Shown here: in pieces, positions 1 through 64,000 of the stretch | How the letters are laid out: the number at the start of each line of letters is the position of its first letter | Position numbering within the stretch: the first letter of the stretch is position 1 | DNA from: Candidatus Sulfomarinibacteraceae bacterium | Lineage (GTDB): Bacteria > Acidobacteriota > Thermoanaerobaculia > Thermoanaerobaculales > Sulfomarinibacteraceae | Direction of reading: 5' to 3' | DNA: 64,000 nucleotides | Assembly (NCBI GenBank): GCA_963796455.1 | Contig: CAWCLO010000001.1 | Span: 359,372 to 423,371, forward strand | Made by a program: the position numbers and the translations under genes | The notes under the pieces: generated by a model | What the model saw: the letters and a program-made list of their open reading frames with translations, nothing else | The model's database searches: none | Told to the model about the DNA's origin: nothing

Positions 1-422
1 TGACTCGAGGGCTGAAAAGTCAGAGAGCTCCTCGAGCGAAAACCCGAAGACGCCCTTGAAGACACCGGCACTCACACCGGCAATGAGGGGCTCGAGCAGG
101 ACATCTCCGGATTGCTCACCGTGCGGTCCCCTGGCCATCACCCGGCCGCCATGGGCGCCCTCGGTTCGCTCGACGATCCACGGCGTTCCATCGTCATCGA
201 AGACGAGACGGCCGACCCGGGCGTCGCCCGATGGCGGCAGGTACTGCCGCTCGTTCGTCCGGCCGCGGGGAAAACCATAGAGGATCTGCCGAATCAGCGA
301 ACTGTAGGTGCTCTTGCCGGCCTCGTTTCGCCCGTAAACGACGCTGAGGCTTGCACCGAAGACGCCGAGGACCTCGTCCGAGAGCTCCCCAAAACGAACG
401 GCTTCTACGTTGGTCAAACGCA
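1..422 (-). CDS. AAA-family ATPase, SbcC/YhaN-like (5' part only, runs off left edge)
   Basis: ATG at 422-420 abuts the stop of the upstream SbcD-like gene. My translation is MRLTNVEAVRFGELSDEVLGVFGASLSVVYGRNEAGKSTYSSL..., with Walker A GRNEAGKST. No stop before position 1. Confidence 0.7.
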
Positions 423-1676
423 TCAGAGATCATCCTCCGACACGAGATCGATGCAAAGGTCTCTCGCCAGCGCGACAATTTCCTCCGGCGAGGAGATGGT
501 CTCGGGCCTCGCCGCGAGCTGATCGAGGACCGGGTCGATGATCTCCGCCAGGAGCGAATGGGCCGCTGCTTGATCTTCCATTCGGGCGCCGGCCAGACGC
601 GCAATGTCACCTCGAAGACCTTCTTCGGCCAGCACCTCTTCGAGGGCGACGGCCGGTCGCGTGCGATCACGGACCCGGTCGATCCACAACCATGGGTCGA
701 GACCCAGCTGTTCGTCACGAATATCCGCGACAAGATCTCTCATCACACCCGGTCGCAGGAGTGCACCATGGATCGGCGAGCGACCCGTCAAATCGATTCT
801 CGCGATGACAGGACGCCCCGCACCTGCTTCACGAAGATTCTGGCAGAGCTCGCGGATCGCGGTCCGTAATCCGTCGAGTCCCGTGATCTCGGCGCTCGGC
901 AACTCCACCCGTCGCCACAAAACGGAGGCCGTGGAAACGAATTCCTCAACGGCCCCGTCGCCGTCGAGCTCCACGAAAAGGCACCCGCGGGGCCCTTCCT
1001 CGGTGGGATCGAGACCCTGGGTCGACCCCGGGTACACGGCTGGCGGGTGATCCGAAACCCGGCCCGGCACATGTATGTGACCGAGCGCCCAGTAATCCAT
1101 CCCCGCCGATCGCAGATCCTCGACCGAGCACGGGGCGTAATTGTCGTGGCCCTCGCGTTGGCCCACGTTGGCGTGGAGCACTGCCAATGCAAGCGGGTCC
1201 CCCGTCCTGCGGCTGAATCCGCGCGCCAGGTTGTCGGTGACTTCACGGGTGGCGAAACTCCGGCCATAGACGGCACAAGCAACATCACCGTCACGCTCAA
1301 CCTCGAATCGCGCCACCCGATCTGCCGGGAAAATCTTAACTGAGGGAGGAAGTTCCAACCCCGCCGACCAGCCATCCCTGGGGTCGTGATTGCCGTGGAC
1401 CAGAAAGACCGGAATTCCAGCCTCGTCCATTCGCATCATGGCCCTTTGAAAGGCGAGCTCGGCCCGCAGACTGCGGTCTGCGCTGTTGTGAAGATCTCCG
1501 GCGATGACGAGGAAGTCCGCCGACCGATCGATGCACAGGTCGATCACCCGATCGAGGGCTTCAAAGGTTGATCGTGCAAGGGCTCCCGACACCCGGTCGT
1601 CGGTGGCATCGACTCCGCCGAAGGTGGCATCGAGGTGAAGGTCGGAGGCGTGGACAAAGCGAACCGACCCCTTCAT
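423..1676 (-). CDS. SbcD/Mre11-family metallophosphoesterase (DNA repair exonuclease subunit)
   Basis: 417-aa ORF. MKGSVRFVHASDLHLD, GDLHN and GNHD are calcineurin-like phosphoesterase motifs. 4-nt gap to the upstream gene, and the stop abuts the ATPase start. Confidence 0.85.
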   Translation of the reverse strand: MKGSVRFVHASDLHLDATFGGVDATDDRVSGALARSTFEALDRVIDLCIDRSADFLVIAGDLHNSADRSLRAELAFQRAMMRMDEAGIPVFLVHGNHDPRDGWSAGLELPPSVKIFPADRVARFEVERDGDVACAVYGRSFATREVTDNLARGFSRRTGDPLALAVLHANVGQREGHDNYAPCSVEDLRSAGMDYWALGHIHVPGRVSDHPPAVYPGSTQGLDPTEEGPRGCLFVELDGDGAVEEFVSTASVLWRRVELPSAEITGLDGLRTAIRELCQNLREAGAGRPVIARIDLTGRSPIHGALLRPGVMRDLVADIRDEQLGLDPWLWIDRVRDRTRPAVALEEVLAEEGLRGDIARLAGARMEDQAAAHSLLAEIIDPVLDQLAARPETISSPEEIVALARDLCIDLVSEDDL

Positions 1677-1680
1677 CGAA

Positions 1681-2397
1681 CTACAACCCGAGGTAGATAA
1701 TCGACAGACCGGCTGCGGCGATCACGCACCCCGCAAAGACGTGCGACCACCGTTCCAGCGGACCGAGTCGTACCAGCTTGAGACCTTCATAGCCTGCAAG
1801 CACGGCGCCGACCATGGACACCAGGGTTGCGACCGCAAAGACCAGGGCCGTCAAAATCGCCACGTCCCATCGGCCCTGACTCGCCGGCAGGGCAAAAAGT
1901 GGAATGAGAGGTTCGCACGGCCCAAGGACGAAAATAATGAACAGCGTCCAGAAGGTGGTGTTGGTGCCGATTGTTTTGCCCTCATGACCGTGAGGACTGA
2001 TGCCGTGGCTGTGGATGTGGACCTCGTCACCGTGGGTGTGGGTCTCGATGCCGCGGCGCTTTCTCATTGCGTGGCGAATGCCCCACAATGCGTAGGCAAA
2101 ACCAAAAGCCACAAGAGCCCACGCGGCAAGCGGTCCGCGCCCCGTTTCGACCCCCTCGATCTGCCCGATGGCAAGTCCCAGGGCGATACCGATCCCACCC
2201 AGGATCACCGACGACGCGATGTGTCCGAGACCGCAGACGGCGGTCACGACGACCGTCTTCAGTCGGCTCCAGTCGCGCGCCTTGGCGAGCATGATGAAGG
2301 GAAGATAGTGATCGGGCCCAAGCAGGGTGTGCACAACACCCACGCCAAAGGCCGCTGCCAGTAGACTCCACGAAACGCTCTGAGCATCCATCAACAA
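1681..2397 (-). CDS. putative nickel/cobalt transporter (HupE/UreJ- or NicO-like, His-rich loop)
   Basis: 238-aa polytopic membrane ORF. HTLLGPDHYLPF (H-x3-G-x-DH), His-rich loop HTHGDEVHIHSHGISPHGHEG, and GPCEPLIP. Overlaps the hypE stop and is the last gene of the hyp cluster. Confidence 0.6.
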   Translation of the reverse strand: MLMDAQSVSWSLLAAAFGVGVVHTLLGPDHYLPFIMLAKARDWSRLKTVVVTAVCGLGHIASSVILGGIGIALGLAIGQIEGVETGRGPLAAWALVAFGFAYALWGIRHAMRKRRGIETHTHGDEVHIHSHGISPHGHEGKTIGTNTTFWTLFIIFVLGPCEPLIPLFALPASQGRWDVAILTALVFAVATLVSMVGAVLAGYEGLKLVRLGPLERWSHVFAGCVIAAAGLSIIYLGL

Positions 2398-3432
2398 ATC
2401 CTCGGAAGATCCAATCCAGAAAGCAGATCGAGCGGCCTCTCACCCCCGATCCGGGTTTTCATTACGACCGGCGGCGCTCCCTTTGGAGCCTCCTCCATCC
2501 GGCCGATCACCATGGCACCGGCCCCGGCGGGGTCGGCGCGCATCGCCTGCAACGCGCGATCCACATCCTCGCTCGCGACCCACACCAACGCACGGCCCTC
2601 GCAGGCCAGGGCCAGCGGATCGAGCCCGAGGAGATCGCAGACCGCCGCGACGGTCTTCTGCACCGGTATCTGAGACTCTTCCAGAACCACCCGCGCACCA
2701 CTCCGTTCGGCGACCTCGTGGCTGACCGTCACGACCCCCCCACGGGTCGGGTCGTGCATGCTTCGAACCGCTGCACCGCTTGCCATCAGGTTTTCGACCA
2801 GCGACGTCAACGGACCACAATCGGACTCGAGCCCGGGAGCATCGAGCTGGTGCCGGTGCGCAAGCACCGTCGCTCCGTGGTCGCCGATCGGACCGGAAAC
2901 CAGGATCGCGTCTCCCGGTTGGATGTTGGTGTCCGAAATATCACGCCCCGGAGGCACGACACCGAGACCGGCGGTCACCGCGAAAATGCCGTCACCCTTG
3001 CCTCGCGGCACCACCTTGGTGTCTCCGGCAACTACGGCGATCCCAGCCTTTTCGGCGGCGGCTGCAGCACCCCGGACACAGGTCTCCAGGAGCACACCGT
3101 CGGCGCCCTCCTCGAGGATCAGGGCCCACGTCAGCCACAGGGGCTTGGCCCCACCCATGGCGAGATCGTTCGACCGTGCCGTAAATCGACAAACACCCCA
3201 GATCACCACCCGAAAAAACCGGTGGATCGACCACAAACGCATCGGTGGTCATGGCCGGTCGTCCCGGCGGCAGTTCCGGCAGCACCGCAGCGTCGGTCAA
3301 ATCGGCCAGGTGTTGATTGTGAAACGCCGGCAGGAAAAGCTCCTCAACCAGGCGCCGGGTCAGACGCCCTCCCCCACCGTGTGCCAGAAGGACCTTGTCG
3401 GGCGCCTTCACGATTGCCCCCCGCCTGCCCAC
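2391..3432 (-). pseudogene. hypE: hydrogenase maturation protein HypE, interrupted by an apparent +1 frameshift near 3168-3173
   Basis: ORFs 2992-3432 and 2391-3242 together give a full HypE. N-part: VLLAHGGGGRLTRRLVEELF...TTDAFVVDPPVFSGGDLG...GTV. C-part: NDLAMGGAKPLWLTWALILEEG... ending in the canonical PRIC. The frames differ by one extra base (acg gtc G aac gat ctc). Probable start is GTG 3411 (GTGA overlap with the hypD stop) or ATG 3432. This could be an assembly error. Confidence 0.8.
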
Positions 3433-4514
3433 CGCTCGTGGCGATACCAGGCGGCGCAGGTACCTTCGGAGGAGACCATGCAGGCCCCAATCGGCGTATC
3501 AGGATCGCAGCCCGCATCGAACAGTGGGCATTCCGGCGGGTCGATCACACCGCGCAAAACATCACCGCACGCGCAACCCACCGGTTCGTTCGGCGGCGGC
3601 AGTTCGACCTCGATCAAGGAGGCGTCGCGGTGCGCCCATTCCGAGCGCAGACCGAGCCCAGATCCCGGGACCATTCCAAAGCCCCGCCAGATCTCGTCCG
3701 ATGGTTCAAAATACCGATCCACCAGGTCCCGCGCATGGACATTGCCGTCGGGGGTCACGACCCGGCCGTAGACATTGCCGATGGATGCCTCGCCCTCTGC
3801 CACCTGGCGGATGAGAGCCACCACACCCTGGGCCACATCGGTAGGCAGGAAACCGGCAACCACACCCGACACGCCATAGTCCTCGGCGAGAAACTCGAAG
3901 AGCTTCCAACCCGTGATCACCGAAACGTGACCCGGCAGCAAAAAGCCATCCACATCCAGATCAGGATCGTCCACCAGCACCCGCATCACCTGCGGCATGG
4001 TTTTGTTCCCCGGCAGCAGGAGGAAATTCGGCACGCCGGTTCGTTCCGCCTCGTCGAGCGCGCCGCCGATGGTCGGAACGGTGGTCTCGAATCCAACCGC
4101 CAGGAAGATCACCCGGAGCGCCGGGTTTTCGCGAGCCAGCGCCACGGCGTCCCGTGGCGAGTAGACGATCTCGACGCGAGCGCCTTCCGCCCGAGCCATT
4201 TCCAGAGACATGGTGCTCGACGGAACGCGCATCAAATCGCCAAAGGTGCACAACACAGTGTCGGGCTGGGCCGCCAGGGCAAGCGCCCGATCGAGGTATT
4301 CAACCGGGGTGACGCAGACCGGACAGCCAGGTCCGGAAATCAGTCGCACCCGTTCCGGCATCAATCGCCGCAGACCCGCTCCGGCCACGCTGTGGGTATG
4401 GGTGCCACAGACTTCCATAAAGGTCACTCGGCGATCGAGTTGACGAGCCTGCTCGCGGAGGTCTGACAAAATCCCATCCATGACCTCCGGGTCGGAGAAG
4501 AGCCCGGTGCTCAC
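3408..4514 (-). CDS. hypD: hydrogenase maturation protein HypD
   Basis: 368 aa. FMEVCGTHTH and GPGCPVCVTP motifs. GTG start in a GTGA overlap with the hypC stop. Confidence 0.92.
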   Translation of the reverse strand: MSTGLFSDPEVMDGILSDLREQARQLDRRVTFMEVCGTHTHSVAGAGLRRLMPERVRLISGPGCPVCVTPVEYLDRALALAAQPDTVLCTFGDLMRVPSSTMSLEMARAEGARVEIVYSPRDAVALARENPALRVIFLAVGFETTVPTIGGALDEAERTGVPNFLLLPGNKTMPQVMRVLVDDPDLDVDGFLLPGHVSVITGWKLFEFLAEDYGVSGVVAGFLPTDVAQGVVALIRQVAEGEASIGNVYGRVVTPDGNVHARDLVDRYFEPSDEIWRGFGMVPGSGLGLRSEWAHRDASLIEVELPPPNEPVGCACGDVLRGVIDPPECPLFDAGCDPDTPIGACMVSSEGTCAAWYRHERWAGGGQS

Positions 4515-4738
4515 AACTCCACCATCGAGTCGGAGTACTCGCGCAACAACTCGAGAGTTTTGGCTGCTTCTTCTTCGTCCACCTGAGAGATCGCAAAGCC
4601 GGCGTGAACGAGCACGTAATCACCGACCTTGGCGTCGGGCACGTACATCGTCGAAATCTGCCGCCGCACACCGTCGATCTCGGCGACTCCGTCGAATTCG
4701 GTTCGTTCGACCAATACCATCGGGATGGCGAGACACAT
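4511..4738 (-). CDS. hypC: hydrogenase assembly chaperone HypC/HupF
   Basis: 75 aa starting MCLAIPM (essential Cys2), with typical HypC length and sequence. Confidence 0.92.
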   Translation of the reverse strand: MCLAIPMVLVERTEFDGVAEIDGVRRQISTMYVPDAKVGDYVLVHAGFAISQVDEEEAAKTLELLREYSDSMVEL

Positions 4739-4824
4739 GAGAACCCTCCCTCTCGGTCACGACGCCCCAAGGTGAAACGTCGGGTTTGTTACATGTACAT
4801 CCTACAGAAGCCTGAAGCGAAAAT

Positions 4825-4916
4825 CGCTCTCGCTATCGGAATAGCTCTCGCTATCAATACAGCAAATCGAGACTGTCATTGCTCGATAGCGATACCGATA
4901 GCGATTGCGATAGCGA
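4825..4916. repeat. inverted word array (CGCTATCG...//...CGATAGCG) forming a long hairpin between hypF and hypC
   Basis: Left arm cgctctcgctatcggaatagctctcgctatca. Right arm gctcgatagcgataccgatagcgattgcgatagcgac. The same GCGATAGCG word recurs at 21155-21174 and 25129-25149. Confidence 0.7.
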
Positions 4917-4946
4917 CTGGTTATCAGCGTTTGGCGCTGCCGGACT

Positions 4947-7298
4947 TTAACCGGCGGCCGGCTCCATTTTGAGCGTCACGCCTCTTGCCTCAGCCACTGC
5001 CGCAAGAACTGCCTGTCCATACGACAATCCCCCGTCACCCGGCGGCAACTGGCGCGGCAGCAGGACCTCATGCCCAATGGCCACGAAGCCCGCGCTCAGT
5101 TGAGAACACAGGATCCGATTGACCAGACATCCCCCACCCAGCGCCACTGGATCGGTCGATTCTCCGCTGACTCGTCGAGTGATCTCTACCACCAGGCTAG
5201 AGAAGGTCTTATGAAAACCGAGGGCCACCCTTGAAGGGTCCTGCCCATCGACCACCCTGCGTGCGGCCGCGGCGAGGAGGCTCTTCGAGGGCAGAACCGG
5301 GTCTCCGGAGGTCATATCAATCTCGACCTCAGACCAGACTTCGGCCGATCCCGCCGCCTGCGCTGCCAAAGCCTCGAGCCTCGCTGCAGCTTCACCTTCC
5401 CAGCGATTCGATTCGGTCACGCCCAACAGAGCTCCTGCCGCCTCGAACACGCGTCCCGCCCCGGAAGCAAGCGGCCACCCGGAATCCTCCGCGAGCCGCC
5501 GCACCGAATCCATGCGAGCAGTCTCAACGAGATTGGCCATCGGCGTGGCGGCGATCAGATCGGCATGTCCGCTTCGCACCAACGCCGCCACCGCGACCCG
5601 CCACGGCTCACGCACCGCCGCCTCGCCCCCGATCAGATCCAGAGCTTCGAGATGGGCAAGCCGCCGCCACGAAAGATCGCCCTGGATCTCCAGCCACTCG
5701 CCGCCCCATGAGGTCTCGTCGGGCCCCCACCCGGTTCCATCCAAAGCGATGCCGAGTGCCGTCTTCCCCGGGTCTGGGAAGTTTCCACTTTCGGCGAGCA
5801 CCGCAGCAATGTGGGCTAAATGATGTTGGACCTGGACCAGCCTCGCGCCGTGGGTCTCGGCCAATTCTCGCGCGTACCAGGAACTCGGGTAATCCGGGTG
5901 CAAATCGGCGACGACCACATCGGGGGTGGCCTGAAGAAAATCGAGCAAACCCTCGATGACCTCGCGATGAAACTGCCGGGCCGGCACCGACTCGAGATCG
6001 CCCACGTGTTGCGTGGGAAAGGCGCGATTTCCCTGCGCGACACACCCCGTGACCTGAAGGAATCCCCCGACGGCCACAACGACCGCGAGCGAAGATACCG
6101 GCAGGGGCACCGGCTCCGGTACCCAGCCCCGAGCCCGCCGAACCAGAATCGGGCCCAGTTCCGAGCTCCTCACCACCGAGTCATCCACCCGGCGCACAAT
6201 GTCGCGGTCGTGCAACAAAAAGAGATCGGCGATACCAGTCAGCCGTTCGACGGCCTCTCGATTGCCGCGACACAGGGGTTCTTCCGAGAGATTGGCCGAG
6301 GTCATGACCACGGGTGGCAACCGCGGGTCGCGGGTCAGTTCGATGTGCAGGGGCGTGGTTGGGATCATGACCCCGAGATCATCGAGCCCTGGTGCCACCT
6401 CGTCGGAAATCGGAGCCTCCTGACGACGTGGAGCAAGGACGATGGGCGCCCTGGAAGATGCCAACAGGGCCTCCGACTGCTCCTCGAGGTGGACCACGGA
6501 TCTCGCGACCTGAAGGTTACGAACCATCACCGCAAAGGGTTTCCCAAAGCGGCGCTTTCGCCGACGCAGACGATTCACCACGTCGGGATCGTCGGCCCGG
6601 CAGGCGAGTTGGAATCCTCCGAGCCCCTTGACCGCTACGATTCGACCATCGAGGAGCGCTTGTTGCGCCTGGACGATGGGATCCTCCGAGGTGATCAACT
6701 CCTCGCCGTTCTCGTCGGCCAGCCACAAACGGGGGCCGCAACGTGGACAGGCCACGGGCTCTGCGTGGAAGCGCCGATCCGCAGGGTCCCCGTATTCACG
6801 CTCGCAGTCCGGGCAGAACGGGAAACACGCCATCGACGTCCGTTCACGATCATATGGCAGGCTCTTGACCAGTGAGAATCTCGGACCGCAATTGGTGCAG
6901 GTCGTAAAGGGGTAGTGATGGCGTCGATCCATCGGGTCTTCGACCTCACGCCGGCAGTCCGCGCACAGGACGGTATCGGGTGGCACCAGGGCCCCTTCGG
7001 GGCGCCCGGTCGTCGAGGTCCGGACTTCGAATCCTTCGGCCTGCACGGGATCCAGTTCTACTCGCTCGATCGCATCGAGGTGCGCCAGGGGCGGCAGTTC
7101 GGAGCGCAGCCGTTCGACGAAGAGATCGATCATCTCCGATGATCCCTCAACCTCCGCGGTCGCGCCCAACGGATCGTTGATGACCCACCCCGCGAGACCG
7201 ATTGATGTCGCGATGCGGTGGACGGTCGGGCGGAAACCCACACCCTGAACGGTGCCGCGACACCGGAGCTGGACGCGAATCAGTTGTTTGCCAATCAA
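4947..7298 (-). CDS. hypF: carbamoyltransferase HypF
   Basis: 783 aa. Acylphosphatase-like N-terminus (VQGVGFRP). Two zinc-finger pairs (CADCRREV...CTNCGPRF; CPDCEREY...CPRCGPRL). YrdC-like and Kae1-like C-terminal parts. TTG start in a TTGA overlap with the hypB stop. Confidence 0.92.
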   Translation of the reverse strand: MIGKQLIRVQLRCRGTVQGVGFRPTVHRIATSIGLAGWVINDPLGATAEVEGSSEMIDLFVERLRSELPPLAHLDAIERVELDPVQAEGFEVRTSTTGRPEGALVPPDTVLCADCRREVEDPMDRRHHYPFTTCTNCGPRFSLVKSLPYDRERTSMACFPFCPDCEREYGDPADRRFHAEPVACPRCGPRLWLADENGEELITSEDPIVQAQQALLDGRIVAVKGLGGFQLACRADDPDVVNRLRRRKRRFGKPFAVMVRNLQVARSVVHLEEQSEALLASSRAPIVLAPRRQEAPISDEVAPGLDDLGVMIPTTPLHIELTRDPRLPPVVMTSANLSEEPLCRGNREAVERLTGIADLFLLHDRDIVRRVDDSVVRSSELGPILVRRARGWVPEPVPLPVSSLAVVVAVGGFLQVTGCVAQGNRAFPTQHVGDLESVPARQFHREVIEGLLDFLQATPDVVVADLHPDYPSSWYARELAETHGARLVQVQHHLAHIAAVLAESGNFPDPGKTALGIALDGTGWGPDETSWGGEWLEIQGDLSWRRLAHLEALDLIGGEAAVREPWRVAVAALVRSGHADLIAATPMANLVETARMDSVRRLAEDSGWPLASGAGRVFEAAGALLGVTESNRWEGEAAARLEALAAQAAGSAEVWSEVEIDMTSGDPVLPSKSLLAAAARRVVDGQDPSRVALGFHKTFSSLVVEITRRVSGESTDPVALGGGCLVNRILCSQLSAGFVAIGHEVLLPRQLPPGDGGLSYGQAVLAAVAEARGVTLKMEPAAG

Positions 7299-7966
7299 AC
7301 CCTTGGTCGCCGTTTTTCGGCTAGCCGCGACCGCAACAGATCGATCCAGGCATCGATACCGTCGCCGCCGAGCGATGAGGTAACAAGAACGCAGCCCGAA
7401 GGGTTGAGGGTGGTGATGTGCTCCTGGACCGCGTCCATATCAAAGGGGACATAGGGCAGGAGATCCGACTTCGAGATCACCGCGACCTCGGCGCGAGAGA
7501 AGATGGCGGGATATTTGACCGGTTTGTCATCACCCTCGGTCACCGACAACACGACCACCTTGAAATCCTCGCCGAGGTCATAGGTCGTCGGACAGATGAG
7601 GTTGCCGACGTTTTCGATGAAAAGAATATCCACCAACGGTATCGCGCCGTCGCGCAATCCACTGTCGACCTGGCGGGCATCGAGGTGGCAGGATCCGCCG
7701 GTCAGAATCTGGTGCGCCGGCACGCCGAGGGCACGAATCCGATCGGCATCGTTTTCGGTCGCCACGTCGCCTTCGATGACCGCGCAACTGAGCTCGTCTC
7801 CGAGGGCGCGAACGGTCGCCTCGAGCAGGGTCGTCTTTCCCGAACCGGGCGAAGAGATCAGATTGACGACCAGTGTTCCCGATTCGGCGAATCGCGACCG
7901 CAGCAACTCTGCCTGTTCTTCGTTGGCTGCCAGGGCGCGGCGTTTGACTGTCACGATTTGCGTCAT
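7295..7966 (-). CDS. hypB: hydrogenase nickel incorporation GTPase HypB
   Basis: P-loop SSPGSGKTTLL, and ENVGNLICP. ATG 7966 is preceded by AGGAGAG. The longer ORF-track start (8038) would overlap hypA. Confidence 0.9.
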   Translation of the reverse strand: MTQIVTVKRRALAANEEQAELLRSRFAESGTLVVNLISSPGSGKTTLLEATVRALGDELSCAVIEGDVATENDADRIRALGVPAHQILTGGSCHLDARQVDSGLRDGAIPLVDILFIENVGNLICPTTYDLGEDFKVVVLSVTEGDDKPVKYPAIFSRAEVAVISKSDLLPYVPFDMDAVQEHITTLNPSGCVLVTSSLGGDGIDAWIDLLRSRLAEKRRPRV

Positions 7967-8012
7967 CTTGGGGACCTCTCCTACCGGAATCTTCGCCTCA
8001 CCGGAAACAGCC

Positions 8013-8375
8013 TCAATCCGACGGCTCGTCGGTTTCAAAACTGAGATCGATCACATCGAGTTCATCACCGCCGGTGACCTCCAGCGGCATGCCGCAGTCG
8101 GCACACAACCGCATCCAACTTCCCTCCGACCGGTCCTTGTCCTCATCACATTGAGCGCAATGTTGAGTCGCGGTGCACCACTGAATGACAAGTTCGGCGT
8201 CCACATCGGGGCCTTCGGCAACAACAGCCTCCCAGGCGTAGACCAGGAGGTCGGGTTCGACCGCCGAGAGCTCGCCGACGGCGAGGCGAACCCGCTGCAG
8301 TGTCCCACCGCCATGCTCTTCGACCGTTTCGCGGCTGGTCCGGTAGACCTCGAGTGCGATACCCATTTCGTGCAC
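8013..8375 (-). CDS. hypA: hydrogenase nickel insertion protein HypA
   Basis: 120 aa. N-terminal MHE(M) with a GTG start. Zinc site CAQC...CADC. Confidence 0.9.
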   Translation of the reverse strand: MHEMGIALEVYRTSRETVEEHGGGTLQRVRLAVGELSAVEPDLLVYAWEAVVAEGPDVDAELVIQWCTATQHCAQCDEDKDRSEGSWMRLCADCGMPLEVTGGDELDVIDLSFETDEPSD

Positions 8376-8396
8376 CTGGACAGTATACCGAGCACG

Positions 8397-8452
8397 AAAG
8401 GGAGAAAGGGAGAAAGGGAGAAAGGGGGAAAGGGGGAAGGGGGGAAAGGGAG
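8397..8452. repeat. tandem 8-mer array (AAAGGGAG)x7, slightly degenerate
   Basis: Read directly. The same word array recurs at 9465-9503 and, reverse-complemented, at about 29398-29433. Confidence 0.9.
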
Positions 8453-8548
8453 ATCGCCAGTCGATCTGTCCGAGATTGGAGAACCAGGGTCCATATGGCA
8501 GAGGGGCGGAGGGGCAGAGGGGCTAGATGCTGGATGCTGGATGCTGGA

Positions 8549-9172
8549 TCACTCTTGTCCAAGATAAAGTCTCAGACAGCGATCAGGGACGGCGGCAGCG
8601 ATCAGCGTCAGCGACAGGGAACAGCGATCAGCGTTCAGCGTTCAGCGTCAGCGTCAGCGTCAGCGAACAGTAGTCAGCGTCACGTTTGATTGGTATGGAG
8701 CACTGAAATCAAGACTTTGGGTTGAGTAAACGCCATGTCATGGCACGGACTTGATCGAAGGCCTTCGTCGCTTCACCGGCTCCGTTCGGGCTGATCGCCT
8801 CGGCGTGGGCGAGGAGCTGCAAGTGGTTGTCGACCTCTTTGGCCGAGGCGTAGGCGATTCTCCAGTGGTTCGACCGGTCTCTACCGACTCGGCCGCCCAC
8901 CGGCTACCCCTTCCTTTGAACGATCCGGAGGTGGCCGCTTCGTCGCCTGTACTCCTGACCGCTGCCGCTGGATACTGACCGCCGTCCCTGACCGCTGTCT
9001 CTGTTCGCTGTTGCCTGTCGCTGCCGCTGGACACTGTCGCCGCCGCTGCAATTCGGACGCGGGCACGGGCACAGGCACGGGCAACCGCGAACCGGATATG
9101 CCGAAAACCAACCCATAAACCACGTGTTGTCATGTGGGAAACTCCAGGTGACGATCTATTTTGGACAGCGGT
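8549..9172. mobile_element. TIR-bounded four-helix-bundle element, copy A (deletion derivative)
   Basis: Left end CACTCTTGTCCAAGATAAAGTCTCAGACAG. Right end GACGATCTATTTTGGACAGCGGTG, its imperfect inverse. The interior has a CAGCG-rich arm, a truncated four-helix gene, a CGCTG-rich arm and a conserved ~125-nt module. Confidence 0.65.
8709..8900 (-). pseudogene. truncated four-helix-bundle protein (23S rRNA IVS / Avd-like), C-terminal half only
   Basis: 63-aa ORF GGRVGRDRSNHWRIAYASAKEVDNHLQLLAHAEAISPNGAGEATKAFDQVRAMTWRLLNPKS. It aligns to residues ~65-128 of the intact copy at 12547-12900. Confidence 0.75.
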
Positions 9173-9288
9173 GATGCTGGATGTTCGATCGAGCCCGAGC
9201 CCGTTGCCGTTGCTGAGCGGGGAAAGGGAGACCCGAACCGGAAGCGATGGACGTGACCGAATCTCCCTGAATCAGAGTGTCGCCTCCC

Positions 9289-9441
9289 GATGTCATCCTG
9301 AGGGGAGCCCCGCCTTGTCACGGCGCAGCCTGAAAGGCGAAGCCGGAAGGGGCGTAGTCGAAGGATCTATGGGATGAATGGAACACCTCAGTCCGCAGAT
9401 CCTTCGACTTCGCGCCAGGGGCGCTTCGCTCAGGATGACAT
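9289..9441. repeat. long palindromic unit PE1 (GATGTCATCCTGAG ... CTCAGGATGACAT)
   Basis: Outer arms GTCATCCTGAGxGGAGC / GCTTCGCTCAGGATGAC. Inner arms GTAGTCGAAGGATCT / AGATCCTTCGACT. A second copy lies at 21280-21400 in the same orientation. Confidence 0.8.
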
Positions 9442-9464
9442 CTTGAACGACAGTTCCGTTCCCG

Positions 9465-9503
9465 AAAGGGGAAAGGGAGAAAGGGAGAAAGGGAGAAAGG
9501 GAG
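9465..9503. repeat. tandem 8-mer array (AAAGGGAG)x5
   Basis: Read directly. It is a direct repeat of the array at 8397-8452. Confidence 0.9.
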
Positions 9504-9540
9504 AACCATACCGGAGACTTAGTTCGTGATAAGGGCGGGT

Positions 9541-9700
9541 CTCCTCTGCTCCTCTGCTCCTCTGCTCCTCTGCTCCTCTGCTCCTCTGCTCCTCTGCTCC
9601 TCTGCTCCTCTGCTCCTCTGCTCCTCTGCTCCTCTGCTCCTCTGCTCCTCTGCTCCTCTGCTCCTCTGCTCCTCTGCTCCTCTGCTCCTCTGCTCCTCTG
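9541..9700. repeat. perfect microsatellite (CTCCTCTG)x20
   Basis: 160 bp with no mismatch, ending 37 bp upstream of the ATG at 9738. A short copy of the same word lies at 21483-21498. Confidence 0.97.
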
Positions 9701-9737
9701 CGCGAGACTCGGGTGGGGTGTACAATGCCCGCTGTTT

Positions 9738-11255
9738 ATGACACTCCCACGCATCGTCATCACCGGCGCATCGGGCTTCATCGGCCGCAATCTTCTGCGA
9801 GACTTCAAGAACGATTTCAAAATCGTCGGTTTGGCCCGTCGTTCACAACTCCATTGCGGAGCGCCGATTCACAACAACATCACCTGGTATCAGGTCGACA
9901 TCGGCAACCGCGAACAACTTGCCACCGCATTCAAGTACATCCGCGAGTCGGGCGGAGCCGACTATGTGATCCACCTCGCCGCCCACTACGATTTCACCGG
10001 TGAGAACCATCCCGAGTATTGGCGGACCAATGTGGAAGGCATGCGCAACGTGCTGGAGGAGTGTCGCGGCCTCGATCTGAAGCGTTTCATCTTCAGTTCT
10101 TCGATCGCAGCCTGTGAATTTCCCAGAACCGGCGAAACGCTCAACGAAGAGAGTCCGCCCGATGGCGAACATGTTTATGCGGTGACCAAACGCATCGGCG
10201 AGGAGATGCTGGTCGAGTACGACGACATCCCGTCCTGCATCATCCGTCTCGCCGCGTTGTTCTCCGACTGGTGTGAATACGCTCCACTGTATATCTTTCT
10301 CGAGACCTGGCTTTCGGATGTGTGGAACAAGAACATCCTCGGTGGTCGAGGCACCACCGCCATCCCTTATATGCACGTCCGCGAGATGGGGCCCTTTCTC
10401 CGCCGTCTGATGGAGCGGGGAGATTCGATCGGGCAACGGGAAGTCCTTCTCGCCAGCCCCAACGAAACACTTTCCCACAAAGAGCTCTATGACCTGGCCA
10501 ACATCGATTATTTCGGCCAACGCCGGCGCCCGATCTTCATGCCCAAGGCCCTCGCCCAGATTGGTGTCTGGGGCCGCGATCTGATCGGTCGCCTGCTGGG
10601 TAACCGGCCCTTCGAACGCCCTTGGATGATTCAGTACCTGGACACCGATCTCGCTGTCGACACCAGCCGTACAAGCGAGCGTCTCGGGTGGAGACCGAGA
10701 AAACGCCTGCTTCTCCAGCGTCGGATGCCCTTCATGGTCGAATACAGAAAAACGAATCCCAACGAATGGCACCGTCTCAACCGCGCTGCCCTCAAAGAGG
10801 TTCATCTCCGCGACAATTTGCGGATCAACGGATTGCTCGAAGTGCACCTGGATTCGATCTGCACCGAATTTCTCGACCAGATGCAGTCTCCTGGTTCGGC
10901 GTCGCGTTTTCCGTCCTATCAGAATGTTGCCAGGGACCGCCTCGAGTGGCGTTTCATCATCCTGCTACGCCATCTTCAGAGCTCGATCCGAACCCACGAC
11001 CGCGGTCTCTTTACGACCTACTGCAGAGACCTGGCGGAAAAACGGCTGATGCAGGGCTTCGGGGTGCGCGAAGTGGTCGGTGCACTGCTGACGATGAATT
11101 CCATTTGCGTCGACACGCTGCGATCGGACCCCGAGGGCGAAGACCTCGGCACGGCGATCCACGACTACCTCTCGATGACCGTCCAGTTCGGTTGTGATCA
11201 GATCCTGGAGATCTATGAAGAGGTTGGTGGCGAAGAGATCGACGAAGACTTTTGA
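9738..11255 (+). CDS. NAD-dependent epimerase/dehydratase (extended SDR) with ~170-aa C-terminal extension
   Basis: 505 aa. Rossmann motif VITGASGFIGRNLL. Catalytic YAVTK (YxxxK). I do not recognise the helical C-terminal region. Confidence 0.8.
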   Translation: MTLPRIVITGASGFIGRNLLRDFKNDFKIVGLARRSQLHCGAPIHNNITWYQVDIGNREQLATAFKYIRESGGADYVIHLAAHYDFTGENHPEYWRTNVEGMRNVLEECRGLDLKRFIFSSSIAACEFPRTGETLNEESPPDGEHVYAVTKRIGEEMLVEYDDIPSCIIRLAALFSDWCEYAPLYIFLETWLSDVWNKNILGGRGTTAIPYMHVREMGPFLRRLMERGDSIGQREVLLASPNETLSHKELYDLANIDYFGQRRRPIFMPKALAQIGVWGRDLIGRLLGNRPFERPWMIQYLDTDLAVDTSRTSERLGWRPRKRLLLQRRMPFMVEYRKTNPNEWHRLNRAALKEVHLRDNLRINGLLEVHLDSICTEFLDQMQSPGSASRFPSYQNVARDRLEWRFIILLRHLQSSIRTHDRGLFTTYCRDLAEKRLMQGFGVREVVGALLTMNSICVDTLRSDPEGEDLGTAIHDYLSMTVQFGCDQILEIYEEVGGEEIDEDF

Positions 11256-11310
11256 GTTCGGAATTCGGAGTTCGGAGTTCGTAGTTCGGAATTCGGAGTT
11301 CGGAGTTCGG
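11254..11310. repeat. tandem 8-mer array (AGTTCGGA)x7, slightly degenerate
   Basis: Read directly. It begins inside the stop codon of the SDR gene. Confidence 0.9.
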
Positions 11311-11406
11311 CTATAGGGCCCACGCTCTCCATCTCAACCCATAGGTCATGAACACACATCTGCGTTTTTCTGCGCTTTCTGCGGTTCCTCCGATTGGTGG
11401 CCGATT

Positions 11407-11793
11407 TCAGCCTCTGGCAACCGCCCGGTGCACCAGATATGCCACCAACGCCATCGCGCCATCGGCAAAGCCGGAGAACCACACGGACCACGGGGTGTCG
11501 GCAATCAGCGATCCACCGATGAGAAAGACAAAGGCCGAGCTCTTGGCGATCAGCAACATATTGATGGTCCCATGTTGTTTGTACTCCACCACATATCCGG
11601 CCGCGAGCACGAAGTGAAACGCCCCCGCCTGCCAGATGAAGAAGATCGGATCAGCGCCGTCCCAACCGGCAAAAGCCACCGCCCATTCGGAAAAGAACAT
11701 CAGCATGATGCCGACGATGAAGCTGTGGAGGGCGATCAGACCGATGAGGATCTTTTCGTGCGTTGTGGTCAGTTTCAAGGCCATCATGCCCAC
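11407..11793 (-). CDS. small integral membrane protein (about 4 TM), function unknown
   Basis: 128 aa with hydrophobic segments. 10-nt overlap with the end of the protease gene suggests co-transcription. Confidence 0.55.
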   Translation of the reverse strand: MGMMALKLTTTHEKILIGLIALHSFIVGIMLMFFSEWAVAFAGWDGADPIFFIWQAGAFHFVLAAGYVVEYKQHGTINMLLIAKSSAFVFLIGGSLIADTPWSVWFSGFADGAMALVAYLVHRAVARG

Positions 11794-12308
11794 CAGATAT
11801 CGAGTTCGAGGGGAGGATCTCGACGTACGGCGGGACAGCCGAGTCTCTCGAGTTCAGCGAGCACCGTTTCAGTAACCGCGGGAACCGCATTTTGCACGGC
11901 ATCTGTCAGCGCGGTGCCCTGCCCGGTTGTCTCAGGCACGACTCCGACGAGGAGAATTTCATCCGGACTCGAGTCCGAAAATTCGGTCGCCATGAGTGCC
12001 TCGCGAAGACCCGGCTCATGGGGGCTCATACGGGAAGGGGGTGGCGTCGAGACGATCTCTCCGTCGCGAAGCAGACGCAGGCTGCCAGGTTCCTGCTTGC
12101 CACTGATCGTGTCGATCACAATCACCATTCGGGCATCCGCCAGGTAGGGCGTGAGATCCATCCCCGGGGTCCCGAGGTCGATCACCTCGACACCCTCTGG
12201 AAACTCGTACCCGGCCTCGAGGACCTTGATCGTGTAGGGCCCGAGACCGTCGTCTGTACACAAAATGTTACCGACACCGAGAATGCGGACGGGCTTGGTC
12301 TCAATCAT
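11784..12308 (-). CDS. hybD: [NiFe]-hydrogenase maturation endopeptidase (HybD/HyaD family)
   Basis: ILGVGNILCTDDGLG, DLGTPG and VIVIDT motifs. I chose ATG 12308 (MIETKPVRILGVGN); the ORF-track start at 12434 lies in repeat DNA. Confidence 0.85.
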   Translation of the reverse strand: MIETKPVRILGVGNILCTDDGLGPYTIKVLEAGYEFPEGVEVIDLGTPGMDLTPYLADARMVIVIDTISGKQEPGSLRLLRDGEIVSTPPPSRMSPHEPGLREALMATEFSDSSPDEILLVGVVPETTGQGTALTDAVQNAVPAVTETVLAELERLGCPAVRRDPPLELDIWWA

Positions 12309-12421
12309 CCGATGATTGTGCCAGAGCGGTGGGGTGATGGATAGTGCAGATATTCGAGTTCTCGGATCGGATGATCGATCCTCGGCGCTGGATACTGGAT
12401 GCTGGATGCTCGTTTCTGGAT

Positions 12422-13208
12422 CACCCTTGTCCAAGACAGAGTCTCAGACAGCAACCGGGGACAGGGACGGGGAACGGCGGACAGCGTCAGCGAACGGTTG
12501 TCAGGGTCAGCGATCAGCTATCAACAGCAGCGACAGACAGCAGCGCTCACCTTTTCGGGTTCAAGAGCCGCCAGGTCATCGCACGGACCTGATCGAACGC
12601 CTTCATCGCTTCACTGGCTCCGTTCGGGCTGATCGCCCCGGTGTGGGCGAGGAGTTCCAAGTGGCTGTCGACCTCTTTGGCCGAGGCGTAGGCGATTCTC
12701 CAGTGGTTCAACCGGTCTCTACCGAAACGGCCGTGGCCTTCTGCAAGGTTCGCAGGGACTGAACTCGCCGATCGGACGACCTGATCGGCTATGGATTTCA
12801 GCGGAGCCGGAACCCTCATCACGAGTTTGATCGCGATGCCTGCTGCTTCGAGTGCTTTCGAGTGGGCAACGAGGTTGGTGTTCGTGGCGGCGTTGGACAT
12901 GGTCACCTCCGGGTCGTTCATGCCCATACCCACAAGCCGGTGTGGTGGCCGATGTCAAGGATGCCCTGCACCCTGCCTGTCCTTGACATCGGCCGCCCAC
13001 CGGCTACCCCTTCTGTTGAACGACCCGGTGGTGGCCACTTCGTCGCATGTACTCCTGATCGCTGCCGCTGAACACTGATCGCTGATTGCTGTTCTCTGTC
13101 GCTGCTTCCTGTCGCTGCCGCTGGACACTGTCGCTGTCGCTGATTCCTGTTGACTGCCCCTGCCCCTGCCTCTGAACGCTATCCGAGACCCTTTCTCGGA
13201 CAAGAATG
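12422..13208. mobile_element. TIR-bounded four-helix-bundle element, copy B (intact gene)
   Basis: Left end CACCCTTGTCCAAGACAGAGTCTCAGACAG. Right end GCTATCCGAGACCCTTTCTCGGACAAGAATG, its inverse. CAGCG/CGCTG arms flank a complete four-helix gene. It lies between the hybC terminator and hybD. Confidence 0.65.
12547..12900 (-). CDS. four-helix-bundle protein (23S rRNA intervening-sequence protein / DGR Avd-like family)
   Basis: 117 aa from ATG 12900 (GGAGGTG 5 nt upstream). MSNAATNTNLVAHSKALEAAGIAIKLV...SASSVPANLAEGHGRF...HWRIAYASAKEVDSHLELL is the family pattern as I recall it. Confidence 0.75.
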   Translation of the reverse strand: MSNAATNTNLVAHSKALEAAGIAIKLVMRVPAPLKSIADQVVRSASSVPANLAEGHGRFGRDRLNHWRIAYASAKEVDSHLELLAHTGAISPNGASEAMKAFDQVRAMTWRLLNPKR

Positions 13209-13239
13209 ATGCCGCATCCAGTATCCGGCATCCAGCATC

Positions 13240-13267
13240 AAAAAAAGCCGGGGGCGAAGCCCCCGGC
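13240..13267 (-). terminator. rho-independent terminator after the hydrogenase large subunit
   Basis: Minus strand reads GCCGGGGGCTTCGCCCCCGGC followed by TTTTTTT, 22 nt after the stop at 13290. Confidence 0.8.
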
Positions 13268-13289
13268 GATTGAACAGGTTTGGTGCTAC

Positions 13290-14990
13290 TTACAGCACTC
13301 TCACCTTCGACTTCTCGTTGCCTTCCGTATCGTGGGTGTGGATCGCACACGCCAGACACGGGTCGAAGGAGTGAATGGTCCGCAAGACCTCGAGCGGCCG
13401 TTCTTCGTCAGCGATCGGGTTGCCGACCAGCGACGCCTCGTAGGGCCCCATCCGGTCGTTTCCGTCACGCGGCCCGGCATTCCAGGTCGAAGGAACAACG
13501 CACTGATAGTTTTTGATCTTGCCGTTTTCGATGACGCACCAGTGCGACAGGGTGCCGCGCGGCGCCTCGTGGAAACCGAATCCCTGGATCTCACCCGCCG
13601 GGAACTCGAATGGGGTGAAGATATCGGTGTCGCCCGATGCGATGTTGGCAACCAAAGCCTCCCAATGGGCGAGGGCCTGGTGAGCGATAACCCGTGCGCG
13701 AATGGCCCGGGCCGCGTGGCGTCCAAGAGTCGAATGCAGCACGGCCGGAGTCAGCTTGGCACCCGCGATGCTGCCCGCAACGTCGAGGAACTCGAGCGCG
13801 AACTTGGTGGTCATCTCGTCGCCGGCTGCCAGGGCGGCGAGCACCTGAGCGAGCGGTCCAACCTGCATCGGTTCGTCGTTGAAACGCGGTGCTTTGACCC
13901 ACGAATAGCGGCCGTTGTAATCGTACTCGGAGTACGCCGGGACGGTGTCCTCTTCCCACGGATGTTTCTGCCAGTCGCCGTCGTACCACGCATGAGCGAT
14001 CGATTCGGCGACATTGTCGCGGAAAAGAGGATCGTTGAACGATGTGATGGCCTGGAAGCTGCCCAGGTCGGCGTTCATGATGACTCCGCCAGGCATCTGG
14101 AACTGGGTGCCCTCGGCATTCAGCGGCAGTTCAGGAACCGACAGGTAGTTGGTGACACCGGCGCCGTAGCCGAGCCACGGAGCATACATGGCGCCGATCG
14201 CGGCCACGTCGGTGAAATAGACCTGGTCGATAAAGGTCTTGACCTCTTCCAGATAGCCTTTGATCTGATAGAGCTTCGCCATATTGAGCGTCGCCTCGTT
14301 GTCGAGGTTGATGGCATTGGCCACACCACCGACAGCGAGATTCTGGATGTTGGGAGTTTTGGAACCCAGCACCGTGACGACCTTGTTGGCGATCTTCTGG
14401 ACCTCGAGAGCCTGCAGGTAGTGCGAAACTGCCAGCAGATTCACATCCGGCGGCAGATCCATCGCCGGGTGGCCCCAATAACCGTTGGTGAAAATACCAA
14501 GCTGGCCTTTGGAGACGAAGTCTGCAACCTTGGCCTTGACGGCCGCAAGGTCCTTCTCGCCGTTACCGGGCCAGTCGGACAGCGACTCAGCAAGGCGTGC
14601 CGTGGTTCTCGGATTGCCGTCGAGGGCCGACACGACGTCAACCCAGTCGAGCGCCGACAGGTGGTAGAAGTGGACAATGTGGTCGTGCAGCGAGTGCGCC
14701 GAAATCAATAGATTGCGGATCAACTGGGCGTTAAGCGGCGGGTTGATCTGGAGCGCGTTCTCAACCGATCGCACCGATGCGATCGCATGAACTGTCGTGC
14801 ACACACCGCAGATGCGCTGGGTGAAGACCCAGGCGTCTCTCGGATCGCGGCCTTCGAGAATCTTCTCGATGCCGCGCCACATCTGACCGGAGGACCAGGA
14901 ATTGGTGACCTTCCCCCGGTCGACCTCGACGTCGATGCGCAAATGACCCTCGATGCGAGTGATCGGGTCTACAGTGATCGTTTTGGCCAT
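13290..14990 (-). CDS. hybC: [NiFe]-hydrogenase large subunit, group 1 (Hyb-type context)
   Basis: RIEGHLRIDVEV, L1 motif RICGVCTTVH, and C-terminal DPCLACAIH plus a 15-aa extension (protease substrate). ATG 14990 is preceded by GAAGGGGGGG. The ORF-track start 15059 overlaps the upstream gene. Confidence 0.93.
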   Translation of the reverse strand: MAKTITVDPITRIEGHLRIDVEVDRGKVTNSWSSGQMWRGIEKILEGRDPRDAWVFTQRICGVCTTVHAIASVRSVENALQINPPLNAQLIRNLLISAHSLHDHIVHFYHLSALDWVDVVSALDGNPRTTARLAESLSDWPGNGEKDLAAVKAKVADFVSKGQLGIFTNGYWGHPAMDLPPDVNLLAVSHYLQALEVQKIANKVVTVLGSKTPNIQNLAVGGVANAINLDNEATLNMAKLYQIKGYLEEVKTFIDQVYFTDVAAIGAMYAPWLGYGAGVTNYLSVPELPLNAEGTQFQMPGGVIMNADLGSFQAITSFNDPLFRDNVAESIAHAWYDGDWQKHPWEEDTVPAYSEYDYNGRYSWVKAPRFNDEPMQVGPLAQVLAALAAGDEMTTKFALEFLDVAGSIAGAKLTPAVLHSTLGRHAARAIRARVIAHQALAHWEALVANIASGDTDIFTPFEFPAGEIQGFGFHEAPRGTLSHWCVIENGKIKNYQCVVPSTWNAGPRDGNDRMGPYEASLVGNPIADEERPLEVLRTIHSFDPCLACAIHTHDTEGNEKSKVRVL

Positions 14991-15003
14991 CAGGCCCCCC
15001 CTT

Positions 15004-16209
15004 CTAATGAGCCGCCTCGGCCGGACGCGTGCCGCCGAGGATCGGGTAGCGTTTGACAATGACGATGTAGAGGAAGATCTCGAACGCGATCACGCCCAGG
15101 GTGATCAGGAGTTCGAGGGTGGTCGGGAAGTACGACCAGTTGTCTCCCGGATTGTATGCCACGATGTATGCATCGAACCGGTAGAGTCCTCCGGCGAGCA
15201 TGAACAGGATCGATGCCTTGAATATGGTCGAAAACTTCATGTTCCCTTTGGACCGCATGAGCATGACCATCGGCGCAACGAAGAGGGCGATCTCGATCCA
15301 GAACATAAGGCTCAGGAAGCCCGAAGTGAACATCAGCATCGTCTTCCCGCTGATGATGAGATCGGTGAATCGAATCAACAGATACAGACCGGTGACGACC
15401 ACCATCGCACCTGAAAGCGAGATCAACATCTCGTCTTCGCGCACGCGGTTGAAGGCCTTGCTCGAAATCGCGGACTCCCAGACAACCACCGCATATCCCA
15501 TTCCCACGCAGGAAACGAGGAAGAGGAGCGGGATCCAGGGAGTGTTCCACAGCGGGTGGAGCTTCCAGCCGGCGAGCAGCATCAGGGTACCGAGCGACGA
15601 CTGGTGCATGGTCGGAAGCAGCACGCCAAGGGCGATGATCCAGATCAGGGCCTTGTCATAGAACTTGAGACCGAACTTGGCGAATTTCACGAGTGAAGAG
15701 TTCTTGGATGTGGCTTCCCATTTTTCGAGAAATGCCGGACCGAGCTCGATCCACAACACACCCACGTAGGCCATGACGCACAGCGCCACCTCGAGGAGTG
15801 CGGAGTTCCAGTTGTAAGAACCCATGTCCGGGAATCCGCCCATTGGGATTCGCCAGACGCCCCACCAACGACCGACATCAATGACGATCGAGAGTCCCGC
15901 CATCGAGTAGCCGAGTGCACTGGTCAGCAGAGCAGGCCGCACCAGCGGGTGGTACTTGCCTTTGTTGAGGATGTAGGCCAAAAGGGCGACCGCATAACCG
16001 CCGCAGGCGAGCGCAGTGCCGGTGACCACGTCAAAAGCGATCCAGATGCCCCAGGGATACCCATCGGTGAGACCCGAGACAACGCCGATTCCAAAGAGGA
16101 AGCGGTATGCCAGGATCAGCACCCACAGCCCGAGGAAGATCGCCAGGAACCGGGTGAACCGGTTGTAGATAACGGGGCCGCCGACGGGTTCAGCGCGGTG
16201 CTCACTCAT
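15004..16209 (-). CDS. hybB: NrfD/PsrC-like integral membrane subunit of hydrogenase (HybB-like)
   Basis: About 400 aa and highly hydrophobic with many TM segments. It sits between the FeS protein and the large subunit, as in hybOABC. ATG 16209 overlaps the hybA stop. Confidence 0.8.
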   Translation of the reverse strand: MSEHRAEPVGGPVIYNRFTRFLAIFLGLWVLILAYRFLFGIGVVSGLTDGYPWGIWIAFDVVTGTALACGGYAVALLAYILNKGKYHPLVRPALLTSALGYSMAGLSIVIDVGRWWGVWRIPMGGFPDMGSYNWNSALLEVALCVMAYVGVLWIELGPAFLEKWEATSKNSSLVKFAKFGLKFYDKALIWIIALGVLLPTMHQSSLGTLMLLAGWKLHPLWNTPWIPLLFLVSCVGMGYAVVVWESAISSKAFNRVREDEMLISLSGAMVVVTGLYLLIRFTDLIISGKTMLMFTSGFLSLMFWIEIALFVAPMVMLMRSKGNMKFSTIFKASILFMLAGGLYRFDAYIVAYNPGDNWSYFPTTLELLITLGVIAFEIFLYIVIVKRYPILGGTRPAEAAH

Positions 16210-17104
16210 CGGAGCCCCCCTTCTTTGCCGCACGGCTATTGCGCCACATCACTGCGCCGAGAACCCCGTACAGAGCAACCGGTGCGATGAAGCCGCGGTA
16301 GATGCCGTGCTGGATGGTCCGGGCCTGGACTCCTACGCCCTCATGACCCACATCCGGCAGACCGAGTTTGTCGAAACCGACATCGGCGAGATAAAGCACC
16401 TGGGTGCCGCCACCTTCGGTGTCGCCGAATATCTGCGGATCACCGGCCGGGTAGTAGCGCTCCGGATGCTCGGCAACCCGTTGCCGGGCATCAGCCAACA
16501 GATCTTCGTATTTGCCGAAGATCACGGCTTCCTTGGGGCACGACTGGCAGCAACCCGGTTGGGTCCCTTCCTTGTACCCGCCGGTCGAGGCGTCGACGAT
16601 CATGTGGTGGCACAGCTCGCATTTGACGATCAGAGGAATCGCCGTGTCCCACTGGAATTTGGGAACATTGTAGGGACACGCCACCTGGCAGTACCGGCAG
16701 CCAATACAACGGTCCGGGTCCCAGGTGATGATTCCCAGTTCGCGTTTCTTGAAAGCACCGATCATGCATGCGTTGACGCAACCGGGGTCGATACACTGCA
16801 TGCACTGTTGTTTCATATACGACTTTTCGCCGTTTTCCTCATACAGCTTGATGATGTTCTTGGTGTAGCCGTCGAGGTCCTTCGGCGGGTCGTACAGATT
16901 GCCCGGGAGATTATTGGCCGACTTGCAGGCGGTCACACAGGCCTGGCACCCAATACAACGGGTTGCGTCATACAGCATCCCGTACGCATCGGGCGGCGCT
17001 TCGACCCGATTCGAAGAGGCCTCGGCGTTCGTTGCGGCCGAGACCGCAGCGCCGGCGCCTACCGCGGCGGCTCCTTTCAACAGAGTTCGTCGATCCATGG
17101 TCAT
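16202..17104 (-). CDS. hybA: Tat-exported 4Fe-4S ferredoxin-type subunit (HybA-like)
   Basis: Start MTMDRRTLLKGAAAVGAGAA (twin-arginine) in an ATGA overlap with the small-subunit stop. Cys clusters CIGCQACVTAC, CMQCIDPGCVNAC and CIGCRYCQVACP. C-terminal TM anchor. Confidence 0.85.
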   Translation of the reverse strand: MTMDRRTLLKGAAAVGAGAAVSAATNAEASSNRVEAPPDAYGMLYDATRCIGCQACVTACKSANNLPGNLYDPPKDLDGYTKNIIKLYEENGEKSYMKQQCMQCIDPGCVNACMIGAFKKRELGIITWDPDRCIGCRYCQVACPYNVPKFQWDTAIPLIVKCELCHHMIVDASTGGYKEGTQPGCCQSCPKEAVIFGKYEDLLADARQRVAEHPERYYPAGDPQIFGDTEGGGTQVLYLADVGFDKLGLPDVGHEGVGVQARTIQHGIYRGFIAPVALYGVLGAVMWRNSRAAKKGGSDE

Positions 17105-18219
17105 GACGACTCCTCCTCGCCCCCTTCTTCCGCCATCTTCTTGGAAGCCATCAGCCCGGCGCCAACCACGGCGCCACCGACGATGCCGGCAACACCCGCG
17201 GCAGCCGCGGACGGACTGCTCCGATGATCTGGGAAGATCGGCGGCACGGCGTTTTCGGGCAACGCCGCCTCCTGATGGAGCGGTTTGTGGAAAGCCACAC
17301 CTTGCTCTGTGCAGCCGAAGCACGGATGCCCGATCCCGATCGGCCAAGCATCCGGCATCTCACCGAAGGGCTGGACCGAGCAGTTCGCGTGGGTCTCGGG
17401 ACCCTTGCATCCAAGCGCGAAGAGGCAGTAGCCCAGCCGGTGACCCTCGTCTCCGTATTGACGGGCGAATCGGCCGGCGTCAAAGTGCGCCCGGCGCGGG
17501 CAATGCTCGTGGATCGTGCGACCGTAGGCAAAGAGCGGACGGCCCTTGTCGTCGAGTGCCGGCAGCGAGCCGAGAGCGACGAATTGCAGCACGGTGCCGA
17601 GGAAGTTGTAGGGGTTCGCCGGGCAACCCGGGATGGTCACCACAGTCGTTCCCTCGAGAATCTGCGGCGCACCGACGGCGTCGGTCGGGTTCGGGTCGGC
17701 CGAGGGAATTCCGCCCCACGAGGCGCAGGATCCGATGGCGACCACAGCAGCAGCCTTGGATGCCACATCGTTGAGAATATCGATCGCGGTCCGACCACCG
17801 ATCTGGCAGTAGATACCTCCGTCTTTTCTCGGGATCGCACCCTCCACGACGCAGACGTACTGGCCCGCGTGCTCTTCCATTGCCTGGTGCAGCGCGTCTT
17901 CGATCTGATAGCCGGCTGCGGCAAAGAGCGTCTCGTGGTAGTCCAGTGAGACGAGATCGAGGATGAGCTCCGCGATTCCTGGACTCGAGGTGCGGAGAAG
18001 CGATTCCGTGCACCCGGTGCATTCCTGGAAATGAAGCCAGATCACCGACGGTTTGAGACCCGCCTCAGCGGCCTCCGCCCATTTGACTCCGACGCTGGCG
18101 GGGAGCCCGACGGCTGCTGCCGCCATCATGCATCCCTTGACGAAGTCCCTCCGGTCGACGCCCCCCTCTTGAGGGCAACCTTCGGGCACACCTATGTTCT
18201 CTTCCCTCCAACCCATCAT
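17101..18219 (-). CDS. hybO: [NiFe]-hydrogenase small subunit
   Basis: Tat signal RRDFVKGCMMAAAAVG. WLHFQECTGCTESLLR. C-terminal TM anchor. AAAGGAGG lies 2 nt upstream of the first ATG (5 nt from the second). Confidence 0.92.
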   Translation of the reverse strand: MMGWREENIGVPEGCPQEGGVDRRDFVKGCMMAAAAVGLPASVGVKWAEAAEAGLKPSVIWLHFQECTGCTESLLRTSSPGIAELILDLVSLDYHETLFAAAGYQIEDALHQAMEEHAGQYVCVVEGAIPRKDGGIYCQIGGRTAIDILNDVASKAAAVVAIGSCASWGGIPSADPNPTDAVGAPQILEGTTVVTIPGCPANPYNFLGTVLQFVALGSLPALDDKGRPLFAYGRTIHEHCPRRAHFDAGRFARQYGDEGHRLGYCLFALGCKGPETHANCSVQPFGEMPDAWPIGIGHPCFGCTEQGVAFHKPLHQEAALPENAVPPIFPDHRSSPSAAAAGVAGIVGGAVVGAGLMASKKMAEEGGEEESS

Positions 18220-18274
18220 GGCCTCCTTTGGAAAATCGCCATTAAAAAAAACATCTCACATATTTGACCGACCC

Positions 18275-18304
18275 ACACTACGAGGGCGCTCCGACGATTG
18301 TCAA
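18275..18304 (-). promoter_or_regulatory. candidate sigma70-type promoter of the hydrogenase structural operon
   Basis: Minus strand reads TTGACA, an 18-nt spacer, then TAGTGT, about 55 nt upstream of the start, within an AT-rich stretch. The perfect palindrome TGCATCCAAAATGCA at 18366-18380 lies just upstream. Confidence 0.35.
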
Positions 18305-18646
18305 TACAACTTGAGTTAATTCAACCTTATCTCAATTTGATCGATGTTTGTGAATGCGAATCAGTTGCATTTTGGATGCACGAATTGGCGGGGAACAGAC
18401 GTTTTTGACGCGACGAGAAAAAGCCGTTTTGCGCCGCATTCCGACCAAGACTGTCCGATAGACGCACACAACGCATGATCAGGTCGTACCGCCTCGAAGG
18501 GAGATGCTCGGATTCCCTGCTCGCGTCGCCATCGAAGGCCCACCGGCGAACCGAAAATTCTCGTCCGTTGGTCGAGATTGAGTTGCTGAATGTTTTCAGG
18601 AACCGGACTGAATAGCGGCTCCCTCATTTCCGGGGCTGATCGCAGC

Positions 18647-18676
18647 AAAAAAAAAGCACCCTCGGATCGAGGGTGC
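18647..18676 (-). terminator. rho-independent terminator after the AGCS symporter gene
   Basis: Minus strand reads GCACCCTCGATCCGAGGGTGC followed by T9. Confidence 0.85.
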
Positions 18677-18706
18677 CTGGCGGATATTTTCGGTTCGCGG
18701 CTCTGT

Positions 18707-20452
18707 TCAGTGCTTTGGCGGTTCCAGTTTTCCGTCGGCCACATATTCCTTGGTCCATCCCTTGACCATCCCGGTCAGCAACAGGATCGAAATCAGGTTG
18801 GGAATCGTCATCAGACCGAGCGCCATGTCTCCAAAGGCCCAGACGAGCTCGAGCGAATAAACGGCCCCCAGAAAGTGGGCAATGCAAAAGACCACCCGGT
18901 ACGGTACGACCCACTGGGGACCGGCCAGGTAGAGGATCGACCGGTCGCCGTAGTAAGACCAACTGATGGCCGTCGACAGACCGAAGAGGAAGACCGCGAG
19001 AGTCACCAACAGGTGACCCTTGCCGAAGGCAAGCTTCCCGAGACCCTCACGGAAAGCCCACGCGGTGAGCGGCGAACCGTTCTGCATCGCCCGCCCCCGC
19101 ATCACCAAAACACCCTCCGCCGGGTCACCGTCCTCGGCGAGAACTGTCCCGTCCTCGAGGTGGCCCTCGTCCTCAGGCTCGAGCACGATCAACCCCGAAA
19201 ACGGCCGCAGATCGCGAAGCAAAACCTGATCGTCGGCGATGAGAATCTCGACGTCATCGACCAGTGCGTGATTGCGCACCAGCTCGAACTCGATTGGGTG
19301 GCCGTCCCGCACGACCAGCGCACCACTCGCGAGCGCTTCATTAGAGAGGGAGCCATTGACCCCAACCCTGGTGCCCTGGACCACGGCTGTGAGAGCTGAC
19401 TGATCGTTGACCAGCAGCTGCTGTTCCTGCTTGTCGTGCCAGACGCCCGACACCAGGATCACGAGGCCTGTCATGGTGCAGATTATCAGGGTGTCGATGA
19501 AAGGACCGATCATGGCCACGACGCCCTCTCGGATTGGCTCATCAGTCTTAGCCGCGGCGTGGGCGATCGGCGCGGAGCCCTGACCGGACTCGTTGGAGAA
19601 GAGGCCACGTTTGACGCCCCATGTGAGCATGAAAATGAACGTGCCTCCCGCAAACCCGCTGATACTCGCCGCCGGAGTAAAGGCCGATTGGAAAATAGTG
19701 ACAAGCAATCCCGGCACCTGCCCGATGTGCATTACGATCACGATGAACGCGGTGCCAACGTAGAGCGCTGCCATAAAGGGCACCAACTTCGAGGTCACGC
19801 GACCGATGCGGCGAATTCCGCCAAGGATCACCATCGCCACCAGCGAGGCGAGGATGAGTCCTGTCACCCAGGTGGGCACACCCAGGTCCTGGCGAAACTG
19901 ATCGGCGACGGTAAAGGACTGCACCGCATTGCCAGATCCGAATGAGGAGATCACCGCGAAACACGCAAAGGCGATGGCCAAAGGCTTCCATTTCGGACCC
20001 AGACCACGTTCGATCGAGTACATCGGACCGCCGGACGCCGCTCCTCCTGGAAGAATGGTCCTGAACTTCATCGCAAGGGTGCACTCGGTGTACTTCAGCG
20101 CCATTCCGAAAACGGCCGTCACCCACATCCAAAAGAGAGCCCCAGGGCCTCCGTAGTGGATCGCGGTGGCCACGCCCGCGATGTTGCCGATTCCAACGGT
20201 TGCCGACAATGCGGTCGTCAGAGCCTGAAAGTGGGAGAGGTCACCCTCGTGCTCGGGATCATCGAACTCGCCGCGCAAAACCCGCAGCCCGTGACGAAAG
20301 TAACGGATCTGAATCCAGCCGAGACGAAAGGTGGTAACAAGGCCGGTGCCGACGAGCAACACAACGAGCAGCGGCATCTGTTCGGGCCAGCCCCAGATCG
20401 CACCACTGATGCTCTCGATCGTCGATCGCACCCATTCGAAGAATGTACCCAT
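18707..20452 (-). CDS. alanine/glycine:cation symporter (AGCS) family protein
   Basis: 581 aa. FQALTTALSATVGIGNIAGVATAI signature and multiple TM segments. It carries a ~110-aa soluble insertion (HDKQEQQLL...GRAMQNGSPL). Confidence 0.85.
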   Translation of the reverse strand: MGTFFEWVRSTIESISGAIWGWPEQMPLLVVLLVGTGLVTTFRLGWIQIRYFRHGLRVLRGEFDDPEHEGDLSHFQALTTALSATVGIGNIAGVATAIHYGGPGALFWMWVTAVFGMALKYTECTLAMKFRTILPGGAASGGPMYSIERGLGPKWKPLAIAFACFAVISSFGSGNAVQSFTVADQFRQDLGVPTWVTGLILASLVAMVILGGIRRIGRVTSKLVPFMAALYVGTAFIVIVMHIGQVPGLLVTIFQSAFTPAASISGFAGGTFIFMLTWGVKRGLFSNESGQGSAPIAHAAAKTDEPIREGVVAMIGPFIDTLIICTMTGLVILVSGVWHDKQEQQLLVNDQSALTAVVQGTRVGVNGSLSNEALASGALVVRDGHPIEFELVRNHALVDDVEILIADDQVLLRDLRPFSGLIVLEPEDEGHLEDGTVLAEDGDPAEGVLVMRGRAMQNGSPLTAWAFREGLGKLAFGKGHLLVTLAVFLFGLSTAISWSYYGDRSILYLAGPQWVVPYRVVFCIAHFLGAVYSLELVWAFGDMALGLMTIPNLISILLLTGMVKGWTKEYVADGKLEPPKH

Positions 20453-20614
20453 GCCTGGAACCCCCCGTGACGCGCTGGTCGGTCTAACCGCCGCGACACG
20501 GCGGGTGGACCTATGCTAGCCGAGCGCCCTCCGACGAGGCAAGCGGCAGCCGCCGGACTGGAGTGAAGCGCGGCTCGTGATTCATCTATAATCCCGCCCG
20601 AAGGAGTTTCAACA

Positions 20615-21124
20615 ATGCGTCCTGCATTCGCAGTCGCCGTCGTCCTGACCGTGGTCCTCACCGCCTGCGGCGGATCCTCATCGGATAGCGGCACCGATTC
20701 GAGCGCGGGAGCGGTGACAGGGGCACAGGAGCCCTCCTCCGAGAGCCCCCGCAGCGCGGGCCTCGACACCCAGATCAGCCTCCCCCCAGAGATCGAGAAC
20801 GCCTGGTCCGGTATTCGGATTCGGGTGATTCGGGTCGAAGACCAAAGCTCCGAGACCTTTGAGGTCCAGCTTGGAGGGTCGACTGTTCTCGGCGAGAGCG
20901 GGCTGATTCTCTCAGCGGAGTCTTTCGTTCCCGATTTCGTGATGGACGAAGACGGCATCACGAGCCGTTCCGAAGCCACCGACAACCCCGCCGCTCGCGT
21001 TCAGATCAGCGACGGCGGCTCTTTTCAGTATGAGGGGTGGCTCTTTGCCGCGATGCCCGGCATCGATGCTGATCCTCATCCCGTGTATCAGATCCAGTTG
21101 CTCGAGGGCATCCCTGCCGGGTAG
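20615..21124 (+). CDS. lipoprotein, function unknown
   Basis: 169 aa. Signal peptide plus lipobox (VVLTAC). GAAGGAG RBS. TATAAT at 20587-20592. Confidence 0.7.
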   Translation: MRPAFAVAVVLTVVLTACGGSSSDSGTDSSAGAVTGAQEPSSESPRSAGLDTQISLPPEIENAWSGIRIRVIRVEDQSSETFEVQLGGSTVLGESGLILSAESFVPDFVMDEDGITSRSEATDNPAARVQISDGGSFQYEGWLFAAMPGIDADPHPVYQIQLLEGIPAG

Positions 21125-21279
21125 GGCGCAGAGAGGCAGAGGATCGCTCGGCATCTTCGCTATCGCTATCGATGGGCGAATTCCGATTCGAATCTTCTTG
21201 CGCCAGCCGCGATTCGTACGCTTTCCCGAAAGTCCGAACCACCCGCTCTGACTTCGAACTCAAGCGAATGCCGCCTCCC

Positions 21280-21400
21280 GATGTCATCCTGAGCGGAGCG
21301 CCTTTGGCGCGTAGTCGAAGGATCTGCGTCTCGGAATCTTTGTGTTCCGTCTCATAGATCCTTCGACTCGGCCGTCGAACGGCCTCGCTCAGGATGACAT
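21280..21400. repeat. palindromic unit PE1, second copy
   Basis: GATGTCATCCTGAGCGGAGCG...GTAGTCGAAGGATCTG...AGATCCTTCGACT...CGCTCAGGATGACAT. Confidence 0.8.
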
Positions 21401-21502
21401 ATTGAAAAGACCCACCGAATCAACTTCGGATCAGGAGACGGGGAGATCATCGCGGATCAAGAAACTTGATAAGAGCGGAGTCTCCTCTGCTCCTCTGCCG
21501 AC

Positions 21503-23137
21503 CTAAAGCAACTTATGCAGATTCGCCATCAGTGTGGTTTTGCGCACCCGCTTCTGAAACCTCCTGGTCTTGGCGAGATTGCCGAGGGTCGCGAATTTCC
21601 CGAGGCCCTTGCCATAGAGCATCGGTAGCGCAGCACTCAGGAACGACCCGAAGTCCTTGTCGTAGGGGTAGTACCAGGGCATTGCCTTGTCGCCGCCGGC
21701 GTCGTGCATGACATATTTGACGTTGACCATCTCGTGCAGACCAAAGGCGCCGTGTGCGCGTCCGATCCCGCTTTCCCGAACCCCACCCCAGGAACCGGTC
21801 GGTTCACCAAATGCCACCGCGTGGTCGTTGATCGTGACCACCCCGGCATCGAGCTCGGCCTGCAACCTCTCCGCCGTTTTTCTCGACCTGGTCCAGCCCG
21901 AGGCGGTGAGTCCGAACTGTGAGGTGTTCGCCCGTTCGATGGCCTCGGTCAGCGATTCCACCGCCACCACCGGCATGATCGGACCAAAGGTCTCCTCGCG
22001 CAAGACCTCCATCTCGTCGGTGACCTCGGTGAGCACGGTTGGCGGGTAGAAAAAACCGGGCCCGTCGGGCAGCTCGCCGCCGGTGAGCGCTGTGGCACCT
22101 GCGGCCAATGCGTCCTCCACCTGACGAACGACGATCCTGAGCTGACCTCTCGTAGTCAACGGGCCCATGTCGGTGTCAGGCAACGATGGGTCACCCAGCT
22201 TGAGCTGACGGGTCAGCTCGACGACCCGGGCCAGAAACGGATCGTGAATCGACCGCTCCACATAGACCCGTTCGACCGATGCACAGGTTTGGCCGCTGTT
22301 GAGAAAAGCACCCCACACGATTCCCCGTGCCGCGCGCTCGATGTCGGCATCGGCAGCTACAACGGCAGCATCCTTTCCGCCGAGTTCGAGTTGGGCAGGC
22401 ACGATGCGTTCGGCGCAGCGCCGCGCGACGTGACGCCCGATCTCCACCGACCCGGTGAACAAAACCTTGGCCACATCCGGGTGGTCCAGGAGAACATCGG
22501 TTGCGGCACCGGGCAGCGCTACCGTATTGATCACACCCGGTGGGAACCCTGCGCGGCGGGCCATGTCGCCCAGCGCCAGCCCGGTCAATACCGTCGCCGA
22601 TGCCGGTTTGAAGACCACCGTATTGCCGGCTCCAACCGCCGGCACGATCTCGGCCATCGGGATCCCGACCGGATAGTTCCACGGGGTGATGACCGAAAAC
22701 ACCCCGATAGGATCGAAACGGTAGCCTGCCTTCCAGTGGGCAAACAGGACCTGGTAGGGCTTGACCGGTTTGAAAGCCAACATTTTTTCGAGTTTGTCGG
22801 CGTAGTAGGCCAGGGTCTCCAGACCCGGGAACACATCCACAAGTTTTGCTTCGGTGACCGGTTTGCCGCCTTCCATCGAGACGAGCTTCGCTAGATCGTC
22901 GGCTTCGGCAAGCATGATCTCGAGCCAGCGGCCGATGATCTTGCGGCGCTCGGCAACTGGTGTCGCGGACCACTTCGGGAAGGCCGCCCGGGCCGACTCG
23001 ACGGCGCGCCGAGCACCTTCGGTATCGAGGGCCGGTACTGAAGCGATCTCTTCTTCGGTAGCCGGATTGGTGGAGACGATGACGCCGGGACCGTCGACGT
23101 CTGCGTTGTCGATGATCGATTGAGTCACATATTGCAT
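21503..23137 (-). CDS. aldehyde dehydrogenase family protein
   Basis: FTGSVEIGRHV, ELGGKDA and FLNSGQTCASVER (catalytic Cys) motifs. The start is uncertain (ATG 23137, 23155 or 23176). Confidence 0.88.
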   Translation of the reverse strand: MQYVTQSIIDNADVDGPGVIVSTNPATEEEIASVPALDTEGARRAVESARAAFPKWSATPVAERRKIIGRWLEIMLAEADDLAKLVSMEGGKPVTEAKLVDVFPGLETLAYYADKLEKMLAFKPVKPYQVLFAHWKAGYRFDPIGVFSVITPWNYPVGIPMAEIVPAVGAGNTVVFKPASATVLTGLALGDMARRAGFPPGVINTVALPGAATDVLLDHPDVAKVLFTGSVEIGRHVARRCAERIVPAQLELGGKDAAVVAADADIERAARGIVWGAFLNSGQTCASVERVYVERSIHDPFLARVVELTRQLKLGDPSLPDTDMGPLTTRGQLRIVVRQVEDALAAGATALTGGELPDGPGFFYPPTVLTEVTDEMEVLREETFGPIMPVVAVESLTEAIERANTSQFGLTASGWTRSRKTAERLQAELDAGVVTINDHAVAFGEPTGSWGGVRESGIGRAHGAFGLHEMVNVKYVMHDAGGDKAMPWYYPYDKDFGSFLSAALPMLYGKGLGKFATLGNLAKTRRFQKRVRKTTLMANLHKLL

Positions 23138-23184
23138 GCGCGCATTGTATGACATCGACGAGGCGCGGCATCGCATTTTCGCAA

Positions 23185-23970
23185 TCAGATCAGGGCCCGC
23201 TCACTCCCCTTCTGATAGGCGTCGATCACCGCCGAGATATCGTGCGCGCCGAGTTCGATGGCACGCCCGATCTTCGACCACTCCATCGTCCACCGGGCAA
23301 CCGGCAGCTCCCGGCTGGGAGTTACGACAACGAGGCGCTCTTTCCGCCCACTCTGTGCGATTTCCTGCTCGAGCTCTTGCAGGCCGTTGGGAGAACACGC
23401 GGCGACCCACAACTCGTCGAAACGATTCTCCGGAACCATCGAAAACGGAACCCGATGGACCAGGCCGCCGTCGAGATAATGCTCACCTGCGATCTCGATC
23501 GAACTGCGAAAACCGTTGATCCACGGAACGAAGGCCGTCGCTCGCAGCATCATCCCGAACTGGTTTCTGCTCATAGCGCCCCGATTCGAAAAGACCCGGA
23601 ATTCAACCTTCGGCAGCGGGAACCCGCCACCCACGATCCGGGCCGTTCCCACCCGAACCTCACATTTCGCCGTCCGTGCCGCTTCGACGTCCATCGTCTG
23701 CAGGGTGATGTGCTGGATCAGACGATCGACGGTGCGTCGTTTGCCGAAGGCCAGCCACGGATGGAGGGCGATGCGCCACGGGTCGGCCTGACGCCACGAA
23801 TCAATCAGGGCATCGGCATCGCCGGCGGCAAACCAGGCCGCTGCGATGCCGCCGGCAGAGATTCCGGCCATCAATTCAAAATCGATGCCCTCGTCCTGGA
23901 AACGCCGCAGAAAACCCGCGTAGTAGGCGCCTCGATTGGCGCCGGAGGCGAGCAGGAGCGCACGCCGCAT
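23185..23970 (-). CDS. patatin-like phospholipase
   Basis: Start MRRALLLASGANRGAYYAG (oxyanion Gly-rich box). GISAGG (GxSxG). DGG near YLDGGLV. Confidence 0.8.
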   Translation of the reverse strand: MRRALLLASGANRGAYYAGFLRRFQDEGIDFELMAGISAGGIAAAWFAAGDADALIDSWRQADPWRIALHPWLAFGKRRTVDRLIQHITLQTMDVEAARTAKCEVRVGTARIVGGGFPLPKVEFRVFSNRGAMSRNQFGMMLRATAFVPWINGFRSSIEIAGEHYLDGGLVHRVPFSMVPENRFDELWVAACSPNGLQELEQEIAQSGRKERLVVVTPSRELPVARWTMEWSKIGRAIELGAHDISAVIDAYQKGSERALI

Positions 23971-23975
23971 TCGGA

Positions 23976-24752
23976 TCAACCCTTTCGGTGCACGTGAACC
24001 GCGGCCGCCTGAGCGGAGGGCATCAGGATCATCTCGCGAACATTGGCGTGTGGAGATCGGGTGGCACAAAAGAGGACCGCTTCCGCGACGTCTTGACCGC
24101 TCAGGGGCTCGAGACCGGTGTAGACGCCATCCGCCTTGTGGTGGTCGCCGTGGAATCGGACCAATGAGAACTCGGTCGCGACCATTCCGGGATCGACCGA
24201 CGAGACCCGGACTCCGGTACCGAGGGTGTCGATCCCCACGCCACGATTGAGGGCGGCCACCGCGTGCTTGGTGGCGCAGTAGACATTGCCGCCCGGATAG
24301 GTTTCGTGCCCGGCAATCGACCCAATGTTCACGACGTGGCCGCAGCCATTTTCGACCATCGACGGCAAGACCGCCCGGGTCACGTAGAGAAGACCCTTGA
24401 TATTGGTGTCGATCATTTCTTCCCAGTCCTCGATATCGCCCTGGTGGAGCGGCGCCAATCCGCGCGAAAGCCCGGCATTGTTGATCAGGATGTCGATCTC
24501 GCTCCAGGAATCAGGGAGGCCTTCGTGCCACGCTTCGACGGCGCCACGATCGGAGACATCGAGTTTGCAGGCGAGGACCTCGCAACCGGAACGATCGCGG
24601 AGGCCGGCGGCCATATCTTCGAGTCGTTCGATGCGGCGCGCGGCAAGAATCAAGCGGCAGCCGGCGTCGGCGAATGTTTCGGCACATGCCGCACCGATTC
24701 CACTTGAAGCTCCGGTGATGAGGACGGTCTTTCCTGAGAGCTTGACTGCCAT
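23976..24752 (-). CDS. short-chain dehydrogenase/reductase (classical SDR)
   Basis: Start MAVKLSGKTVLITGASSGIGAA. Catalytic YCATK. The ORF-track 5' extension to 24923 is translated repeat DNA. Confidence 0.85.
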   Translation of the reverse strand: MAVKLSGKTVLITGASSGIGAACAETFADAGCRLILAARRIERLEDMAAGLRDRSGCEVLACKLDVSDRGAVEAWHEGLPDSWSEIDILINNAGLSRGLAPLHQGDIEDWEEMIDTNIKGLLYVTRAVLPSMVENGCGHVVNIGSIAGHETYPGGNVYCATKHAVAALNRGVGIDTLGTGVRVSSVDPGMVATEFSLVRFHGDHHKADGVYTGLEPLSGQDVAEAVLFCATRSPHANVREMILMPSAQAAAVHVHRKG

Positions 24753-24780
24753 TTCCGAGTCCCCCTTTTGTGAGGAGACA

Positions 24781-25195
24781 TAGTAACTCGATACTCGATG
24801 CTCGATACCGGATCGATTCGCGTTCCGGAGAAACCGCAGATCACGCAGATGAACGCAGATCACGCATCGCAATTGCCAGCGATAGAAAACGTCCCGATGG
24901 GTCAATTCGATGGCAAACCCCACACTCCCACGTCACAACCAACAAGACACCAAGGAACACCGTTGAGTTCATCGTGCCCGACAAGAGAGCTCTGTCAGAA
25001 TCGGAGTCCGTTCTTCATCGGAAATCGATAAGAGAATTTGAGGTCAGTATGTACTTGGCGATTTCTTGGTGTTCTTGGTGTCTAGGTGGTGAATGATTCG
25101 CCACCATCCAGTGGGAACTCCCTGGATAGAGCGATAGCGATTGCGACGGTCAATCTGCGTTCATCTGTGTGATCTGCGGTAACTCCGGTTGACCC
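24781..25195. repeat. nested inverted-repeat mosaic (CTCGATR words, PE2 motif pair, CACCAAGRA words, GCGATAGCG word)
   Basis: PE2 GGAGAAACCGCAGATCACGCAGATGAACGCAGATCACGC at 24827-24865, and its inverse at 25153-25186. Inner inverted pair GACACCAAGGAACACC / GGTGTTCTTGGTGTC. Confidence 0.75.
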
Positions 25196-25218
25196 AGCTA
25201 CCGGACCGGACGACAGGC

Positions 25219-25248
25219 AAAAAAACCGCCCCGGTTGAACCGGGGCGG
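25219..25248 (-). terminator. rho-independent terminator after the His/Asp-rich protein gene
   Basis: Minus strand reads CCGCCCCGGTTCAACCGGGGCGG followed by T7. Confidence 0.85.
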
Positions 25249-25275
25249 TGTGCAGTCGGAGTGAATCTCGTGCGA

Positions 25276-26118
25276 TCAGTCTTCTTCGTGCGCCTTGACG
25301 ATTCGTTCCTTGTGAATCTCGACCAGGCGAACGGCCACTTCACCGTCGACCTTTTCCATCACGCAACCCGTCACAGGATCGATATAGCTCTCGAGCAACG
25401 CGTCATCCTTTTTGACGGTCAGCATCGAGCCCGTCTCTTCACAACGGTAGTGGGCGAAATCGCCGCCACCCACATGCACGCCCGATTTGATCATCACCGG
25501 ATGGGCGCCGTGACCGGCGCTCTTCCATTTGTAGATCTTTTTGCCATCCTCGGTGGTGTCGACATCGAAGTCGTCGCCGAATTTCTCGCGCATGGCGTCA
25601 ATATCGATCTCGCCCTCGTCACCCTTCATGATGATGACATCGTGGTCACCCGGGTGTCCGTCACTGATAAAGATGGCATCACCTTCGCCCTCGTAATCAC
25701 CGAGGACATCCACAACCACTTCGTCGCCATCGCCCCGTTTGATGATCTTGACTCGTTTGACGCCGTCGCCCATTTCTTCGTCATCCGTCACCCACACGTG
25801 ATGGGCATCTCCCTCGCCAAAGTGCTCCATGAGCATGGCGTGGCCGTCGTGACCGTCGTGGACCAGGGTCAATTCGTCGCCGACGCGACGCACCGTGAAG
25901 GGATGTCCGCCGACCTCGTAATCGAGTTGCTGGCCGTCCGCGAGGTCATCGAGCGCGATGACTTCGGTCTCGCCGTTGACGTCGATGGTCAGTTCCTGAC
26001 CGTCCTCGTTGCGCACCTCGACCTTCATGACCTTCTCTTCAGCAAACACCCACACGGCGCCGACGATCAGAACCAGCGCTGCCGCCACCAGATATTTCGT
26101 CCAGTTCTCTCGATTCAT
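25276..26118 (-). CDS. secreted or anchored acidic, His-rich protein (possible metal-binding envelope protein)
   Basis: 280 aa. N-terminal hydrophobic segment YLVAAALVLIVGAVWVFA. Many H/D/E clusters (HDGHDGHAMLMEHFGEGDAHH). Transcribed from the sigma54 promoter at 26187-26203. Confidence 0.65.
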   Translation of the reverse strand: MNRENWTKYLVAAALVLIVGAVWVFAEEKVMKVEVRNEDGQELTIDVNGETEVIALDDLADGQQLDYEVGGHPFTVRRVGDELTLVHDGHDGHAMLMEHFGEGDAHHVWVTDDEEMGDGVKRVKIIKRGDGDEVVVDVLGDYEGEGDAIFISDGHPGDHDVIIMKGDEGEIDIDAMREKFGDDFDVDTTEDGKKIYKWKSAGHGAHPVMIKSGVHVGGGDFAHYRCEETGSMLTVKKDDALLESYIDPVTGCVMEKVDGEVAVRLVEIHKERIVKAHEED

Positions 26119-26186
26119 GCAATCCTCCGCTTATATTTTTCGGCCGCCAGATGAGGTCCCCGGCCTTTTTCTTCGTCCTTCAAGAG

Positions 26187-26203
26187 AGCAAGCGCCGTGC
26201 CAA
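26187..26203 (-). promoter_or_regulatory. sigma54 (-24/-12) promoter
   Basis: Minus strand reads TTGGCACGGCGCTTGCT, an exact TGGCAC-N5-TTGC spacing, about 70 nt upstream of ATG 26118. It lies immediately downstream of a sigma54-dependent regulator gene. Confidence 0.8.
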
Positions 26204-26227
26204 CTCGTGGCCGCGCCTGAAGCCCCA

Positions 26228-27658
26228 TCACCTTCCCACCTCGGGAGATGAGTTCCCCATTTCGGGAGATTCAGCTTTCTCATCAGCATCCTGCCCGGCC
26301 ATTGCGTATTTTTCCAAGCGATAGAGCAGAGCCTTGTATCCGAGCCCGAGCAAACGGGCAGCCGCCGCGCGATTGCCCTGAGAACGCTCGAGCGCCTGCC
26401 GCAACAAACCGGCCTCAACCTCTTCCCAAACCAGCCCCTCGGGTGGGAGTTCGAAAGGGCAACCCTCGCCGGCTCGTGCACGGCGAAATTCGGGAGGAAG
26501 ATCATCGGCGCTCACCTCGCCGTTCTCAGCCAACAACACCAGGCGTTCCACCATGTTGGAAAGCTCGCGGACGTTGCCCGGCCAGCCATGTTCCATCATC
26601 TGTTTCAACACGGTCGAGGGGAGGGATCCGACCGAAAGCCCATGACGAACGGATGCCTGGTCGAGAAAGGCGGCCGCGAGCAGCGGCACATCTTCCGATC
26701 GTTCGCGCAACGGCGGAAGCTCGACCGGCACCACGTTGAGTCTGTAATAGAGATCTTCCCGAAACCCGCCCGAGTTCACCAGGGCCGGCAGGTCACGGTT
26801 CGAAGCCGCAATGACTCGCACATCACACGAAACCTCGCCACTGCCGCCGACCCGCGTGAAATTTCGCTCCTGCAACACCCGCAGAAGAGTGGCTTGCAGG
26901 GGCATCGGCATCGATGCGATCTCGTCGAGGAACAGGGTCCCGCCGTCGGCTTCTTCGAAGCGGCCTTCACGCCGCCGGTGGGCCCCGGTGAAGGCGCCCT
27001 TTTCGTGCCCGAAGAGCTCGCTTTCGATCAGGCTTTCGGGGATCGCCGCACAATTGACGGCGACAAACGGTTGTGTGGACCTTCGACTGGCGCGGTGCAG
27101 GGTTCTGGCCACCAGTTCCTTGCCGGTTCCGGACTCGCCCACCACCAATACCGTGGCATCGGTGGCGGCCACCTTTTCGATGGTCCGGTAGAGCTTTCGC
27201 ATCACATCGGAACGACCGATCAGCTCCCCGTAGCCGTCGCTCTCGCGGATGACTTCCCGCAGCTTGATGTTCTCGCGCTGGAGATCGTGGGTCCTCAACA
27301 CCCTCTGGATCGCCAGTAGGAGGGCGTCCCGCTCGAAGGGCTTGCCGAGATAATCATCGGCGCCCCGCCTGACCGCATCGACCGCATGGGCGATGGAACC
27401 GTAGGCCGTCATGACGATGAATGCGCATTCCAGAGATCGCTTCCTCACCATGTCGAGCAACTCACCACCGTCGCGACCCGGCATCCGCCAGTCGCACAAG
27501 ATGATCTCCGGCACCCGCGTGTCGAGGATCTCGAGCGCTTCATCGACGGTGCGGGCTTCGCTGACCTCATATCCATCACGGCTGAGGATGTCCGAAATCA
27601 GCCGACGCTGGGCGACCTCATCTTCGACCAACAGCACTGTAGTCACTGGGTCACTCAC
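26228..27658 (-). CDS. sigma54-dependent response regulator (NtrC/ZraR family)
   Basis: REC domain (LLVEDE...CDWRMPG). AAA+ domain with GESGTGKE and GAFTGA. C-terminal Fis-type HTH (AAARLLGLGYKALLYRLEKY). GTG start in a GTGA overlap with the kinase stop. Confidence 0.92.
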   Translation of the reverse strand: MSDPVTTVLLVEDEVAQRRLISDILSRDGYEVSEARTVDEALEILDTRVPEIILCDWRMPGRDGGELLDMVRKRSLECAFIVMTAYGSIAHAVDAVRRGADDYLGKPFERDALLLAIQRVLRTHDLQRENIKLREVIRESDGYGELIGRSDVMRKLYRTIEKVAATDATVLVVGESGTGKELVARTLHRASRRSTQPFVAVNCAAIPESLIESELFGHEKGAFTGAHRRREGRFEEADGGTLFLDEIASMPMPLQATLLRVLQERNFTRVGGSGEVSCDVRVIAASNRDLPALVNSGGFREDLYYRLNVVPVELPPLRERSEDVPLLAAAFLDQASVRHGLSVGSLPSTVLKQMMEHGWPGNVRELSNMVERLVLLAENGEVSADDLPPEFRRARAGEGCPFELPPEGLVWEEVEAGLLRQALERSQGNRAAAARLLGLGYKALLYRLEKYAMAGQDADEKAESPEMGNSSPEVGR

Positions 27659-29196
27659 TCGCGATCTCCCTCGCTGGCGCCTTCCGCGACCGACGGGAGG
27701 GTCACCGTCGCTACGGTTCCACCGCCGTCGGCGTCTTCGATCGCGAGACTGCCACCGTGCATACCGACAATCAACTGCTTTGCCAGGAACAGACCCATCC
27801 CGGAACCACCCACTTTGGTCGTCACGTGCGGCGAGAAGAGCTTCTCGCGGACTTCCTCCGGAAGCCCGGGCCCATCATCTTTGACCCGGACGATGACCGC
27901 GTCGTGAGCCCGTTCGAGACCGACAACGACGGTACCGCCCGCCGGCGAAACCTCGATCGCGTTCTCCACCAGGTTGGCCAGGGCAGCACGAACGGCTCCG
28001 GCAACAACCCTGGCCCGGAATTCGCCATCGATCCCCTCGACCTTGATCTGGGCTCCCTCCTGGACCGATTCAAGTGCGACCCCGTCGACGATTTCCGCGA
28101 TATCGACTTCTTCCGCCTGCGCGGATTCCTCCGCCCCGAGGGCGAGAAACGATCGCAGCCAACGATCAATTCTGCGAATCTGAGTGCGTGAGGTGGTCAC
28201 CAGACCCCGATTGTCATCCTTGCCATCGGCGAGTTCCTCGACAGCTAAACCAAGCGTATGCAATGGATTACGAAGCGTATGAGCGAGGCCACGAGAAAGA
28301 TCTCCGAGTTGGGCGAGATGTTCCCGCTTGCGCCATTCTTCGCGTTCGCCCTCGAGCAAAGCCAGCCGGGTCGACATGGTGTTGAAGGCGTTCTGGAGGT
28401 CGCCGATTTCCCCGGTCGCCGAAACCGGCACCTGGACGCCGAGATGCCCTTCTCCCAGGGCCTCGGCACCATCTGCCAGCGAGCGCAGAGGCCGCACCAA
28501 ACGCCGCGACATCACGGCCGATGCGAAGAGCCCGACAAGCAGCAACAGTCCACCGACAGCCGCACCTTCGCGCATCGTCCCCTGCACCCTTTCCACAGTC
28601 GGTGATGTCGGAATAGGAATGCGATGAAGATCCTGGATCTCGTCTTTGACGACCAGAATCCGGTCGCTCCGTCGTTCGCCGAATTCCACATCGACCTTGA
28701 GCCGTTGCACATCCTCTGTGACCTCTCCGTCAGGTCCGAGGCGGCGGACAATCCTCTGCACGTATCGCTGATCCTCTGACTCTCCCTCGGCCCCACGCAC
28801 CAGCAACTCGATCTTTCCTTCGACCATTCCGTCACTGATCCCATCCTCGGTGAACTCCGCATCGATGTCGTGTTCATCACCAACGACAACTTGCGGAATC
28901 GGAATCTTGACGATATGGACTTCGCCTTTTGCGCCGTGCTCCACCACCGTGTCGAGATCGGTCAGTGACCCTGCATCATCCGTTTCTCCAACCCAGACAA
29001 TCCCCTCGCTATGTCCCTCGTCATGACCGAAAAAGACATTTTCAGCTGTGAGGATTTCACGCCCTACCGTTGTTGCCACGTTACCGAGTTCTTGTTCGAT
29101 CGATCGCAGCTGACGCGAGTACAGCCACCACTGCAGCCCCATCAGAGCGAGCACAAGGGCCGCGGTGCCGAGAAAAAGTCGAGTCTGAATTCGCAT
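27655..29196 (-). CDS. sensor histidine kinase with acidic periplasmic domain
   Basis: I chose start MRIQTRLFLGTAALVLALMGL. A second TM and HAMP domain. H-box LAHTLRNPLH. ATP-binding boxes NLVENAIE, DDGPGLP and GGSGMGL. Confidence 0.88.
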   Translation of the reverse strand: MRIQTRLFLGTAALVLALMGLQWWLYSRQLRSIEQELGNVATTVGREILTAENVFFGHDEGHSEGIVWVGETDDAGSLTDLDTVVEHGAKGEVHIVKIPIPQVVVGDEHDIDAEFTEDGISDGMVEGKIELLVRGAEGESEDQRYVQRIVRRLGPDGEVTEDVQRLKVDVEFGERRSDRILVVKDEIQDLHRIPIPTSPTVERVQGTMREGAAVGGLLLLVGLFASAVMSRRLVRPLRSLADGAEALGEGHLGVQVPVSATGEIGDLQNAFNTMSTRLALLEGEREEWRKREHLAQLGDLSRGLAHTLRNPLHTLGLAVEELADGKDDNRGLVTTSRTQIRRIDRWLRSFLALGAEESAQAEEVDIAEIVDGVALESVQEGAQIKVEGIDGEFRARVVAGAVRAALANLVENAIEVSPAGGTVVVGLERAHDAVIVRVKDDGPGLPEEVREKLFSPHVTTKVGGSGMGLFLAKQLIVGMHGGSLAIEDADGGGTVATVTLPSVAEGASEGDRE

Positions 29197-29471
29197 GAAT
29201 CGCTCCTTGAGGGAGTATACGCACCGTTCCGGCGTTCTCCGCACGAAGATGAAGCAAGGGTCATGCCATCTATATGAACGGGAGTGACGGAACCTGGGGG
29301 AATGGGAGGCCATGGATCAGCAACGCGGGAATGCCTGGTTCACATCGAACGTCGTCTCGTGCTGAAGATCAGAAGTCGGGAGAGAACCAACGTGTGGTCG
29401 CCCTTTCTCCCTTTCTCCCTCTCTCCCTTTCCTTCGTTCTGCGCCGGGCGCAGCAATGAGGGCGAAAACAA

Positions 29472-29789
29472 TCAGTCGTCGGAGCCTTGACCGCCCCGAT
29501 CGGTGCGGCGAATCTCCCACCGGCCCATGAATTCCACCCAGTTCAGTGGTGATCCCCCGTTCCAGCTCTCGACAAAGATCGGGCTGCTGAGGCTGGCTGT
29601 CCGCAACGGCAATTCGCTTCGCACCGCTCGGCGGTGGGTCGTGCCGGTCTTTGGCGGCGCCGAATTTCTCCTGAAATATTTCATCGTTCTCCGAAAGGCC
29701 TCCGCGACGGCTGATGGTTGGATTCGTTTCGGTATACGTTCTTCGATCACGATCTGTCGTTCTGTATACGGGCCAACCCTGATGTTCAT
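29472..29789 (-). CDS. hypothetical small protein (105 aa), weakly supported
   Basis: ATG 29789 with GGGGAGA 9 nt upstream. GC3 looks coding-like by eye. I recognise no motif. It is divergent from the MinD-like gene. Confidence 0.3.
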   Translation of the reverse strand: MNIRVGPYTERQIVIEERIPKRIQPSAVAEAFRRTMKYFRRNSAPPKTGTTHRRAVRSELPLRTASLSSPIFVESWNGGSPLNWVEFMGRWEIRRTDRGGQGSDD

Positions 29790-29924
29790 CGGGATATTCT
29801 CCCCGACGAACACATCTTTTTGACATTTCGCCGCGGTGTTAAGATGTGTCCATATGACCAGGGTCACCTTTTGCCCCGGATCTCGCCTCGTCAGACACGG
29901 CCGGACGGATCCGCACCCCCATCG

Positions 29925-30860
29925 ATGGCTATGAACAAACCCGTCACCAAGGTGCCCCGCGTCTGGGCGATCGGCGGCGGTAAGGGCGGTGTCGGGAAAT
30001 CGGTTATCGCTTCGAATTTGGCGGCAATCCTCGCTTCGAACGGTCATCGTGTGGCCCTCGTCGACGCGGATCTCGGCGGTGCAAATCTTCATACCCTGCT
30101 CGGTGTGCCCAACCCCAGGGCGAGCCTGTCAGACTTTCTCGCAAAAAAAGTCGATTCCCTGGGCAAGGTCATGACGCCGACCTCCGTCGAAAACCTGTGG
30201 CTGGTCAGCGGAGCCAAGGCATTGGTTGAAATCGCCAACCTCAACTACGGCCAGAAGGCGAAAATGCTCCGCCATATCCGGAGCCTTGCAACCGATCACG
30301 TGGTTCTCGACCTCGGCGCGGGGAGCGCCTTCAATGTGCTCGACTTTTTCCTTGCCGCCCGCAAAGGCGTTCTGGTGGTTGTTCCGGAACCGACCTCTGT
30401 CGAAAACTCGTATCACTTCCTCAAAGCGGCTTTTTTCCGCAAGCTCAAACGAGCCGAACCACGCGATCAGGTTCGCGCTGCCGTCGGCGAAGCCATGAAA
30501 CCCACCCCGCAGGGGGCAATGGTTCGGACGCCACGGGAACTGATCGCGCGGGTCTGGGATCTGGATCCAGAGGCTGGTGCAGCGATGATTGACGAAGCAA
30601 ATCAATTCCGACCGGCACTGGTTGTGAACCGGGTCAACGGTGAACGCCAGGAGCGCCTCGGCCACGACATGGTGACCGCCTGCCAGGATTATTTCGGTGT
30701 TCGGCTCCAGTTCCTCGGCGCACTCCCGATGGACCCGATCGTGGCGCGGTCGGTCATGGATCAACGCCCTGCCGCAAAATTCTATCGAGAAATTCCATTC
30801 ATCGCGGCCCTTCGTACGGTCGTCGACAACCTCACTTTTGTTCGTCCGAGGCCCTCATGA
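29925..30860 (+). CDS. MinD/ParA-family P-loop ATPase
   Basis: Deviant Walker A GGGKGGVGKS. VALVDADLGGANLH. I chose the start at MAMNKPV; the ORF-track start at 29718 is probably too early. Confidence 0.85.
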   Translation: MAMNKPVTKVPRVWAIGGGKGGVGKSVIASNLAAILASNGHRVALVDADLGGANLHTLLGVPNPRASLSDFLAKKVDSLGKVMTPTSVENLWLVSGAKALVEIANLNYGQKAKMLRHIRSLATDHVVLDLGAGSAFNVLDFFLAARKGVLVVVPEPTSVENSYHFLKAAFFRKLKRAEPRDQVRAAVGEAMKPTPQGAMVRTPRELIARVWDLDPEAGAAMIDEANQFRPALVVNRVNGERQERLGHDMVTACQDYFGVRLQFLGALPMDPIVARSVMDQRPAAKFYREIPFIAALRTVVDNLTFVRPRPS

Positions 30861-31396
30861 CAGTCCGCCAGGAGGACTGGGATGTGCTCGGCCTCGAAGC
30901 GGATGCGGATCTTGCCGCCGTCAAAAAGGCCTACCGCCACCGTCGCTCTTTATATGAGCCCTCTGCACTCGCGACATACAGTCTGCTTGACGACGAGGAA
31001 CGTACAGAGGTCGCGAACCGAATCGAGGAGGCATACCGTAGAATCATGGAATACCTTGTTCCGGAGGAAGCCGTCGCAGCGCCGCCACCTCCTCCACCGG
31101 AGAAAGTGGATATGCCTACCGGTCCCGCGCCGGATCCAGTCGAAGATCCCGGTCGACACCTGCGCCACCAGCGGCTGACCAGAGGATTGTCGATCGATCG
31201 GATCGCCACCGCCACGAAGATCAGCGCGTCGATCCTCAAACAGATCGAAAACGAGGACTTCGATGCTCTCCCGGCGGCCGTTTTTGTTCGCGGCCACATC
31301 GTTCAACTCGGCCGCGAGATCGGCATCACCGATATCGAGGGTCTGGCCAAGTTGTATATGGCGAAGATGGCCAACTCCGTCGACGACGAGGCTTGA
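30857..31396 (+). CDS. J-domain-like (no HPD) + RodZ-type helix-turn-helix protein
   Basis: ATGA overlap with the MinD-like gene. N-terminus DWDVLGLEADADLAAVKKAYRHRRSLYEPS (J-like; HPD replaced by YEP). C-terminus LTRGLSIDRIATATKISASILKQIENEDF (HTH). Confidence 0.7.
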   Translation: MTVRQEDWDVLGLEADADLAAVKKAYRHRRSLYEPSALATYSLLDDEERTEVANRIEEAYRRIMEYLVPEEAVAAPPPPPPEKVDMPTGPAPDPVEDPGRHLRHQRLTRGLSIDRIATATKISASILKQIENEDFDALPAAVFVRGHIVQLGREIGITDIEGLAKLYMAKMANSVDDEA

Positions 31397-31511
31397 GAGG
31401 GCCCGGTCGCTCGATGCTCGATGCTCGATTCTGGATGCTGGATCGTGTCGCGTTTCGGAGAAACCGCAGATAGCGCCGATGAACGCAGATCAGGCATCCA
31501 GCATCCAGTAT

Positions 31512-32237
31512 CACTCTTGTCCAAAACAGTGTCTCGGACAGGGTTCAGGGACAGCGACGGAGAACGGTAGACAGCGGCAGCGAACAGTTGTCGGCGGCAG
31601 CGACAGGGTCCAGCGTCAGCGACAGGCAGCAGCGAACAGGGACAGGGAACAGCGGTCAGTGTTCAGTGTTCAGCGACGGAGCGCAGCGGCAGCAGTCTGG
31701 AATTCAGGCGACGCAGTGGCCACCTCCGGGTCGTTCAACAGAAGGGGTAGCCGGTGGGCGGCCGAGTTGGTAGAGACCGGTCGAATCACTGGTGAATCGC
31801 CTACGCCTGGGCGAAAGAGGTCGACAGCCACTTGCAGCTCCTCGCCCACGCCGGGGCTATCAGCCCGAACGGAGCCAGTGAAGCGATGAATGCCTTCGAT
31901 CAGGTCCGTGCCATGACGTGGCGTTTACTCAACCCAAAATCTTGATTTCAGGGCTTCATACCAGTCAAACATGACGCTGCCTCCTGTTCGCTGACGCTGA
32001 ACACTGATCGCTGTTCGCTGTTCGCTGTCGCTGCTCACTGTCGCTGCTCACTGTCGCTGTCCCTGTTCGCTGTTGCCTGTCGCTGACGCTGGACACTGTC
32101 GCTGCCGCTGTAATTCGGACGCGGACGCGGACACGGACACGGGCAACCGAGAACCGGATATGCCAAAAATCAACCTGTGAACCTCGTGGTGTCAGGCGGG
32201 CAACTTCACCTGACAATCTGTTTTGGACAACAGCGGT
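31512..32237. mobile_element. TIR-bounded four-helix-bundle element, copy C (deletion derivative, cargo inverted)
   Basis: Left end CACTCTTGTCCAAAACAGTGTCTCGGACAG. Right end CTGACAATCTGTTTTGGACAACAGCGGT. It has the same arms and 125-nt module as copy A, but the gene is on the plus strand. Confidence 0.65.
31754..31945 (+). pseudogene. truncated four-helix-bundle gene with in-frame stop
   Basis: GGRVGRDRSNHW*IAYAWAKEVDSHLQLLAHAGAISPNGASEAMNAFDQVRAMTWRLLNPKS. TGA at 31793-31795 replaces the Arg codon of copy A. Confidence 0.75.
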
Positions 32238-32251
32238 CCCTGCCCCCCTTC

Positions 32252-32284
32252 AAAAAAAAAGGGCGCCCGGATGGGCGCCCTTTT
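32252..32284 (-). terminator. rho-independent terminator after citrate synthase (structurally bidirectional)
   Basis: Plus strand reads A9-GGGCGCCCGGATGGGCGCCC-TTTT. On the minus strand the stem is followed by T9. Confidence 0.85.
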
Positions 32285-32302
32285 GTATTGAATTGAAGGA
32301 AC

Positions 32303-33610
32303 CTACTTGATGCCGGCTGCTTCCTCGAGCATCGCGGTGGTCAGCGACTTCGGTCGTTCGATGGGATAACCGAGGGCGCGATCCCAGGTGATGTTGGTCA
32401 GCACGCCCAGCGCGCGGCCGATGCCGAAGAGGACCGTGTAGAAGTCCCACTCGGTGAGGCCGTAGTACCACTGGATGACGCCGGACTGCGCATCGACATT
32501 GGGCCACGGGTTCTTGGCCTTGCCCTGTTCTTCGAGCACACCGGGGGCGACCTGGTAGATCATGCTGATGAGCTTGAACAGCGGGTAGTCCGGAAGGTGC
32601 TTGAGGCAGAACTCACGCTGCGACTCGTAGCGCGGGTCGGTTTTGCGGAGCACCGCATGGCCGTAGCCCGGAATTACCTGACCGCTGTTGAGGGTGTCCC
32701 AGAGAGCTTTCTTGACGAGCTCTTCGGTGGGCTCGGCGCCGCCGAGGCTTTCCATGAACTTCATGGTCCAGCTCAGCACTTCCTGGTTGGCGAGGCCGTG
32801 GAGCGGGCCCGCGAGGCCATTGATGCCGGCCGACAGCGAGTAGTAGGCATCCGACAGCGCCGACGCCACCAGGTGGGTGGTGTGGGCGGAGACGTTCCCC
32901 GACTCGTGATCGGAGTGGAGGATGAAATACATCCGTGCAACATCGTCGTACGGCGCGTCGATGCCCATCTGATGGGCGAAGTTGCCGCCCATGTCCAGAT
33001 TCGGGTCCTCGGCGATCTGGTCGTCGTCTTTGTACTTGAGACGATAGATGAAGGCCGCCAGAACCGGCAGTTTGGCCATCAGGTTGCAGGAATCCTCGAA
33101 CATCGGATCCCAGTAGTCCATCTTGGACATGCCTTCGTTGTACTTCTTGACGAAGATCGATTCGCGCTGCATGGCGATGATACCGGCCGAGTACATGGTC
33201 ATCGGGTGGGTGTCTTTCGGCATCGCGCGAAGGATGTCCTTCACATAGTCGGGCAGCTGGCGCCGGGTCTTGAAATCGGCGACCACTTCTTCGGCCTGCT
33301 CGTCGGTGGGGATCTCTGAGGTCATCAGATAGTAGAAGAAGCCTTCGACGCTGGGGTACTCCTGGCCTTCAACCGCGGGCAGCGCTGCAAAGGTCTCCGG
33401 GATCGTGCGGCCCCTGAAACGAATGCCCTCGAAGGGGTCGAGATAGGACACGTCGGTCACCAGGCAACGAACTCCACGCGCGCCGCCGATCGCCTGGGCG
33501 ATGGTGACATCCCAGATCTTGGTGTCGCCATACTCTTTGAGCAGGCGCACCGTCCGCGGACGATGCTCTTCGATTTTCTTGTACAGGGTTTCCTTTAAAG
33601 TCGACATCAT
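32303..33610 (-). CDS. gltA: citrate synthase
   Basis: HSDHESGNVSAH and GYGHAVLRKTDPRY active-site motifs. Start MMSTLKE (ATG 33610 or 33607) after GGGAGG. Confidence 0.9.
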   Translation of the reverse strand: MMSTLKETLYKKIEEHRPRTVRLLKEYGDTKIWDVTIAQAIGGARGVRCLVTDVSYLDPFEGIRFRGRTIPETFAALPAVEGQEYPSVEGFFYYLMTSEIPTDEQAEEVVADFKTRRQLPDYVKDILRAMPKDTHPMTMYSAGIIAMQRESIFVKKYNEGMSKMDYWDPMFEDSCNLMAKLPVLAAFIYRLKYKDDDQIAEDPNLDMGGNFAHQMGIDAPYDDVARMYFILHSDHESGNVSAHTTHLVASALSDAYYSLSAGINGLAGPLHGLANQEVLSWTMKFMESLGGAEPTEELVKKALWDTLNSGQVIPGYGHAVLRKTDPRYESQREFCLKHLPDYPLFKLISMIYQVAPGVLEEQGKAKNPWPNVDAQSGVIQWYYGLTEWDFYTVLFGIGRALGVLTNITWDRALGYPIERPKSLTTAMLEEAAGIK

Positions 33611-33845
33611 GCCTCCCGTTTTTTTCCAGCCGGGAGAGCTGCCGCGCATTGATCTCGCCGCCTCTCGACCCGGTCATTTCACATCGCACGAGGGTTCATT
33701 CTGTCTGGTACGAAAAATCCCGAAAAGGTTTCCCGTGGACAAGAGTATAGAGCTTGTGAAGAAAAGTGACAAGCTATATTTCAGTTGATCAGACGCTCAC
33801 TTTTCGGCCAAAGCCGATCAATGAATGAACGCTCATTCATTGAAA

Positions 33846-33930
33846 GGCTTGGGGCTTGGGGCTTGGGGCTTGAGGGGGTTGGGGCTTGGGGCTTTGGGGC
33901 TTGGGGCTTGGGGCTTGGGGTTGGGGCTTC
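33846..33930. repeat. tandem 8-mer array (GGGGCTTG)x~10
   Basis: Read directly. When translated it gives the spurious GLGLGAWGL N-terminal extension of ORF 33825. Confidence 0.9.
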
Positions 33931-33960
33931 AAAGGATCGATCTCGCTTCTGAGCATGTCA

Positions 33961-34007
33961 AGCCTCAGCCTCAGGTCCCAGGTCCCAGGTCACCGGTCTC
34001 AGGTCTC
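33961..34007. repeat. tandem 6-7-mer array (AGCCTC / AGGTCYC)
   Basis: agcctcagcctcaggtcccaggtcccaggtcaccggtctcaggtctc. Confidence 0.85.
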
Positions 34008-34088
34008 AAGCCCCCGTATCAGCTACAATGTCGACGTACGCAGTCGAATATCGGAATCGTCGATCGACCCGAGGAGGATACTCCGCCA

Positions 34089-36866
34089 GTGAATGTTGTC
34101 TGGCAGCTCCGCGGAACGTCAGATTCGGGCAGCGTCGAGCTGCAATTCGGTGCCGGTGTTCATGTTCTCGGCTCGGCGACCGACTGCGACCTCATCATCG
34201 CCGACCGAACCATTTCTCGTCGCCATGCCAGAATCGTCGCCGGCGAGAGCGGTGTTTCGATCGAAGATCTTGCTTCAACCAATGGCACGACGGTCGACGG
34301 AAAGACCGTTGATTCGCCGACCGACATCAATAAGGACTCAGAGATCAAACTCGGTCACGTGTTTCTTCACATTTCGGTCGTCGCCGAACACGATGGTGAA
34401 GAACAGCTCGAAGAATCCGATATCAGCGGTGGGCAGTCCTTGTTGCTCGGGCCCGCGACTGTCGGCTTTCTCCGCGATGCCGGCCAGGAGGTCTCGTTTT
34501 CTTCGGGTGAGGTTGTGGTCCGCCGCGGCGAACGGCAGGAGTTTTTCTTTGTCGTCATCGAAGGCGAGGTCGAGCTTTTTCTGAGCGAGGATGAGGATCG
34601 TGGCCGCCCCCTGGCCCGACTGGGTGAGGGAGGGATCTTCGGCGCCGAGTCGGTTCTCGGCAAAGGCGGCGCGGCCACCGGTGCCGTAGCCGTGACCGAC
34701 GTCCGGTTGCTTCGCTATCCCGCCCACGCCCTACCGACAGCCCTTCAGGAGTCGGCTTCGCTGCGCAGCAAACTTCTCGGAGGGTTTGCCCGGAACCTCC
34801 AGAAGACCACCTCTGATGCGCTCGACCTCATGCGCGGCAACGAAGTGATGGCCAGACTGGTTCAGGGCGACAACGATCCTGATGCCCTGATCGCGGTCTC
34901 GCCGAGGATGAAGGCCATCCGCCGTAAGATCGACGCGCTCTCCAAGTCCAGAGACGCGGTCCTGATCGCCGGCGAAGACGGAACGGGAAAGACTCTCGCA
35001 GCGCGGTTGATTCACGATGCCTCGGAGCGTTCTTCCGGGCCGCTGATTGCGGTCAATTGCCGCGATCTGCGATCCGGCCACGCCGCAGAGCTCATCCTCG
35101 GCGAAGATCTCGGCGGGCGCCTGCCAACCGGACGGCGTGGCAGCGGCGGAATCCATCTGGCACACAACGGAACCCTCGTCCTGCGCGGCGCCGATGAGCT
35201 CGAGGCAGCCGTGCAACAGATGCTCGCCGCCTATATTGCGACGGCGAAGGGCAAGCCACCGGGGTCCTACCCCGACACCCGATTCGTCCTCACGACCCGA
35301 TCTGCCTCGAGCGCCGACGGCGGGCCGACCGCCGCATTGGCCGAGACCGTCGACGAGATCATCGAGATCCCGCCCCTGGCAAAACGGCCCAAAGACATCA
35401 TTCCCCTGGCCGAGGAGTTCCTCTCCCGCACTGGGCCTCCGGCGCCGACTATTACCGAGGACGCACAACACGCGTTGCTGTCGCTGCGCTATCAGCGCCG
35501 AAATGTGGCCGAGCTACGTGAAGTTCTGGGGCTCGCGTCGCGGCTCGCCGATGGCCCGGAAATCCGTGCCGAACATATTTTCGGTGGAGTCGGCGACGAC
35601 GACACGGCTCCGGGTCTCTCCATCACCGACACGCCGCTGATTCGTCGACTTCTCCGGCCCTTGGGCATTCCACTGGCAAGGGCTCTGACTTTCGCCGGTT
35701 TTGCGGCAGTCATCGTCCTCTGTCTCGGATTCGCCTCGACAACCGCCGGTCGGGTGGCCAACACCGCCATCTGGTCGGTCTGGGAACCCGCGGTCTTCGG
35801 TTTGTTCTTTCTCATCGGCCCGGTGTGGTGCACGATCTGCCCGTTGTCCACCGCCGCGCGTCTCTCGAAGAAGCTCGGGTGGCCGGAGCAATCGCCGCCG
35901 CCCTGGATCATTCGCCATGGGCCGTGGCTGACGATCGTCGGTTTCGCACTCATCGTTTGGGTCGAACGGTTTTTCGAGTCAACCATGAATCCCGTTGCCT
36001 CCGGGTTTCTGCTCGCTTCCCTGGTCGCCGCCGCGGTGATCTTCGGAGTCCTTTACAAGCGAGAGGTGTGGTGTCGCTATCTGTGCCCGTTGGGCCGTCT
36101 GGCGACCGTGCTCGCTCCCGCCTCCCCTCTTCAGATCAAGGCAAAACCAACCGTCTGCGCTTCGACCTGCACCACCCACGAGTGCTACAAGGGAACCATC
36201 AAGATCCCCGGTTGCACGGTCTTCCACCACCCTCTCGAGGGCAAACAGGCCTACCGATGCAAGCTCTGTGGTGATTGCCTGAACAACTGCACGCACCATT
36301 CCGCACAGCTTCAGGTGAGAGCGCCGCTGATGTCGGTCTGGCGCCTCGATTCGAGTGCCCAGGATCTCGCCCTCTTCGGGCTTGCCATCTCGATTCTCGC
36401 GTTGGCTCTTGTTGCATCCCGAAGCTTCGAAGCCCTCGCCACCCCTCTCGCTTTTACCGTCCTTTGCGTCCTCAGCCTGGTGGCCGGAATCGCTCTCCAC
36501 CACGTCGTCATGGCGATCGCACACACCGATCGCCGGATCGCCATCATGGTGCGTCTGGCCGTGGCCCTCATGATCCTCGGCTGGAGCACATTGATGGTCA
36601 GTCAACTCGCGAATATCGTGGTGCTCGACAAAGCCGAGATCGTGTTGCCGGCGGTCGACTGGCTACCCCTTTGGATTCCACTGCGTTTCAGCTTGCTCAA
36701 AGGTCTGCAGATAACTTTCGTCCTCTTCGGGCTGACCCTCGCCACCATCGCGCTGAGCCACATTCGTTTCGAGGGCACCTCGATCTGGACCCGCATCGGT
36801 CGTTTTCTGACGCCCCTGGTTCTCATCGGATATGCCGCGTCAGTTGTGCTTTTGATCCTCTTCTGA
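34089..36866 (+). CDS. multidomain membrane protein: FHA + cyclic-nucleotide-binding + degenerate sigma54-type AAA+ + polytopic 4Fe-4S-binding (Fer4_5/NapH-like) domain
   Basis: GTG 34089 after GAGGAGGA. FHA: LIIADRTISRRHARIV...STNGTTVDGK. cNMP: FFFVVIEGEVELF...GIFGAESVL. AAA+: VLIAGEDGTGKTLAARLIH...LIAVNC, but no GAFTGA and no DE Walker B. TM region with CTICPLS, WCRYLCPLGRL and CKLCGDCLNNC. Confidence 0.8.
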   Translation: MNVVWQLRGTSDSGSVELQFGAGVHVLGSATDCDLIIADRTISRRHARIVAGESGVSIEDLASTNGTTVDGKTVDSPTDINKDSEIKLGHVFLHISVVAEHDGEEQLEESDISGGQSLLLGPATVGFLRDAGQEVSFSSGEVVVRRGERQEFFFVVIEGEVELFLSEDEDRGRPLARLGEGGIFGAESVLGKGGAATGAVAVTDVRLLRYPAHALPTALQESASLRSKLLGGFARNLQKTTSDALDLMRGNEVMARLVQGDNDPDALIAVSPRMKAIRRKIDALSKSRDAVLIAGEDGTGKTLAARLIHDASERSSGPLIAVNCRDLRSGHAAELILGEDLGGRLPTGRRGSGGIHLAHNGTLVLRGADELEAAVQQMLAAYIATAKGKPPGSYPDTRFVLTTRSASSADGGPTAALAETVDEIIEIPPLAKRPKDIIPLAEEFLSRTGPPAPTITEDAQHALLSLRYQRRNVAELREVLGLASRLADGPEIRAEHIFGGVGDDDTAPGLSITDTPLIRRLLRPLGIPLARALTFAGFAAVIVLCLGFASTTAGRVANTAIWSVWEPAVFGLFFLIGPVWCTICPLSTAARLSKKLGWPEQSPPPWIIRHGPWLTIVGFALIVWVERFFESTMNPVASGFLLASLVAAAVIFGVLYKREVWCRYLCPLGRLATVLAPASPLQIKAKPTVCASTCTTHECYKGTIKIPGCTVFHHPLEGKQAYRCKLCGDCLNNCTHHSAQLQVRAPLMSVWRLDSSAQDLALFGLAISILALALVASRSFEALATPLAFTVLCVLSLVAGIALHHVVMAIAHTDRRIAIMVRLAVALMILGWSTLMVSQLANIVVLDKAEIVLPAVDWLPLWIPLRFSLLKGLQITFVLFGLTLATIALSHIRFEGTSIWTRIGRFLTPLVLIGYAASVVLLILF

Positions 36867-36945
36867 GTCCCGATCCTCGCCCAGTGGCCGTCAGGTCAAC
36901 TGACAGCCGCTTCTATCAGAACCGCGTAAAAGAGACACAATCTCC

Positions 36946-36974
36946 TTGATATCCTTCTCAAAACCGGATAAAAT
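36946..36974 (+). promoter_or_regulatory. candidate sigma70 promoter of the giant BNR-protein gene
   Basis: TTGATA, a 17-nt spacer, then TAAAAT, about 60 nt upstream of ATG 37038. Confidence 0.45.
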
Positions 36975-37037
36975 CTGCGCTCATCGCACTATGACGCAAC
37001 AAAAATGATGCAACCACAGGGTCTTGGAGGCCGCACC

Positions 37038-40000
37038 ATGAGACGCATTCTTAGTTTCATTTTCCTTCTCACGCTCATTTCCGCACCTGCCATCGTCGGC
37101 GCTCAGCAGGCTGGCGACAACATTAATGTCCTACCGTTGGTTCCGAACGTCGATTCGTCCGACCCAGGCTATGATCCCGATTGGTTTCTGAAGGGTGACG
37201 GCTACCTACAGCGTCAGCTGGAGCCGACAATCGCCGCATCGACCCGCAACCCGGACCACCTGCTCGCGTTCTTCAACGATTACAGGGCGGTGGATGTGGG
37301 TGACGACATCGGACTCGGCGAAGGCGAAATCGGATCGGCCGCCCTCAAGACCCTCAACCTCATGCTGGCTTCGGTGCCATGGCTGCAAATTCCAGACCTT
37401 GGTATCACGATGATTCGCCCGCAGCCGATGGCGGCGTCCGAAGCATGGGTGGGTATGAGTCGATCTTATGATGGCGGCCTGACCTGGAGTGGCGGCTTCT
37501 TGCCCGGCGCACCCTTCGACGGCTCCCCCGCATCGCTCGATTCTCCCGTCTATGGCCTCGAGGCGGCCACCGATCCGGTGACCGTCTGCGGTCCGTGCGG
37601 CCAATTCTATACTGTCTTCGTCGCCTTCACTCGCGGCGGCCAGAGCAAGCTCGCGGTCGCGCGTTATGAGGACCTCAACAATGACCCCGGCGGCGACACC
37701 CTGGTGTACAAGGGCACGACCGTTGTCGACTCTGGAGCCAACGCGAATTTCGGGCATTTCCTCGACAAGCCCCATATCGCCATTGATGTCTGGCGCAATG
37801 AATCATCAAAAGCGGGAATTGAAAAGAAGAAAAAGCCGAAACCCTCGGAAGACAACGACGATCCCTGCGCGCATCGCGTTTACGTGAGCTACAGCACCTT
37901 CACCGGAAAACCGAAACCCAACAAATTCCAGAGCAAACTCTACGTTGCGACGTCGGAGGATGGTGGCGAGACTTTCAACAGGACAAAAATCAACAAGAAC
38001 TTCGGTCAGAACCAGGGATCGGCCCTCGCTGTCGATCCACGCGAAGGAACTCCGACGACAACCGGGGGCGGAACCCTCTATGCGTTCTGGCGTCATTTCA
38101 ACGGTCCTGACAGCATCGTCATGACCAAATCGCTCGATTTCGGCGGTTCGTGGAGCAGACCGGAGCAGATCATCGGCAGCACGCCGATGGCGCCATTCGA
38201 TCAGCCGACGATTTCGACCCAGGCCGTCTACGATTTCGGTTTGTTCGACCCCATCACCGGTTTGCCCGAAGTTGCTTTTCGTTCGAACGGATTCCCCACC
38301 GCCACCGTCGCGACCGACCCCCAAGGTGATGCAACCGTATTTGTAGGTTGGCAGGAGCGGGTTGGCGGTGACGGCTACCCGCTCGAAAACGGAACGCCCC
38401 GGATCGTGCTGATGCGCTCCGACGACGACGGCGATTCGTGGACGGACATCGAAGGCAACCCCGGTCAGCGGAAAGCCGTCGATATCGGCTGGCGCGACCT
38501 CGAGAGTGATCCAAGTGCTCCCGAGCCAGGATTTGGGACTGTGCCTCTCGAGCGCCCCTCGGGACCCCAGATCCAACCCGCCCTCTCATTTGCCGGCGGG
38601 CGATTGATGATGGTGTACTCAGAGTCCCGCGGTCGGATCGCCAACTACGGCAACCCTGATCTTGAAGAAATCCTGACGTCGCAGTTCAACCCGGACGCAG
38701 ACATCGATTCGCAAACCGGTTTCATCAGCGGCTACGATCGACTGATGGATCATCGCGCCGCGCTGCTCGACCCCGCGACCGGTGAACTGTTGTCGACGGT
38801 GCAGGTTTCGCGCTATCCCTTGAGGGCAGGTTCAGACCTTGCCGACGGCGAGGACTATGAGGACGTCGCGCCGATCAACCCGCCGTGCTCGCCGGACTAT
38901 GACGCATACTTCAACGCGGGTGAACTCAACCCCTGCGTGCGCCAACTCAACCGCGTCAACGCAGTGACCTCGGCCGCCGGAACCTCTCCATTTGTCGGGG
39001 ACTACCCGGGGATCCATCCCTTCGTCCAGTTCGTGACCGACTCCGAAGGCAACTGGCGGTGGGCGACCGATCCCGATGACCTCACAACCCGCGGTTTCCA
39101 CACCATCTGGGCCGACAATCGCCACCTGATTCCGCCGCAAAACCCGTCACCTGGAAGTCCATGGGTCGAATGGCAGGACTATCCCAACTATGACGCACCC
39201 GGGTCAGGCGATCTTTCCTGTGCCAACCCGGGATCGCGCAACACCGATGTGTTGACCTCGAGGGTTGATGCCGAGCTGGTCATCAATTCGCCGACGACCT
39301 TCAAGGCGATCGGCGCCACCGGGGCTAGCTTTCCGTTTTCTATCGGCAACAAGACGGGCGAAACCAGAACCTACCAGATCAGCATCGAACCGGATGATGG
39401 CAATGCCTCATTCCTGTCGCGCTCGGTGGTGACCACGGCCTCGGTCGAGATCTTTCCCTTCTCGAGCACCTCGCAGGTGGTCTATGTTTCGGGGCCGACG
39501 ACCGACCCCATCAAGGTCACTGTCCAGGAGACCGGCGGTTGCGGCAGCGATTGCCAGAGCGGCACCATCGTCTTCAACGCCCACCAGAGCATGGCCTCGG
39601 AACAACTCGCTTCGGAGGAGTTCTTCAACCCGACGGTCACGCCCGACGCGTTCGTCATCAATCAGAATCTGGAAAACGCTTTCGTGATCAACCAGGGTGC
39701 TGAAAACGCATTCGTCATCAATCCAACAGTTGACAACGCCTTCGTCATCAACGGCGGCACGGAGAATGCGTTCGTTATCAATGCATTTGTCATCAACGCA
39801 TTCGTCATCAATGCATTTGTCATCAACAGCGGCCTCCCGGCAAAGGCAGGGGAAGAGCCCGAGTACTACGATATCCACAACATCATCGACACAACCTGGA
39901 CGGTGACTCCAGGTGAGAGCACCGATGCCTCGAGCTTTCTGCCAATCATCAATATCGACAAGGCGGAGCAGTTCCTCGACAAGTACGTCTTCCAACTCAT

Positions 40001-41444
40001 CGTCCACAAGGGCGCGCTCTACGGTTCCCCGAGTTTGGAGGGTTGCGACTCAACCAATGTGAACCAGCCGCAGATCCTCTCGACCTTTGCGCAGGGCCCG
40101 GGCACCAACCCTGCCGACGCCTTTGTCATCAACCCGGCGCCAAAAAATGCCTTCGTCATCAACCAGGGATTTCCCGGCGATGCCTTTGTCATCAACTCGA
40201 CATTTACCGTCGCACCATCCGACGACGGCCCGGACAACTCAAAGAACGGCTCCCTGAGCAACGACGGCACGCTCAAAGCTCCGCGCGCGCCGGACACCGT
40301 CAACGTCACCCTGCGGGCCTATCAGATCGTGCCTGACGAAGAGTTGGGTGAGTTCCGCTATAACCCGTTCCCCGCGGACGACCCGAACAATCCGAACCCA
40401 GGCACGGCCGGCGATCGCGCATCCTTCGCCGCATCCTCACACAACTGCGACACCCTGGATCCCTTGTCAGAGTGTTTCGAGTTCAACGCACCGGACCTCG
40501 TGCCCATCGACGTTGATCCAACCGAAATCCTACCGACTCTGGTCGGCGAAAGCTTCGACTTTCCGTCCTGGACCCTGCTCAACCAGGGAACGACGGATGG
40601 CAACGCCGAGAACGACGATCTTCGTCATGGCTTCTATCTCTGTCCGCGCTGGGTTGTGGCAGATGCTCCGGAGGATCTGACGCTCGACCTTTCGCCGTGC
40701 ACACAGTTCATTGACGAAGGAGAGATCCTGTTCACCACCGACAACTCCCTCCCGCCTGCGGGTGAAGATGATTTCGATGCAACCACGTTGAACATCCCGG
40801 AAGGAACCCTGCCGGGTCTCTACGACGTGGTGCTCTACGTAGACGATCTCTTCCAGGTCTCAGAGTTCATCGAAGTCAACAATTACGCATCGGTACCCAT
40901 CATCGTCATCGACGAGTTGCTCGAGAACGGCGGTTTCGAGACGCCGGACGTGGCCGCCGGAGCCTGGGCCCTCTTCGAAAACGGGACGGATGGGCTCGAT
41001 TGGAGCTTCGAGTGGGTGAATTGCGGTGGCTGCGAAACCGATCCACTGCTCGAGATTCAGAGCAGCGGCGTGGTGATCACCACACCGGACGGCGGTCAGG
41101 TCGCCGAACTCGACTCCGACTTCGGCGGTGCGGAACCGGGCAGCCAGACGAGTCTGCGCCTGTACCGCGATTTCGACACCTGCGAGGGAGTCACCTACAC
41201 ATTCGACTATTCGTGGGCAAAACGCACCGGCTCGGATTTGATGACCGTCTCATGGGACGGATTTGTCTTCGCGACACACGGTGCAGGCGCTCCGACCCTG
41301 CAATGGAATGTGGAGAGCTGGGAACTCGATGGCGACGGATCGACCATTCGTCTCGAGTTCGTTGAGACCGGACCGGCCGATTCGTTGGGCATGCTGCTCG
41401 ATGCCGTGAGCCTGATCGGACCGCTTTGCCCGAACGTTGAATAA
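37038..41444 (+). CDS. giant secreted protein: BNR/Asp-box (sialidase-like propeller) + AFVIN repeat region + C-terminal DUF642/CBM-like domain
   Basis: Signal peptide MRRILSFIFLLTLISAPAIVGA after GGAGG. Asp-boxes SYDGGLTWS, SEDGGETFN, SLDFGGSWS and SDDDGDSWT. 11 AFVIN motifs. C-terminal LLENGGFETP... domain. Confidence 0.8.
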   Translation: MRRILSFIFLLTLISAPAIVGAQQAGDNINVLPLVPNVDSSDPGYDPDWFLKGDGYLQRQLEPTIAASTRNPDHLLAFFNDYRAVDVGDDIGLGEGEIGSAALKTLNLMLASVPWLQIPDLGITMIRPQPMAASEAWVGMSRSYDGGLTWSGGFLPGAPFDGSPASLDSPVYGLEAATDPVTVCGPCGQFYTVFVAFTRGGQSKLAVARYEDLNNDPGGDTLVYKGTTVVDSGANANFGHFLDKPHIAIDVWRNESSKAGIEKKKKPKPSEDNDDPCAHRVYVSYSTFTGKPKPNKFQSKLYVATSEDGGETFNRTKINKNFGQNQGSALAVDPREGTPTTTGGGTLYAFWRHFNGPDSIVMTKSLDFGGSWSRPEQIIGSTPMAPFDQPTISTQAVYDFGLFDPITGLPEVAFRSNGFPTATVATDPQGDATVFVGWQERVGGDGYPLENGTPRIVLMRSDDDGDSWTDIEGNPGQRKAVDIGWRDLESDPSAPEPGFGTVPLERPSGPQIQPALSFAGGRLMMVYSESRGRIANYGNPDLEEILTSQFNPDADIDSQTGFISGYDRLMDHRAALLDPATGELLSTVQVSRYPLRAGSDLADGEDYEDVAPINPPCSPDYDAYFNAGELNPCVRQLNRVNAVTSAAGTSPFVGDYPGIHPFVQFVTDSEGNWRWATDPDDLTTRGFHTIWADNRHLIPPQNPSPGSPWVEWQDYPNYDAPGSGDLSCANPGSRNTDVLTSRVDAELVINSPTTFKAIGATGASFPFSIGNKTGETRTYQISIEPDDGNASFLSRSVVTTASVEIFPFSSTSQVVYVSGPTTDPIKVTVQETGGCGSDCQSGTIVFNAHQSMASEQLASEEFFNPTVTPDAFVINQNLENAFVINQGAENAFVINPTVDNAFVINGGTENAFVINAFVINAFVINAFVINSGLPAKAGEEPEYYDIHNIIDTTWTVTPGESTDASSFLPIINIDKAEQFLDKYVFQLIVHKGALYGSPSLEGCDSTNVNQPQILSTFAQGPGTNPADAFVINPAPKNAFVINQGFPGDAFVINSTFTVAPSDDGPDNSKNGSLSNDGTLKAPRAPDTVNVTLRAYQIVPDEELGEFRYNPFPADDPNNPNPGTAGDRASFAASSHNCDTLDPLSECFEFNAPDLVPIDVDPTEILPTLVGESFDFPSWTLLNQGTTDGNAENDDLRHGFYLCPRWVVADAPEDLTLDLSPCTQFIDEGEILFTTDNSLPPAGEDDFDATTLNIPEGTLPGLYDVVLYVDDLFQVSEFIEVNNYASVPIIVIDELLENGGFETPDVAAGAWALFENGTDGLDWSFEWVNCGGCETDPLLEIQSSGVVITTPDGGQVAELDSDFGGAEPGSQTSLRLYRDFDTCEGVTYTFDYSWAKRTGSDLMTVSWDGFVFATHGAGAPTLQWNVESWELDGDGSTIRLEFVETGPADSLGMLLDAVSLIGPLCPNVE
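39645..39827 (+). repeat. in-frame AFVIN repeat cluster (8 units; the last 4 are a 4 x 15-bp tandem array with only synonymous differences)
   Basis: DAFVINQNLENAFVINQGAENAFVINPTVDNAFVINGGTENAFVINAFVINAFVINAFVIN. A second cluster of 3 units lies at 40116-40196. Confidence 0.95.
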
Positions 41445-41472
41445 CGCTGAGAACAGCAGCTGAACGCAACCA

Positions 41473-41502
41473 CGGGGTCGGGCAACCGGCCCCGTTTTTT
41501 TT
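41473..41502 (+). terminator. rho-independent terminator after the giant BNR-protein gene
   Basis: CGGGGTCGGGCAACCGGCCCCG followed by T8. The T-run overlaps the stop codon of the convergent kinase-TPR gene. Confidence 0.8.
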
Positions 41503-44500
41503 ATTTATCTGGCCCGTCCGCCAGGCGATCGGTGGCGTCGGCCGCGAATGCGTCCTGAGGCTCTGATTCACCGCGCAGCGCAACGTACTCGGAGTACAGC
41601 GTGCGGGCAGCCTCGGCGTTGCCAAGCTTCTCGTGGCTTCGGCCGAGCCAGTACAGGGCCGGTGGGAAATACCGCAGGGTGGCACTGTCCACAAGGAAAA
41701 CGTCGGTGATCTCGCCCTTGGCACGCACCGCGTGATCGAACTCGTCGAGCGCTTCGGGGTACTGCTCGGCCTCGAAGAAGACCCGCCCCATCAGGTAGTG
41801 TCCGAACCACATATCGAATTCCTCGCGGGCAAGTCGGAACTCGCGCATGGCCGTGCCCAACTGGTCGTTCAAGAGCGCTTTCTCACCGCGGATCAAGGCC
41901 GCCAAGGCCGTGGTCTGGCTCTTGAGCCTGTTTTCCAGGTCGAGAGCGATTTCGTCCGCCCTCTCCTCGTCGCCGGCAGCTAAAAAGACCCGGGCCGCGA
42001 GATAGTGGATGCTCTCGTGCTGGCTCAGAGTCGACCGCTTCGGCGGCCGACGCCACCGCGGCGGCCTTGTCACCCATCGCCATCTGCGATTCGGCGTGGG
42101 CAATCAGCATGTTGGCCTTTTCAAAGGGGTTGTCCGATGACTGTATCGCCGGATAAAGCACTGTAACGGCTTCTGCATGGCGACCCAGGTACATCTCGAG
42201 ATCGCCCACTGCGATAGGCACCAGCGAGGAACCCATGCCTCCCGATGCTTCGAGACGGGCATATGCAGCCCTGGCCGCCTCCGCGTCGCCTGCGGCGGCA
42301 GCCGCGCGACCGAGGGTGAACAGCGCGTAGCCGAACTGCTCATTCTGTTCGAAGACCTTTTCCGACTCACCCATCGCGGTTTCGAAATCACCCGCGTAGG
42401 TCGCGTAAATCGCGTAGTTGATCCTCTTGATCAGATTTCCAGGATCAAGCTCCACCGATCGCCGTCCCGCATCGACGGCGTCGTCAAACCGGCGAACCAT
42501 GTGGTAGGCATAGCCCAGGTTGGAGTAGGCACCGCCATCAGCCGGATACTGGTCGACCAGGGTTTGGTAGTTCTCGATTGCCTTTTCATAGTTCCGGGAG
42601 ACCAGCAGATAGTAGCCACCGAGAGTCCGGTAGCGTTCGCGTTCGGACATCCGGTCCAGACGCTCGAAAGCCAGCTGATAGGCCTCTTCGGCCTCCGCCT
42701 CGCGGCGCAGATTGCCGTAGGTCACTCCCATCCCGGCAAAGGCCCTGCCGAACTCGGGATCGGCAGCAACCGCCTCCTGGTAGGCACCGAGGGCAGCTTC
42801 GAACTCACCCTGCACAGCCAGATCCTGGCCGCGCGCGTAGGCCTGCATGGCCTCGACCGATCCCGCAGTGAAGGTCTCGGTTGCCGCCAGGCGATCGCTC
42901 TTTGGAGTCGTGTCACCGAGGTCCCCGCGCAGTTCGGCGGCGATTTTGCCAACCGCGGCCAGCACCGCGTCTTTGTCGTCTGCGGAGGCCCGGACCGTCG
43001 CCAGCGGCTTCCCCTCGCCCGGTTCGAGACCGGGATCGAGTGCTCTCACCGACAACTCATAACCTTCCCCATCACTCTCGATCGCACCGGCCAGGATCAC
43101 GCTCACCCCTTCGCGACGAGAAACCAGCCGGGCCATGGTTTCGTCGAGGGAGCTGCCCGGTTGGATCTGTTCCGCGATCTGGCGGGCATTGGCGGGCTGA
43201 ATCGCACTGATAAAGGCCGCACCCTCCATCGCGATGGTGAGCGCCTGCTCGAGGGCGCCATCAAAGGAGGCGTCGCCGGTCTGATTGCTGAAGTCGGCCA
43301 CCAGCACCGAGAAGGGGTCCGGTTCGACCGCCGGCCCGCGCAGGCTGGCGAGCCACCACGTACCTGCAAGCAGGACAGCAACCATTGCCGCTGCCGAGAT
43401 CACCCCCTTACGGGTGAGACGCCTCGTGACCGGAAGCAGATTGCCCTCTTCATCGAGACGATCGAGGTCGGCACGAAGTTCGGCGGTGGTGAGGTAGCGC
43501 TCGTTCGGATCGGGGTCCAAACAGCGCGAGATCATCCGGTCGATCGGCTCGGGAATCGTCGGATCGACCCCACGAATCGGATCCGGGGCTGTCTCGACCC
43601 GGCCGCGAAATTCCGCAAAGGCGCTTTCGGCCCGCTCGATCCGGCGCCGGCCCACCAGCATGTCGCGAAAGATCAAACCCAGCGCATAGATATCGGCCCG
43701 TTGATCGACTCCCTGGCCGGCAAATTGTTCCGGCGCCATGTATTGAAGGGTGCCGACCACGGCACCTGCCTGGGTCTCTTCGGTCACTCCTGCCCGGTGA
43801 TCCGCCTTTGCACCGACAAGCTCACCAGCCACCTCGCTGCCGGCCGGGGTCGCCGAGCGGGCGATCCCGAAATCCATGATGTAGCTCTCACCCGTGGATG
43901 GTTCGACCATGATGTTGGCGGGTTTGAGATCGCGGTGCACCACATCCGCCTCATGGGCCGCGGACAAGCCGGCAACCACCGGGCGAATGATTTCAAGGGC
44001 ATCGGAAACTGAGACCGTTCCCTCCCGCTTGAGGATGTGCGACAAATCCTCGCCCTCGATAAAGGTCATGGTGATGTATTTGACGCCCTCGATCTCACCG
44101 AGATCGTGAATGCGAACGACGTTTTTGTGGGTGACCTTTCGTGCCAGCAGCAGTTCTCGTTTGAAGCGACGGTCGAGCTGTTCAGCGAGCGCCGGGTCGG
44201 CCGCGACCTCGGGTCGGATCACCTTGAGAGCGACCGGAATCTCGAGTTCCTTGTCCCATGCCTTGTACACCGCGCCCATACCGCCGAAACCGAGCAGAGT
44301 GTCGATCTGGTATCGGCTGCCGAAGCTCTCTCCGATCTGGAGCGGTCCGCCCATGTCTTTGGGAACCGAAACTGTGACGCCGCCTCCGCCGCGCGACAGG
44401 GCCTCGGCCTCGGCAACGCCCATGGTGTGATCAAACTCCGGTTCCTCGGACAGATCGATGGCGGTCTGATCGTCTCCCCCACCGCTGATGATCGCGGTGT

Positions 44501-44792
44501 GGTCGCCGCTTGCCGCCAAGCCGTCCACCGGCGTGTGCTCGTCATCCGATGCGGAGTCGAGCGTGATCCGGCTCGATGTCCTCTCACCGATCTTGGAACC
44601 ACAGTGCACACACCGGTCACGATGAGGGGCGTTTTCTTTACCGCAGGATGGACAGTTCAGCAATTGAATACCACCAGTGGATCTCTCCCGACATTCTCCA
44701 CTTCGACAGCCCTCCGAGGCGCCGTATCTACATGAGACAACCACGCACTGCCTGTGATGCTTCCTCGATGAGGATGATTTCTTTCGCACCAC
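41501..44792 (-). pseudogene. Ser/Thr protein kinase with zinc ribbon, TM, large extracytoplasmic region and TPR repeats; apparent +1 frameshift near 42025-42040
   Basis: CPSCG...CVHCG. Kinase motifs GFGGMGAVYKA, VALKV, HRDLKPANIM and DFGIAR. The TPR region continues from ORF 41883-44792 (...AAEAVD) into ORF 41501-42103 (LSQHESIHYLAARVFLAAGDEE...). The N-terminal start is uncertain. This could be an assembly error. Confidence 0.8.
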
Positions 44793-44986
44793 ATGACGGA
44801 CAGTTCAGCACGGTTTCACCACCTCGACTACATTTTCACGGTTACGTTGCGGCATGCCACAGATAACCACCGAGTTGACCGCAAGCTTCCTGGTTCGCGA
44901 TATTATCTCGTACACCCAGATGATAGCGTGGACGCGATCTCAATTACAAATACAGACAGGGGCCTGAAGCTTGGATCTTGATACGT

Positions 44987-45021
44987 CAAAATTCCCGACC
45001 TGTGAAACCTCACGGGTCGGG
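44987..45021 (-). terminator. weak candidate terminator after the Cys-rich protein gene
   Basis: Minus strand reads CCCGACC-13 nt-GGTCGGG followed by AATTTTG. The T-run is short. Confidence 0.3.
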
Positions 45022-45168
45022 AGTGGAATACCTCCTCGACTGGCTGATCAATCGGCCGGTCCAGAGTGTCGAACCACCCCTCGCACCGGCCCTGGACTTA
45101 CAACCACTGTCGGGCACATCACGGATCAGGTCCGCCGAAAATACCCCATCGCCATCGTTGGCGGGACG

Positions 45169-45912
45169 CTACTCCCCAAGCACACAGCGAATGCCGGGCG
45201 CGCATACCGTCGGAATGCCTTCGACAATGAAACCGCAACAGAACGCGTGACCTTCGACCTCGTTCCAACAGGGATCGCTACAGCACTCCCCATCGGGCGC
45301 CCACGGCAGGCAACACGCCGAGTCGCACGGTTCCGTACAGTCGTCACACGGAATCACATGAAACAGGGTCGAGTCTGACCAGGAATCTCCGGACCTGGGC
45401 GACGAAAGATCAGCCGTGACTCGATGAGCGCCGGGTCCCTCGGCAAAGTCCATCGCCAGCGCGATCGTAAACGACGTGACCGGCAGCAGATCACCCGGCA
45501 TCGGCGACACCACCGACCACTCAAAGCGCGAAGGATCGACGCTCCAGCAGTCAACAGTTTTGACACGCCAGCGAAGTTTCGTTCCTCTCCTCGTTTGAAT
45601 CCTTTTTCTCTTGAGATCGACAACGCAGCTCCCCATTTCTTCAAAGACGGTCATTTCCTCGAATCCCTGGTCCCAGAAGATTTCCACACGAGCCGGGCCC
45701 TTTGCCGAGAACTTCCGATTCATCTTGAAGAGAGCGGTTACCGGAACATCCTGGAGGTCGGTAAGGACCTCATCCATCACAGGCTCGATGATTTGAACTT
45801 TGGCTTTGATCTGTCGGCCGCACTTTTCCGGAGCCTGCTCGATTTCACCCGCGACGGTGAAACCCGAAATCGCAACAACCAAAACCACAATGAACGCAGA
45901 TTTCGACATCAC
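45169..45912 (-). CDS. secreted protein with Cys-rich C-terminus, function unknown
   Basis: 247 aa. Signal peptide MMSKSAFIVVLVVAISGFTVAG. The last ~60 aa contain 13 Cys (CDDCTEPCDSACC...CCSDPC...FCCG). It lies 90 nt downstream of the FG-GAP/LamG gene. Confidence 0.65.
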   Translation of the reverse strand: MMSKSAFIVVLVVAISGFTVAGEIEQAPEKCGRQIKAKVQIIEPVMDEVLTDLQDVPVTALFKMNRKFSAKGPARVEIFWDQGFEEMTVFEEMGSCVVDLKRKRIQTRRGTKLRWRVKTVDCWSVDPSRFEWSVVSPMPGDLLPVTSFTIALAMDFAEGPGAHRVTADLSSPRSGDSWSDSTLFHVIPCDDCTEPCDSACCLPWAPDGECCSDPCWNEVEGHAFCCGFIVEGIPTVCAPGIRCVLGE

Positions 45913-46002
45913 TCAATCTCCCTTCATTCAAGATCTCAAAAAACCTTCGCAGACACTCGATACTTTCCCGCCCCTTTCCGGGCACCTTCAAATCGTCTCC
46001 CG

Positions 46003-49000
46003 CTAGTGCACAACCCAGGACCAGCGGTCGGCGAGCCCGGTTTCGAAATGCCCTTTGAAAAACAGTCGCTTCCCACCGCAACCGGTAGCGTGCAGGGTCG
46101 AAATTTCGTTCGCAGAAAGTGCCCGATTGTAGATCGCGAGGTCGTCAATAAGCCCATCGATGACATCCCAACCGTCATGCCCACCGATGTAAACAGTGGG
46201 CATCCCCGGAGGCAATGCCTGATCAACGACGACCGCAGTAGCATCCGGTACACCGTCGATAAACCCGGTCATTACATCGCTTGTGGCGTCGTAGGTGATT
46301 GCCACGTGGTGCCAACTTTGGGCCGAAAGCTGCAGCTCGCCGATAAAAACCGCTCCGTAGTCGTACCAGCACAGCCGACCATCGTTCAGAAAGAACCCGT
46401 GTTCCGGATCGGCATAAATAGTCGCCCACGGCGGCGTGTTGGTTCCCTGATAGGAGACCCAGCCCTCGACCGTGAAGCTGTCGGCAACGGGGAAATTGGT
46501 CAATGCGACCTGATCGTCAACGGCATCAAACGAAAACGCCTTCCCCGACACGCCGCTCTCGAACGCAACCCCGTTGTCGAGGGTGCAGGAAGACACTCCA
46601 ACCACGTCATCGCCCGAACCATTGGCGGGCCAATACGCAACCATGCCGGGCGGCAAGCCCGCTATCGGGCCACCAAAGACCCCTGCCACCACGCCCCTCG
46701 TTCGATTCGCCTCGGTACCGAGGTCCGAGCACGTGAAGGATCCCGTACCGGTATTGATACAAAGTTGGTTTCTCTCGTCCGTGTTGGCGAGAACCACGTC
46801 GAGGTCGTTGTCGCCGTCGATGTCTGTCAACGCGACCCCACTGCTCGCGTTGACATCGGGCGAAAGGTCACCGCACGAAAACGAAGCTGTCCCATCGTTC
46901 AAGCAAAGGCGATTGGTCTGTCCCTCGTTCGCGATCACGATATCGAGTCCGCCCGAACCGTCGACATCCCCTATCGCCAGCCCTCGGCTGAAATCATCTC
47001 TCGAGCCCAGATCAGCGCAACTGAAAACTGCAGAACCGTCGTTCAAACACACACGGTTCCGAGACCACTCATTCGAAAAGACGATATCGAGACCGTCTTG
47101 ATCATCGAGGTCGGCCACGACAACCCGAAGGCTCCTGTCAGCATCCGTACCGATATCGCCACAGGAGAACCCGCCGCTTCCATCGTTCAGGCACAATCGG
47201 TTGACTCCGCCCGACTCAGCTGGGTGTCCCCAGTTTGCGAATACGAGATCGGCCCCATTGATTCCGTCAATGTCCGCACGCGCAACACCCACATTGCCGT
47301 CTGCGACCTCGCTGATGTCGCTGCACGAGAAGACGCCGGCACCTTCATTGAGACAAATCCGGTCCCTTTGCCGGTTATTGGCGAATGCCGCGTCGAGATC
47401 ATCGTCGCCGTCGAAGTCCCAGAGAACGACACCGCGCGACATGTTTTCGTCAGGACTCACGTTCCGACAGGTAAATGATCCTGCACCGTCGTTGAGGCAC
47501 ACACGATTCGTCTCGCCATCACCGTTCGCCAGGCCCTGGTTCGCGATCACCATGTCGATCCCATTGCCGCAATCAATCGGACCAAGGGCAATCACCCAGC
47601 TTTCCCGAGCGTCTGTGCTGATATCCGTGCAGCTCAACCCTCCGACACCATCGTTGAGACAGATCCGGTTCTCCTGGTATTCATTGGCAAAGACGAGATC
47701 GACAATTTTGGGGTCGTAGGAGTGATCGCGATTGAAGGTCGCTATGCAGCTCGTATCAACCACCATCTCGGCCGTCGCATCGTCACAGTCAGAATCACCC
47801 GACCATCCGGCAAAAACCGAATCGCTGTCCGGCCGCGCTGTGAGCTTGACCTGTGTTCCGGCATCGTACGGTTCCACACAATCCGATCCGCAATCAATCC
47901 CCGGCGGAGTGGTGGTCACTGCGCCGCCGCCGTCCCCCGCGAGAGTGACCGTCAGAGTGAACGATTCAAGAGTGGTGACGGTGAAGGTATCTGAAACACC
48001 TCCGATCGTGAGAACCAAATCGGTTGCGATGAGGTTTTCGGACGACGAGGTCTGACGCACGCGCACTTCCTGGCCATCACCGGCGGTTCCGGAATCCGAC
48101 GACCACCCGCCGCCAGCCACCGAGTACTCACAGGACGAACTCGTGCAGGATTCGATGGCAATCGACACCGCCGTGTCGATTCCGGCAACGGTGACAGCAT
48201 CCGACTCCACCGTCGAGTCCCGCGGCACGTCAACCCGGTCGTTGAACACAAAACCATCGGGGGTCGCGTCACGGAGCACACATTTGCCTGAGCAGCCCTG
48301 CTGGTAGAGGGCATAGATCTCGTGCCCGGTCAGCACGCCGTCGTAGACAGAAAGTTCGTCGACCTTGCCATCCAACACATCCCAGCCATCGTGACCGCCA
48401 ATGCTGACGTATGGCAAACCCGGGGGAAGTGCACTGCCGGCAAAGGTGGACGTACCGTCTGCCTCGCCATCAACGTATCCGGTAAAGGTGCTCGTATTCG
48501 AGTCGTATGTGATCGCAATGTGGTGCCACTCCTGGGCTGGTATGGCGATATCGCCGACGAATTGATTCCCGAACTCGTACCAGTTGACCCTTCGATCAAG
48601 CAGAAAAAGCCCGTGATCGCCATCGGCATAGATGGTTGCCCACGGCGAATCGTTGGTGCCGACGTAGTACACCCAGGCTTCGATTGTGAAATTGTCCGCT
48701 GCGGGAAAGCTCGTGAAGGTTACCTGGTCGTTCATACCGTCGAAGCTGAAGGCCTGTCCCGCCTTGCCGTCCGCGAAGGTCGCACCGCCCTCGAGCACAC
48801 CCTCGTAGCTGCCGACCACATCCTTCGCCGATAAGTCGGCGGCCCAGTAGGCAACGAGATTGGCCGGAGCGCAGCTCGTTGTGTTCCCGAAGACCCCGGT
48901 CACAACACCCCGGGTGTGGTTGGTGTCCGTGCTGACATTGCTGCACAAAAATGAACCGGATCCGTCGTTCAGGCAGACCTGGTTCTCCTGGTCCAGGTTC

Positions 49001-50034
49001 GCGAACAAAGCATCGAGATCACCATCCTCATCGACATCCGCGAGTGCGACACCGGTGCTCGCGTTGACGTCCGGACTGGCATCGACACAACCCAGACCTC
49101 CCGATCCGTTATTGAGGCAGATCTCGTTCTTGACGCCGATATTGGCGAAGAGGACATCGGGACCGTTGGCTCCATCGAGGTCTGCGATCGCCAATCCGTA
49201 GCTGAAGTCCTCCCTGGCGCTGACATCGCCGCACGTGAAAGCTCCCAAACCATTGTTGAGGCAGATCCTGTTCTTCTCCCCATCGGTCGAGATCACAGCG
49301 TCAATGCCGTTCGTACCATCGATATCATCGAGAGCGACCCGCAGGCTGGAAAAAGTGTCCGCGCTGACGTCGCTGCACGAAAAGGAACCAGATCCGCTGT
49401 TGAGGCAGACTCGATCGGCTTCGCCGTAGTTGGCGAAGACCAGATCGAGACCATTGACACCGTCAAGATCGGCGGCGGCCACACCGACAGAGCTGTTGGT
49501 GTCGTCGTTGAGATCGACGCAGGTGAAGCTCGCCTTCCCGTCATTGAAGCACAACCGGTTTTCCTGACCGTTGTTCGCCGTGGCGGCGTCGAGATCGCCA
49601 TCGTCATCAAAATCGCCGAGAACAACACCTCGGGTTGCGCCGACATCACCGTTGACCGCGGCGCAGGTGAGGGAGCCGGTGCCATCATTGAGACAGATTT
49701 CGTTCGCGGGGCCCGCGTTCGCCACAAAGATGTCCAAGCCGCTGCCGCAGTCGAGCGGTCCGACGGCGGCCGTCCAGGTCGACAACTCGGACAAACTCAG
49801 GTCGGAGCAGGCGAAGTCACCTGCGCCATCACCAACGCAGATCCTGTTCGTCTGCCCGTCGTTCCCGAAAACGGCTTCAACGTGAGGCGTCTGAATCACA
49901 ACTTTTTGCCGGTCGGTGTTTTTTGACTGATTGCCGGCGCTACCGGTCACCCCGCGTTCCTCGGCACCGAGAGCAACCCACGGGCATAGCAGCACCAGCA
50001 CCAACACCAAAAAGTCGAAGCACCTTCTGATCAT
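46003..50034 (-). CDS. giant secreted protein: two tandem modules of FG-GAP/VCBS-like repeats + LamG (ConA-like lectin) domain
   Basis: Start MIRRCFDFLVLVLVLLCPWVALGA after GGGGAGGTGGGG. About 14 repeats of the type NR(I/V)CLNDG.GSF.C.D...D...S.GVA..D.DGD.DLD. Two LamG-like blocks (VAYW...AFSFDG..D.V....FP.AD.FT.E.WV...). Confidence 0.8.
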   Translation of the reverse strand: MIRRCFDFLVLVLVLLCPWVALGAEERGVTGSAGNQSKNTDRQKVVIQTPHVEAVFGNDGQTNRICVGDGAGDFACSDLSLSELSTWTAAVGPLDCGSGLDIFVANAGPANEICLNDGTGSLTCAAVNGDVGATRGVVLGDFDDDGDLDAATANNGQENRLCFNDGKASFTCVDLNDDTNSSVGVAAADLDGVNGLDLVFANYGEADRVCLNSGSGSFSCSDVSADTFSSLRVALDDIDGTNGIDAVISTDGEKNRICLNNGLGAFTCGDVSAREDFSYGLAIADLDGANGPDVLFANIGVKNEICLNNGSGGLGCVDASPDVNASTGVALADVDEDGDLDALFANLDQENQVCLNDGSGSFLCSNVSTDTNHTRGVVTGVFGNTTSCAPANLVAYWAADLSAKDVVGSYEGVLEGGATFADGKAGQAFSFDGMNDQVTFTSFPAADNFTIEAWVYYVGTNDSPWATIYADGDHGLFLLDRRVNWYEFGNQFVGDIAIPAQEWHHIAITYDSNTSTFTGYVDGEADGTSTFAGSALPPGLPYVSIGGHDGWDVLDGKVDELSVYDGVLTGHEIYALYQQGCSGKCVLRDATPDGFVFNDRVDVPRDSTVESDAVTVAGIDTAVSIAIESCTSSSCEYSVAGGGWSSDSGTAGDGQEVRVRQTSSSENLIATDLVLTIGGVSDTFTVTTLESFTLTVTLAGDGGGAVTTTPPGIDCGSDCVEPYDAGTQVKLTARPDSDSVFAGWSGDSDCDDATAEMVVDTSCIATFNRDHSYDPKIVDLVFANEYQENRICLNDGVGGLSCTDISTDARESWVIALGPIDCGNGIDMVIANQGLANGDGETNRVCLNDGAGSFTCRNVSPDENMSRGVVLWDFDGDDDLDAAFANNRQRDRICLNEGAGVFSCSDISEVADGNVGVARADIDGINGADLVFANWGHPAESGGVNRLCLNDGSGGFSCGDIGTDADRSLRVVVADLDDQDGLDIVFSNEWSRNRVCLNDGSAVFSCADLGSRDDFSRGLAIGDVDGSGGLDIVIANEGQTNRLCLNDGTASFSCGDLSPDVNASSGVALTDIDGDNDLDVVLANTDERNQLCINTGTGSFTCSDLGTEANRTRGVVAGVFGGPIAGLPPGMVAYWPANGSGDDVVGVSSCTLDNGVAFESGVSGKAFSFDAVDDQVALTNFPVADSFTVEGWVSYQGTNTPPWATIYADPEHGFFLNDGRLCWYDYGAVFIGELQLSAQSWHHVAITYDATSDVMTGFIDGVPDATAVVVDQALPPGMPTVYIGGHDGWDVIDGLIDDLAIYNRALSANEISTLHATGCGGKRLFFKGHFETGLADRWSWVVH

Positions 50035-50784
50035 TTCCCCACCTCCCCGAGTCGTCCCGAAGTTCATTATTGATTCCATAGGTGACACCACCTGAGTAAT
50101 GGGAATCGCCAAACTGTGACAAGAAAGACCAAAACCGCGTGTCGCGGATCAAATTTGCGAGCAGGGACTTGTTTGAACCGAATTCGAGGAGGATGCCGGT
50201 AATTGAAATACCTGAAAATTCCAGGTGCGACACCTCGGAATCTGAGACGCAGACAAGATGTGGGCCGAAATAGCCCTGATCTGCCGCGATGCTTGTTATC
50301 AGGACATTCTCTCGATCGTCTGCATACACGAGCGTGTCGGCAAGATCCGCGACAATCCCGAAACCGGCTCTATCCACCGTCACCCCTTCCGCATCGATAT
50401 TGAGCGCGGTGCCGGCGAACACCTCCGGACACACCATTTCCTGATCGAAGACGACGGTTTCGCCCGGGCGTGGTGAGGACCGTTCGACAGCGTGGCGTTG
50501 CTGAGGTGGCTGGACGGACAATCAAAAAAACGACCGTGCTTCGACCGAACGGACCTGTATGGACCTCACGGAACATGAAGAACTTCCTCGTCAAGACCAT
50601 CTGACAGAATGGAGAAAAAACTTCGTATTGTGAAGGGTCAGAGACTTATGATGATGTCTTTGCGTTGAGGCGACTATATCGGGGAAAAGTGGGTCATCAA
50701 CACGAAAGATCATGAACCAAGACGAACCCTGCGAACGGAACCTTACGAGGAACACCGGCATTCAGAATCCCCAGCCCCTGAGAA

Positions 50785-50817
50785 AAAGAAAAAATAACCC
50801 GCAGCGATATTCTGCGG
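50785..50817 (-). terminator. orphan terminator-like hairpin in low-GC intergenic region
   Basis: Minus strand reads CCGCAGAATATCGCTGCGG followed by GTTATTTTTTCTTTTTCT. No credible CDS lies upstream of it on that strand. Confidence 0.4.
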
Positions 50818-51112
50818 ACGATCGAGAGCAAGAATCTGTCTCAAAAACCGCGGGCTCACCACTAGCAATACACCTTCCGGGGCAATTCCATACTCAAACT
50901 TTTTCCGATAATCTGAATGTGGGTCCAAATTATAGAATTGTCAACTAAAATACATTTGAGCAGTAACGATTCTCAATGCAAGTCTTAAACTTGATCACAC
51001 ATGCAATTTTCATGTTGTAGCGTGTCCGTACAGCCGACCGATCACAAGAGGCCATCAAGCGATCGGGAGAGGTACAGTTGACATCTGCGGTCCCACAACC
51101 AAGAATCGTCCG

Positions 51113-52474
51113 ATGCAGGAAATTGCCGACAACCGGCGGCCGACCCAGATGATGCTCGCGATTGCGGATGCCGTCGTCCTGGTGGCCTCCGGTTGTGCCG
51201 CGACCATGATTCGTTTTGGCAGCGGTCTGTTCGATCGCGAAATCGGGCGGTTGCTCGAGCACCCGGGCTTTATCGCCTACGCGATTCTCGCTCAGCTTGC
51301 GCTGGCCATCACCTTCGATCTCTACCGACCGGAGAGTTGGCGCACCCGCGACTATGTCCTCGCCCGGATTCTGGCCCTGGGTGCATGCCTGGCAATGGCT
51401 CTCGCGCTCGGGACCTATCTCGTGCCGCAATGGCGTTTCGGCCGCGGTCTCCTCGCCCTGACCCTGGCGCTCTCGCTACCGGCACAGACGATCATCCGCT
51501 TGCTCTGGCTCCGACTGACTTCTCGACCGCCGTCGCGAAGGGCAGTCGTCATCGGTGACGGACCGATCGTCGGGGCTCTCGAACAGGTCCTTGCAAACCG
51601 GCCGTCGCCGCCGTTTCAGATCGTCCGCCATCTGCCGGCGCCAAACGGTACGGAAGGCAACCCCTTCGGAGAGGAGGACATCGACGACGCCGACCTCGTG
51701 ATCGTGGCCCAACTGGCCGATGACGAGGCCGCCAAACGTCTTGCGGCGCTCAATTTCCGGGGCACCACGGTCATCGATTCAGCCGGCGCCTATGCGGCAC
51801 TCACCGGCCGGATTCCCGTCCGCCAGGTCGATTCACGCTGGTTCATCGCGACCGGTGATTTTTCGTCGCTCGCGACCACCGGTTTTCGCTACGTTCAGCG
51901 TCTGCTCGATGTGGCTGCCGCCACCGTGTTGCTCATTCTGACCTCGCCGTTGATTCTGCTCGCCGCTTTCAGCACCATCGTCACGGATGGCTTGCCGGTC
52001 ATCTATCAACAGCAACGTCTGGGCCTCTTCGGGCGGCCTTTCACCCTCTTCAAGTTGCGCACGATGCGCCGGTCCGCCGAGGACGACGGCCCCCGGTTTT
52101 CGAGCGACAACGATGCGCGAGTGCTGCCGATCGGCCGCTTGCTCCGGCGATGGCGGATCGACGAACTTCCCCAACTCGTCAACATTCTGCGCGGCGAGAT
52201 GAGCCTGGTCGGGCCCCGACCGGAACGACCCGTCCTCGCCGAAAAACTGGAACGGGAGATTCCGTTCTACGCCTTCCGGTATTCGGTTCGACCCGGTCTC
52301 ACCGGTTGGGCCCAGGTGCAGTTCCCCTACTGCTCGGATCCCGAGGAACACCAGGTCAAACTCGAGTTCGATCTCTATTCCCTGCGCCACCAGGGACCGG
52401 CGATGTACGTGATCGTACTGCTGAGGACCCTCGGTGTTTTGATCTTCCCACCGGAGAAGAAGCGCGCAGGATAG
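51113..52474 (+). CDS. polyprenyl glycosylphosphotransferase (EPS/O-antigen priming sugar transferase, WbaP/EpsB-like)
   Basis: N-terminal TM segments. C-terminal domain LLILTSPLILLAAFSTIV...PVIYQQQRLGLFGRPFTLFKLRTM...DELPQLVNILRGEMSLVGPRPERP. Confidence 0.88.
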   Translation: MQEIADNRRPTQMMLAIADAVVLVASGCAATMIRFGSGLFDREIGRLLEHPGFIAYAILAQLALAITFDLYRPESWRTRDYVLARILALGACLAMALALGTYLVPQWRFGRGLLALTLALSLPAQTIIRLLWLRLTSRPPSRRAVVIGDGPIVGALEQVLANRPSPPFQIVRHLPAPNGTEGNPFGEEDIDDADLVIVAQLADDEAAKRLAALNFRGTTVIDSAGAYAALTGRIPVRQVDSRWFIATGDFSSLATTGFRYVQRLLDVAAATVLLILTSPLILLAAFSTIVTDGLPVIYQQQRLGLFGRPFTLFKLRTMRRSAEDDGPRFSSDNDARVLPIGRLLRRWRIDELPQLVNILRGEMSLVGPRPERPVLAEKLEREIPFYAFRYSVRPGLTGWAQVQFPYCSDPEEHQVKLEFDLYSLRHQGPAMYVIVLLRTLGVLIFPPEKKRAG

Positions 52475-52515
52475 CCTGATCCTGGATGCTCGATACTGGA
52501 TGCTCGATGCTCGAT

Positions 52516-52970
52516 CACTCTTGTCCAAGACAGAGTCTCGGATAGCGCGCAGGGACAGCGGCAGAGAACGGTCGACGGAGTCAGCGGCAGCGTTCAGTGT
52601 TCAGGTTCAGCGATCAGCGGCCGGGACAGTGAACAGCACTCATTTCTTCGGGGCTCCGGCCTTGGTGGTGCGGCCGTCTCGGCCGCACGGTGTGCAGGCG
52701 AGACGCCTACACCACAACGGCTGTTCCTTATGTTGAAAGACTCGGAGGTGGCCATACCGCCGCATGAACTCCAGACTGCTGCCGCTGATCGCTGAACACT
52801 GATCCCTGCTCACTGTCGCTGCCGCTGCCGCTGGACACTGTCGCTGACGCTGCAATTCGGGATCGGGTACGGGTACGGGCCAATCGCGAACCGGATATGC
52901 CAAAAACCAACCCGTAAACCTCGTGTTGTCAGGCGGGTAACTTCATGACAATCTGTGTTGGACAGCTGTG
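52516..52970. mobile_element. TIR-bounded element, copy D (no four-helix gene; alternative hairpin cargo)
   Basis: Left end CACTCTTGTCCAAGACAGAGTCTCGGATAG. Right end CATGACAATCTGTGTTGGACAGCTGTG. It keeps the arms, a leader remnant (TTGAAAGACTCGGAGGTGGCC) and the 125-nt module. The cargo is replaced by two GC hairpins (GCGGCCGTCTCGGCCGC; GTGCAGGCGAGACGCCTACAC). Confidence 0.6.
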
Positions 52971-53073
52971 ATCGATTATCCAGTATCCAGTATCTGAATC
53001 GAACCCGGGCGCTTGACACGTTTCCCCACTCGCTGGATACTCGCGTTAGTTCTTTGGCGTACTGACGCTATTG

Positions 53074-53160
53074 CGTTTCCGTGGGGGTGCCCTTCGTCAA
53101 ATGGGCTGAGATCACACCCCTCGAACCTGATCCGGGTCATGCCGGCGGAGGAAATGGAGA
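53074..53160 (+). promoter_or_regulatory. TPP (THI-box) riboswitch
   Basis: UUUCCGUGGGGGUGCCCUUCGUCAAAUGGGCUGAGAUCACACCCCUCGAACCUGAUCCGGGUCAUGCCGGCGGAGGAAAUGG. This matches the thiM-type aptamer core (GGGGUGC, CUGAGA, ACCUGAUCYGGNUNAUGCCRGCG). P1 is UUUCC/GGAAA. It lies 83 nt upstream of the receptor ATG. Confidence 0.88.
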
Positions 53161-53242
53161 CGCCCACCCCCTTGCCGTGGCGCATTTGGAGCGGGCATCC
53201 CTTTTGTACCGGCCCACCCAAAGTATTCGGAGCTACGGACCC

Positions 53243-55678
53243 ATGAAAATACTCATCGTGCCGCTGATCGTCTTGACGATGCTGCCACTCACCGTCGACG
53301 CTGCCGACCTACCCGGCAAGCTGGTGGATGCAACGACCAATATTCCGATCGCCGGGATCGAGGTCCTCGCCACAGCAGCGGGGGTCGACCTCCGGGCGAC
53401 GACAGACGAGACGGGCTCCTTCGTCCTTTCGCTGCCCGATCCGCCTCCCACCAGCCTCAGGGTGCACATCGACATCCCCGGCTATCAGCCCATCGACCTC
53501 AATGTCACCGATGTATCCACCACCCGATTGCTCTCACTGCAGGCGCAGCAGATTTTCGCCGGCGAAGTCGAGGTGACCGGTCTCCGGGCCGATGCCGGCG
53601 ACACGCCGATCACGGTCACCGATGTGGATCGCGAAGAAATCGAGAGCCTCTATTGGGCCCAGGACGTGCCGGTTTTTCTCCAGTCCACGCCGAGCTTCTA
53701 CGCCTACAACGATTCCGGCAACGGAATCGGTTACTCCTATTTCTTCCTTCGTTCCTTCGACATGCGGCGAACCGCGGTGAGCCTCAACGGAGTTCCACTC
53801 AACGACGCCCATTCGCACGGTCTTTTTTTTATCGATCTCGCCGACTTTCTGGCCACCACCGACAATGTCCAGATCCAGAGGGGCGTCGGCACCAACCTTT
53901 ACGGTGGTAGCGCGATCGGCGGATCTATCGATCTGCAGACCAGTGAGCCATCTGCCGAGCGACGGCTGCGGCTGGTGACTCTGGGCGGGTCCTTCGGCAC
54001 ATCCCGCCTCAGCCTCGCCTTCGACACCGGCATGCTCAACGACCGTTGGGCTGCGACTTTCAGGTACTCGAAGGTTCAGAGCGACGGCTACCGCGACCAG
54101 TCTTGGGTCGATATGTGGAACTACTTTGGCTCCGTCACCAGGTATGGCGAAAAAACGACCCTGCGCATCAACCTTTTCGGCGGGCCGCAGGAGACCCACC
54201 TCGCCTTCGAGGGCATCACGAAGGAATACCTCAACGGACAGGTCACCGGCGATGTCCGGAACGACCGGCGGTACAACCCCCTCGAGTACGCGGGAGAAAT
54301 CGACAGCTTTTTTCAACCTCACTACCAGGTCGTCCACGACTGGCAGGTCAACCAGGATCTCGTTTTTCGAAATACCCTCTTCTACTTCACGGGCGACGGG
54401 TACTTCCAACAGTTCAAACAAGACCGCTGGTTCCCTGAATACGGTTTGCAGCCATTTCCCGGGCCCGACGGCGAAATCATTGACGCCACCGATCTGATCA
54501 GGCGCCGCGAGGTCGACGAGTGGGACGGCGGTTGGATCCCGAATCTGGAATGGCGCCACGGAAACGGCCGGGGCTCTCTGCAATTCGGCGCCGCCATCAG
54601 GCTCCACAGCGGGCGCCATTTCGGTTCCGTTCAATGGGCTCAGTTCTATCCTCCGGATCTGGCGCCGGACCACCACTACTACGACTACATGCTCGACAAG
54701 ACCACTGTGCAGCCGTTCGTCCAGGAGAATTGGCGTTTCAACGAACGCTGGAACCTGCTCGCCGGGATGACCTGGACGTCGCACAAATATGACATGCACG
54801 ACGACCGGATCAACGATGTCGAATTCGAACAGTCCTACCAGTACCTCCTGCCGCGCCTCGGACTCGCTTTCCACCCGGATGCCAACTGGAGCCTCTACGG
54901 CAACATCTCGCGTGGCGGTCGAGAACCCGCCTTCCGCGATATCTACGATCCGCAGAGCTATTGGACGCCGCCGCCGCAGGACATCGACCCCGAACGGCTG
55001 ACCGACTACGAACTCGGCGCCAGCTATCGGTGGCAGACCGGAGCCGCGACACTCAATTTCTTCTATCTCGATTTTTCGAACGCTATCGTCTGGGCCGGCG
55101 GGCTCGACAACAACGGTGATCCAGTGACAGCCAATGGGGCGGTGACCGAGCACAAAGGTGTCGAGTTCGATCTCGACTGGTCACCTCTCCCACGCTTCAG
55201 CGGCAAACTGTCGATGGCCTGGGCCGACAACACGATCGTGGATTTCACCGAGTTCGGCTATGGCGGCGAGTTCTTCGACCACTCGGGCAATTCACTCCCC
55301 GTAAGCCCCGAATGGATGGGCACCCTCGAAATCCGCGGCGGCGCAGGACCGGTGGACGGTTTTCTCCAGCTGCGTTTCGTCGACGAGTTCTTCCTCGACA
55401 ACACCGAGGACATGCGGAAGTTCCCCGAAATCCGCGACGACCCGGATTACATCCATCGCGTCAACCCGGCTTACACGGTGCTCGATCTCGGGCTCGAAGT
55501 CGATCTGGGGCGAACGGTCGCCCATCTCATCAGCGCCCGACGAGTCAGTCTTCAGGTTCGCGCCAACAATCTGACCGACAAGCTCTATACGACCTTTGGT
55601 TACTTCGACGGCTATCAGCCGGTGTGGATACCGGCAGCGACCCGCAACGGCTATCTCGGTTTGACCTTCGATTGGTGA
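53243..55678 (+). CDS. TonB-dependent outer-membrane receptor (CarboxypepD_reg-like N-domain + plug + barrel)
   Basis: Signal peptide MKILIVPLIVLTMLPLTVDA. GKLVDATTNIPIAGIEV. Plug motifs (EEIESL...VSLNGVPLND). C-terminal GLTFDW aromatic end. Confidence 0.88.
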   Translation: MKILIVPLIVLTMLPLTVDAADLPGKLVDATTNIPIAGIEVLATAAGVDLRATTDETGSFVLSLPDPPPTSLRVHIDIPGYQPIDLNVTDVSTTRLLSLQAQQIFAGEVEVTGLRADAGDTPITVTDVDREEIESLYWAQDVPVFLQSTPSFYAYNDSGNGIGYSYFFLRSFDMRRTAVSLNGVPLNDAHSHGLFFIDLADFLATTDNVQIQRGVGTNLYGGSAIGGSIDLQTSEPSAERRLRLVTLGGSFGTSRLSLAFDTGMLNDRWAATFRYSKVQSDGYRDQSWVDMWNYFGSVTRYGEKTTLRINLFGGPQETHLAFEGITKEYLNGQVTGDVRNDRRYNPLEYAGEIDSFFQPHYQVVHDWQVNQDLVFRNTLFYFTGDGYFQQFKQDRWFPEYGLQPFPGPDGEIIDATDLIRRREVDEWDGGWIPNLEWRHGNGRGSLQFGAAIRLHSGRHFGSVQWAQFYPPDLAPDHHYYDYMLDKTTVQPFVQENWRFNERWNLLAGMTWTSHKYDMHDDRINDVEFEQSYQYLLPRLGLAFHPDANWSLYGNISRGGREPAFRDIYDPQSYWTPPPQDIDPERLTDYELGASYRWQTGAATLNFFYLDFSNAIVWAGGLDNNGDPVTANGAVTEHKGVEFDLDWSPLPRFSGKLSMAWADNTIVDFTEFGYGGEFFDHSGNSLPVSPEWMGTLEIRGGAGPVDGFLQLRFVDEFFLDNTEDMRKFPEIRDDPDYIHRVNPAYTVLDLGLEVDLGRTVAHLISARRVSLQVRANNLTDKLYTTFGYFDGYQPVWIPAATRNGYLGLTFDW

Positions 55679-55755
55679 CCCAAATGGCCGAGAATCCGAT
55701 TGCCGCAGTGCGACATGCCGCAGCTTGACGGAACAGGTAAGCTAGCTCCCATGTC

Positions 55756-56457
55756 GTGGAGCGGCGCATGATCAAGTCTATTATCACCTTCTCTCTCTTG
55801 GTGACGATCCGGATCTCGAGCCGGGTCTTTTTCAAGCTCAAGAACGCGTGGCCGGTGACTCCCGAGCCGGAGGACTACGCCAAGGGCACGAGAATCATCG
55901 CGGTGCTCAATCACACCAGCCTTTACGAACCGGTGATCGCCGGATACGCACCCTACAATCTGCTGTGGAAGTTCGCCCGCCACGGCGTCCTTCCGGTGGC
56001 CGAAAAGACCATGAAACGCAGGATCGGGATTTTCTTTGCATTCCTGGTCCGGCACACTGTTGTCGTCACCCGCCAGCGCGATCACACCTGGGACAACGTG
56101 CTCAACAAGGCAGATGACAAATCGATCGTGATCATCCTCCCCGAGGGCCGGATGAAGAGGGCCAATGGCCTCGATTCCAAAGGCCGCGAGATGACGGTCC
56201 GTGGAGGCATCGCGGACATCCTCGAGCCCCTGCAGAAGGGCCGAATGCTGTTTGTCTACTCGGGCGGACTGCACCACATCCAGGTTCCCGGCGAACTCCT
56301 CCCGACACCCTTCAAGACCATCAGCGTACAAATGGAGTTTGTCGACATCGCCGAGTACAAAGAAAGCCTGAAAACCCTCTATCCCGATATGGATTTCCGC
56401 AAGGCCGTAATCACGGACTTCACCAAACGGCGTGACAAGTACTGTCCGACCAACTGA
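55756..56457 (+). CDS. lysophospholipid/glycerol-3-phosphate acyltransferase-like protein (PlsC family)
   Basis: AVLNHTSLYEP (variant of the HX4D box region) and ILPEGRM (FPEGTR-like). Confidence 0.6.
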   Translation: MERRMIKSIITFSLLVTIRISSRVFFKLKNAWPVTPEPEDYAKGTRIIAVLNHTSLYEPVIAGYAPYNLLWKFARHGVLPVAEKTMKRRIGIFFAFLVRHTVVVTRQRDHTWDNVLNKADDKSIVIILPEGRMKRANGLDSKGREMTVRGGIADILEPLQKGRMLFVYSGGLHHIQVPGELLPTPFKTISVQMEFVDIAEYKESLKTLYPDMDFRKAVITDFTKRRDKYCPTN

Positions 56458-56493
56458 ATCTACTCCTGACTCGAGAACAGCGGTCGCAAATCA

Positions 56494-57063
56494 TCACAAT
56501 TTGCCGTTCAGCCGCGCCAGGAACAATGTCGCGATCGTTTTGCTGTCGCGAATCAATCCGTTACGGCAGGCCTCGAGCGCCTCCTCCACGGTCATGGTAA
56601 CGATCTCGATCGCCTCGTCCGGGTCGGGCTCCACATTTTCGGCCGGCACCAGATCCGTGGCCAGAAAGCAGTGGATCACCTCGTCGGTGAATCCCGGGGT
56701 GGTGAAGATCGGACCGAGGGAATGCATTGTGCGGGCGTGCCAGCCGGTTTCTTCCTCGAGTTCACGTTCAGCGCAGACCTGCGGATCCTCCCCGGGGTCG
56801 ATCTTGCCGGCCGGAAGTTCGAGAATCACCTCGGCGAGGGGGTAGCGGTACTGTTTGACGAAAACGACGCGATTTCCTTCGAGCAGTGGCAACATGACCG
56901 CCGCTCCCCGGTGGCGAATAACCTCTCGAAAAGCTTCGGAGCCGCTTGCAAGTCGTACCCGATCCACCTCGAGATCGAGGATTCTGCCTTCGTAGATTCT
57001 CTCGCCGTCCAGTTTGTGCTCGCAAAGATCTTCGATCGGCATGATCGTCCTCCCGAATCTCAA
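56494..57063 (-). CDS. NUDIX hydrolase (ADP-ribose pyrophosphatase-like)
   Basis: Nudix box GKIDPGEDPQVCAERELEEETG. Confidence 0.88.
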   Translation of the reverse strand: MRFGRTIMPIEDLCEHKLDGERIYEGRILDLEVDRVRLASGSEAFREVIRHRGAAVMLPLLEGNRVVFVKQYRYPLAEVILELPAGKIDPGEDPQVCAERELEEETGWHARTMHSLGPIFTTPGFTDEVIHCFLATDLVPAENVEPDPDEAIEIVTMTVEEALEACRNGLIRDSKTIATLFLARLNGKL

Positions 57064-57095
57064 CTCTGGTTGCTGCCAGTGTATTGCAGCGGCAA

Positions 57096-57124
57096 GAAAA
57101 AGGCGGGGGCACCCGGCCCCCGCC
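57096..57124 (-). terminator. rho-independent terminator after the giant-protein operon
   Basis: Minus strand reads GGCGGGGGCCGGGTGCCCCCGCC followed by TTTTTCTT. Confidence 0.7.
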
Positions 57125-57152
57125 TGCGGTGTCGATCGTGTCGTAAATGCGG

Positions 57153-57605
57153 TCAGGGCGCGCCCTGGAACTCCACCAGCTCGCCATCGCGGACCCGGAA
57201 CCAGCTTCCGCCATCGTGGCGGTAGGTGCCGGCAGGAATCTCGAGTTCCGCGTAGATCAAGATGCGGCGGTCAACCACTCGAGTACTGTGGGTGGTGAAA
57301 TCGCACGGTTGGCCTCCGCAACCAACGAGCCGTTGGATTCGACCCCCGGAAATCACCAACACGACGCCCTCGCGATTTTCATAACGGCCATCGCTCAGGA
57401 CATATCGCCGGCCATTTTTGTCAAAGAGAATCAGGCTCGAGTTTGCGTGGCTGACTCGTTCGACATCTACCGGTACTGACTCTCGAACAGCACTTTCGCT
57501 GTCGGTCGGGGAGGCCTCCGGCAGATCCTGGGCAACCGCGAAACCGCCCAACATCAGAACGAAGGTCAACAGGGTCAAAGGCAATCGGAGTTGATTGTCG
57601 CTCAT
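57153..57605 (-). CDS. small secreted protein, function unknown
   Basis: 150 aa. Signal peptide LTLLTFVLMLGGFAVAQ. 4-nt overlap with the upstream giant gene. Confidence 0.6.
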   Translation of the reverse strand: MSDNQLRLPLTLLTFVLMLGGFAVAQDLPEASPTDSESAVRESVPVDVERVSHANSSLILFDKNGRRYVLSDGRYENREGVVLVISGGRIQRLVGCGGQPCDFTTHSTRVVDRRILIYAELEIPAGTYRHDGGSWFRVRDGELVEFQGAP

Positions 57606-60600
57606 GGTGAAACTGCGCTCCAGTTCGTGAAATCTCCGCTCTCGAAACCGTCCCTGAAGACCGTCGGGTCGGTGACTCTCAGGGTCCCGAAGTAAAGATC
57701 GTCGAAGAACGCCTCGAAAACGGCCGTGTCGTCCGGCCGCTCCGTGACAAAAGAGACCAGTGCGGACGCCGCATCGACAGGCGCGGTTCCCTGCAGGAGC
57801 AACGCGCTCCAGAATGCGCCGGTATCCCCGACAATACGGTTGGTTTCCTGTTCGTCCCCGGTTTGGGCGTCGTCACAGAGGTCGCCGGTAAAGAACTTGA
57901 CGGTACCCAGCGCCGTTGGATCCGTGCCGCTGTCCGGAGTCATCAAAACCCAGCCCGAAAGCTGGAACTCACCGGTTGCTGAATCAAAGGCCACACACTG
58001 GGACACGCCGAAAACCAGACCCAGCGAAGCCGAAATGACGTCGATCGCAACCGAGTTGGAGTTGAACGCATTGCCGATATCGACATCGAATCCAGGAGCC
58101 ACATCAGAGGTCCCTTCCGGTGTATCGATCCAGAACGAAAGGTCACCGATATCGAGGTTGGGATTCAAGAGGGAGTTGAAAGATGTGATCTCGAAATCGA
58201 GGACGATATCGCCGCCCTCGACGTCGTTCCGATCTCCATCGAGGAGATTCCCCGATTCGTCAGCAAGCTCGTCGCAGATCACCAGGCGATAGTCAGACGG
58301 GGGCAGCGCAAATCGGCTGTTCAGAACCAGAGCCGCCGAAAAAGTCGGCTCGTCATAGACGACTGTGTCGACTGAAACCACCACGTCATCGCCACCCGCC
58401 GCCCCGCATGTCGCCGTTTCGAAGGAGGCGTTGCCACCTGGAGCCAGCAGTCTGAAATTCGAAATATTGCGGACGGAGTTCGGATGCAGAGGACTCACCG
58501 GATCGTACATCGACTCGTTGAATGAGACGACGATCTGCGTCACCGTCGTCGAAACGGCCTCTCCAAGATCCAGGGACATGTCTTCCAAGGAAGCAATGGT
58601 ATTGATTCCGCTCACAATCGGTGGGGCGGCATCCGAGGTCTCGATGATGAACGGCCCGAGAGGAACGATACCGGCGCTCCAGTTTCCGACCTCGTCCTGG
58701 GTGCAGAGTTGGAAGAAATAGCGTCCGTTGAAAAGACGCCCGCTCTCGACAACGATATCGCCAGGCAAATGCTCCACATCCTCCACCCCGGTACATTGCG
58801 GCGGTGGGGCCGAGCCCCCGACTCCCACCTCCACGAACCGGTATCCATAGCCGGCGACACCACTGAGAGTGTCGGCAGCGCCGCTCCATCGCATCGTAAT
58901 CCGAGTGTTCTCAGACGGTTCGTTGACTAAATGGCTATCGCTGACAACACTCGTTGGATTCGTGGGTGGTGAAAGATCGATCATGAACGGGCCGATGTGG
59001 AGGGTTGTCGTGCAATTCCCCACCGTGTCACAGGTCCTCAGGTGGAAGTAATGACTGACACCCTCGGCAAGAGCCGCGCTGTTTGTTCCGTGCGCATCCG
59101 AGGTGTGCTCGAGATCGATCACATCGTCCGGCAGCGTGGCAGGGGCGGTGTCGAAGAGGAATGAATAACCCGCGAGCCCGGCGTGCCCCTGGTCGACCGC
59201 ACCCGTCCACGCGATCCCGATCACCGGGTTGCCGCTCCAATCACCAACGGGGTGGCTGGTACTGATCAAACTGGTCGGGTCATTTGGCGCATCCAGATCG
59301 CGGACAAAGATCGCAACGGCATCGTCGAAGGTACCGGACACATAAATGTGCCGGTCGTCAGGGCTGACCGCAAGGCGAACCGCTCCAGACAAACCGTTGA
59401 CGCCGCCGGTCCCGTCCTTTTTGACCTCGATGAATTCGAGATCACCCGAGGGGCCGAAGCTGAAAACCGGCAGAGCCGCGCTGTTGAACGACGCGGCATA
59501 AAAGACCCGCCCGTCAAATGAAATCCTACAGTCGACCACATCGAGCAAACCGTTACCGGGAGTCGCAGCGGTTGCACCGACAAAACTGAGCTCACCATAA
59601 TCCGAATCGCCGTCATCGCCGTTTCTGGCGAAATGGGCGACCCCACCGTCGGCTCCTCGGCCGGTTGCATAGACATTCAATCCGTCCGGGCTGACGCTGA
59701 TCGACGAGGCCCCCTCGAGGGCCGTGATCAACGGGCTCCCGACACCGTTTGTGTAGGATTCGAGATATGTCAGCCGGCCAAAAAGAGCCGGCTCAGCCGA
59801 GTTGAGATCGCGTTGGAAAAGAGCCACAGAATCGGCCTGGCCGCCGGTGACATAGACGTGGGCTCCGTCCGGAGAGATGGCGACATCGCTCGCCCCGAGC
59901 AAGCCGGAAACTGCCGGTCCGAAATCGCTGGTGTCATCGATACCATCCACCTCGACCTCGACGAAGGTCAGTTCGCCGGTCGCGGCATTGCGTTCGAAGA
60001 CGGCGATGGAACCGACATCGGCACCGACCGCGTTTTCGCCCTTACCGATCACGTAGACATGGGTGTCCGGCAACTCCGGCATACCAGCCCCATCGGGATC
60101 CGGGCTCAAGAGAACAACTGAGGGTTCCTCGAGACCGTCAACTGTCTGTGAGTTCTGCGACTGGCCGTTCGAGATCAGTTGTTTTGGAGTGAGTTTGCCG
60201 AAATCGGGATCGCCGTCGATGATGTTCCGTTCAAAGACCGCAATGGAATCGTCAGCGCTGGAGACCACGTACACGAACTTACCGTCCGTGCTCACTGCAA
60301 CGTCTCGCGCGCCATCGAGGCCGTCGATCCCATTCACACCGTCCTGCAACGCTTCGACAAAGGTCAGATCACCAGTCGTTTCTTCGCGTTTGAAGAGCAC
60401 CAGGAAATCGGTTTCGGATACCGCGTAGAGGTGTTCTCCATCGGGGCTGACCGCAACACCCCAGGGCCCATCGAGACCCTGGACACCCTCGGTGCCGTTG
60501 TGCTGCTGGCCGCGGTAGACCAGGAAATTCTGGTCATCGAGAATTGTCGCCACCCCCTGGGCATCGAGGAGCGAGCCACCGACCGGGCCGCTCAAATTGA

Positions 60601-61651
60601 GGAAAAAGGTCTCGTCTTCCTCGTCCTCTTCGTCACTGAGAACGTCGACCACCACCGTCTCGACAAGAGAACCGATCGTGACCGTGGCGACACCGGAGTT
60701 GGAAAGATAGTCGGTGCCTGCTTCGGCCGTACCGTCAGCGGTTGCGAAAGCCACCGAAACATCCTGGTCCCAGACATGGGAAAGCGAAACCCTGAAGACG
60801 GCCTGTACTGTCGCCTCACTCTCCGTGATCGTGACATCAGAGACAGAAATCGATGGCGGTGTGTCGTCATCGAGGATGGTTCCGGTGCCGTGACTGTCTC
60901 CGATATCCGGATCAGTACAACCTGCGAGACCGGAACAGGAGGTCTCGGTGAGGTTGACGAGAAAGGTCTCGTCCGGCTCGATCGTTTCGTCACCGTTGAT
61001 GGTGACCGAAAGGGTCGCCTCGGTGTCTCCGGCCGCGAACTCCGCAACACCATTTTCCGGTTCGTAATCGTTGTCGGCTATGGTGGCCGTTTCGTTCGCC
61101 GTCGTGTAGCTCACGGTGACATCAAAATCTGCCGCTTCCGACATGGTGACCGTGAAGATCATTTCCTGAGTCCCGGCATCGCCTTCGACCAGTTGCGCAT
61201 CGCCGATGTCGACAATTCGGAGGCTGGCCGCGTCGGGGTCGATATCGAGACGGGTGACGCTCCCCCGGCTTCCGATCGTTTTTTGGCCCGCAACCTCACC
61301 GTTGATATAGAACCGGGCGAGATCTCCTACACGGGCGCTGTTCGGCAGCCTCGGCCCGAGTGAGTCCAAAGGGACCCGCAGGACGAACTGGGGACCGAGT
61401 TCCGGCCGCGACCCGATCTCGTACTTCGCGAGCACGGTCGGGTCATCGTTGATCGTGACCGTAACCTCTCCCTCATTCAAATCCTGTCCAAAATAGGTGG
61501 CCTTGCCCCAGAACAGGTGATCCGGCTCCGGGATCTCGGCGACCACCGGTCCGGTAACAACGAGCGTGACGAGGAAGATCGCACTCAGGGTCAGATTCCG
61601 CTTCGTCATCGTGTCCATCCTTTTTGTCACTGCATCGATCAACATCGTCAC
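57602..61651 (-). CDS. giant secreted protein: Calx-beta domains + 7-bladed lactonase-type beta-propeller + Ig-like/unknown C-terminal region
   Basis: Signal peptide LTLSAIFLVTLVVTGPVVA (the true start may be ATG 61609). Calx-beta-like blocks (FTVTMSEAADFDVTVSYTTANETATIADNDYEP...ATLSVTINGDETIEPDETFLVNL). Repeated GxxxVAVSPDGxHLYV propeller blades. Confidence 0.75.
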   Translation of the reverse strand: MTMLIDAVTKRMDTMTKRNLTLSAIFLVTLVVTGPVVAEIPEPDHLFWGKATYFGQDLNEGEVTVTINDDPTVLAKYEIGSRPELGPQFVLRVPLDSLGPRLPNSARVGDLARFYINGEVAGQKTIGSRGSVTRLDIDPDAASLRIVDIGDAQLVEGDAGTQEMIFTVTMSEAADFDVTVSYTTANETATIADNDYEPENGVAEFAAGDTEATLSVTINGDETIEPDETFLVNLTETSCSGLAGCTDPDIGDSHGTGTILDDDTPPSISVSDVTITESEATVQAVFRVSLSHVWDQDVSVAFATADGTAEAGTDYLSNSGVATVTIGSLVETVVVDVLSDEEDEEDETFFLNLSGPVGGSLLDAQGVATILDDQNFLVYRGQQHNGTEGVQGLDGPWGVAVSPDGEHLYAVSETDFLVLFKREETTGDLTFVEALQDGVNGIDGLDGARDVAVSTDGKFVYVVSSADDSIAVFERNIIDGDPDFGKLTPKQLISNGQSQNSQTVDGLEEPSVVLLSPDPDGAGMPELPDTHVYVIGKGENAVGADVGSIAVFERNAATGELTFVEVEVDGIDDTSDFGPAVSGLLGASDVAISPDGAHVYVTGGQADSVALFQRDLNSAEPALFGRLTYLESYTNGVGSPLITALEGASSISVSPDGLNVYATGRGADGGVAHFARNGDDGDSDYGELSFVGATAATPGNGLLDVVDCRISFDGRVFYAASFNSAALPVFSFGPSGDLEFIEVKKDGTGGVNGLSGAVRLAVSPDDRHIYVSGTFDDAVAIFVRDLDAPNDPTSLISTSHPVGDWSGNPVIGIAWTGAVDQGHAGLAGYSFLFDTAPATLPDDVIDLEHTSDAHGTNSAALAEGVSHYFHLRTCDTVGNCTTTLHIGPFMIDLSPPTNPTSVVSDSHLVNEPSENTRITMRWSGAADTLSGVAGYGYRFVEVGVGGSAPPPQCTGVEDVEHLPGDIVVESGRLFNGRYFFQLCTQDEVGNWSAGIVPLGPFIIETSDAAPPIVSGINTIASLEDMSLDLGEAVSTTVTQIVVSFNESMYDPVSPLHPNSVRNISNFRLLAPGGNASFETATCGAAGGDDVVVSVDTVVYDEPTFSAALVLNSRFALPPSDYRLVICDELADESGNLLDGDRNDVEGGDIVLDFEITSFNSLLNPNLDIGDLSFWIDTPEGTSDVAPGFDVDIGNAFNSNSVAIDVISASLGLVFGVSQCVAFDSATGEFQLSGWVLMTPDSGTDPTALGTVKFFTGDLCDDAQTGDEQETNRIVGDTGAFWSALLLQGTAPVDAASALVSFVTERPDDTAVFEAFFDDLYFGTLRVTDPTVFRDGFESGDFTNWSAVSP

Positions 61652-61657
61652 CGCCCC

Positions 61658-64000
61658 CTAGTTGCCCGAGTAGGCATAGGTTTGGAAGAAGAAAGAAATG
61701 TCCTCAACTCCGTCGCCGTCGCGGTCGCCGCCCGGAAGAGGCGCGCCATTGATAAATGTCTCCATGCCCTCTTCGGGGTCGAAGAGCATGGTGCCCCCCG
61801 GGATGACCAACAACCAACGGGTATTCCATACTGACCGGCCGATCAATCGGCTGTCGCTGGTCATCTGGCTGGCGTTGATCGGATCACCCTCGTCAAAGGA
61901 ATGCGCCTTGAATGACGAGAATCTTCGAATCTCGTAGAAATCTTCGCTGAGCCCGTCATTCACCGGGATCCAGTCCGGATCGTCGAGATTTTCAGCGCCG
62001 ATCGGGAATGGTACCGGCAGTTTCTGATCGACCACACTCCACTCCCGAGTACCGAAGTCGGTAGCGTCCGGGGATCGCAGTACGTCCGCGCCGACCGGTA
62101 TCAGGTAGACGCGTGGGGTCGAAGAAAGCGGCAGCTGGTCATAGCCCTGGAACCACACACCGACGGCGCGAACCTTGGTCGCGAAGTTGGAGGGATCATA
62201 GGCACTGTCTCCGGGCCCGAGAGGCCAACCGAAGAAGTTCATTCCAAAGGTCACCGTGGTGCTGAAAGGAATGATGATCCCCGGTTGGGCGCCCAGCTCC
62301 GGCGGTGTAAACGGTCGCGAATAACGTCTGAAGAGTTCGTTGTCAAAGAGGTTGTCAACCCGATAGTCGGTCAGAATCTGGCGCCATTTGGAGTCGGATT
62401 CCGGAGTCTCTCCATCGATGCGGAAGAGCTCCCTGCGCAACGAGAACCTGTTGGTCTCGGTCTGCGGATTGTTGAAACCGAGCTGGCCTTTGAGCACATC
62501 GAAATTCTGCCGGAGTCGAGCCAACGGATCGGCGAGACCGGGCGAGCCCGCAATCGGCTGGCCATCGACCAACTGACCGAGGCTGCGTTCACGCACGATA
62601 CCCGTCAGAAAGTCCTGACCCGACTGCGGATTGCCGCCGAGAAGATTGGTTTCGTAATCGTAGGCGGTGGCCGCAAGGAAGGCGTAGCGTGCCGCGAGAT
62701 CGAACTGAGCACGGTACTTCTGCAGGGCGTCGTTGCGGAAAACCCGGAACGCCATGTCCTGGAAGCGGTATTCCTGAACATCCGCCGCCGTGTTCTTGCG
62801 GAACTGGACACGTTCGGAAAGCAGGCGCTGGCCTTCGGCGAGCGTCTGCATCACTTCGCGCTGCGCCTGCTCGATCACCTCGCGTCGAGTGTAGGCCTCG
62901 AGCCGCAGGAGCGGCTCTTGCCGCCACATGCTTTCGAGCTCACTGACGGCGTCGGCCGTCGCCTGGTCACCCTCCAGAACCTGAAGGGTGAGCCCGGCCA
63001 TGATCCCGATTCGACCCTTGAGTTGTTCGATCGGCAGCTTGGCGATCTCGATTCCGTCGGCAATGGTGTCGAGCGCAAATGCCGTGGCATCACCACCCAC
63101 CTGAATCGTGCACCGCGGAACCGACGTCATGTCGCCGCCAGCGGCAAGACCGGCGACGAGGCTCTCGGGCAAACACTCGGCAGTGTTCTCGAAGCTGGCA
63201 TCGATGAACGAGGCGGTCCGTTGCAGCACGATCTGGGTCGCGGACATTGCCGCCAGGGCGAGATCGGCGCCCTGGGTCAATTCGTCGGCGGTGTGTTGGA
63301 CCTGAATCTGGCTCTTTCGGACGTTGTGGTTGGTCTGGAGATCGCCAACCGCACCTTCGAGATCCGCGATCAGATTGTCATACTCCTTGAGGATCTGTTT
63401 GTAGGAGTTCAACGCGATAAAGAACTCCGAAAGGCGATCCTGAAGCTCACCGGTGGCGCGACGTTGACCGGTCCACTGGGGAGGTTTGATCATCCCGATA
63501 TTGTTGGCCGATGTCGCCAGGTGATAGTCGACATCGAGATTGACATCCGGAGGATCCGAAAGCGAGCAGGATATTCCCGTTGGATCGAGCAGACACCCGA
63601 GCTTCGGATCGGTTGAGAAATCGAAATTCCCGATGGTCAGGGTCGGCGAGAACGACGCCGTGATGACCTGCACCGGTTCTTCCGGCGTACCCGTGAGATC
63701 GCTCTGATCGACATACATCCAGTGATAGACATCGGGGCCGTTAAAGCCCTCCTCATAGGTGCCTCCAGGCCCGATGTCATCGGAGTACGGATAGCCGAAG
63801 ATTTCGATCATGCGATTGTTGTAGTCGCGTTCCTGGCCGGATACGTTGCGCGTCAGATCGTCGGTCGAATCCTGATTCTGGCGCAGCAGTTGATTGAGCT
63901 CGTTGGCGTGGTCGAAGACCGCCACCGCGTTGTCGAGGGCGACCTCGGCCCGCTCGTAGATCTGTTCGAAATGGGTCAGATCCTGAAGAGCGCCCGGATC
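61658..64000 (-). CDS. very large protein, C-terminal ~780 aa only (continues beyond right edge); long helical region + beta-rich C-terminal domain
   Basis: The frame stays open from 63925 to 64000 (DPGALQDLTHFEQIYERAEVALDNAVAVFDH...), so the ORF-track GTG start is internal. The C-terminal logic (RWLLVIPGG...VEDISFFFQTYAYSGN) reminds me of TcA-like toxin C-termini. That resemblance is low confidence. Confidence 0.6.
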   Translation of the reverse strand, partial: DPGALQDLTHFEQIYERAEVALDNAVAVFDHANELNQLLRQNQDSTDDLTRNVSGQERDYNNRMIEIFGYPYSDDIGPGGTYEEGFNGPDVYHWMYVDQSDLTGTPEEPVQVITASFSPTLTIGNFDFSTDPKLGCLLDPTGISCSLSDPPDVNLDVDYHLATSANNIGMIKPPQWTGQRRATGELQDRLSEFFIALNSYKQILKEYDNLIADLEGAVGDLQTNHNVRKSQIQVQHTADELTQGADLALAAMSATQIVLQRTASFIDASFENTAECLPESLVAGLAAGGDMTSVPRCTIQVGGDATAFALDTIADGIEIAKLPIEQLKGRIGIMAGLTLQVLEGDQATADAVSELESMWRQEPLLRLEAYTRREVIEQAQREVMQTLAEGQRLLSERVQFRKNTAADVQEYRFQDMAFRVFRNDALQKYRAQFDLAARYAFLAATAYDYETNLLGGNPQSGQDFLTGIVRERSLGQLVDGQPIAGSPGLADPLARLRQNFDVLKGQLGFNNPQTETNRFSLRRELFRIDGETPESDSKWRQILTDYRVDNLFDNELFRRYSRPFTPPELGAQPGIIIPFSTTVTFGMNFFGWPLGPGDSAYDPSNFATKVRAVGVWFQGYDQLPLSSTPRVYLIPVGADVLRSPDATDFGTREWSVVDQKLPVPFPIGAENLDDPDWIPVNDGLSEDFYEIRRFSSFKAHSFDEGDPINASQMTSDSRLIGRSVWNTRWLLVIPGGTMLFDPEEGMETFINGAPLPGGDRDGDGVEDISFFFQTYAYSGN

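Follow-up and report, generated by a model that had tools for sequence, protein, structure and literature searches.

The PF05635 (S23p/Avd-like) proteins are widespread and, to our knowledge, have no assigned function outside diversity-generating retroelements. We likewise know of no explanation for their association with rRNA intervening sequences. In Coxiella burnetii, Leptospira and Brucella, an intervening sequence (IVS) in 23S rRNA carries an S23p open reading frame (ORF) and forms a long stem-loop that is excised by RNase III (PMC4990558). These sequences are poorly translated, are variable in the region upstream of the start codon, and contain an ORF in decay (PMC4990558). Avd, the accessory protein of diversity-generating retroelements, is PF05635-like as well (PMC10053308).

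The rRNA IVS with its S23p ORF is the closest described system to a family of repeats that we report here from a window of 64,000 nt, by which we mean the whole stretch of DNA that was analysed. Within this window, the repeat family is represented by four copies, A, B, C and D. As in the rRNA IVS, a PF05635 four-helix-bundle ORF lies between long complementary borders that are predicted to fold into a stable stem-loop, with translation signals that are either poor or occluded. In rRNA IVSs, the stretch ahead of the ORF start is variable, and this is the region that has been deleted in elements of the window. Unlike rRNA IVSs, the elements are placed between protein-coding genes (hydrogenase, hyp and others) and not in rRNA; an Rfam search of the window returned no rRNA and, as its only match, a TPP riboswitch. 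Furthermore, they occur in many copies per genome, in contrast to the single IVS of an rrl gene. Nested shells, made up of heptamer arrays, L/R modules and CAGCG-repeat arms, and a conserved leader hairpin are further features that set them apart from the rRNA IVSs.

Other repeats are similar in some respects. REP/BIME, ERIC and the neisserial Correia elements are hairpin-forming intergenic repeats that are co-transcribed with their neighbours, prone to recombination, and found in variants with internal insertions or deletions. They are non-coding and much shorter, whereas the full element of the window carries a conserved protein gene and a translational hairpin. The gene product belongs to the same protein superfamily as Avd, but its context of palindromic repeats is unlike that of a diversity-generating retroelement cassette, and the annotated genes next to A and B (hyp, hydrogenase, epimerase and protease) include no reverse transcriptase. 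In the literature found on PF05635, TIGR02436 and multicopy IVS proteins, such elements are not described. A family of nested-palindrome elements that is similar to rRNA intervening sequences but intergenic, in a host that is probably an uncultured acidobacterium, thus looks undescribed, and it is a more interesting object than the deletion junction common to two of its copies, which was the starting observation.

Architecture of the elements

Every copy is a nested palindrome, 0.45–0.8 kb in size and intergenic in location, in which heptamer arrays, end modules, arms and core follow each other from the outside inwards. The outermost layer in A–D consists of 7-nt units, GCTGGAT or variants of it, in short arrays. 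The next layer is made up of end modules. Module L begins ATCACYCTTGTCCAAGA... and is faced at the opposite end by its complement, L', in B, and by a module R of ~125 nt, terminating ...TTTTGGACAGCGGTGAT, in A, C and D. Each element further has two arms of ~100 nt, which are inverted repeats of each other and are composed of CAGCG-type 6–7-nt repeats and their complement. Deleted copies outnumber intact ones in the window by three to one.

Copy B (12420–13205, minus strand) is the intact element. Its ends are symmetric, the pairing of L and L' is near perfect, and the copy folds as a single giant nested hairpin. As single-stranded RNA, it has a predicted folding energy of -413 kcal/mol (z=-10.1 vs shuffles); the corresponding values for copy A are -276 kcal/mol and z=-5.4. 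No known RNA family was found in the elements by Rfam, either at the gathering threshold or at E<=1. The core of B consists of a 144-nt leader followed by a gene of 117 codons (12547–12900, minus strand) that is intact and encodes a four-helix-bundle protein. The protein scores 57.7 bits against Pfam PF05635 (cutoff 33.8; E=1.5e-15; profile positions 6–104 of 106) and 59.7 bits against TIGR02436 (cutoff 24), and has a weak match in the PDB to 2GSC, a pentameric Xanthomonas protein. With scores above the curated cutoffs over the full domain, it is a bona fide member of the PF05635/TIGR02436 or '23S rRNA intervening sequence protein' family. It is also the only ORF of the B element. No further Pfam or NCBIfam match, and in particular no nuclease, transposase or reverse-transcriptase domain, was found there, and PADLOC gave no match to a defence family.

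The leader of B (12896–13039, minus strand) is predicted to form a hairpin. In the basal stem of intact copies, CATGGTCACCTCCGGGTCGTTCA pairs with TGAACGACCCGGAGGTGACCATG, that is, an arm with an anti-Shine-Dalgarno and CAT pairs with the Shine-Dalgarno sequence and the ATG, covering both the ribosome-binding site and the start codon. RNAalifold modelling of 11 copies from at least three lineages gave 55 pairs, 14 of which have changes on both sides. This suggests that the hairpin, ~150 nt in length, is kept with compensatory changes across the 11 copies and that it would bury the translation start of B-type genes. A search for sigma-70-like promoters in 8000–13400 found none. It is plausible that the intact element is co-transcribed with its neighbours, that RNase III cuts the ~100-bp duplex formed by the arms, and that the leader hairpin then opens and allows translation.

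The remaining copies have kept the shell and lost parts of the core. Copy A (8549–9172, minus strand) reads, in the sense of the gene, R module, arm, half leader, gene remnant, arm' and L module. Its left arm of CAGCG-type 6–7-nt repeats (8577–8682) is complementary to the right arm (8958–9046), and its R module of ~125 nt (9047–9172) is common to C, D and a further locus, L005 (see below), and missing from B. Of the leader palindrome, A retains the 5´ arm (8889–8975, minus strand) including the anti-Shine-Dalgarno CACCTCCGGATCG, while the 3´ partner is deleted. Copy C (31512–32237, plus strand) carries the same deletion as A, here referred to as J1; with respect to the L and R end modules, its core (31684–32000) has the opposite orientation from that of A. 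Copy D (52515–52965, minus strand) is a fourth copy that was overlooked in the first-pass annotation. It keeps the L module, the arms and the R module, and its core is made up of the 5´ leader arm and the last ~12–20 nt of the ORF. The internal deletion in D is different from J1 and larger, and is independent of it.

The J1 junction in copies A and C

In its intact form, B, the multi-copy nested-palindrome element contains the PF05635 gene; in copies A and C, an internal deletion has left only a shell. It had been noted from the sequence that the two copies have an identical internal junction, and this was borne out. J1 reads GGTGGGCGGCCGAGT(C/T)GGTAGAGACCGG, and the 28-nt junction sequence GGTGGGCGGCCGAGTYGGTAGAGACCGG has exactly two matches in the window, with none expected by chance: 8874–8901 (minus strand) in A, where it is divided as GGTGGGCGGCCGA|GTCGGTAGAGACCGG, and 31753–31780 (plus strand) in C, where it is divided as GGTGGGCGGCCGA|GTTGGTAGAGACCGG. 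In B, the leader (12989–13001) reads ...GGTGGGCGGCCGA|TGTCAAGG... and the gene interior reads ...CACGGCCGTTTCGGTAGAGACCGG...; excision of the 262 nt at 12727–12988 (minus strand) recreates the arrangement seen in A and C. This stretch is bounded by the direct repeat CGGCCG, which contains the GGCCG microhomology that had been pointed out at the breakpoints. The repeat would lengthen to CGGCCGA if the parent had the common codons CGA GTC (Arg-Val). One repeat partner is located at the foot of the GATGTCAAGG box of the leader hairpin and the other at codons 56–58. J1, a 262-bp deletion between the two CGGCCG(A) direct repeats, bears the signature of, and was probably formed by, slipped-strand or microhomology-mediated deletion across the palindrome.

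As a result of the deletion, A and C have lost 94 nt of leader (the distal part with the 3´ hairpin arm, the Shine-Dalgarno sequence and the ATG) and 56 codons, with the break in the 117-aa protein falling at G57-R58. The first-pass annotation had put the N-terminal loss at ~65 codons, which was correct as to the loss and too high as to its size. What is left in A is an ORF of 63 codons (8709–8900, minus strand) that has a GTG start formed at the junction and corresponds to PF05635 helices 3–4. Its score of 20.7 bits against Pfam is below the cutoff, and only profile positions 56–104 are matched. In C, the remnant has acquired an in-frame TGA (31793–31795, plus strand; AGA to TGA), as the first-pass annotation had stated.

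The reverse polarity, with an ancestral short form and an insertion in B, had also been entertained and can virtually be dismissed. B spans PF05635 profile positions 6–104 of 106 and the remnant only 56–104. Full-length relatives of the B protein at 80–94% identity number more than 120 in public data, several of them on shared megabase contigs. Finally, the leader palindrome, in which the two arms co-vary across 11 intact copies, is represented in A and C by a single arm. Because A and C keep only this orphan 5´ arm and helices 3–4 of the PF05635 domain, the short form is the derived state.

Distribution and origin of the J1 allele

A protein collection was searched with the 63-aa remnant ORF, including its junction-derived GTG start, as the query. 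The match was a cluster of four 63-aa ORFs beginning (M/V)GGR(V/F)GRDRSNHW. Three of these were checked as DNA, and all three carry J1: L005 and L046 on ENA contigs and L045 on a JGI contig, upstream of rplU-rpmA. J1 is thereby verified in DNA at five distinct loci (A, C, L005, L045 and L046) and is inferred for P0345, a 63-aa MGGRVGRDRSNHW ORF on a 1.33-Mb NCBI/ENA contig; the same contig has the gene for P0122, whose sequence is identical to that of the B protein. None of the genes flanking L005, L045 and L046 is present in the window. On this basis, the defective J1 allele is multi-copy and not private to A and C, in a sample that is biased by the recovery of three of the five DNA copies with a J1-specific protein query and in which L005, L045 and L046 are on short metagenome contigs, where assembly chimeras are possible. 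Scanning of genome contigs with the 20-nt leader GGTAGCCGGTGGGCGGCCGA gave two chance matches only (a Caldilineaceae MAG and an Acidobacteriaceae MAG), and scans of viral contigs gave no matches or the same unrelated ones.

Past the R end, A and L005 share a module, [CAGAGGAG]n-ACCCG..CTTATCACGAAC..CCGGTA-[CCCTTTCT]n, that has no other occurrence in the window or at the remaining loci. The shared module suggests either that the duplicated segment extended beyond the element or that the two loci are rearranged orthologs. L005 was considered as a straightforward ortholog of A and rejected, as the gene on its far flank differs and is missing from the window; a rearrangement would be compatible with this difference.

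Our tentative preference is that the J1 allele has a single origin and was spread by duplication and homologous exchange among paralogous elements. J1 would most likely have arisen once, on a copy with Val at residue 59, and may have reached five or more loci via duplication of element-containing segments. Frequent gene conversion among paralogous copies, as suggested by the mosaic patterns described below, would have contributed to the spread. Such exchange may also have turned the core of C around through its inverted arms, and may keep bringing sequence from intact, selected genes into the remnants. Single origin followed by spread explains the occurrence of J1 at five or more loci, the linkage to Val59 and the flank common to A and L005. 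Val59 is found in five of six J1 copies compared to 28% of 72 intact relatives. This excess fits descent from one Val-type copy; it could also result from preferential deletion of Val-type copies, which have longer leader homology (CGGCCGA+GTC). The first-pass annotation had proposed one deletion followed by copying of the dead form to a second locus. The derived state of the short form, the deletion between direct repeats and the presence of J1 at several loci all agree with this proposal, but the inverted cores and the three different 3´ haplotypes are not what copying of the whole element would lead one to expect.

The inversion is seen in the comparison of A and C, in which the L and R end modules are in direct orientation (83% identity each) while the 280-nt cores align only as reverse complements (91% identity). 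The core of C thus appears to have been flipped via the inverted arms, or exchanged. The haplotypes concern the sequence downstream of the junction, where J1 is linked to three types of 3´ end: the A/C type, the type of intact B (L005 and L045) and a sister-lineage type (L046). L005 and L046 are identical in the leader (78/78), match at 97 of 100 positions past the junction, and are only 71% identical farther on. When polarised with three outgroups, A and C have no exclusive derived substitution in common, and most differences between A and C on one side and B on the other are changes private to B. The polarised site patterns of A, B and C contain no informative sites for any pair, so that a phylogeny of the three copies cannot decide the matter. 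Similarly, in a nearest-neighbour test of the 61-aa tails, the best intact proteins were at least as near to J1 copies as the other J1 copies were.

Between the remnants of A and C, 7 of 128 replacement sites are changed (5.5%), compared to 54 of 357 silent and non-coding sites (15.1%), a deficit at replacement sites with p=0.0047 in Fisher's test, which weakens to p ~0.04 (hand estimate) when the neutral class is limited to non-coding sites of the core and synonymous sites (22/179). The dN/dS ratio is 0.26 for the five J1 remnants and 0.18–0.26 for intact genes. In the sister lineage, truncated copies have ratios of 0.41–0.49 vs 0.21, indicating some relaxation. Changes unique to one J1 copy are nearer to neutral (10 synonymous, 17 non-synonymous). 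The replacement-site deficit and the dN/dS ratios suggest that the remnants in A and C have mostly behaved as parts of selected genes since their divergence, which would not be expected for dead DNA that has been drifting since one deletion. To accommodate the deficit and the mosaic 3´ ends, single origin needs gene conversion with intact copies.

Selection could also have acted on the remnant itself, if the 63 codons were still expressed as a functional two-helix half-protein from the junction GTG, with AAGGGG 6–7 nt upstream. The ORF is open in A, L005, L045, L046 and P0345, its dN/dS of 0.26 is low, and the deletion takes out the hairpin that occludes translation initiation. We nevertheless regard a functional remnant as very unlikely. 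The C remnant has a stop at codon 14, some junctions in the sister lineage are out of frame (J3, see below), the changes found in single copies are near neutral, and the Pfam score is below the cutoff. In addition, there is an ascertainment bias, in that three of the open ORFs came to light by virtue of being ORFs.

The main alternative to propagation of the junction is that it was formed repeatedly. When JGI metagenomes were scanned with a 22-mer that is conserved in the C-terminal half of the gene, 30 loci were retrieved, most of them from a sister lineage and four of them chance matches. The junctions read in nine truncated copies of this lineage are of at least six types. These include J2 (...GCTGCCG|GGTCGG; L006 and L024), J3 (...CACCTCCGG|GTCGG, with the 8-nt repeat CCGGGTCG; L007, L013 and L035, which have differing shells), J4, which is in the hairpin loop (L026), and J5 (L012) and J6 (L016), which have other interior breakpoints. 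Four junction types of the family, J1 included, end at the interior motif GGCCG.GTCGG at codons 56–58, and in the sister lineage deletions with this end point have recurred independently. In an intact copy from the sister lineage (L003-2), six of the ten longest direct repeats between leader and ORF map to codons 56–57, and the hot spot at these codons in the sister lineage can be ascribed to this concentration of repeats.

By analogy, codons 56–58 may be a hot spot at which different intact elements lost the same 262 bp, each on its own and in place, to give the J1 copies. We consider such recurrence possible but doubtful. In its favour, the number of junction types in the sister lineage mirrors that of the leader partners, and in the window lineage, where CGGCCGA has only one leader partner, one junction type is found. 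The low dN/dS, the three 3´ haplotypes and the absence of substitutions derived in A and C together are all explained without further assumptions. On the other hand, B has 62 direct repeats of at least 5 nt between leader and ORF, 16 of which are at least 6 nt, and the CGGCCG pair used in J1 is just one of these 16. Longer repeats, a 9-mer and three 7-mers, were not used, and microhomology alone therefore fails to predict J1 in the window lineage. Considering the number of alternative repeats in B, five independent uses of one repeat pair are unlikely without a hot spot, and recurrence requires one in the window lineage that is unexplained. Should the interior site be hot for some other reason, recurrent deletion would be expected to yield J1, as the leader offers no other partner. 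The unique outer flank of A and L005 and the over-representation of Val59 among J1 copies also speak against recurrence. The lesson is that, in the presence of recombination and deletion hot spots, an identical junction is insufficient to infer propagation of a defective element.

Ends, insertion sites and mobility

The elements resemble MITEs in being small, intergenic, multi-copy and strongly structured, in having inverted ends, and in their absence from orthologous sites of a relative. The first-pass annotation had drawn this comparison, and accordingly a third explanation is that one deletion created a non-autonomous element, which was copied whole to new loci and mobilised in trans by intact copies. 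Several observations are consistent with this. J1 is found at five or more loci, the R-type shell is common to A, C, D and L005, with the extended flank in A and L005, and the ends of A–D are similar to terminal inverted repeats, with ATCAC(Y)CTTGTCCAARA and its complement at opposite ends. We find it unlikely, nonetheless, and the comparison with MITEs holds only in part. A MITE-like derivative presupposes a parent that codes for the enzyme of its mobilisation. The parent B has PF05635 as its sole ORF and no recognisable transposase, nuclease or reverse-transcriptase domain, and no consistent target-site duplication was found at A–D, the flanks of which are variable heptamer arrays. The heptamers (GCTGGAT variants) flank A in direct orientation and B and D in inverted orientation, while C has them on one side only; the arrays were considered as target-site duplications themselves and rejected, since they are not oriented alike in all copies. 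The relationships of the shells do not agree with those of the cores, with the core of C inverted relative to its ends, and the replacement-site deficit and mosaic 3´ ends are unexpected under neutral decay since one deletion. Compared with single origin and with recurrence, pure copying and decay fits worst. Propagation of the defective form is plausible for the junction allele and no more than a possibility for the element as a mobile unit.

A related and slightly less likely possibility is that the PF05635 elements constitute an undescribed, self-propagating class of IVS-like elements in intergenic and operon spacers, that their spread is protein-dependent, and that the J1 copies are derivatives mobilised in trans. 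The Avd/S23p-like protein would then be freed from the translational hairpin, possibly once RNase III has cut the long arms. If true, this would give the long-enigmatic PF05635 family a role in element propagation. In any case, the lineage multiplies a gene within a stem-loop, with four copies in the 64-kb window, over 120 distinct proteins in public data that are close variants, and many natural deletion derivatives. The family offers a comparative system for studying movement, expression, and the need for the protein in maintenance.

Insertion status was assessed at the orthologous hyp/hydrogenase locus of a relative, L037, whose epimerase is 83% identical to that of the window. The hypA-epimerase spacer is 202 nt in L037 vs ~1360 nt in the window, and the spacer between the protease and large subunit genes is 193 nt vs ~855 nt. 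Both spacers of L037 contain only a small palindrome of lineage-specific heptamers, and the elements A and B are absent. Gain or loss of A and B at orthologous sites is thus real, by a mechanism that presence and absence leave undefined; the empty sites in L037 share no alignable flank with the window, and element ends and target duplications are not definable from them. As to the epimerase gene next to the elements, the best named homologues of its product have 71–80% identity and are labelled 'MAG: Acidobacteria bacterium'.

Rearranged cores in copies C and D

Relative to copy A (8549-9172), copy C (31512-32237) has its core flipped with respect to the L and R end modules. The cores align at 91% identity as reverse complements (8654-8970 vs 31684-32000), whereas the end modules align directly at 83% (8545-8600/9045-9175 vs 31505-31560/32107-32237). 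This arrangement implies that the core was turned round, or exchanged, by way of the CAGCG-repeat arms, which are inverted repeats of each other. A fourth copy, D (52515-52965), was absent from the first-pass annotation. Its shell is intact, and its core is cut down to the 5´ leader arm and the final ~12-20 nt of the ORF; this loss is a larger internal deletion and an independent event. Directly downstream of D, and upstream of an 865-codon ORF at 53081-55678, lies a TPP riboswitch (RF00059; 53073-53170, + strand; 69.4 bits).

Outer flank of copy A and other repeat families

Copy A and the copy at L005, a locus on another public contig that carries the same 262-bp deletion junction (J1), have in common a unique outer flank of the form [CAGAGGAG]n - ACCCG..CTTATCACGAAC..CCGGTA - [CCCTTTCT]n (L005 201-340 vs window 9172-9240 and 9440-9545, reverse complement). 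The far flank genes differ despite this common flank, and the window version is interrupted by ~270 nt holding a GATGTCATCC hairpin element. A further palindromic repeat, GATGTCATCCTGAG...CGAAGGATCT / AGATCCTTCG...CTCAGGATGACATC, is present at 9280-9445 and 21280-21328; its one full hairpin copy adjoins A, within the flank that L005 has uninterrupted, and a 49-nt arm of the palindrome is found again at 21280 with 92% complementarity. A third family, of CGCAGAT-type units, occupies 24787-25188, with an inverted pair at 24825-25188, and 31417-31498, where a half-copy with 85% identity abuts the L end of C.

Leader hairpin and related open reading frames

The leader of the four-helix-bundle gene of intact copy B folds into a conserved hairpin (window 12896-13039, - strand; L003:17497-17651; also at loci L008, L009, L014, L019, L025 and L032-L036). 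Its basal stem pairs CATGGTCACCTCCGGGTCG with CGACCCGGAGGTGACCATG and buries the Shine-Dalgarno sequence and the ATG; there are compensatory changes in 14 of the 55 pairs, and conservation extends to an inner box, GTCAAGGG...CCCTTGAC. A second, unrelated inner leader type is found in L003:9834-10005, L004, L006 and L015 on the same basal stem.

The protein of copy B (12547-12900) has a match of 100% identity, P0122, on a 1,327,025-bp NCBI/ENA contig. The collection that holds P0122 has no relative above 84% identity of the window's 505-aa epimerase. Either the window's gene cluster is missing from the P0122 genome, or diverged genomes have identical four-helix genes in common. About 15 clusters of ORFs of 52-54 aa start with M(N/H)(H/F)WRIAYASAKE (P0162, P0190, P0191, P0205, P0210-P0221). 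These ORFs may point to one more site at which truncation recurs, located five codons downstream from J1, or they may simply begin at internal Met starts.

Tandem arrays and repeat-bearing reading frames

Spacers in the window are dense with 6-8-nt tandem arrays (GAAAGGGA, GGCAGAGG, CTCCTCTG x20, GCTGGAT, GAGTTCG, GGCTTGG x12), at 8396-8453, 8497-8549, 9464-9505, 9541-9701, 11254-11310, 29401-29431, 33846-33929 and 33970-34008; inverted pairs flanking a hairpin or terminator are a frequent layout. The relative's orthologous locus L037 (6840-6945, 9640-9775) has the same array architecture but different heptamers (GAGTTTT, TTAGGAA). Two very large ORFs carry internal repeats: 46003-50112 (- strand) has 144-nt (48-codon) units at 46715-49697, and 37005-41444 (+ strand) has 30-nt units, ACGCATTCGTCATCAA..., at 39646-39827 and 40117, read as NAFVIN-like.

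Follow-up and report, generated by a model that had tools for sequence, protein, structure and literature searches.

Why do four similar segments, one of them with an intact gene, lie between the genes of a single 64-kb stretch of bacterial DNA (the window), and if they move, what moves them? The initial annotation saw intergenic stem-loop cassettes resembling the intervening sequences (IVSs) of 23S rRNA, with the implication that no known system mobilises them, and it knew of no earlier description of them as a mobile unit. IVSs that carry an S23p / PF05635 ORF occur in the 23S rRNA of Leptospira and Coxiella, and 23S rRNA IVSs sit in helix 9, 25, or 45. RNase III excises them without re-ligation. 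That 23S IVSs and their conserved ORF are relics of mobile elements has been suggested since 1993 (a date taken from the account in PMC4990558), but it is unproven. We find that the annotation described the segments accurately and that its interpretation was half right: the cargo is IVS-like, while the vehicle is a cassette derived from an IS4-family insertion sequence (IS).

Results

Four copies of one cassette

When we read and aligned the four segments, they shared one architecture, with termini CAC...GTG and coordinates that agree within 1-2 nt with those first assigned (Table 1). Each segment opens with ATCACYCTTGTCCAARAYARWGTCTC, and all four share the left end CACYCTTGTCCAA..GTCTC, CAGCG/CGCTG arms, and a related core. 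The terminal repeats also stand out from shuffled controls: the 20-nt core of the left end, CTTGTCCAARAYARWGTCTC, has four exact matches in the window and two more in the inverse orientation, each with 3 mismatches, versus 0.01 expected from shuffles. A CAGCG-rich arm and a complementary CGCTG-rich arm had been proposed as well, and within the 64 kb, a density of at least 5 of these motifs per 100 nt is reached only at the four copies. In copy 2, which has the intact gene, the arms form one stem, as the predicted fold of the whole copy is a single stem (-427 kcal/mol, z = -14).

The other three copies have decayed. Copies 1, 3, and 4 terminate in a right module of about 106 nt; copy 2 has no right module and carries a second, inverted left-type end in its place. 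Copies 1 and 3 share an identical internal deletion junction, and the center of copy 3 is inverted relative to that of copy 1 (8596-9046 aligns to 32059-31594 at 85.5%) with the outer ends direct. Heptamer arrays (CTGGATG/CTCGATG) adjoin all four copies.

Table 1. Cassette copies and parts of copy 2, by position in the window
Feature	Position	Strand	Remarks
Copy 1	8550..9173		5' half of gene and hairpin deleted; right module ~9068-9173; perfect 9-bp duplication ATGCTGGAT
Flanking heptamer array (GCTGGAT)n	12387..12421	+	Pre-existing target, outside cassette; same arrays in empty spacers L040, L048, L050, L053, L055
Copy 2, complete cassette with intact gene	12422..13208		Termini CAC...(A)TG; spacer 982 nt versus 120-290 nt in 24 related contigs
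Left IS end (IRL) of copy 2, CACCCTTGTCCAAGACAGAGTCTCAGACAG	12422..12451	+	Same 28-30 nt precede IS4-family transposase gene in L011 and L087
Left arm, degenerate CAGCGNN tandem array	12452..12546	+	
Four-helix-bundle gene, 117 aa	12547..12900	-	PF05635 / TIGR02436
Core palindrome	12900..13037		Leader GAACGACCCGGAGGTGA and its inverted copy flank a hairpin
Right arm, CGCTG-rich array complementary to left arm	13050..13160	+	
Second, inverted left-type end	13179..13208	-	CATCATTCTTGTCCGAGAAAGGGTCTCGGA on the - strand
Flanking inverse heptamer array (GCATCCA)n	13209..13239	+	Followed by terminator of hydrogenase large-subunit gene at 13240-13267
Copy 3	31512..32235		Deletion junction as in copy 1; center flipped between arms; right module ~32130-32235
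Copy 4	52516..52970		Without gene; unrelated hairpin at center; right module ~52867-52970

At the core of copy 2, the leader with the ribosome-binding site (12900-12920) faces an inverted copy of itself (13017-13037). Between them lies a hairpin (12944-12997) with an 18-bp stem and TTGACA on both strands. Its arm changes in a compensatory manner: in the alignment, the window has ATGTCA/TGACAT versus GTGTCA/TGACAC in a related metagenome-assembled genome (MAG).

All four copies are intergenic, each between protein-coding genes and outside of any rRNA operon. As first reported, there is no rRNA in the 64-kb window by Rfam, whose sole match there is a TPP riboswitch, and Pfam identified no reverse transcriptase, transposase, or integrase among 30 large ORFs of the window. 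No Rfam family matched the cassettes at gathering or E-value thresholds, and the terminal-repeat pattern had no match in viral contigs. We also considered whether the right module might be a structured RNA and rejected this: its consensus energy is just -3.4 kcal/mol, the covariation term is unfavorable, and the module is the subterminal region of an IS (see below).

The passenger gene

The 117-aa gene is the only ORF in copy 2 and is preceded by the ribosome-binding site GGAGGTGA. It had been annotated as an intact four-helix-bundle gene, and both of the relevant profiles score above their curated cut-offs: PF05635 matches residues 13-109 (E = 1.5e-15, 57.7 bits, cut-off 33.8), and TIGR02436 gives E = 2.8e-16 (59.7 bits, cut-off 24). 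PF05635 is the Pfam most commonly linked to diversity-generating retroelements (DGRs; PMC10053308), and the annotation had likened the protein to the DGR accessory protein Avd. This is correct at the level of the protein superfamily, but the rest of a DGR is missing: none of the 30 large window ORFs that we scanned has a reverse-transcriptase domain, and the surroundings lack a template/variable repeat pair. By sequence matches, the nearest solved relatives, 2GSC and 2RLD, are pentameric four-helix-bundle proteins that are not from DGRs.

The gene evolves under purifying selection (dN/dS of about 0.12). Between the window gene and copies from the related MAG, dN/dS is 0.11-0.15 at a dS of about 0.68, and between the cassette subfamilies of that MAG it is 0.13-0.22. 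Furthermore, of the 18 coding sequences readable from the start motif, 17 are intact and encode 117 aa. Passive hitch-hiking does not account for purifying selection on a passenger gene across subfamilies.

Exact look-ups of the window protein (in 117-aa and 126-aa forms) and of two top homologs returned no record. Public data contain over 120 homologous proteins at 80-94% identity, many of them on contigs of just 0.5-1.3 kb. This is expected because the repeat breaks assemblies, which is a practical effect of the cassettes on short-read data.

Copy number and empty sites

We scanned one genome per species, in a collection that does not include the window's own genome, for the left-end pattern, which would miss IS copies with diverged subterminal bases. 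The scan returned 33 loci, about 25 of which belong to one MAG of the Thermoanaerobaculales (Ca. Sulfomarinibacteraceae CAVZOK01). At least 22 copies in this MAG can be delimited, at 548-1051 bp, and all of these run from ATCACTCTTGTCCAA to TTGGACAGCAGTGAT; they are near-identical within and unrelated outside. One further MAG has the same cassette. Copies within a genome differ by a dS of 0.04, and their near-identity indicates a recent burst.

All 29 copies that we delimited, across genomes, are at most 1051 bp, and their sole conserved ORF is the four-helix-bundle gene. None contains a transposase, a reverse transcriptase, or an integrase. In the Acidobacteriota copies, we detected no orientation bias relative to the neighboring genes, as judged from rough GC3-based gene calls. 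Thus, the proposal of a multi-copy family with terminal inverted repeats and no transposase stands, with bounded termini and at least 22 copies in one relative.

Presence/absence variation points the same way. Copy 2 was placed between the genes for a hydrogenase large subunit and a protease, which we identify as a NiFe-hydrogenase large subunit and a HycI-type maturation protease. A metagenome scan based on the protease gave 35 orthologous loci, 24 of which contain both genes. The spacer is short and lacks a four-helix-bundle gene in 24 of 24 of these contigs (Table 1), so this site is empty in the relatives and filled in the window. The empty spacers hold the terminator together with two heptamer arrays, inverted relative to each other, on either side of a center of 35-55 nt, and in five of them (Table 1) the heptamer is GGATGCT, as in the window. 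Because the arrays are already present in empty orthologous spacers, they predate the element, which inserted between them. For the same reason, we rejected the idea that the arrays are part of the element or a product of it.

Three kinds of gene-less deletion derivatives are each found at two loci with identical junctions (copies 1 and 3 of the window, L004a and L012, and L013 and L033). It follows that the gene is not needed in cis. Two other derivatives, of 153 and 258 bp (L023 and L031), contain little beyond the ends. We conclude that the four segments are genuine copies of a mobile family that lacks a transposase.

Relatives that encode a transposase

The lack of a known mobilising system can now be amended, as the termini and the right subterminal module of the cassettes are those of an IS4-family IS. 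In a Thermoanaerobaculales MAG, locus L011 begins with the left end CACTCTTGTCCAAGACAAGGTCTCAGATAG, has no arms, and encodes a DUF4372 transposase 116 nt further on; the left end that it has in common with the cassettes is CACTCTTGTCCAAGACA(R)GGTCTCAGA. The L011 ORF matches DUF4372 in Pfam (2.1e-26) and the NCBIfam model for IS4-family transposases (NF033592, 3.8e-23); the latter match is below the cut-off because an IS3-family insertion shortens the ORF. Homologs of this ORF are DUF4372 plus DDE_Tnp_1 proteins, and PF14294 and PF01609 are found together on proteins P0121, P0128, and P0238.

Three more loci complete the picture. First, the same left end precedes the transposase of L087, which is 85% identical to that of L011. 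Second, L088 is a complete IS of 1442 bp, and its 3' non-coding end consists of ATTTGGACAGGC, about 100 nt, and TCTTGGACAGCAGTGAT. The cassettes' right module has exactly this layout, with the right repeat present internally and again at the terminus and the module in between, and it aligns to L088 at 70-78% identity across roughly 110 nt (z = 3.4-10 relative to shuffles). Third, L094, a 1431-bp IS within a 6.3-Mb contig, has CAC...GTG as its termini and is flanked by a 9-bp duplication that is perfect, AAGACATTA; no target duplication was seen at L088. In sum, the cassettes share their left end with L011, L087, and L088 and their right end and subterminal module with L088 and L094. The ends of the parent IS read CACTSTTGT. 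The transposase frames of all four loci are interrupted.

With DDE_Tnp_1, ends that begin with CA, and a duplication of about 8-10 bp, the sequence features of these ISs place the parent in the IS4 family. They also fit the IS4Sa subgroup, which has ends of CA------T, duplications of 8-10 bp, and a size of 1150-1750 bp (Table 1 of 'IS4 family goes genomic', PMC2266710). All of the transposase-bearing partners that we located came from metagenomes or from further members of the order; neither the 64-kb window nor a sample of about 200 kb from the copy-rich MAG CAVZOK01 contained one.

Target duplication and the heptamer arrays

Flanking repeats of 9 bp that match at 8 or more positions are present in 18 of the 29 cassettes, and 12 of these are perfect, versus 17.5% for mismatched pairs of left and right flanks, with the caveat that inside an array such a repeat is not fully separable from the array's periodicity. 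The remaining 11 copies have no clear duplication. Not all of the repeats are in arrays: the 8/9 repeat at L031 lies outside any array, and the perfect 9/9 repeat at L007/L014 extends past a short array into non-array sequence. We had also considered boundaries of ATCAC or TCAC, which would imply duplications of 5 or 7 bp, and dropped these, as L094 sets the boundary at CAC...GTG with a 9-bp duplication.

The duplicated 9-mers have a palindromic consensus, ATSCWGSAT, which occurs once per period in (GGATGCW)n arrays. This accounts for the apparent affinity of the cassettes for heptamer arrays, and it also accounts for all four orientation combinations of the flanking arrays. Landing in one arm of an array palindrome would give direct flanks, and landing at its center would give inverted flanks.

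The cargo in other phyla

To see the gene in other settings, we sampled 12 homologs from annotated plasmids, which belong to nine cyanobacteria, Gemmatirosa, Riemerella, and Azospirillum (four further phyla). All 12 have tandem arrays with units of 7-8 nt within about 100 nt on both sides. In 9 of 12, the two arrays are reverse complements (scores of 29-61, where the largest shuffle scores were 23-33); two pairs are direct and one is unrelated. The cassette from Azospirillum lipoferum (L080) interrupts a gene for 23S rRNA (Rfam LSU, 814 bits) and is a genuine 23S rRNA IVS, and its arms are GAGGACG/GATGACA repeats. So the earlier reading of the segments as IVS-type cassettes that colonised intergenic DNA holds for the cargo, whose arms and gene are arranged as in A. 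lipoferum, and fails for the vehicle. That the cargo is an IVS-type stem-loop cassette is, from these sequence comparisons, well supported.

The cyanobacterial cassettes lie in the sense orientation within co-directional strings of genes, such as cas6-4HB-cas4, cas10-4HB-cmr3, and TraM-4HB (4HB being the four-helix-bundle gene). Two have empty and filled alleles without any IS ends: in Nostoc, the site is empty in C057 and filled in C052, with flanks that are 96% identical, and in Picosynechococcus, it is empty in PCC 7002 and filled in PCC 7003, with flanks that are 93% identical. The Tra site of N. punctiforme holds a different array palindrome, without the gene. Array-armed cassettes in other phyla thus appear to have some mobility of their own. 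Along 50 kb of one Nostoc plasmid, we counted about nine inverted array pairs, and only the pair around the four-helix-bundle gene encloses an annotated gene. The octamer CTCCTCTG is common to the window and a Nostoc plasmid.

Discussion

How the cassettes may move

We think it probable that an IS4-family element gave rise to the four segments as non-autonomous derivatives, i.e., mobile insertion cassettes (MICs) with an IS4Sa-like parent (ends CA......T, about 1.43-1.44 kb), and that they are moved in trans. As the alignments show, the cassettes retain some 30 nt from the left end of the IS, and the IVS-type cargo has taken the place of the transposase gene. The right module that copies 1, 3, and 4 retain corresponds to the roughly 110 nt bounded by the internal and the terminal right inverted repeats. 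The cargo comprises the four-helix-bundle gene with its own leader, a palindromic hairpin that resembles a promoter or operator, and two complementary arms of short tandem repeats. A DDE transposase of the IS4 family, encoded elsewhere in the genome, would bind the ends and move the cassette, probably by cut-and-paste as for other IS4-family elements. Insertion at the palindromic ATSCWGSAT would yield the 9-bp duplication, and the pre-existing heptamer arrays in the intergenic spacers of this lineage would serve as landing pads. In other words, stem-loop cassettes multiply here because IS ends surround them. Recombination between the arms can flip the center, as in copy 3, and deletions at microhomologies yield gene-less copies that are still mobile. 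The main gap in this account is that neither the window nor the CAVZOK01 sample yielded a partner with a transposase; the interrupted transposase frames of the relatives, the copies with no clear duplication, and the selection on the passenger gene also count against it. Another awkward feature for an IS4-derived cassette is copy 2 itself, with its two left-type ends and no right module.

How would operons or rRNA tolerate such insertions? The arms might fold the transcript into a long duplex, which is the weakest step of our proposal. By analogy with 23S IVSs, RNase III would then cut out the duplex and leave the pieces unjoined. The inverted copy of the leader, upstream of the gene, may sequester the ribosome-binding site in read-through transcripts. 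As for the protein, selection presumably keeps it for some function, and our best guess is that it binds the nucleic acid of its own cassette, which is structured and made up of repeats.

Other explanations

An alternative is that the element is an IVS-type unit that mobilises itself, with the Avd-like protein as its mobility factor (for example, by working with a host reverse transcriptase on stem-loop RNA excised by RNase III, or by recruiting host recombination enzymes), so that the IS-like ends are incidental. This would explain why the gene is under purifying selection and is nearly always intact, and why all 12 homologs from four other phyla sit between short tandem arrays without IS ends. 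It would also fit the empty and filled alleles in plasmids of Nostoc and Picosynechococcus, and such mobility was put forward in 1993 for the IVSs of Leptospira (as PMC4990558 reports it). But gene-less derivatives have moved, derivatives of 153-258 nt that are little more than ends exist, and the IS4-family relatives have precisely the same boundaries and 9-bp duplications. Also, no reverse transcriptase is encoded among the 30 large ORFs of the window that we scanned, and the four-helix-bundle fold has no known catalytic motif. Given these facts, we consider self-mobilisation to be improbable for this family.

It seems slightly less probable still that the segments are repeats similar to REPs or BIMEs that are selected by the host. 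Under this scenario, the stem-loops are signals for processing or stabilising transcripts, the gene encodes their binding protein, and there are many copies because they are useful. The positions are indeed all intergenic, including one within a hydrogenase operon; array palindromes occupy the same spacer in relatives; and the gene is conserved. On the other hand, the site lacks the element in 24 relatives, and the low dS among copies within a genome indicates that they spread recently. Many copies, including three of the four in the window, are decayed, and they have no consistent orientation relative to their neighbors (with rough gene calls).

Least likely of all is spread by homologous recombination or gene conversion with the flanking heptamer arrays as homology arms: nearly all of the copies are embedded in arrays that recur at many loci, and arm-to-arm recombination clearly occurs (as the inversion in copy 3 attests), but the boundaries are fixed at CAC...GTG regardless of the type or orientation of the heptamer, the flanking arrays are just 20-40 nt and differ between loci, and the repeats at L031 and L007/L014 lie outside of arrays or run past them.

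Relationship to known systems

The initial annotation was not aware of a described mobile unit of this kind, but cassettes that are bounded by IS ends and carry a passenger instead of a transposase are a known class. MIC231 is one of these: its passenger gene lies between ends of the IS231/IS4 family and moves in trans (Chen et al. 1999; De Palmenaer et al. 2004; both as cited in PMC2266710). By their sequences, the cassettes look like MICs too: they have ends shared with an IS, a passenger and no transposase, a 9-bp duplication, and dispersed copies with empty sites. Like MIC231, the family is multi-copy, has IS4-family inverted repeats and a single passenger gene, and shows the same target duplication as its parent IS. 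It differs in its parent, which belongs to another subgroup (DUF4372-type, with IS4Sa-like ends), in its cargo, which is a stem-loop cassette of the IVS type, and in its far greater number of copies (a relative has at least 22 in its genome). Also, the passenger of the window family is under purifying selection across subfamilies, and for this family, mobilisation in trans is what we infer from sequence.

The resemblance to 23S IVSs with PF05635 lies in a four-helix-bundle ORF within the complementary arms of a long stem, and in A. lipoferum the arms are likewise repeats of about 7 nt. Unlike those IVSs, the window copies are outside of rRNA and have IS ends and target duplications, and excision by RNase III is suggested for them by analogy. 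The family could also be compared to miniature inverted-repeat elements (MITEs), as it is non-autonomous, multi-copy, and bounded by terminal inverted repeats. L023 and L031, at 153-258 nt, fit the definition of a MITE, whereas most of the cassettes are coding and reach 0.5-1 kb.

Short tandemly repeated heptamer arrays are known from cyanobacteria, Beggiatoaceae, and Geobacter (PMC4679880, PMC2700814). Like the arrays described here, these are intergenic, have units of 7-8 nt, and often form inverted pairs. In the literature that we searched, we found nothing that links four-helix-bundle or S23 genes to inverted tandem arrays, heptamer repeats, IS ends, or IS targeting, and the placement of these genes between inverted arrays of 7-8 nt units across phyla is absent from it as well.

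Implications

We can imagine a broader scenario, which we consider to be more likely wrong than right: the inverted-array pair and the four-helix-bundle gene might together be a widespread selfish cassette that does not depend on any IS, with the Acidobacteriota family as one such cassette that was captured by IS4 ends. The Avd-like pentamer would act on repeat-built nucleic acid (its own arms and the scattered heptamer arrays), and the cassette would insert between the genes of operons and in helix 45 of 23S rRNA, in at least five phyla. If this is true, it would link the origin of IVSs, the scattered PF05635 paralogs (including their apparent association with CRISPR), and the heptamer arrays of the STRR type. 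Whatever its fate, the placement of the gene between inverted arrays is a lead on the heptamer arrays of cyanobacteria and other groups and on the four-helix-bundle genes that lie inside cas and conjugation operons.

The passenger gene has been kept by purifying selection over dozens of non-autonomous copies, which calls for a function of the protein outside of DGRs. Finally, a unit of arms plus gene has been caught while it multiplies. Its ends are defined, it comes with target duplications and empty sites, and a transposase family can be named for it, which makes the mobility of IVSs experimentally approachable.

Array palindromes in the hydrogenase/protease spacer

We compared the spacer that separates the hydrogenase large-subunit gene from the protease gene in related contigs (L036-L067), and our statement about arrays covers about 17 of them. 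In these, every orthologous spacer contains an inverted pair of heptamer arrays, which sometimes encloses the terminator and is often edged by a G-rich motif (GGGTGGGTGG). The heptamer varies by lineage (GGATGCT, ATTTCGG, or AATTAGG/AATTCGG), and the centres between the paired arrays are unrelated among contigs. The position of the arrays is constant, and the arrays themselves turn over.

Arrays and other features of the window

Tandem arrays with units of 6-8 nt are abundant in the intergenic DNA of the window, so that this acidobacterium shows an STRR-like genome habit. One octamer (CTCCTCTG/GCAGAGGA) is common to the window and a Nostoc plasmid (L079), where inverted array pairs are built from it. 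Also, an 82-nt unit is present twice in the window (85% identity), with CTCGATG-type heptamers followed by CGCGTTYCGGAGAAACCGCAGAT and CGCAGAT repeats. The second unit lies immediately to the left of copy 3 of the cassette (31512-32235) and is flanked by inverted heptamer arrays. The repeated sequence resembles a small dispersed "centre" unit in its own right.

We also note a TPP riboswitch (69 bits) that is 5' of a TonB-dependent receptor gene rather than a thiamine biosynthesis gene. For five large ORFs in the window, one of them 1479 aa long, Pfam gave no match at E <= 1e-5.

Coordinates of the features discussed
Feature	Location	Detail
Tandem arrays	window 8396-8453, 8497-8523, 9464-9505, 9541-9701, 11254-11310, 33846-33929, 33970-34008, 4884-4916, 29401-29431	units across sites: GAAAGGGA x7 and x5; GGCAGAGG; CTCCTCTG x20; GAGTTCG x8; GGCTTGG x12; CTCAGGT
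82-nt units	window 24787-24868, 31417-31498	
TPP riboswitch; receptor gene	window 53073-53170; 53081-55678	
Pfam-negative ORFs	window 37005-41444, 61658-63925, 2718-4466, 25189-26154, 45169-45912	
Gene-less derivative	L031 994-1247	254 bp
In-frame TAG codons	L087 2429-2431; L088 2455-2457	LRI*IWTA; DRC*IELFFK
IS3-family element	L011 935-2061	HTH_21 + rve
Array palindrome	L086, about 560-790	(AGGCAGG)n, 150-nt centre, (CCTGCCT)n

Relatives of the cassette ends

A gene-less derivative (L031) has the ends and right module of the cassettes and is flanked by an 8/9 duplication, with no heptamer array around the insertion. Its contig is binned as Ilumatobacteraceae (Actinomycetota), so either the family has spread horizontally beyond the Acidobacteriota or the contig is mis-binned.

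Two of the IS4-family transposase frames (L087 and L088) are broken by TAG codons at conserved glutamine positions, and many database homologues end at about 320 aa. Either pseudogenisation by CAG-to-TAG change or a stop that is recoded or read through could account for these codons. A third transposase gene (L011) contains an IS3-family element.

Cyanobacterial cassettes

In Pseudanabaena (L076) and Picosynechococcus (L078), four-helix-bundle cassettes have inserted in the sense orientation within strings of CRISPR genes, where they separate cas6 from cas4 and cas10/cmr2 from cmr3. Large surveys name "23S rRNA IVP" as a CRISPR-linked domain (figure legend of PMC10910872), and such cassettes may explain that listing. 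Finally, a Tra-operon spacer that is filled by a four-helix-bundle cassette in one Nostoc allele (C052) and empty in another (C057) carries, in Nostoc punctiforme pNPUN01 (L086), a different, gene-free array palindrome. This implies that array palindromes with other centres are also insertion polymorphisms.

Follow-up and report, generated by a model that had tools for sequence, protein, structure and literature searches.

A reversed cassette inside a MITE-like repeat element of Thermoanaerobaculia

Introduction

Inverted repeats can turn around the DNA that lies between them, and the known cases include IS- or rrn-mediated chromosomal inversions, the flip-flop of the plastid inverted repeat, and template switching at quasi-palindromes. 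Among the closest described systems are also the invertons, which include fimS, hin, the invertible promoters of Bacteroides and intragenic invertons (PMC11892184, PMC11602134, bioRxiv 10.1101/2023.03.11.532203). Two further systems bear on the build of the element considered here. One is the IVS of the 23S rRNA of Coxiella burnetii, which carries an S23p/PF05635 ORF in the loop of a stem that is cleaved by RNase III (PMC4990558); the other is the bacterial MITE.

The elements described here resemble the IVS in being selfish units of ~0.4-1 kb, with complementary termini predicted to form a long stem and a four-helix-bundle ORF in the loop, with short tandem repeats upstream of this ORF, and with decayed versions of it (PMC4990558). 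Unlike the IVS, they lie between protein-coding genes, in frames of terminal inverted repeats (TIRs) flanked by heptamer arrays; they reach dozens of copies per genome, and purifying selection acts on those of their genes that are intact (dN/dS 0.15). With bacterial MITEs they share the TIRs, the small size, the many intergenic copies without a transposase, the hairpin potential, and the occurrence of deletion derivatives and of empty versions (PMC10969869); they differ from them in that many copies carry a conserved passenger gene, a structured leader, and an inner pair of arms built of repeat arrays.

The stretch of DNA analysed (the window) comprises 64 kb of the genome of a Candidatus Sulfomarinibacteraceae bacterium, and all positions without a locus name refer to it. 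It holds four copies of one element, A, B, C and D. The original prediction had noticed that the cargo of copy C is flipped relative to its frame and bracketed by inverted repeats of 33 nt, and had proposed either an invertible (flip-flop) segment or recombination between the arms. Here we describe the architecture of copy C, the origin of its repeat and its place among related copies, and weigh the possible explanations against each other.

Results

The element family and its copies in the window

The elements follow one order: a left TIR (TIR-L, CACTCTTGTCCAARAYAG...), a left arm of degenerate CAGCG(N1-2) units, the cargo, a right arm of complementary CGCTG units, a module of ~110 nt that is present in only A, C and D among the window copies, and a right terminal inverted repeat (TIR-R). 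Heptamer arrays, for example of CTGGATG, lie outside the element ends, in direct or inverted order, and a consistent target-site duplication is not seen. The TIR motif occurs seven times in the window against 1.0 expected, and the many copies contain no transposase.

Copy A (~8548..9170, plus strand) has the common orientation and consists of TIR-L, a left arm (8577-8653), a cargo with a gene remnant on the minus strand (8654-8970), a right arm (8971-9046), and module plus TIR-R (9047-9170). Copy B (~12418..13210, plus strand) has no module; alone among the window copies, it has kept the four-helix-bundle gene intact (12547-12900, 117 aa, on the minus strand). This gene is also the only ORF inside the element. 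Copy D (~52514..52968, plus strand), again in the common orientation, retains nothing of the gene and only a remnant of its leader (52715-52787, minus strand), in addition to module and TIR-R; of the gene, A and C retain the 3' half (positions 168-349 of the gene model), together with a portion of its leader. A Pfam scan and a riboswitch search place the window copies between ordinary chromosomal genes, in neighbourhoods of NiFe hydrogenase and hyp genes, of an HTH_25 gene and citrate synthase, and of a sugar transferase and a TonB receptor under the control of a TPP riboswitch. There is no rRNA in the 64-kb window, and none of its copies is an insertion in helix 25 or 45 of 23S rRNA.

The protein of copy B matches Pfam PF05635 (E 1.5e-15, 57.7 bits against a cut-off of 33.8) and NCBIfam TIGR02436 (E 2.8e-16, 59.7 bits against a cut-off of 24). 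In the best 80 related loci (see below) 79 genes are intact, with a median pairwise dN/dS of 0.15 at a dS of 0.8; the protein is thus under purifying selection in each copy. The leader of the gene (12901-13036, minus strand, in copy B; ~3860-4006 in loci L002-L081) has an invariant outer stem of 15-23 bp (CATGRYCACCTCCGGGTCGTTCA / TGAACGACCCGGAGGTGACCATG), which by its sequence is predicted to bury the Shine-Dalgarno (SD) sequence and the start codon, and an inner stem with compensatory changes, 13 pairs being altered on both sides. Of this leader, no more than the 5' half survives in the truncated copies A, C and D. Rfam holds no family for the leader, the module or the arms, and a search of the literature found no paper describing this element family.

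Several other features lie close to the window copies. Copy B is located inside a NiFe hydrogenase cluster, between the gene for the large subunit (13290-15059, minus strand) and that for the HycI maturation protease (11784-12434, minus strand), on the same strand as these neighbours and just past an intrinsic terminator (13247-13267). The TPP riboswitch to the right of copy D (53073-53170, plus strand; 69.4 bits, gathering score 54.3) is directly upstream of the gene for the TonB-dependent receptor (53081-55678). Copy A has a perfect tandem array of ~20 units (CTCCTCTG) to its right (9541-9700) and a (GGGAGAAA)n array to its left (8400-8450); an inverted repeat of 49 nt and 92% identity (GATGTCATCCTGAGCG...) joins 9394-9442 with 21280-21328. 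Directly left of copy C lies a short repeat of 82 nt with CGCAGAT motifs (31417-31498), 85% identical to 24787-24868 and situated between inverted heptamer arrays (31427-31443 and 31496-31512); at its second copy near 24.8 kb, 24825-24881 forms an inverted repeat of 57 nt with 25132-25188. Farther away, a repeat with a period of 15/30 nt (ACGCNTTCGTCATCAAC..., 39646-40163) lies inside an ORF of 1479 aa (37005-41444) and is presumably a coding repeat.

Copy C carries a reversed cargo in a direct frame

Copy C (31512-32234, plus strand) lies, according to the Pfam scan, between the HTH_25 gene and citrate synthase. Its TIR-L (CACTCTTGTCCAAAACAG..., 31512..31540, plus strand) pairs with 32218-32233 over 16 nt at 94%, and matches the TIR-L of A at 24/29, of B at 25/29 and of D at 25/27 positions, always directly. 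Reading on along the plus strand, it is followed by the outer left arm with CAGCG-type units in the native frame (31541..31593), which aligns directly with the left arm of B at 39/45 and of D at 31/37 positions; by the left copy of an inverted repeat of 55 nt (31594..31648); and by the inner left arm (31649..31683). Beyond the cargo (31684..32000) come the inner right arm with CGCTG-type units (32001..32053), the right copy of the 55-nt repeat, which is the native outer right arm (32054..32108; direct to A 8993-9046 at 51/54, to B at 47/54 and to D at 42/49 positions), and the module with TIR-R (32109..32234). The last is recognised by nhmmer at 32113-32232 on the plus strand, and matches A 9047-9167 (99/121, 82%) and D (88/103) directly. 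The inner arms align about equally in either orientation, since the two arms are approximately complementary to one another; the left one matches the left arm of A directly at 24/27 and the right side of A in inverted form at 28/36 positions, the right one the left arm of A in inverted form at 43/53 and the right arm of B directly at 42/47. A further inverted match connects A 8609-8653 with C 31989-32033 (91%).

The cargo, by contrast with this frame, is inverted relative to A, B and D: over 317 nt, 288 positions (91%) are identical to the reverse complement of A 8654-8970. It contains the anti-SD half-stem of the leader remnant (31720-31737), a deletion junction (31765/31766), and a gene remnant (31769-31945, plus strand) with an in-frame TGA at 31793-31795; in nhmmer, positions 168-349 of the gene model correspond to 31759-31940 on the plus strand. 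At the DNA level the cargo thus represents the dead remains of a gene for a four-helix-bundle protein of family PF05635 ("23S rRNA IVS protein", S23p). The ORFs that can be read within copy C were discarded as spurious read-throughs of the repeat arrays.

The flip of the cargo against its frame, on which the original prediction was built, is confirmed and non-random. The frame runs directly on both sides (A 8993-9167 with C 32055-32229, 86%; A 8516-8620 with C 31478-31582, 68%), and the 33-mers lie exactly at 31596-31628 and 32074-32106, inside the two copies of the 55-nt repeat, differing at one position. The leader remnant of D (52715-52787) is inverted relative to that of C, so that D, like A, is of the common type. 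With 31644-32062 re-inverted, the global alignment of C to A scores 398 instead of 102. Segment by segment, the frame aligns directly outside the arms and the cargo between them in inverted form, and re-inversion scores best over a plateau at 31626-31698 and 32020-32074, which puts both break points inside the arms, though not at a particular nucleotide, the arms being internally repetitive.

The 55-nt repeat is a mosaic of both arms

The 33-nt repeat is the core of the 55-nt inverted repeat (31594-31648 / 32054-32108), which is complementary at 52 of 55 positions (95%), with three mismatches today and a longest perfect block of 20 nt. As both arms are low-complexity arrays of CAGCG and CGCTG units, some complementarity between them is to be expected, and related copies were therefore used as an empirical background. 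The best local arm-arm score is 46 in C, against 22 or less in the three other window copies and 77 related loci; 6320 arm pairs taken across copies have a mean score of 13.7 (sd 3.6) with a 99.9th percentile of 36, and the scores above 36 involve flipped copies alone. The near-perfect arm repeat of C is unique among the copies compared, and homologous loci, represented by these 80 other copies, do not conserve it as a recombination site.

Its left copy is not an ordinary left arm. Its sequence corresponds to the outer right arm in reverse complement, at 47/52 (A) and 43/49 (B) positions and likewise in D, its best match to a left arm reaching only 33/40, and the signature CGCTGGAC, otherwise confined to right arms, is found in both repeat copies. 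The two copies also share derived bases that are unlike the right arms of A, B and D and resemble the left arm of A. This mixture of left and right bases identifies the 55-nt repeat as a homogenised mosaic of both arms; its derivation as an inverted duplication purely of the right arm was considered and rejected, because both copies also carry bases of the left-arm type.

Pairing between the arms is possible in all copies, as judged from RNA duplex energies (z -1.2 to -7.1), and strongest in C (-159 kcal/mol, z -10.7); in the window copies, where the complementary termini are predicted to form a long stem around the ORF, the energies range from -95 to -159 kcal/mol (z -5.7 to -10.7). The substrate for an exchange between arms is thus common to the whole family, in keeping with the occurrence of two independent flips.

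Flipped copies are rare, and C shares recent ancestry with A

About 90 copies were compared, comprising the window copies, 80 loci in MAGs of Thermoanaerobaculia/Holophagae, and metagenome contigs. The 80 loci are the best of 347 stretches in the genome collection, confirmed by tblastn with the B protein as query; they come from a small number of Acidobacteriota MAGs that bear the label Holophagae or Candidatus Sulfomarinibacteraceae (class Thermoanaerobaculia), with one exception labelled Alphaproteobacteria (L025). One MAG carries more than 30 full-length copies.

Two of the ~90 copies are flipped, C and L069. Profile searches find the module 5' of the gene in 25 module-bearing copies and 3' of it in C only. 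A scan of metagenome contigs with the TIR-L pattern gives 21 matching contigs, with 9 further gene-bearing copies, each in the common orientation, and four cassette-free frames. When the flanks upstream and downstream of the gene were compared across 84 copies, L069 was flagged, as were the window copies on account of C, and no others; this comparison replaced an initial frame marker, (CCCGTN)n-CGAAATTGCAGCGG, which was too strict to be informative. Scans of the genome and metagenome contig collections with exact patterns of the module motif returned no match.

On its left side L069 has the architecture of C: TIR-L and outer arm are fused to a complete upstream arm, leader and full-length gene, the outer arm that normally comes after the gene now lies upstream of it, and the junction is inside the CAGCG array. 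Its downstream side is degenerate, which makes the history of L069 less clear. As it carries a full-length gene, L069 flipped independently of C.

C itself shares with A an identical internal-deletion junction, in which GGCGGCCGA is joined to GT(C/T)GGTAGAGACC; the truncated copies L006, L082/L087 and L027 have different junctions at nearby microhomologies. C is thus the flipped descendant of an A-type deletion derivative and no old separate lineage, the identical junction and the cargo identity of 91% marking a recent ancestry common to the flipped and the unflipped form. Internal deletions of this kind recur independently (window 8885/31766; L006 ~1410; L082 ~1119; L087 ~1011; L027 ~895); all of them remove the start of the gene and end near the same gene position via GTCGG/GGCCG microhomology. 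The family also includes cassette-free frames of ~260 nt (L084 4685-4940, L085 7704-7960, L093 3500-3752, L101 4584-4840), which consist of TIR-L, ~100 nt of unrelated DNA, an inner TIR-like site, the module and TIR-R, and are flanked by heptamer arrays.

The insertion site in relatives

The site orthologous to that of C (31397-32302) was reached in relatives via homologues of citrate synthase. No counterpart of C was found at this HTH_25/citrate synthase site in L103, L104, L105 or L106. In L105 it is empty save for an (AACGTTN)n heptamer array and the terminator. Small elements of an unrelated kind occupy it in L103 and L106, whereas L104 has a PF05635 element there that is full-length but differs in its ends (TTCATCCGGAAT...ATTCCGGATGA). 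The intergenic site is an insertion hot spot. The array of L105, which stands without an element, shows that heptamer arrays exist independently of it; the array unit varies between genomes. Looking up the exact proteins of the two genes that flank C retrieved one short contig (L001) that terminates within the array of repeats beside the site. Run ERR11523668 carries an HTH_25 protein identical to the neighbour of C.

At one orthologous site, L025 3517-4521 (CALOEL010000007) and L028 3544-4483 (CAVZOK010000003) carry the whole element in opposite orientation, between shared chromosomal flanks (~3.4 kb to either side, 91-93% identical). The two elements are closer to paralogues (98-99%) than to each other, so that the pair may reflect either an inversion in place or independent insertion; it was accordingly not counted as evidence of flipping.

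Discussion

Copy C is likely to record a rare, fossil inversion that came about by recombination or template switching between the CAGCG and CGCTG arms, and not a programmed flip-flop. The element belongs to a MITE-like family in which a cassette, formed by a PF05635 gene and its structured leader and bracketed by two hairpin-forming arms, is set within a TIR-bounded frame. An A-type copy, already internally deleted, was the ancestor, and the two arms of this single copy would have recombined with each other, either by an intramolecular crossover between inverted repeats or by a replication template switch across the hairpin. The exchange would have turned around the cargo together with the inner arms, and heteroduplex repair or gene conversion would have homogenised the outer 55 nt of both arms. 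If homogenised at the exchange, the 55-nt repeat is a footprint of the event and not a conserved recombination site; and as the cargo was already a dead gene fragment, its inversion would have been neutral. By the standards of E. coli a perfect block of 20 nt is marginal for recombination of the RecA type, although the repeat may have been perfect when the event occurred. The exchange was presumably either of this type or a template switch, presumably with gene conversion, and appears to occur no longer. That part of the original prediction which invoked recombination between the arms is supported by break points within the arms, a deletion junction common to A and C, and a second, independent flip in L069.

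As in other inversions mediated by inverted repeats, a segment is reversed, the break points lie in the repeats, the region of exchange is homogenised, and no dedicated recombinase is needed. Unlike in the inversions between rrn operons or IS elements, the segment of C measures ~400 nt and lies between imperfect 55-nt repeats made of 5-7-nt units, and the event took place inside one small repeat element, with no detectable functional consequence.

The other reading that the original prediction had offered, a working switch, would make C a relative of the invertons, with the arms as recombination sites, the fixed module as promoter, and each flip toggling the gene. Like an inverton, C has a short segment flanked by inverted repeats, here of 55 nt and 95%, and this segment occurs in both orientations relative to a fixed neighbour; both relative orientations thus exist within the family, and in the common one the module is on the 5' side of the gene. 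Unlike in invertons, however, the long repeat is confined to C, with no conservation across ~80 homologous copies, and the flipped state is rare (2 of ~90) and seen between copies, not at one locus. Pfam finds no invertase, nor any other recombinase or transposase domain, in the 30 main ORFs of the window, a set that excludes the large ORFs 37005-41444, 46003-50112 and 57602-61651; consensus scans find no promoter match of the sigma-70 type in C or B. The flipped unit lacks the first half of the gene and has an in-frame stop, so that there is nothing to switch, and its inversion toggles neither a functional promoter nor a coding sequence; where the gene is intact in module-free copies, it is conserved all the same. 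A programmed switch is therefore very unlikely. We consider it slightly less probable still, and highly improbable in itself, that the cassette arms make every member of the family an invertible unit that needs no recombinase and flips at low frequency within populations between a module-proximal and a module-distal state; in that case an Avd/S23p-like four-helix-bundle protein would be under dozens of stochastic switches in the genome, with C and L069 as the two copies caught in the flipped state.

A reversed cargo could also arise without any exchange between arms, if the cassette itself were mobile and had been re-inserted, or independently inserted, into the frame in the reverse direction. 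The same type of cassette is in fact found in other frames, such as those with TTCATCCGGAAT-type ends in L004, L045 and L104, there are frames without a cassette (L084, L085, L093, L101), the whole element is reversed at one orthologous site (L025 against L028), and the site of C is an insertion hot spot. Yet A and C share the frame as well as the deletion junction of the cassette, which indicates that frame and cassette travelled together; the orientation is nearly uniform, at least 34 to 2, which is unexpected under free insertion; and the position of the near-perfect repeat coincides exactly with the outer boundary of the arms, as recombination with conversion explains and insertion does not. 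This origin is thus unlikely, though less so than a switch. The least probable explanation is that the assembly traversed the segment in the wrong direction. An assembly graph leaves the direction of a segment between inverted repeats ambiguous once these repeats are longer than the k-mers or reads, and the short-read contigs of a sample with an identical neighbouring protein do break at the flanking repeat arrays (L001); the repeat of C, however, has 55 nt with three mismatches and an exact block of 20 nt, far below usual read and k-mer lengths. C furthermore differs from A by 9% throughout, and is therefore no chimera of other copies, and an independent flipped copy is present in a separately assembled MAG (L069).

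If the cargo of C was reversed by an exchange between its arms, the inversion itself is of little import; it offers a clean, small-scale case of inverted repeats within an element driving an inversion and leaving a homogenised repeat behind, and a caution that segments flanked by inverted repeats are not all phase-variation switches. The more interesting object is the element family around C, an IVS-like cassette that occurs outside rRNA, in dozens of copies per genome and in MITE-like frames, in Thermoanaerobaculia/Holophagae. This family provides a tractable system for studying the function of the widespread PF05635 proteins and the way in which such cassettes spread.

Follow-up and report, generated by a model that had tools for sequence, protein, structure and literature searches.

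Gene structure and integrity

The gene at 34089-36866 (+) of the window (the whole 64-kb stretch of DNA analysed here) encodes a 925-aa protein which we read as a NapH-type redox module in the membrane that is under signal control and carries a regulatory cassette derived from sigma-54 enhancer-binding proteins (EBPs), rather than as a transcription factor; from its sequence features, we put the probability of this reading at roughly 45%. The redox module would consist of nine helices with two Cx2-3CP motifs and two predicted [4Fe-4S] clusters on the cytoplasmic face, and the inherited cassette, which retains the EBP layout of N-terminal sensors, linker helix and AAA+ core, would determine how it transfers electrons, oligomerises or binds partners. 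The AAA+ core, predicted neither to hydrolyse ATP nor to contact sigma-54, would most likely serve as a nucleotide-binding or oligomerisation switch that relays the states of the sensors to the membrane module; that control runs in this direction, from sensors to redox module, we infer from domain logic.

The gene is single and intact. Its frame is free of stops over 33825-36866 (+), and the GTG at 34089, from which 925 aa are read, matches both the N-termini of aligned homologues and the call in the NCBI/ENA record P0001, an identical protein (100% identity, 100% coverage) with the same start. The Shine-Dalgarno sequence lies about 11 nt 5' of this codon. The open frame extends 264 nt 5' of the start, across a simple-repeat tract.

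34071-34091 (+), Shine-Dalgarno GAGGAGGA and GTG start codon, read from the sequence

The translation joins in one frame an FHA domain, a cyclic-nucleotide-binding (CNB) fold, a sigma-54-type AAA+ core with its lid and a polytopic membrane domain, as an earlier sequence-only reading had proposed, and all strings quoted there (GEDGTGKT, LGGRLPTG, TLVLRGADEL, CTICPLS, WCRYLCPLGRL and CKLCGDCLNNC) occur in it. The domain search suggested at that time returned FHA, cNMP_binding and Sigma54_activat from Pfam, together with Fer4_5 at 22.3 bits (cutoff 22). A chimera, named beforehand as one outcome that would refute the proposal, is ruled out, because the architecture recurs over the full length of more than 100 homologues from MAGs of Thermoanaerobaculia. 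The homologue search found 179 sequences, and most of the 120 matches listed are full length, with the same domains and 55-70% identity; they stem from independent samples and assemblers, some from contigs longer than 1 Mb. Apart from the odd upstream extension of the frame, nothing speaks for a mis-assembly, a frameshift chimera or a decaying pseudogene, and such an artefact, to which we attach a negligible probability, is already refuted by the homologue set; the 12 invariant cysteines and the invariant R366 amount to conservation on the scale of a catalytic site, and base composition shows no break within the gene.

Degeneration of the AAA+ core

34890-35579 (+), degenerate sigma-54-activator-type AAA+ core (aa 268-430) and lid (aa 432-497); Pfam, NtrC1 alignment
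34971-34994 (+), Walker A P-loop GEDGTGKT, aa 295-302, conserved; alignments
35100-35144 (+), former L1/GAFTGA loop GEDLGGRLPTGRRGS, aa 338-352; NtrC1 alignment
35169-35192 (+), Walker B position GTLVLRGA, aa 361-368; alignments

Pfam Sigma54_activat matches aa 268-393 (E 1e-18), covering just profile positions 2-127 of 168, and AAA_lid_14 matches aa 432-497 weakly (24.6 bits, cutoff 27). The best PDB relative of the core is NtrC1 (3m0e, E 4e-20), to which it was aligned residue by residue; VpsR and FleQ are also among the PDB matches, and the AAA+ fold is confident in the AlphaFold2 (AF2) model. The P-loop is the only catalytic motif that remains (G295, G298 and G300 invariant, T299 and K301 at least 90% conserved). 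The Walker B Asp has given way to Arg366, found without exception in 60 sequences, and the Glu to Gly; the segment aligned to the GAFTGA loop reads GEDLGGRLP, is variable across the family and has low pLDDT at 341-350; both arginine fingers are missing (PTAALAETV aligned to FREDLYYRL), as is the sensor II Arg (NVAEL aligned to NVREL). The Pfam scan of the protein detected neither HTH_8 nor any other DNA-binding domain. The NtrC1 alignment and Pfam thus bear out the earlier claims that Walker A is kept and that GAFTGA, the Walker B DE pair and the HTH are gone, and the statement that this is no conventional EBP is strengthened by two losses not claimed at the time, those of both arginine fingers and of the sensor II Arg. 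A canonical EBP encoded in the same window (26228-27658) retains GAFTGA, Walker B DE, both arginine fingers and the sensor II Arg.

That the protein is a conventional sigma-54 transcription activator, as automatic annotation has it, is suggested by the Sigma54_activat match and by the source names ('sigma 54-interacting transcriptional regulator'), but we consider this very improbable, as it is already contradicted by the absence of GAFTGA, the acidic Walker B pair, arginine fingers, sensor II Arg and a DNA-binding domain, by a C-terminus that is a nine-helix membrane domain, and by NCBIfam EBP equivalog scores, none of which reaches 75 bits where the cutoffs exceed 440. The loss of GAFTGA, Walker B DE, arginine fingers and sensor II Arg is shared by about 80 wider-family representatives, most of which have R or K followed by H, N or G at the Walker B position. 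GAFTGA-like vestiges persist in a few distant members (GHEKGAIPSA, GYERGAFPGA), which shows that the family descends from true EBPs.

Sensor domains

34098-34382 (+), FHA domain, aa 4-98; Pfam, PDB relatives, column counts, AF2
34449-34751 (+), CNB-fold domain, aa 121-221; Pfam, alignment to PKG and PKA-R, column counts
34755-34862 (+), long linker helix, aa 223-258, joining the CNB fold to the AAA+ core; AF2 full-length model, in which segment 241-261 has low confidence

The FHA domain (Pfam aa 26-89, E 1.3e-15) is modelled by AF2 as a beta-sandwich with a block-mean pLDDT of about 80-95, and its PDB relatives are CT664 (3gqs, the closest, E 8e-10), the FHA domain of Rv1747 (second-best) and GarA. 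Column counts show S43-R44-x-H46 and S63-T64-N65-G66-T67 to be conserved; the canonical residues G28, S43, H46 and N65 are thereby kept, but not the Arg of the 'GR' motif, which is Ser29 in 44 of 52 members and Arg in none. CT664 likewise has G-S instead of G-R. With SRxH and STNGT in place, phosphothreonine reading, the basis of the gating by Ser/Thr phosphorylation proposed earlier, is plausible but not assured.

Gating by cyclic nucleotides, the other input proposed at that time, fares worse. The CNB fold is present (Pfam cNMP_binding aa 135-221, E 9.2e-15), but its phosphate-binding cassette reads FGAESVLGKGGAATGA, against a canonical F-G-E...R-[ST]-A. Alignment to PKG and PKA-R places Ala186 at the Glu of FGE, and the Arg that contacts the cyclic nucleotide is Ala195 in 55 of 60 members and Arg in none; in the wider family this Arg is missing from 51 of 52 sequences, PRSA being kept in only one of the 52. 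Without the phosphate-binding Arg, cNMP gating is doubtful and canonical binding of cAMP or cGMP unlikely, as judged from these residues. The domain would provide the second input of the cassette, and its ligand is probably neither of the two.

The predicted membrane iron-sulfur module

35664-36323 (+), NapH/MauN-like core, aa 526-745, made up of TM1-TM4, a pair of Cx2-3CP motifs and a predicted cytoplasmic domain for two [4Fe-4S] clusters; NCBIfam, Fer4_5, hydropathy, AF2
35829-35843 (+), first Cys motif C581-T-I-C584-P (CX2CP), inferred to sit where TM2 ends on the cytoplasmic side; invariant in sets A1, A4 and A5
36072-36089 (+), second Cys motif C662-R-Y-L-C666-P (CX3CP), inferred to sit where TM4 ends on the cytoplasmic side; invariant, best Fer4_5 stretch
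36156-36290 (+), eight predicted Fe-S cysteines; invariant columns
36351-36863 (+), five extra TM helices, aa 755-925, no family match; hydropathy, AF2

The NCBIfam profiles NapH (aa 642-744 against positions 177-279 of 286, E 2.3e-8) and NapH/MauN (aa 579-740 against 80-252 of 255, E 5.5e-8) both match the membrane part, although the scores are far under the curated cutoffs (NF007013, 33.5 bits versus 234; TIGR02163, 32.6 versus 213), and Fer4_5 is found in two stretches, reaching 23.7 bits with the membrane part alone. By these profile matches, the membrane part is related to NapH/MauN only distantly, at superfamily level. The NapH-type character proposed earlier for a domain of about 400 aa therefore stands, with the revision that the domain is a nine-helix module in which the first four helices, the two Cys motifs and the predicted two-cluster region are distantly NapH/MauN-like.

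All 12 cysteines of the membrane domain are invariant, even at 21-37% identity. Eight of them make up an atypical first cluster motif, C690-x3-C694-x4-C699-x9-C709, and a canonical CxxCxxCxxxC second one, C724-x2-C727-x2-C730-x3-C734; H697 and H713-H714-P715 are invariant as well. AF2 confidence is low in this region, as expected, because the clusters are not in the model. Nine helices and an N-terminus on the inside place the Cys motifs and the putative Fe-S domain in the cytoplasm according to hydropathy, and a cytoplasmic location of both is described for NapH and NosR (PMC5928378). The wider family conserves the five extra helices, with invariant P786 and W832 and nearly invariant G831 and Q839; their block-mean pLDDT is about 75-97, the C-terminus is predicted to lie outside, and no PDB match was found by sequence or fold. 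The AF2 check proposed with the sequence-only reading thus gave models of the domain folds but no confident inter-domain geometry (full-length pTM 0.52).

NapH-like units are employed as building blocks that carry electrons, in either direction, between pools in the membrane or cytosol and extracytosolic redox partners (PMC8238504). In this context, a protein of the Nitrospirota (P0248) carries the nine-helix module on its own, C-terminally fused to two CxxCH cytochrome c domains of the SoxA/TsdA type, and since these domains must be periplasmic, the fusion supports both the topology and a role in electron transfer.

Distribution of the family

The 63 loci in the genome collection come almost all from Thermoanaerobaculia/Acidobacteriota MAGs, and the module itself occurs in several phyla (Acidobacteriota, Chloroflexota, Omnitrophota, Poribacteria and Firestonebacteria). 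When the membrane module was used as a profile, at least 1636 cluster representatives (50% identity clusters) matched it, and hence the four-part protein is not the one-off oddity that it had seemed, but, by sequence, a lineage-specific branch of a much larger family. The core architecture consists of a CNB domain, a dead AAA+ core and the nine-helix Fe-S module, in front of which FHA, GAF or receiver domains are swappable: a Pfam scan of 56 diverse members detected the AAA+ core in all 56 and Fer4_5 in 47, together with N-terminal CNB (43), GAF (6), FHA (4), receiver (3) and HisKA (2) domains. Every NCBI name seen for AAA+-bearing members is that of a sigma 54-interacting transcriptional regulator, and none of the members examined under this name has the required residues or a DNA-binding domain. 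No paper describing the family was found in the literature searched, in agreement with the earlier remark that the architecture is uncharacterised.

Changing inputs before a constant output would fit the usual pattern of a regulated output. The opposite polarity would make the protein a redox-sensing scaffold or anti-activator, in which the Fe-S module senses the quinone pool, oxygen or a metal and the cytoplasmic domains deliver the response; the dead AAA+ core and the FHA domain would then tether or sequester partners, such as a true sigma-54 activator or phosphoproteins, at the membrane and control transcription indirectly. The lack of a recognisable enzymatic or DNA-binding output domain makes a protein-protein output conceivable, and dead AAA+ subunits could join or poison the rings of true EBPs, which this organism has (26228-27658 of the window), but mixed rings with active EBPs become less credible once the arginine fingers are gone. 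Distant members often adjoin signalling genes, e.g., receiver-domain genes at locus L069, the other neighbours being unrelated and without a common respiratory operon, but no conserved partner EBP was found next to them. There are precedents, as NosR and NirI were first proposed as transcriptional regulators. The same holds for RdhC of the NapH family (PMC5928378). However, varied sensors attached to a constant AAA+-membrane unit fit inputs to a fixed output better than inputs without an output, and the fusion to periplasmic cytochromes c in P0248 indicates electron transfer, so that we regard a scaffold as unlikely.

Kinase and other neighbours

37005-41444 (+), exported protein of 1479 aa with signal peptide and Asp-box-like and AFVIN repeats; no Pfam family
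41883-44792 (-), Pkinase and TPR gene, a syntenic transmembrane Ser/Thr kinase; Pfam Pkinase E 2e-42, plus TPR

The Ser/Thr kinase gene reported downstream is present, 5.0 kb from the target gene, and encodes the only kinase domain in the window; among the 20 FHA-type loci with full flanks, 17 have a Pkinase domain on the opposite strand no more than 10 kb away. The product, whose true start is probably about 44 codons inside the ORF, has an N-terminal zinc ribbon, Thr repeats of the form HTxx[LIVD], a kinase domain at aa 161-436, a hydrophobic segment at about aa 478-498 and an outer TPR region. Its orthologues, 55-76% identical over their full length, carry one to four HTxx[LIVMFD] repeats in an N-terminal tail of about 100 aa, with a chance estimate of about 0.04 per tail. 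In our preferred reading, that of a signal-regulated redox module, the FHA input in this lineage would probably be phosphothreonine made by this kinase, with the repeated HTxx[L/I/V] motifs of its tail as candidate sites. Two divergent homologues (48-51% identity) have a non-orthologous kinase directly adjacent and divergently oriented. However, a kinase is also near FHA-less paralogues (6 of 9 loci), and none was found on the short contigs of FHA-GAF members from other phyla, so that synteny is no proof of an FHA-kinase pairing. Much of the kinase synteny reflects one inherited gene block.

The large exported protein has homologues in the same position in 23 loci, and the order target, exported protein, kinase is kept in about 15. 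It could be the client of a regulated assembly or maturation factor, which would either reduce a metal or cofactor, e.g. Cu(II), in the manner of CcoG or maintain an extracytoplasmic enzyme as NosR does, with the kinase reporting on the state of the client. CcoG has a cupric-reductase role, and the target gives a weak CcoG match (E 0.013); the outer TPR/sensor region of the kinase would suit such reporting. NosR helps to activate a periplasmic enzyme and to supply it with electrons (PMC5928378). Nevertheless, we find this quite improbable, because no metal or cofactor domain can be recognised in the exported protein, which is missing beside divergent homologues (L003, L034) and all distant family members, and because a promoter-like site precedes its gene, so that co-transcription with the target is not established. 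Neither the window nor the related loci contain a partner gene of the NapG, NosZ or reductase kind, and no extracytoplasmic redox partner was identified among the neighbours.

Implications

More tentatively, the family may represent a class of membrane electron-transfer proteins that are gated by signals, widespread yet unrecognised, in which an EBP cassette, turned into a pseudo-ATPase switch with its P-loop retained and its Walker B Asp changed to Arg or Lys, directly controls a NapH-like Fe-S conduit for quinol or electrons. If so, kinase, small-ligand or two-component signals could adjust a respiratory or redox valve at the post-translational level, with no need for transcription. If our preferred reading is true, bacteria steer membrane electron flow directly by signalling, with inputs swapped as in transcription activators, and the family would offer a clear example from nature of an AAA+ motor that has become a non-catalytic switch, for which the consistent Walker B change from Asp to Arg/Lys is a testable structural hypothesis. 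For annotation, a large unstudied family is mislabelled in databases as transcription regulators, and for sediment Acidobacteriota such as the Sulfomarinibacteraceae the protein hints at an unstudied regulatory link from a receptor kinase to redox metabolism.

Comparison with known systems

Like NapH, MauN, NosR, RdhC (PceC) and CcoG (COG0348, Fer4_5), the target appears to have a membrane unit of four helices whose two Cys-x-Cys-Pro motifs face the cytoplasm and, next to it, a putative cytoplasmic region for two [4Fe-4S] clusters, as described for the NapH type (PMC5928378), and the profiles match aa 579-744. It differs in its first motif, which is CX2CP where theirs is CX3CP, in the atypical C-x3-C-x4-C-x9-C spacing of its first cluster, and in having five extra C-terminal helices and about 500 residues of cytoplasmic signalling domains in front, whereas an extracytoplasmic FMN-binding domain and a NapG, NosZ or reductase operon are absent.

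The cytoplasmic half resembles EBPs (NtrC1, PspF, NorR and the FHA-type EBPs of Myxococcus) in its succession of sensor(s), linker helix and clade-6 AAA+ core with lid, and its family's swappable FHA, GAF, receiver and CNB inputs are of the kinds found in EBPs. Most EBPs have a C-terminal HTH DNA-binding domain. Unlike EBPs (for their defining motifs see PMC7175178), the target lacks GAFTGA, Walker B DE, arginine fingers and the C-terminal HTH, and it is anchored in the membrane. Reuse of an EBP-type AAA+ core without sigma-54 contact is known from VpsR, Caulobacter and Rhodobacter NtrC, TyrR and PexR, which are sigma-54-independent and without GAFTGA; these, however, keep a DNA-binding domain and work on promoters, whereas the target has a membrane Fe-S module instead. 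Several of this group still bind or hydrolyse ATP.

Finally, Rv1747 of Mycobacterium tuberculosis likewise combines FHA with a membrane protein and has a Ser/Thr kinase gene nearby, but it is an ABC exporter whose FHA domains are of the canonical 'GR' type. This FHA-bearing transporter is regulated by the neighbouring kinase PknF.

Target gene and domain composition

We read the target gene on the + strand in a frame open from 33825 to 36866. From the GTG at 34089 it encodes the 925-aa protein of the NCBI/ENA record P0001 (100% identity, 100% coverage), with a ribosome-binding site (GAGGAGGA) ~11 nt 5' of this GTG and a start residue that matches the N-termini of the homologues in the alignment. 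The 264 nt of open frame 5' of the GTG pass through a simple heptamer repeat and are non-coding. In this intergenic region GGCTTGG is repeated in tandem 11.7 times (33846-33929), an array that reads (GGGGCTT)n on the + strand and is a textbook G-quadruplex-forming tract with no counterpart elsewhere in the 64-kb window; CTCAGGT forms a second array (5.6 copies, 33970-34008) between it and the target, and neither is conserved 5' of the homologues at the other loci compared. The target is overlapped by antisense ORFs (34731-36605, -), which are long (160-250 aa here, as much as 1400 aa at certain other loci) and are the usual artefact of GC-rich DNA; a neighbourhood cluster (cluster 3) whose largest member overlaps the target on the opposite strand was likewise set aside as probably artefactual.

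The sequence-only reading had proposed a fusion of four parts; Pfam finds all four in the one ORF, and every motif string quoted there is present in the translation.

Pfam matches in the target protein
aa 26-89: FHA, E 1.3e-15
aa 135-221: cNMP_binding, E 9.2e-15
aa 268-393: Sigma54_activat, E 1e-18, profile positions 2-127 of 168 only
aa 432-497: AAA_lid_14, weak match
membrane part: Fer4_5, at threshold with the full protein scanned, 23.7 bits with the membrane part alone

In the full-length AF2 model (mean pLDDT 80, pTM 0.52) the single domains are confidently predicted, and a long helix (aa 223-258) leads from the cyclic-nucleotide-binding (CNB) domain to the AAA+ core; the model's inter-domain packing is unreliable. 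A protein search with the target returned 179 homologues, which stem from independent projects, some on contigs >1 Mb; among the 120 listed, most have 900-950 aa, the same domain set and 55-70% identity. A species-representative genome collection yielded 63 loci, with hosts almost all Thermoanaerobaculia, Ca. Sulfomarinibacteraceae or Acidobacteriota MAGs. That a mis-assembly or frameshift had joined two genes, a danger the same reading had raised, is contradicted by full-length homologues from independent projects; these share the target's domains, base composition does not break within the gene, and the probability that it is a chimera or pseudogene is negligible.

Loss of enhancer-binding motifs in the AAA+ core

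We aligned the AAA+ core to NtrC1 (3m0e; E 4e-20), the canonical NtrC-type activator of the window (26228-27658, -) and 59 relatives.

Motifs of enhancer-binding protein (EBP) cores and of the target
Walker A: EBP GESGTGKE; target GEDGTGKT, conserved
L1 loop: EBP GAFTGA; target variable loop, low confidence
Walker B: EBP GGTLFLDEI; target NGTLVLRGA, Arg366 invariant
Arginine fingers: EBP FREDLYYRL; target PTAALAETV
Sensor II: EBP NVREL; target NVAEL

No DNA-binding domain follows the target AAA+ core. The bEBP review provides criteria for ATP hydrolysis and sigma-54 engagement by EBP cores (PMC7175178), and because the motifs fail these, the target core, to judge from its sequence, cannot hydrolyse ATP in EBP fashion or engage sigma-54. 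Four features that define the EBP family are absent. A conventional EBP, that is a sigma-54 activator, is thus contradicted by the target sequence and highly improbable: GAFTGA, the Walker B acidic pair, the arginine fingers, the sensor II Arg and the DNA-binding domain are all missing. The sequence-only reading, too, had denied it this role. The P-loop is kept and Arg/Lys replaces the Mg-coordinating Asp, which suggests that nucleotide may be bound but not hydrolysed.

A canonical receiver-type sigma-54 activator is encoded in the same window, with GAFTGA, DE, arginine fingers and HTH_8 all intact. It belongs to a block 5' of the target that is also found in the homologous locus L001 and includes a ParA-like gene as well as the following:

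26228-29313 (-): sigma-54 activator and HAMP histidine kinase
29718-31396: HTH_25 gene
32303-33649 (-): citrate synthase

The predicted membrane Fe-S module

Nine helices were found in aa 501-925 by hydropathy and in the AF2 model (pLDDT 83.8, pTM 0.85). The N-terminal domains are necessarily cytoplasmic, which puts the predicted sites of C581xxC584P and C662xxxC666P at the inner ends of TM2 and TM4, respectively; the segment rich in Cys (aa 690-734) would then be cytoplasmic as well, and the C-terminus would be outside. Twelve Cys of the module are invariant in the target family alignment, as are H697, H713-H714-P715, W565-E566-P567, E626 and W832. Against NCBIfam, aa 579-744 matched NapH/MauN (E 5.5e-8) and NapH (E 2.3e-8), and the membrane part matched CcoG weakly (E 0.013), all with scores far under the family cutoffs; the target thus falls short of NapH/MauN membership on score and shows its motifs in part only. 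The profile match agrees with the published layout of the NapH/NosR/RdhC common module, in which four membrane segments with two CX3CP motifs are followed by two [4Fe-4S] motifs (PMC5928378). A PDB sequence search with the membrane domain gave no hit below E 1.8, and the AF2 membrane model, compared with PDB structures by Foldseek, had no match at E <= 0.001 (top TM-score 0.26). The NapH-type profile matches and invariant Cys support the proposed function as a membrane redox module.

A wider family with variable N-terminal domains

We searched the membrane-module profile against 1.84 billion cluster representatives and obtained 1636 proteins at E <= 1e-3 (356 at E <= 1e-30); in nearly all of the best 150 of the 1636 the module is C-terminal in a protein of 800-1200 aa. 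The fusion that had appeared peculiar is real, but the four-part target is one branch of a far larger family. A Pfam scan of ten of these 150 showed the architectures FHA-GAF-AAA+-membrane, CNB-AAA+-membrane, CNB-GAF-GAF-AAA+-membrane, HisKA-receiver-AAA+-membrane and AAA+-membrane; for further counts we took 56 diverse members, whose identity to the sequence heading the alignment is 21-37% and in which all 12 module Cys are invariant.

Pfam domains among the 56 diverse members
Sigma54_activat: 56/56
AAA_lid_14: 54/56
Fer4_5: 47/56
cNMP_binding: 43/56
GAF: 6/56
FHA: 4/56
Response_reg: 3/56
HisKA: 2/56

Across 80 representatives Walker A is retained, most have h-h-h-h-[R/K]-[H/N/G] at Walker B, and GAFTGA and the arginine fingers are lost save for a few vestiges (GHEKGAIPSA, GYERGAFPGA, GYEKGAFAEA), which point to EBP ancestry. 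The named members, all from MAGs, belong to Chloroflexota, Omnitrophota, Poribacteria and Firestonebacteria, and NCBI names every one of them 'sigma 54-interacting transcriptional regulator'.

In a Nitrospirota protein (P0248, Ca. Magnetominusculus, 680 aa) the nine-helix module occurs without the cytoplasmic cassette and ends in two fused CxxCH cytochrome c domains of SoxA/TsdA type; because these cytochromes are periplasmic, they lend independent support both to the topology predicted above and to electron transfer as the module's role, and P0248 is a possible transmembrane electron conduit. A Chloroflexota MAG (L069, 1-4467) encodes a member with a HisKA-receiver N-terminus in place of CNB or FHA. 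Upstream of it, and oriented alike, lie a gene with two receiver-domain matches and a single-receiver gene, a set which suggests that the dead-AAA+/Fe-S output is here fed by a phosphorelay.

The CNB fold was confirmed; in the cassettes of PKG and PKA regulatory subunits an Arg binds the cyclic phosphate, and the target aligns Ala195 with it, at a position with Ala in 55 of 60 family members and Arg in none, and Ala186 with the Glu of FGE. The wider-family cassette reads FGEMSLLTGEP[V/A/T]SADVVA, with the Arg kept in only 1/52. By the absent cassette Arg the domain does not qualify as a cNMP receptor, and canonical cAMP/cGMP binding is unlikely. In the FHA domain S43-R44-x-H46 and S63-T64-N65-G66-T67 are conserved, and the Arg of the canonical 'GR' is Ser29 in 44/52 members and Arg in none; G-S is also found at this site in Chlamydia CT664 (3gqs), the nearest relative of solved structure.

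Gene neighbourhood and the Ser/Thr kinase

The target is followed in the window by two genes:

37005-41444 (+): exported protein, 1479 aa
41883-44792 (-): convergent transmembrane Ser/Thr kinase (Pkinase and TPR), the only kinase domain in the 64-kb window

Of 20 FHA-type loci with full flanks, 17 have a kinase domain <=10 kb from the target, on the opposite strand in every case, and the proposed kinase link stands. Fifteen of the 17 share the block of target, exported protein(s) and kinase, with full-length kinase orthologues at 55-76% identity, which may be a single inherited arrangement. At the divergent homologues L003 (51% identity) and L034 (48%) a non-orthologous kinase (34-38%) is directly adjacent in divergent orientation and the other neighbours differ. 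The genomes that carry target homologues also contain an FHA-less paralogue (~820 aa, ~40% identity; CNB, dead AAA+ and nine-helix module), whose neighbourhood (loci including L037-L044, L050, L053) differs from the target's. A Ser/Thr kinase lies 1-9 kb from it in 6/9 loci with full flanks; we therefore rejected an FHA-specific proximity and regard the association as one with the family, a route through the FHA domain not being proven. Beside FHA-GAF members of other phyla no kinase was seen on contigs of only 6.7-17 kb, and the distant members' loci compared share no respiratory or metabolic neighbour.

The kinase, whose true start is probably ~44 codons inside the listed ORF, comprises:

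N-terminus: zinc ribbon (CPSCG...CVHCG)
between zinc ribbon and kinase domain: ~100-aa tail with 1-4 HTxx[L/I/V/D] repeats
~aa 478-498, after the kinase domain: hydrophobic segment
after this segment: outer TPR region resembling TIGR04510 ('peptide modification system cyclase'; E 1e-39, under cutoff)

The HTxx[L/I/V/D] motif is kept among orthologues in differing copy number. Bacterial FHA domains usually prefer Thr with a hydrophobic residue at +3, and we infer from this that the repeats are FHA docking sites.

Besides a signal peptide, the exported protein has repeats of two kinds, Asp-box-like (SxDxGxTW) and, short and in large number, AFVIN; Pfam and the PDB gave it no relative beyond a weak match to a 'choice-of-anchor C' tail. 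In 23 loci its homologues, sometimes split into several genes, follow the target in the same position. A CcoG/NosR-like role of the target in maturing this protein would suit that position and the weak CcoG match; we consider it improbable.

Discussion

The constant part of the family is the dead AAA+ core with the nine-helix Fe-S module, and the variable part is N-terminal domains of kinds that serve EBPs as inputs. On the simplest reading, EBP regulatory logic is retained, with sensors setting the AAA+ assembly state through the linker helix, but the output has been exchanged: where EBPs remodel sigma-54 and bind DNA, these proteins would control a membrane redox module of NapH type; in the target's lineage the FHA domain and syntenic receptor kinase would add a phosphorylation input. 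We hold this combined reading tentatively, at a probability of about 0.45. In the main rival the flow runs the other way: the Fe-S module would be a redox sensor, and partners would be tethered by the cytoplasmic domains. This rival appears unlikely, though less so than the maturation role. Of the sequence-only interpretation, the non-EBP, redox-module and kinase-linked parts stand, whereas gating by cNMP is probably wrong, the cassette Arg being lost.

A full-text literature search found neither the fusion nor the family-wide AAA+ conversion. NapH-like modules (PMC5928378, PMC8238504) and EBP AAA+ cores (PMC7175178) are known kinds of part, and the target family is an uncharacterised architecture family built from such parts, not a new principle. 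EBP-like regulators without GAFTGA, a motif that the target likewise lacks, are already known, among them VpsR and Caulobacter NtrC. The pairing of an FHA-bearing membrane protein with a neighbouring kinase is shared with Rv1747, whose regulation is reportedly linked to that kinase.
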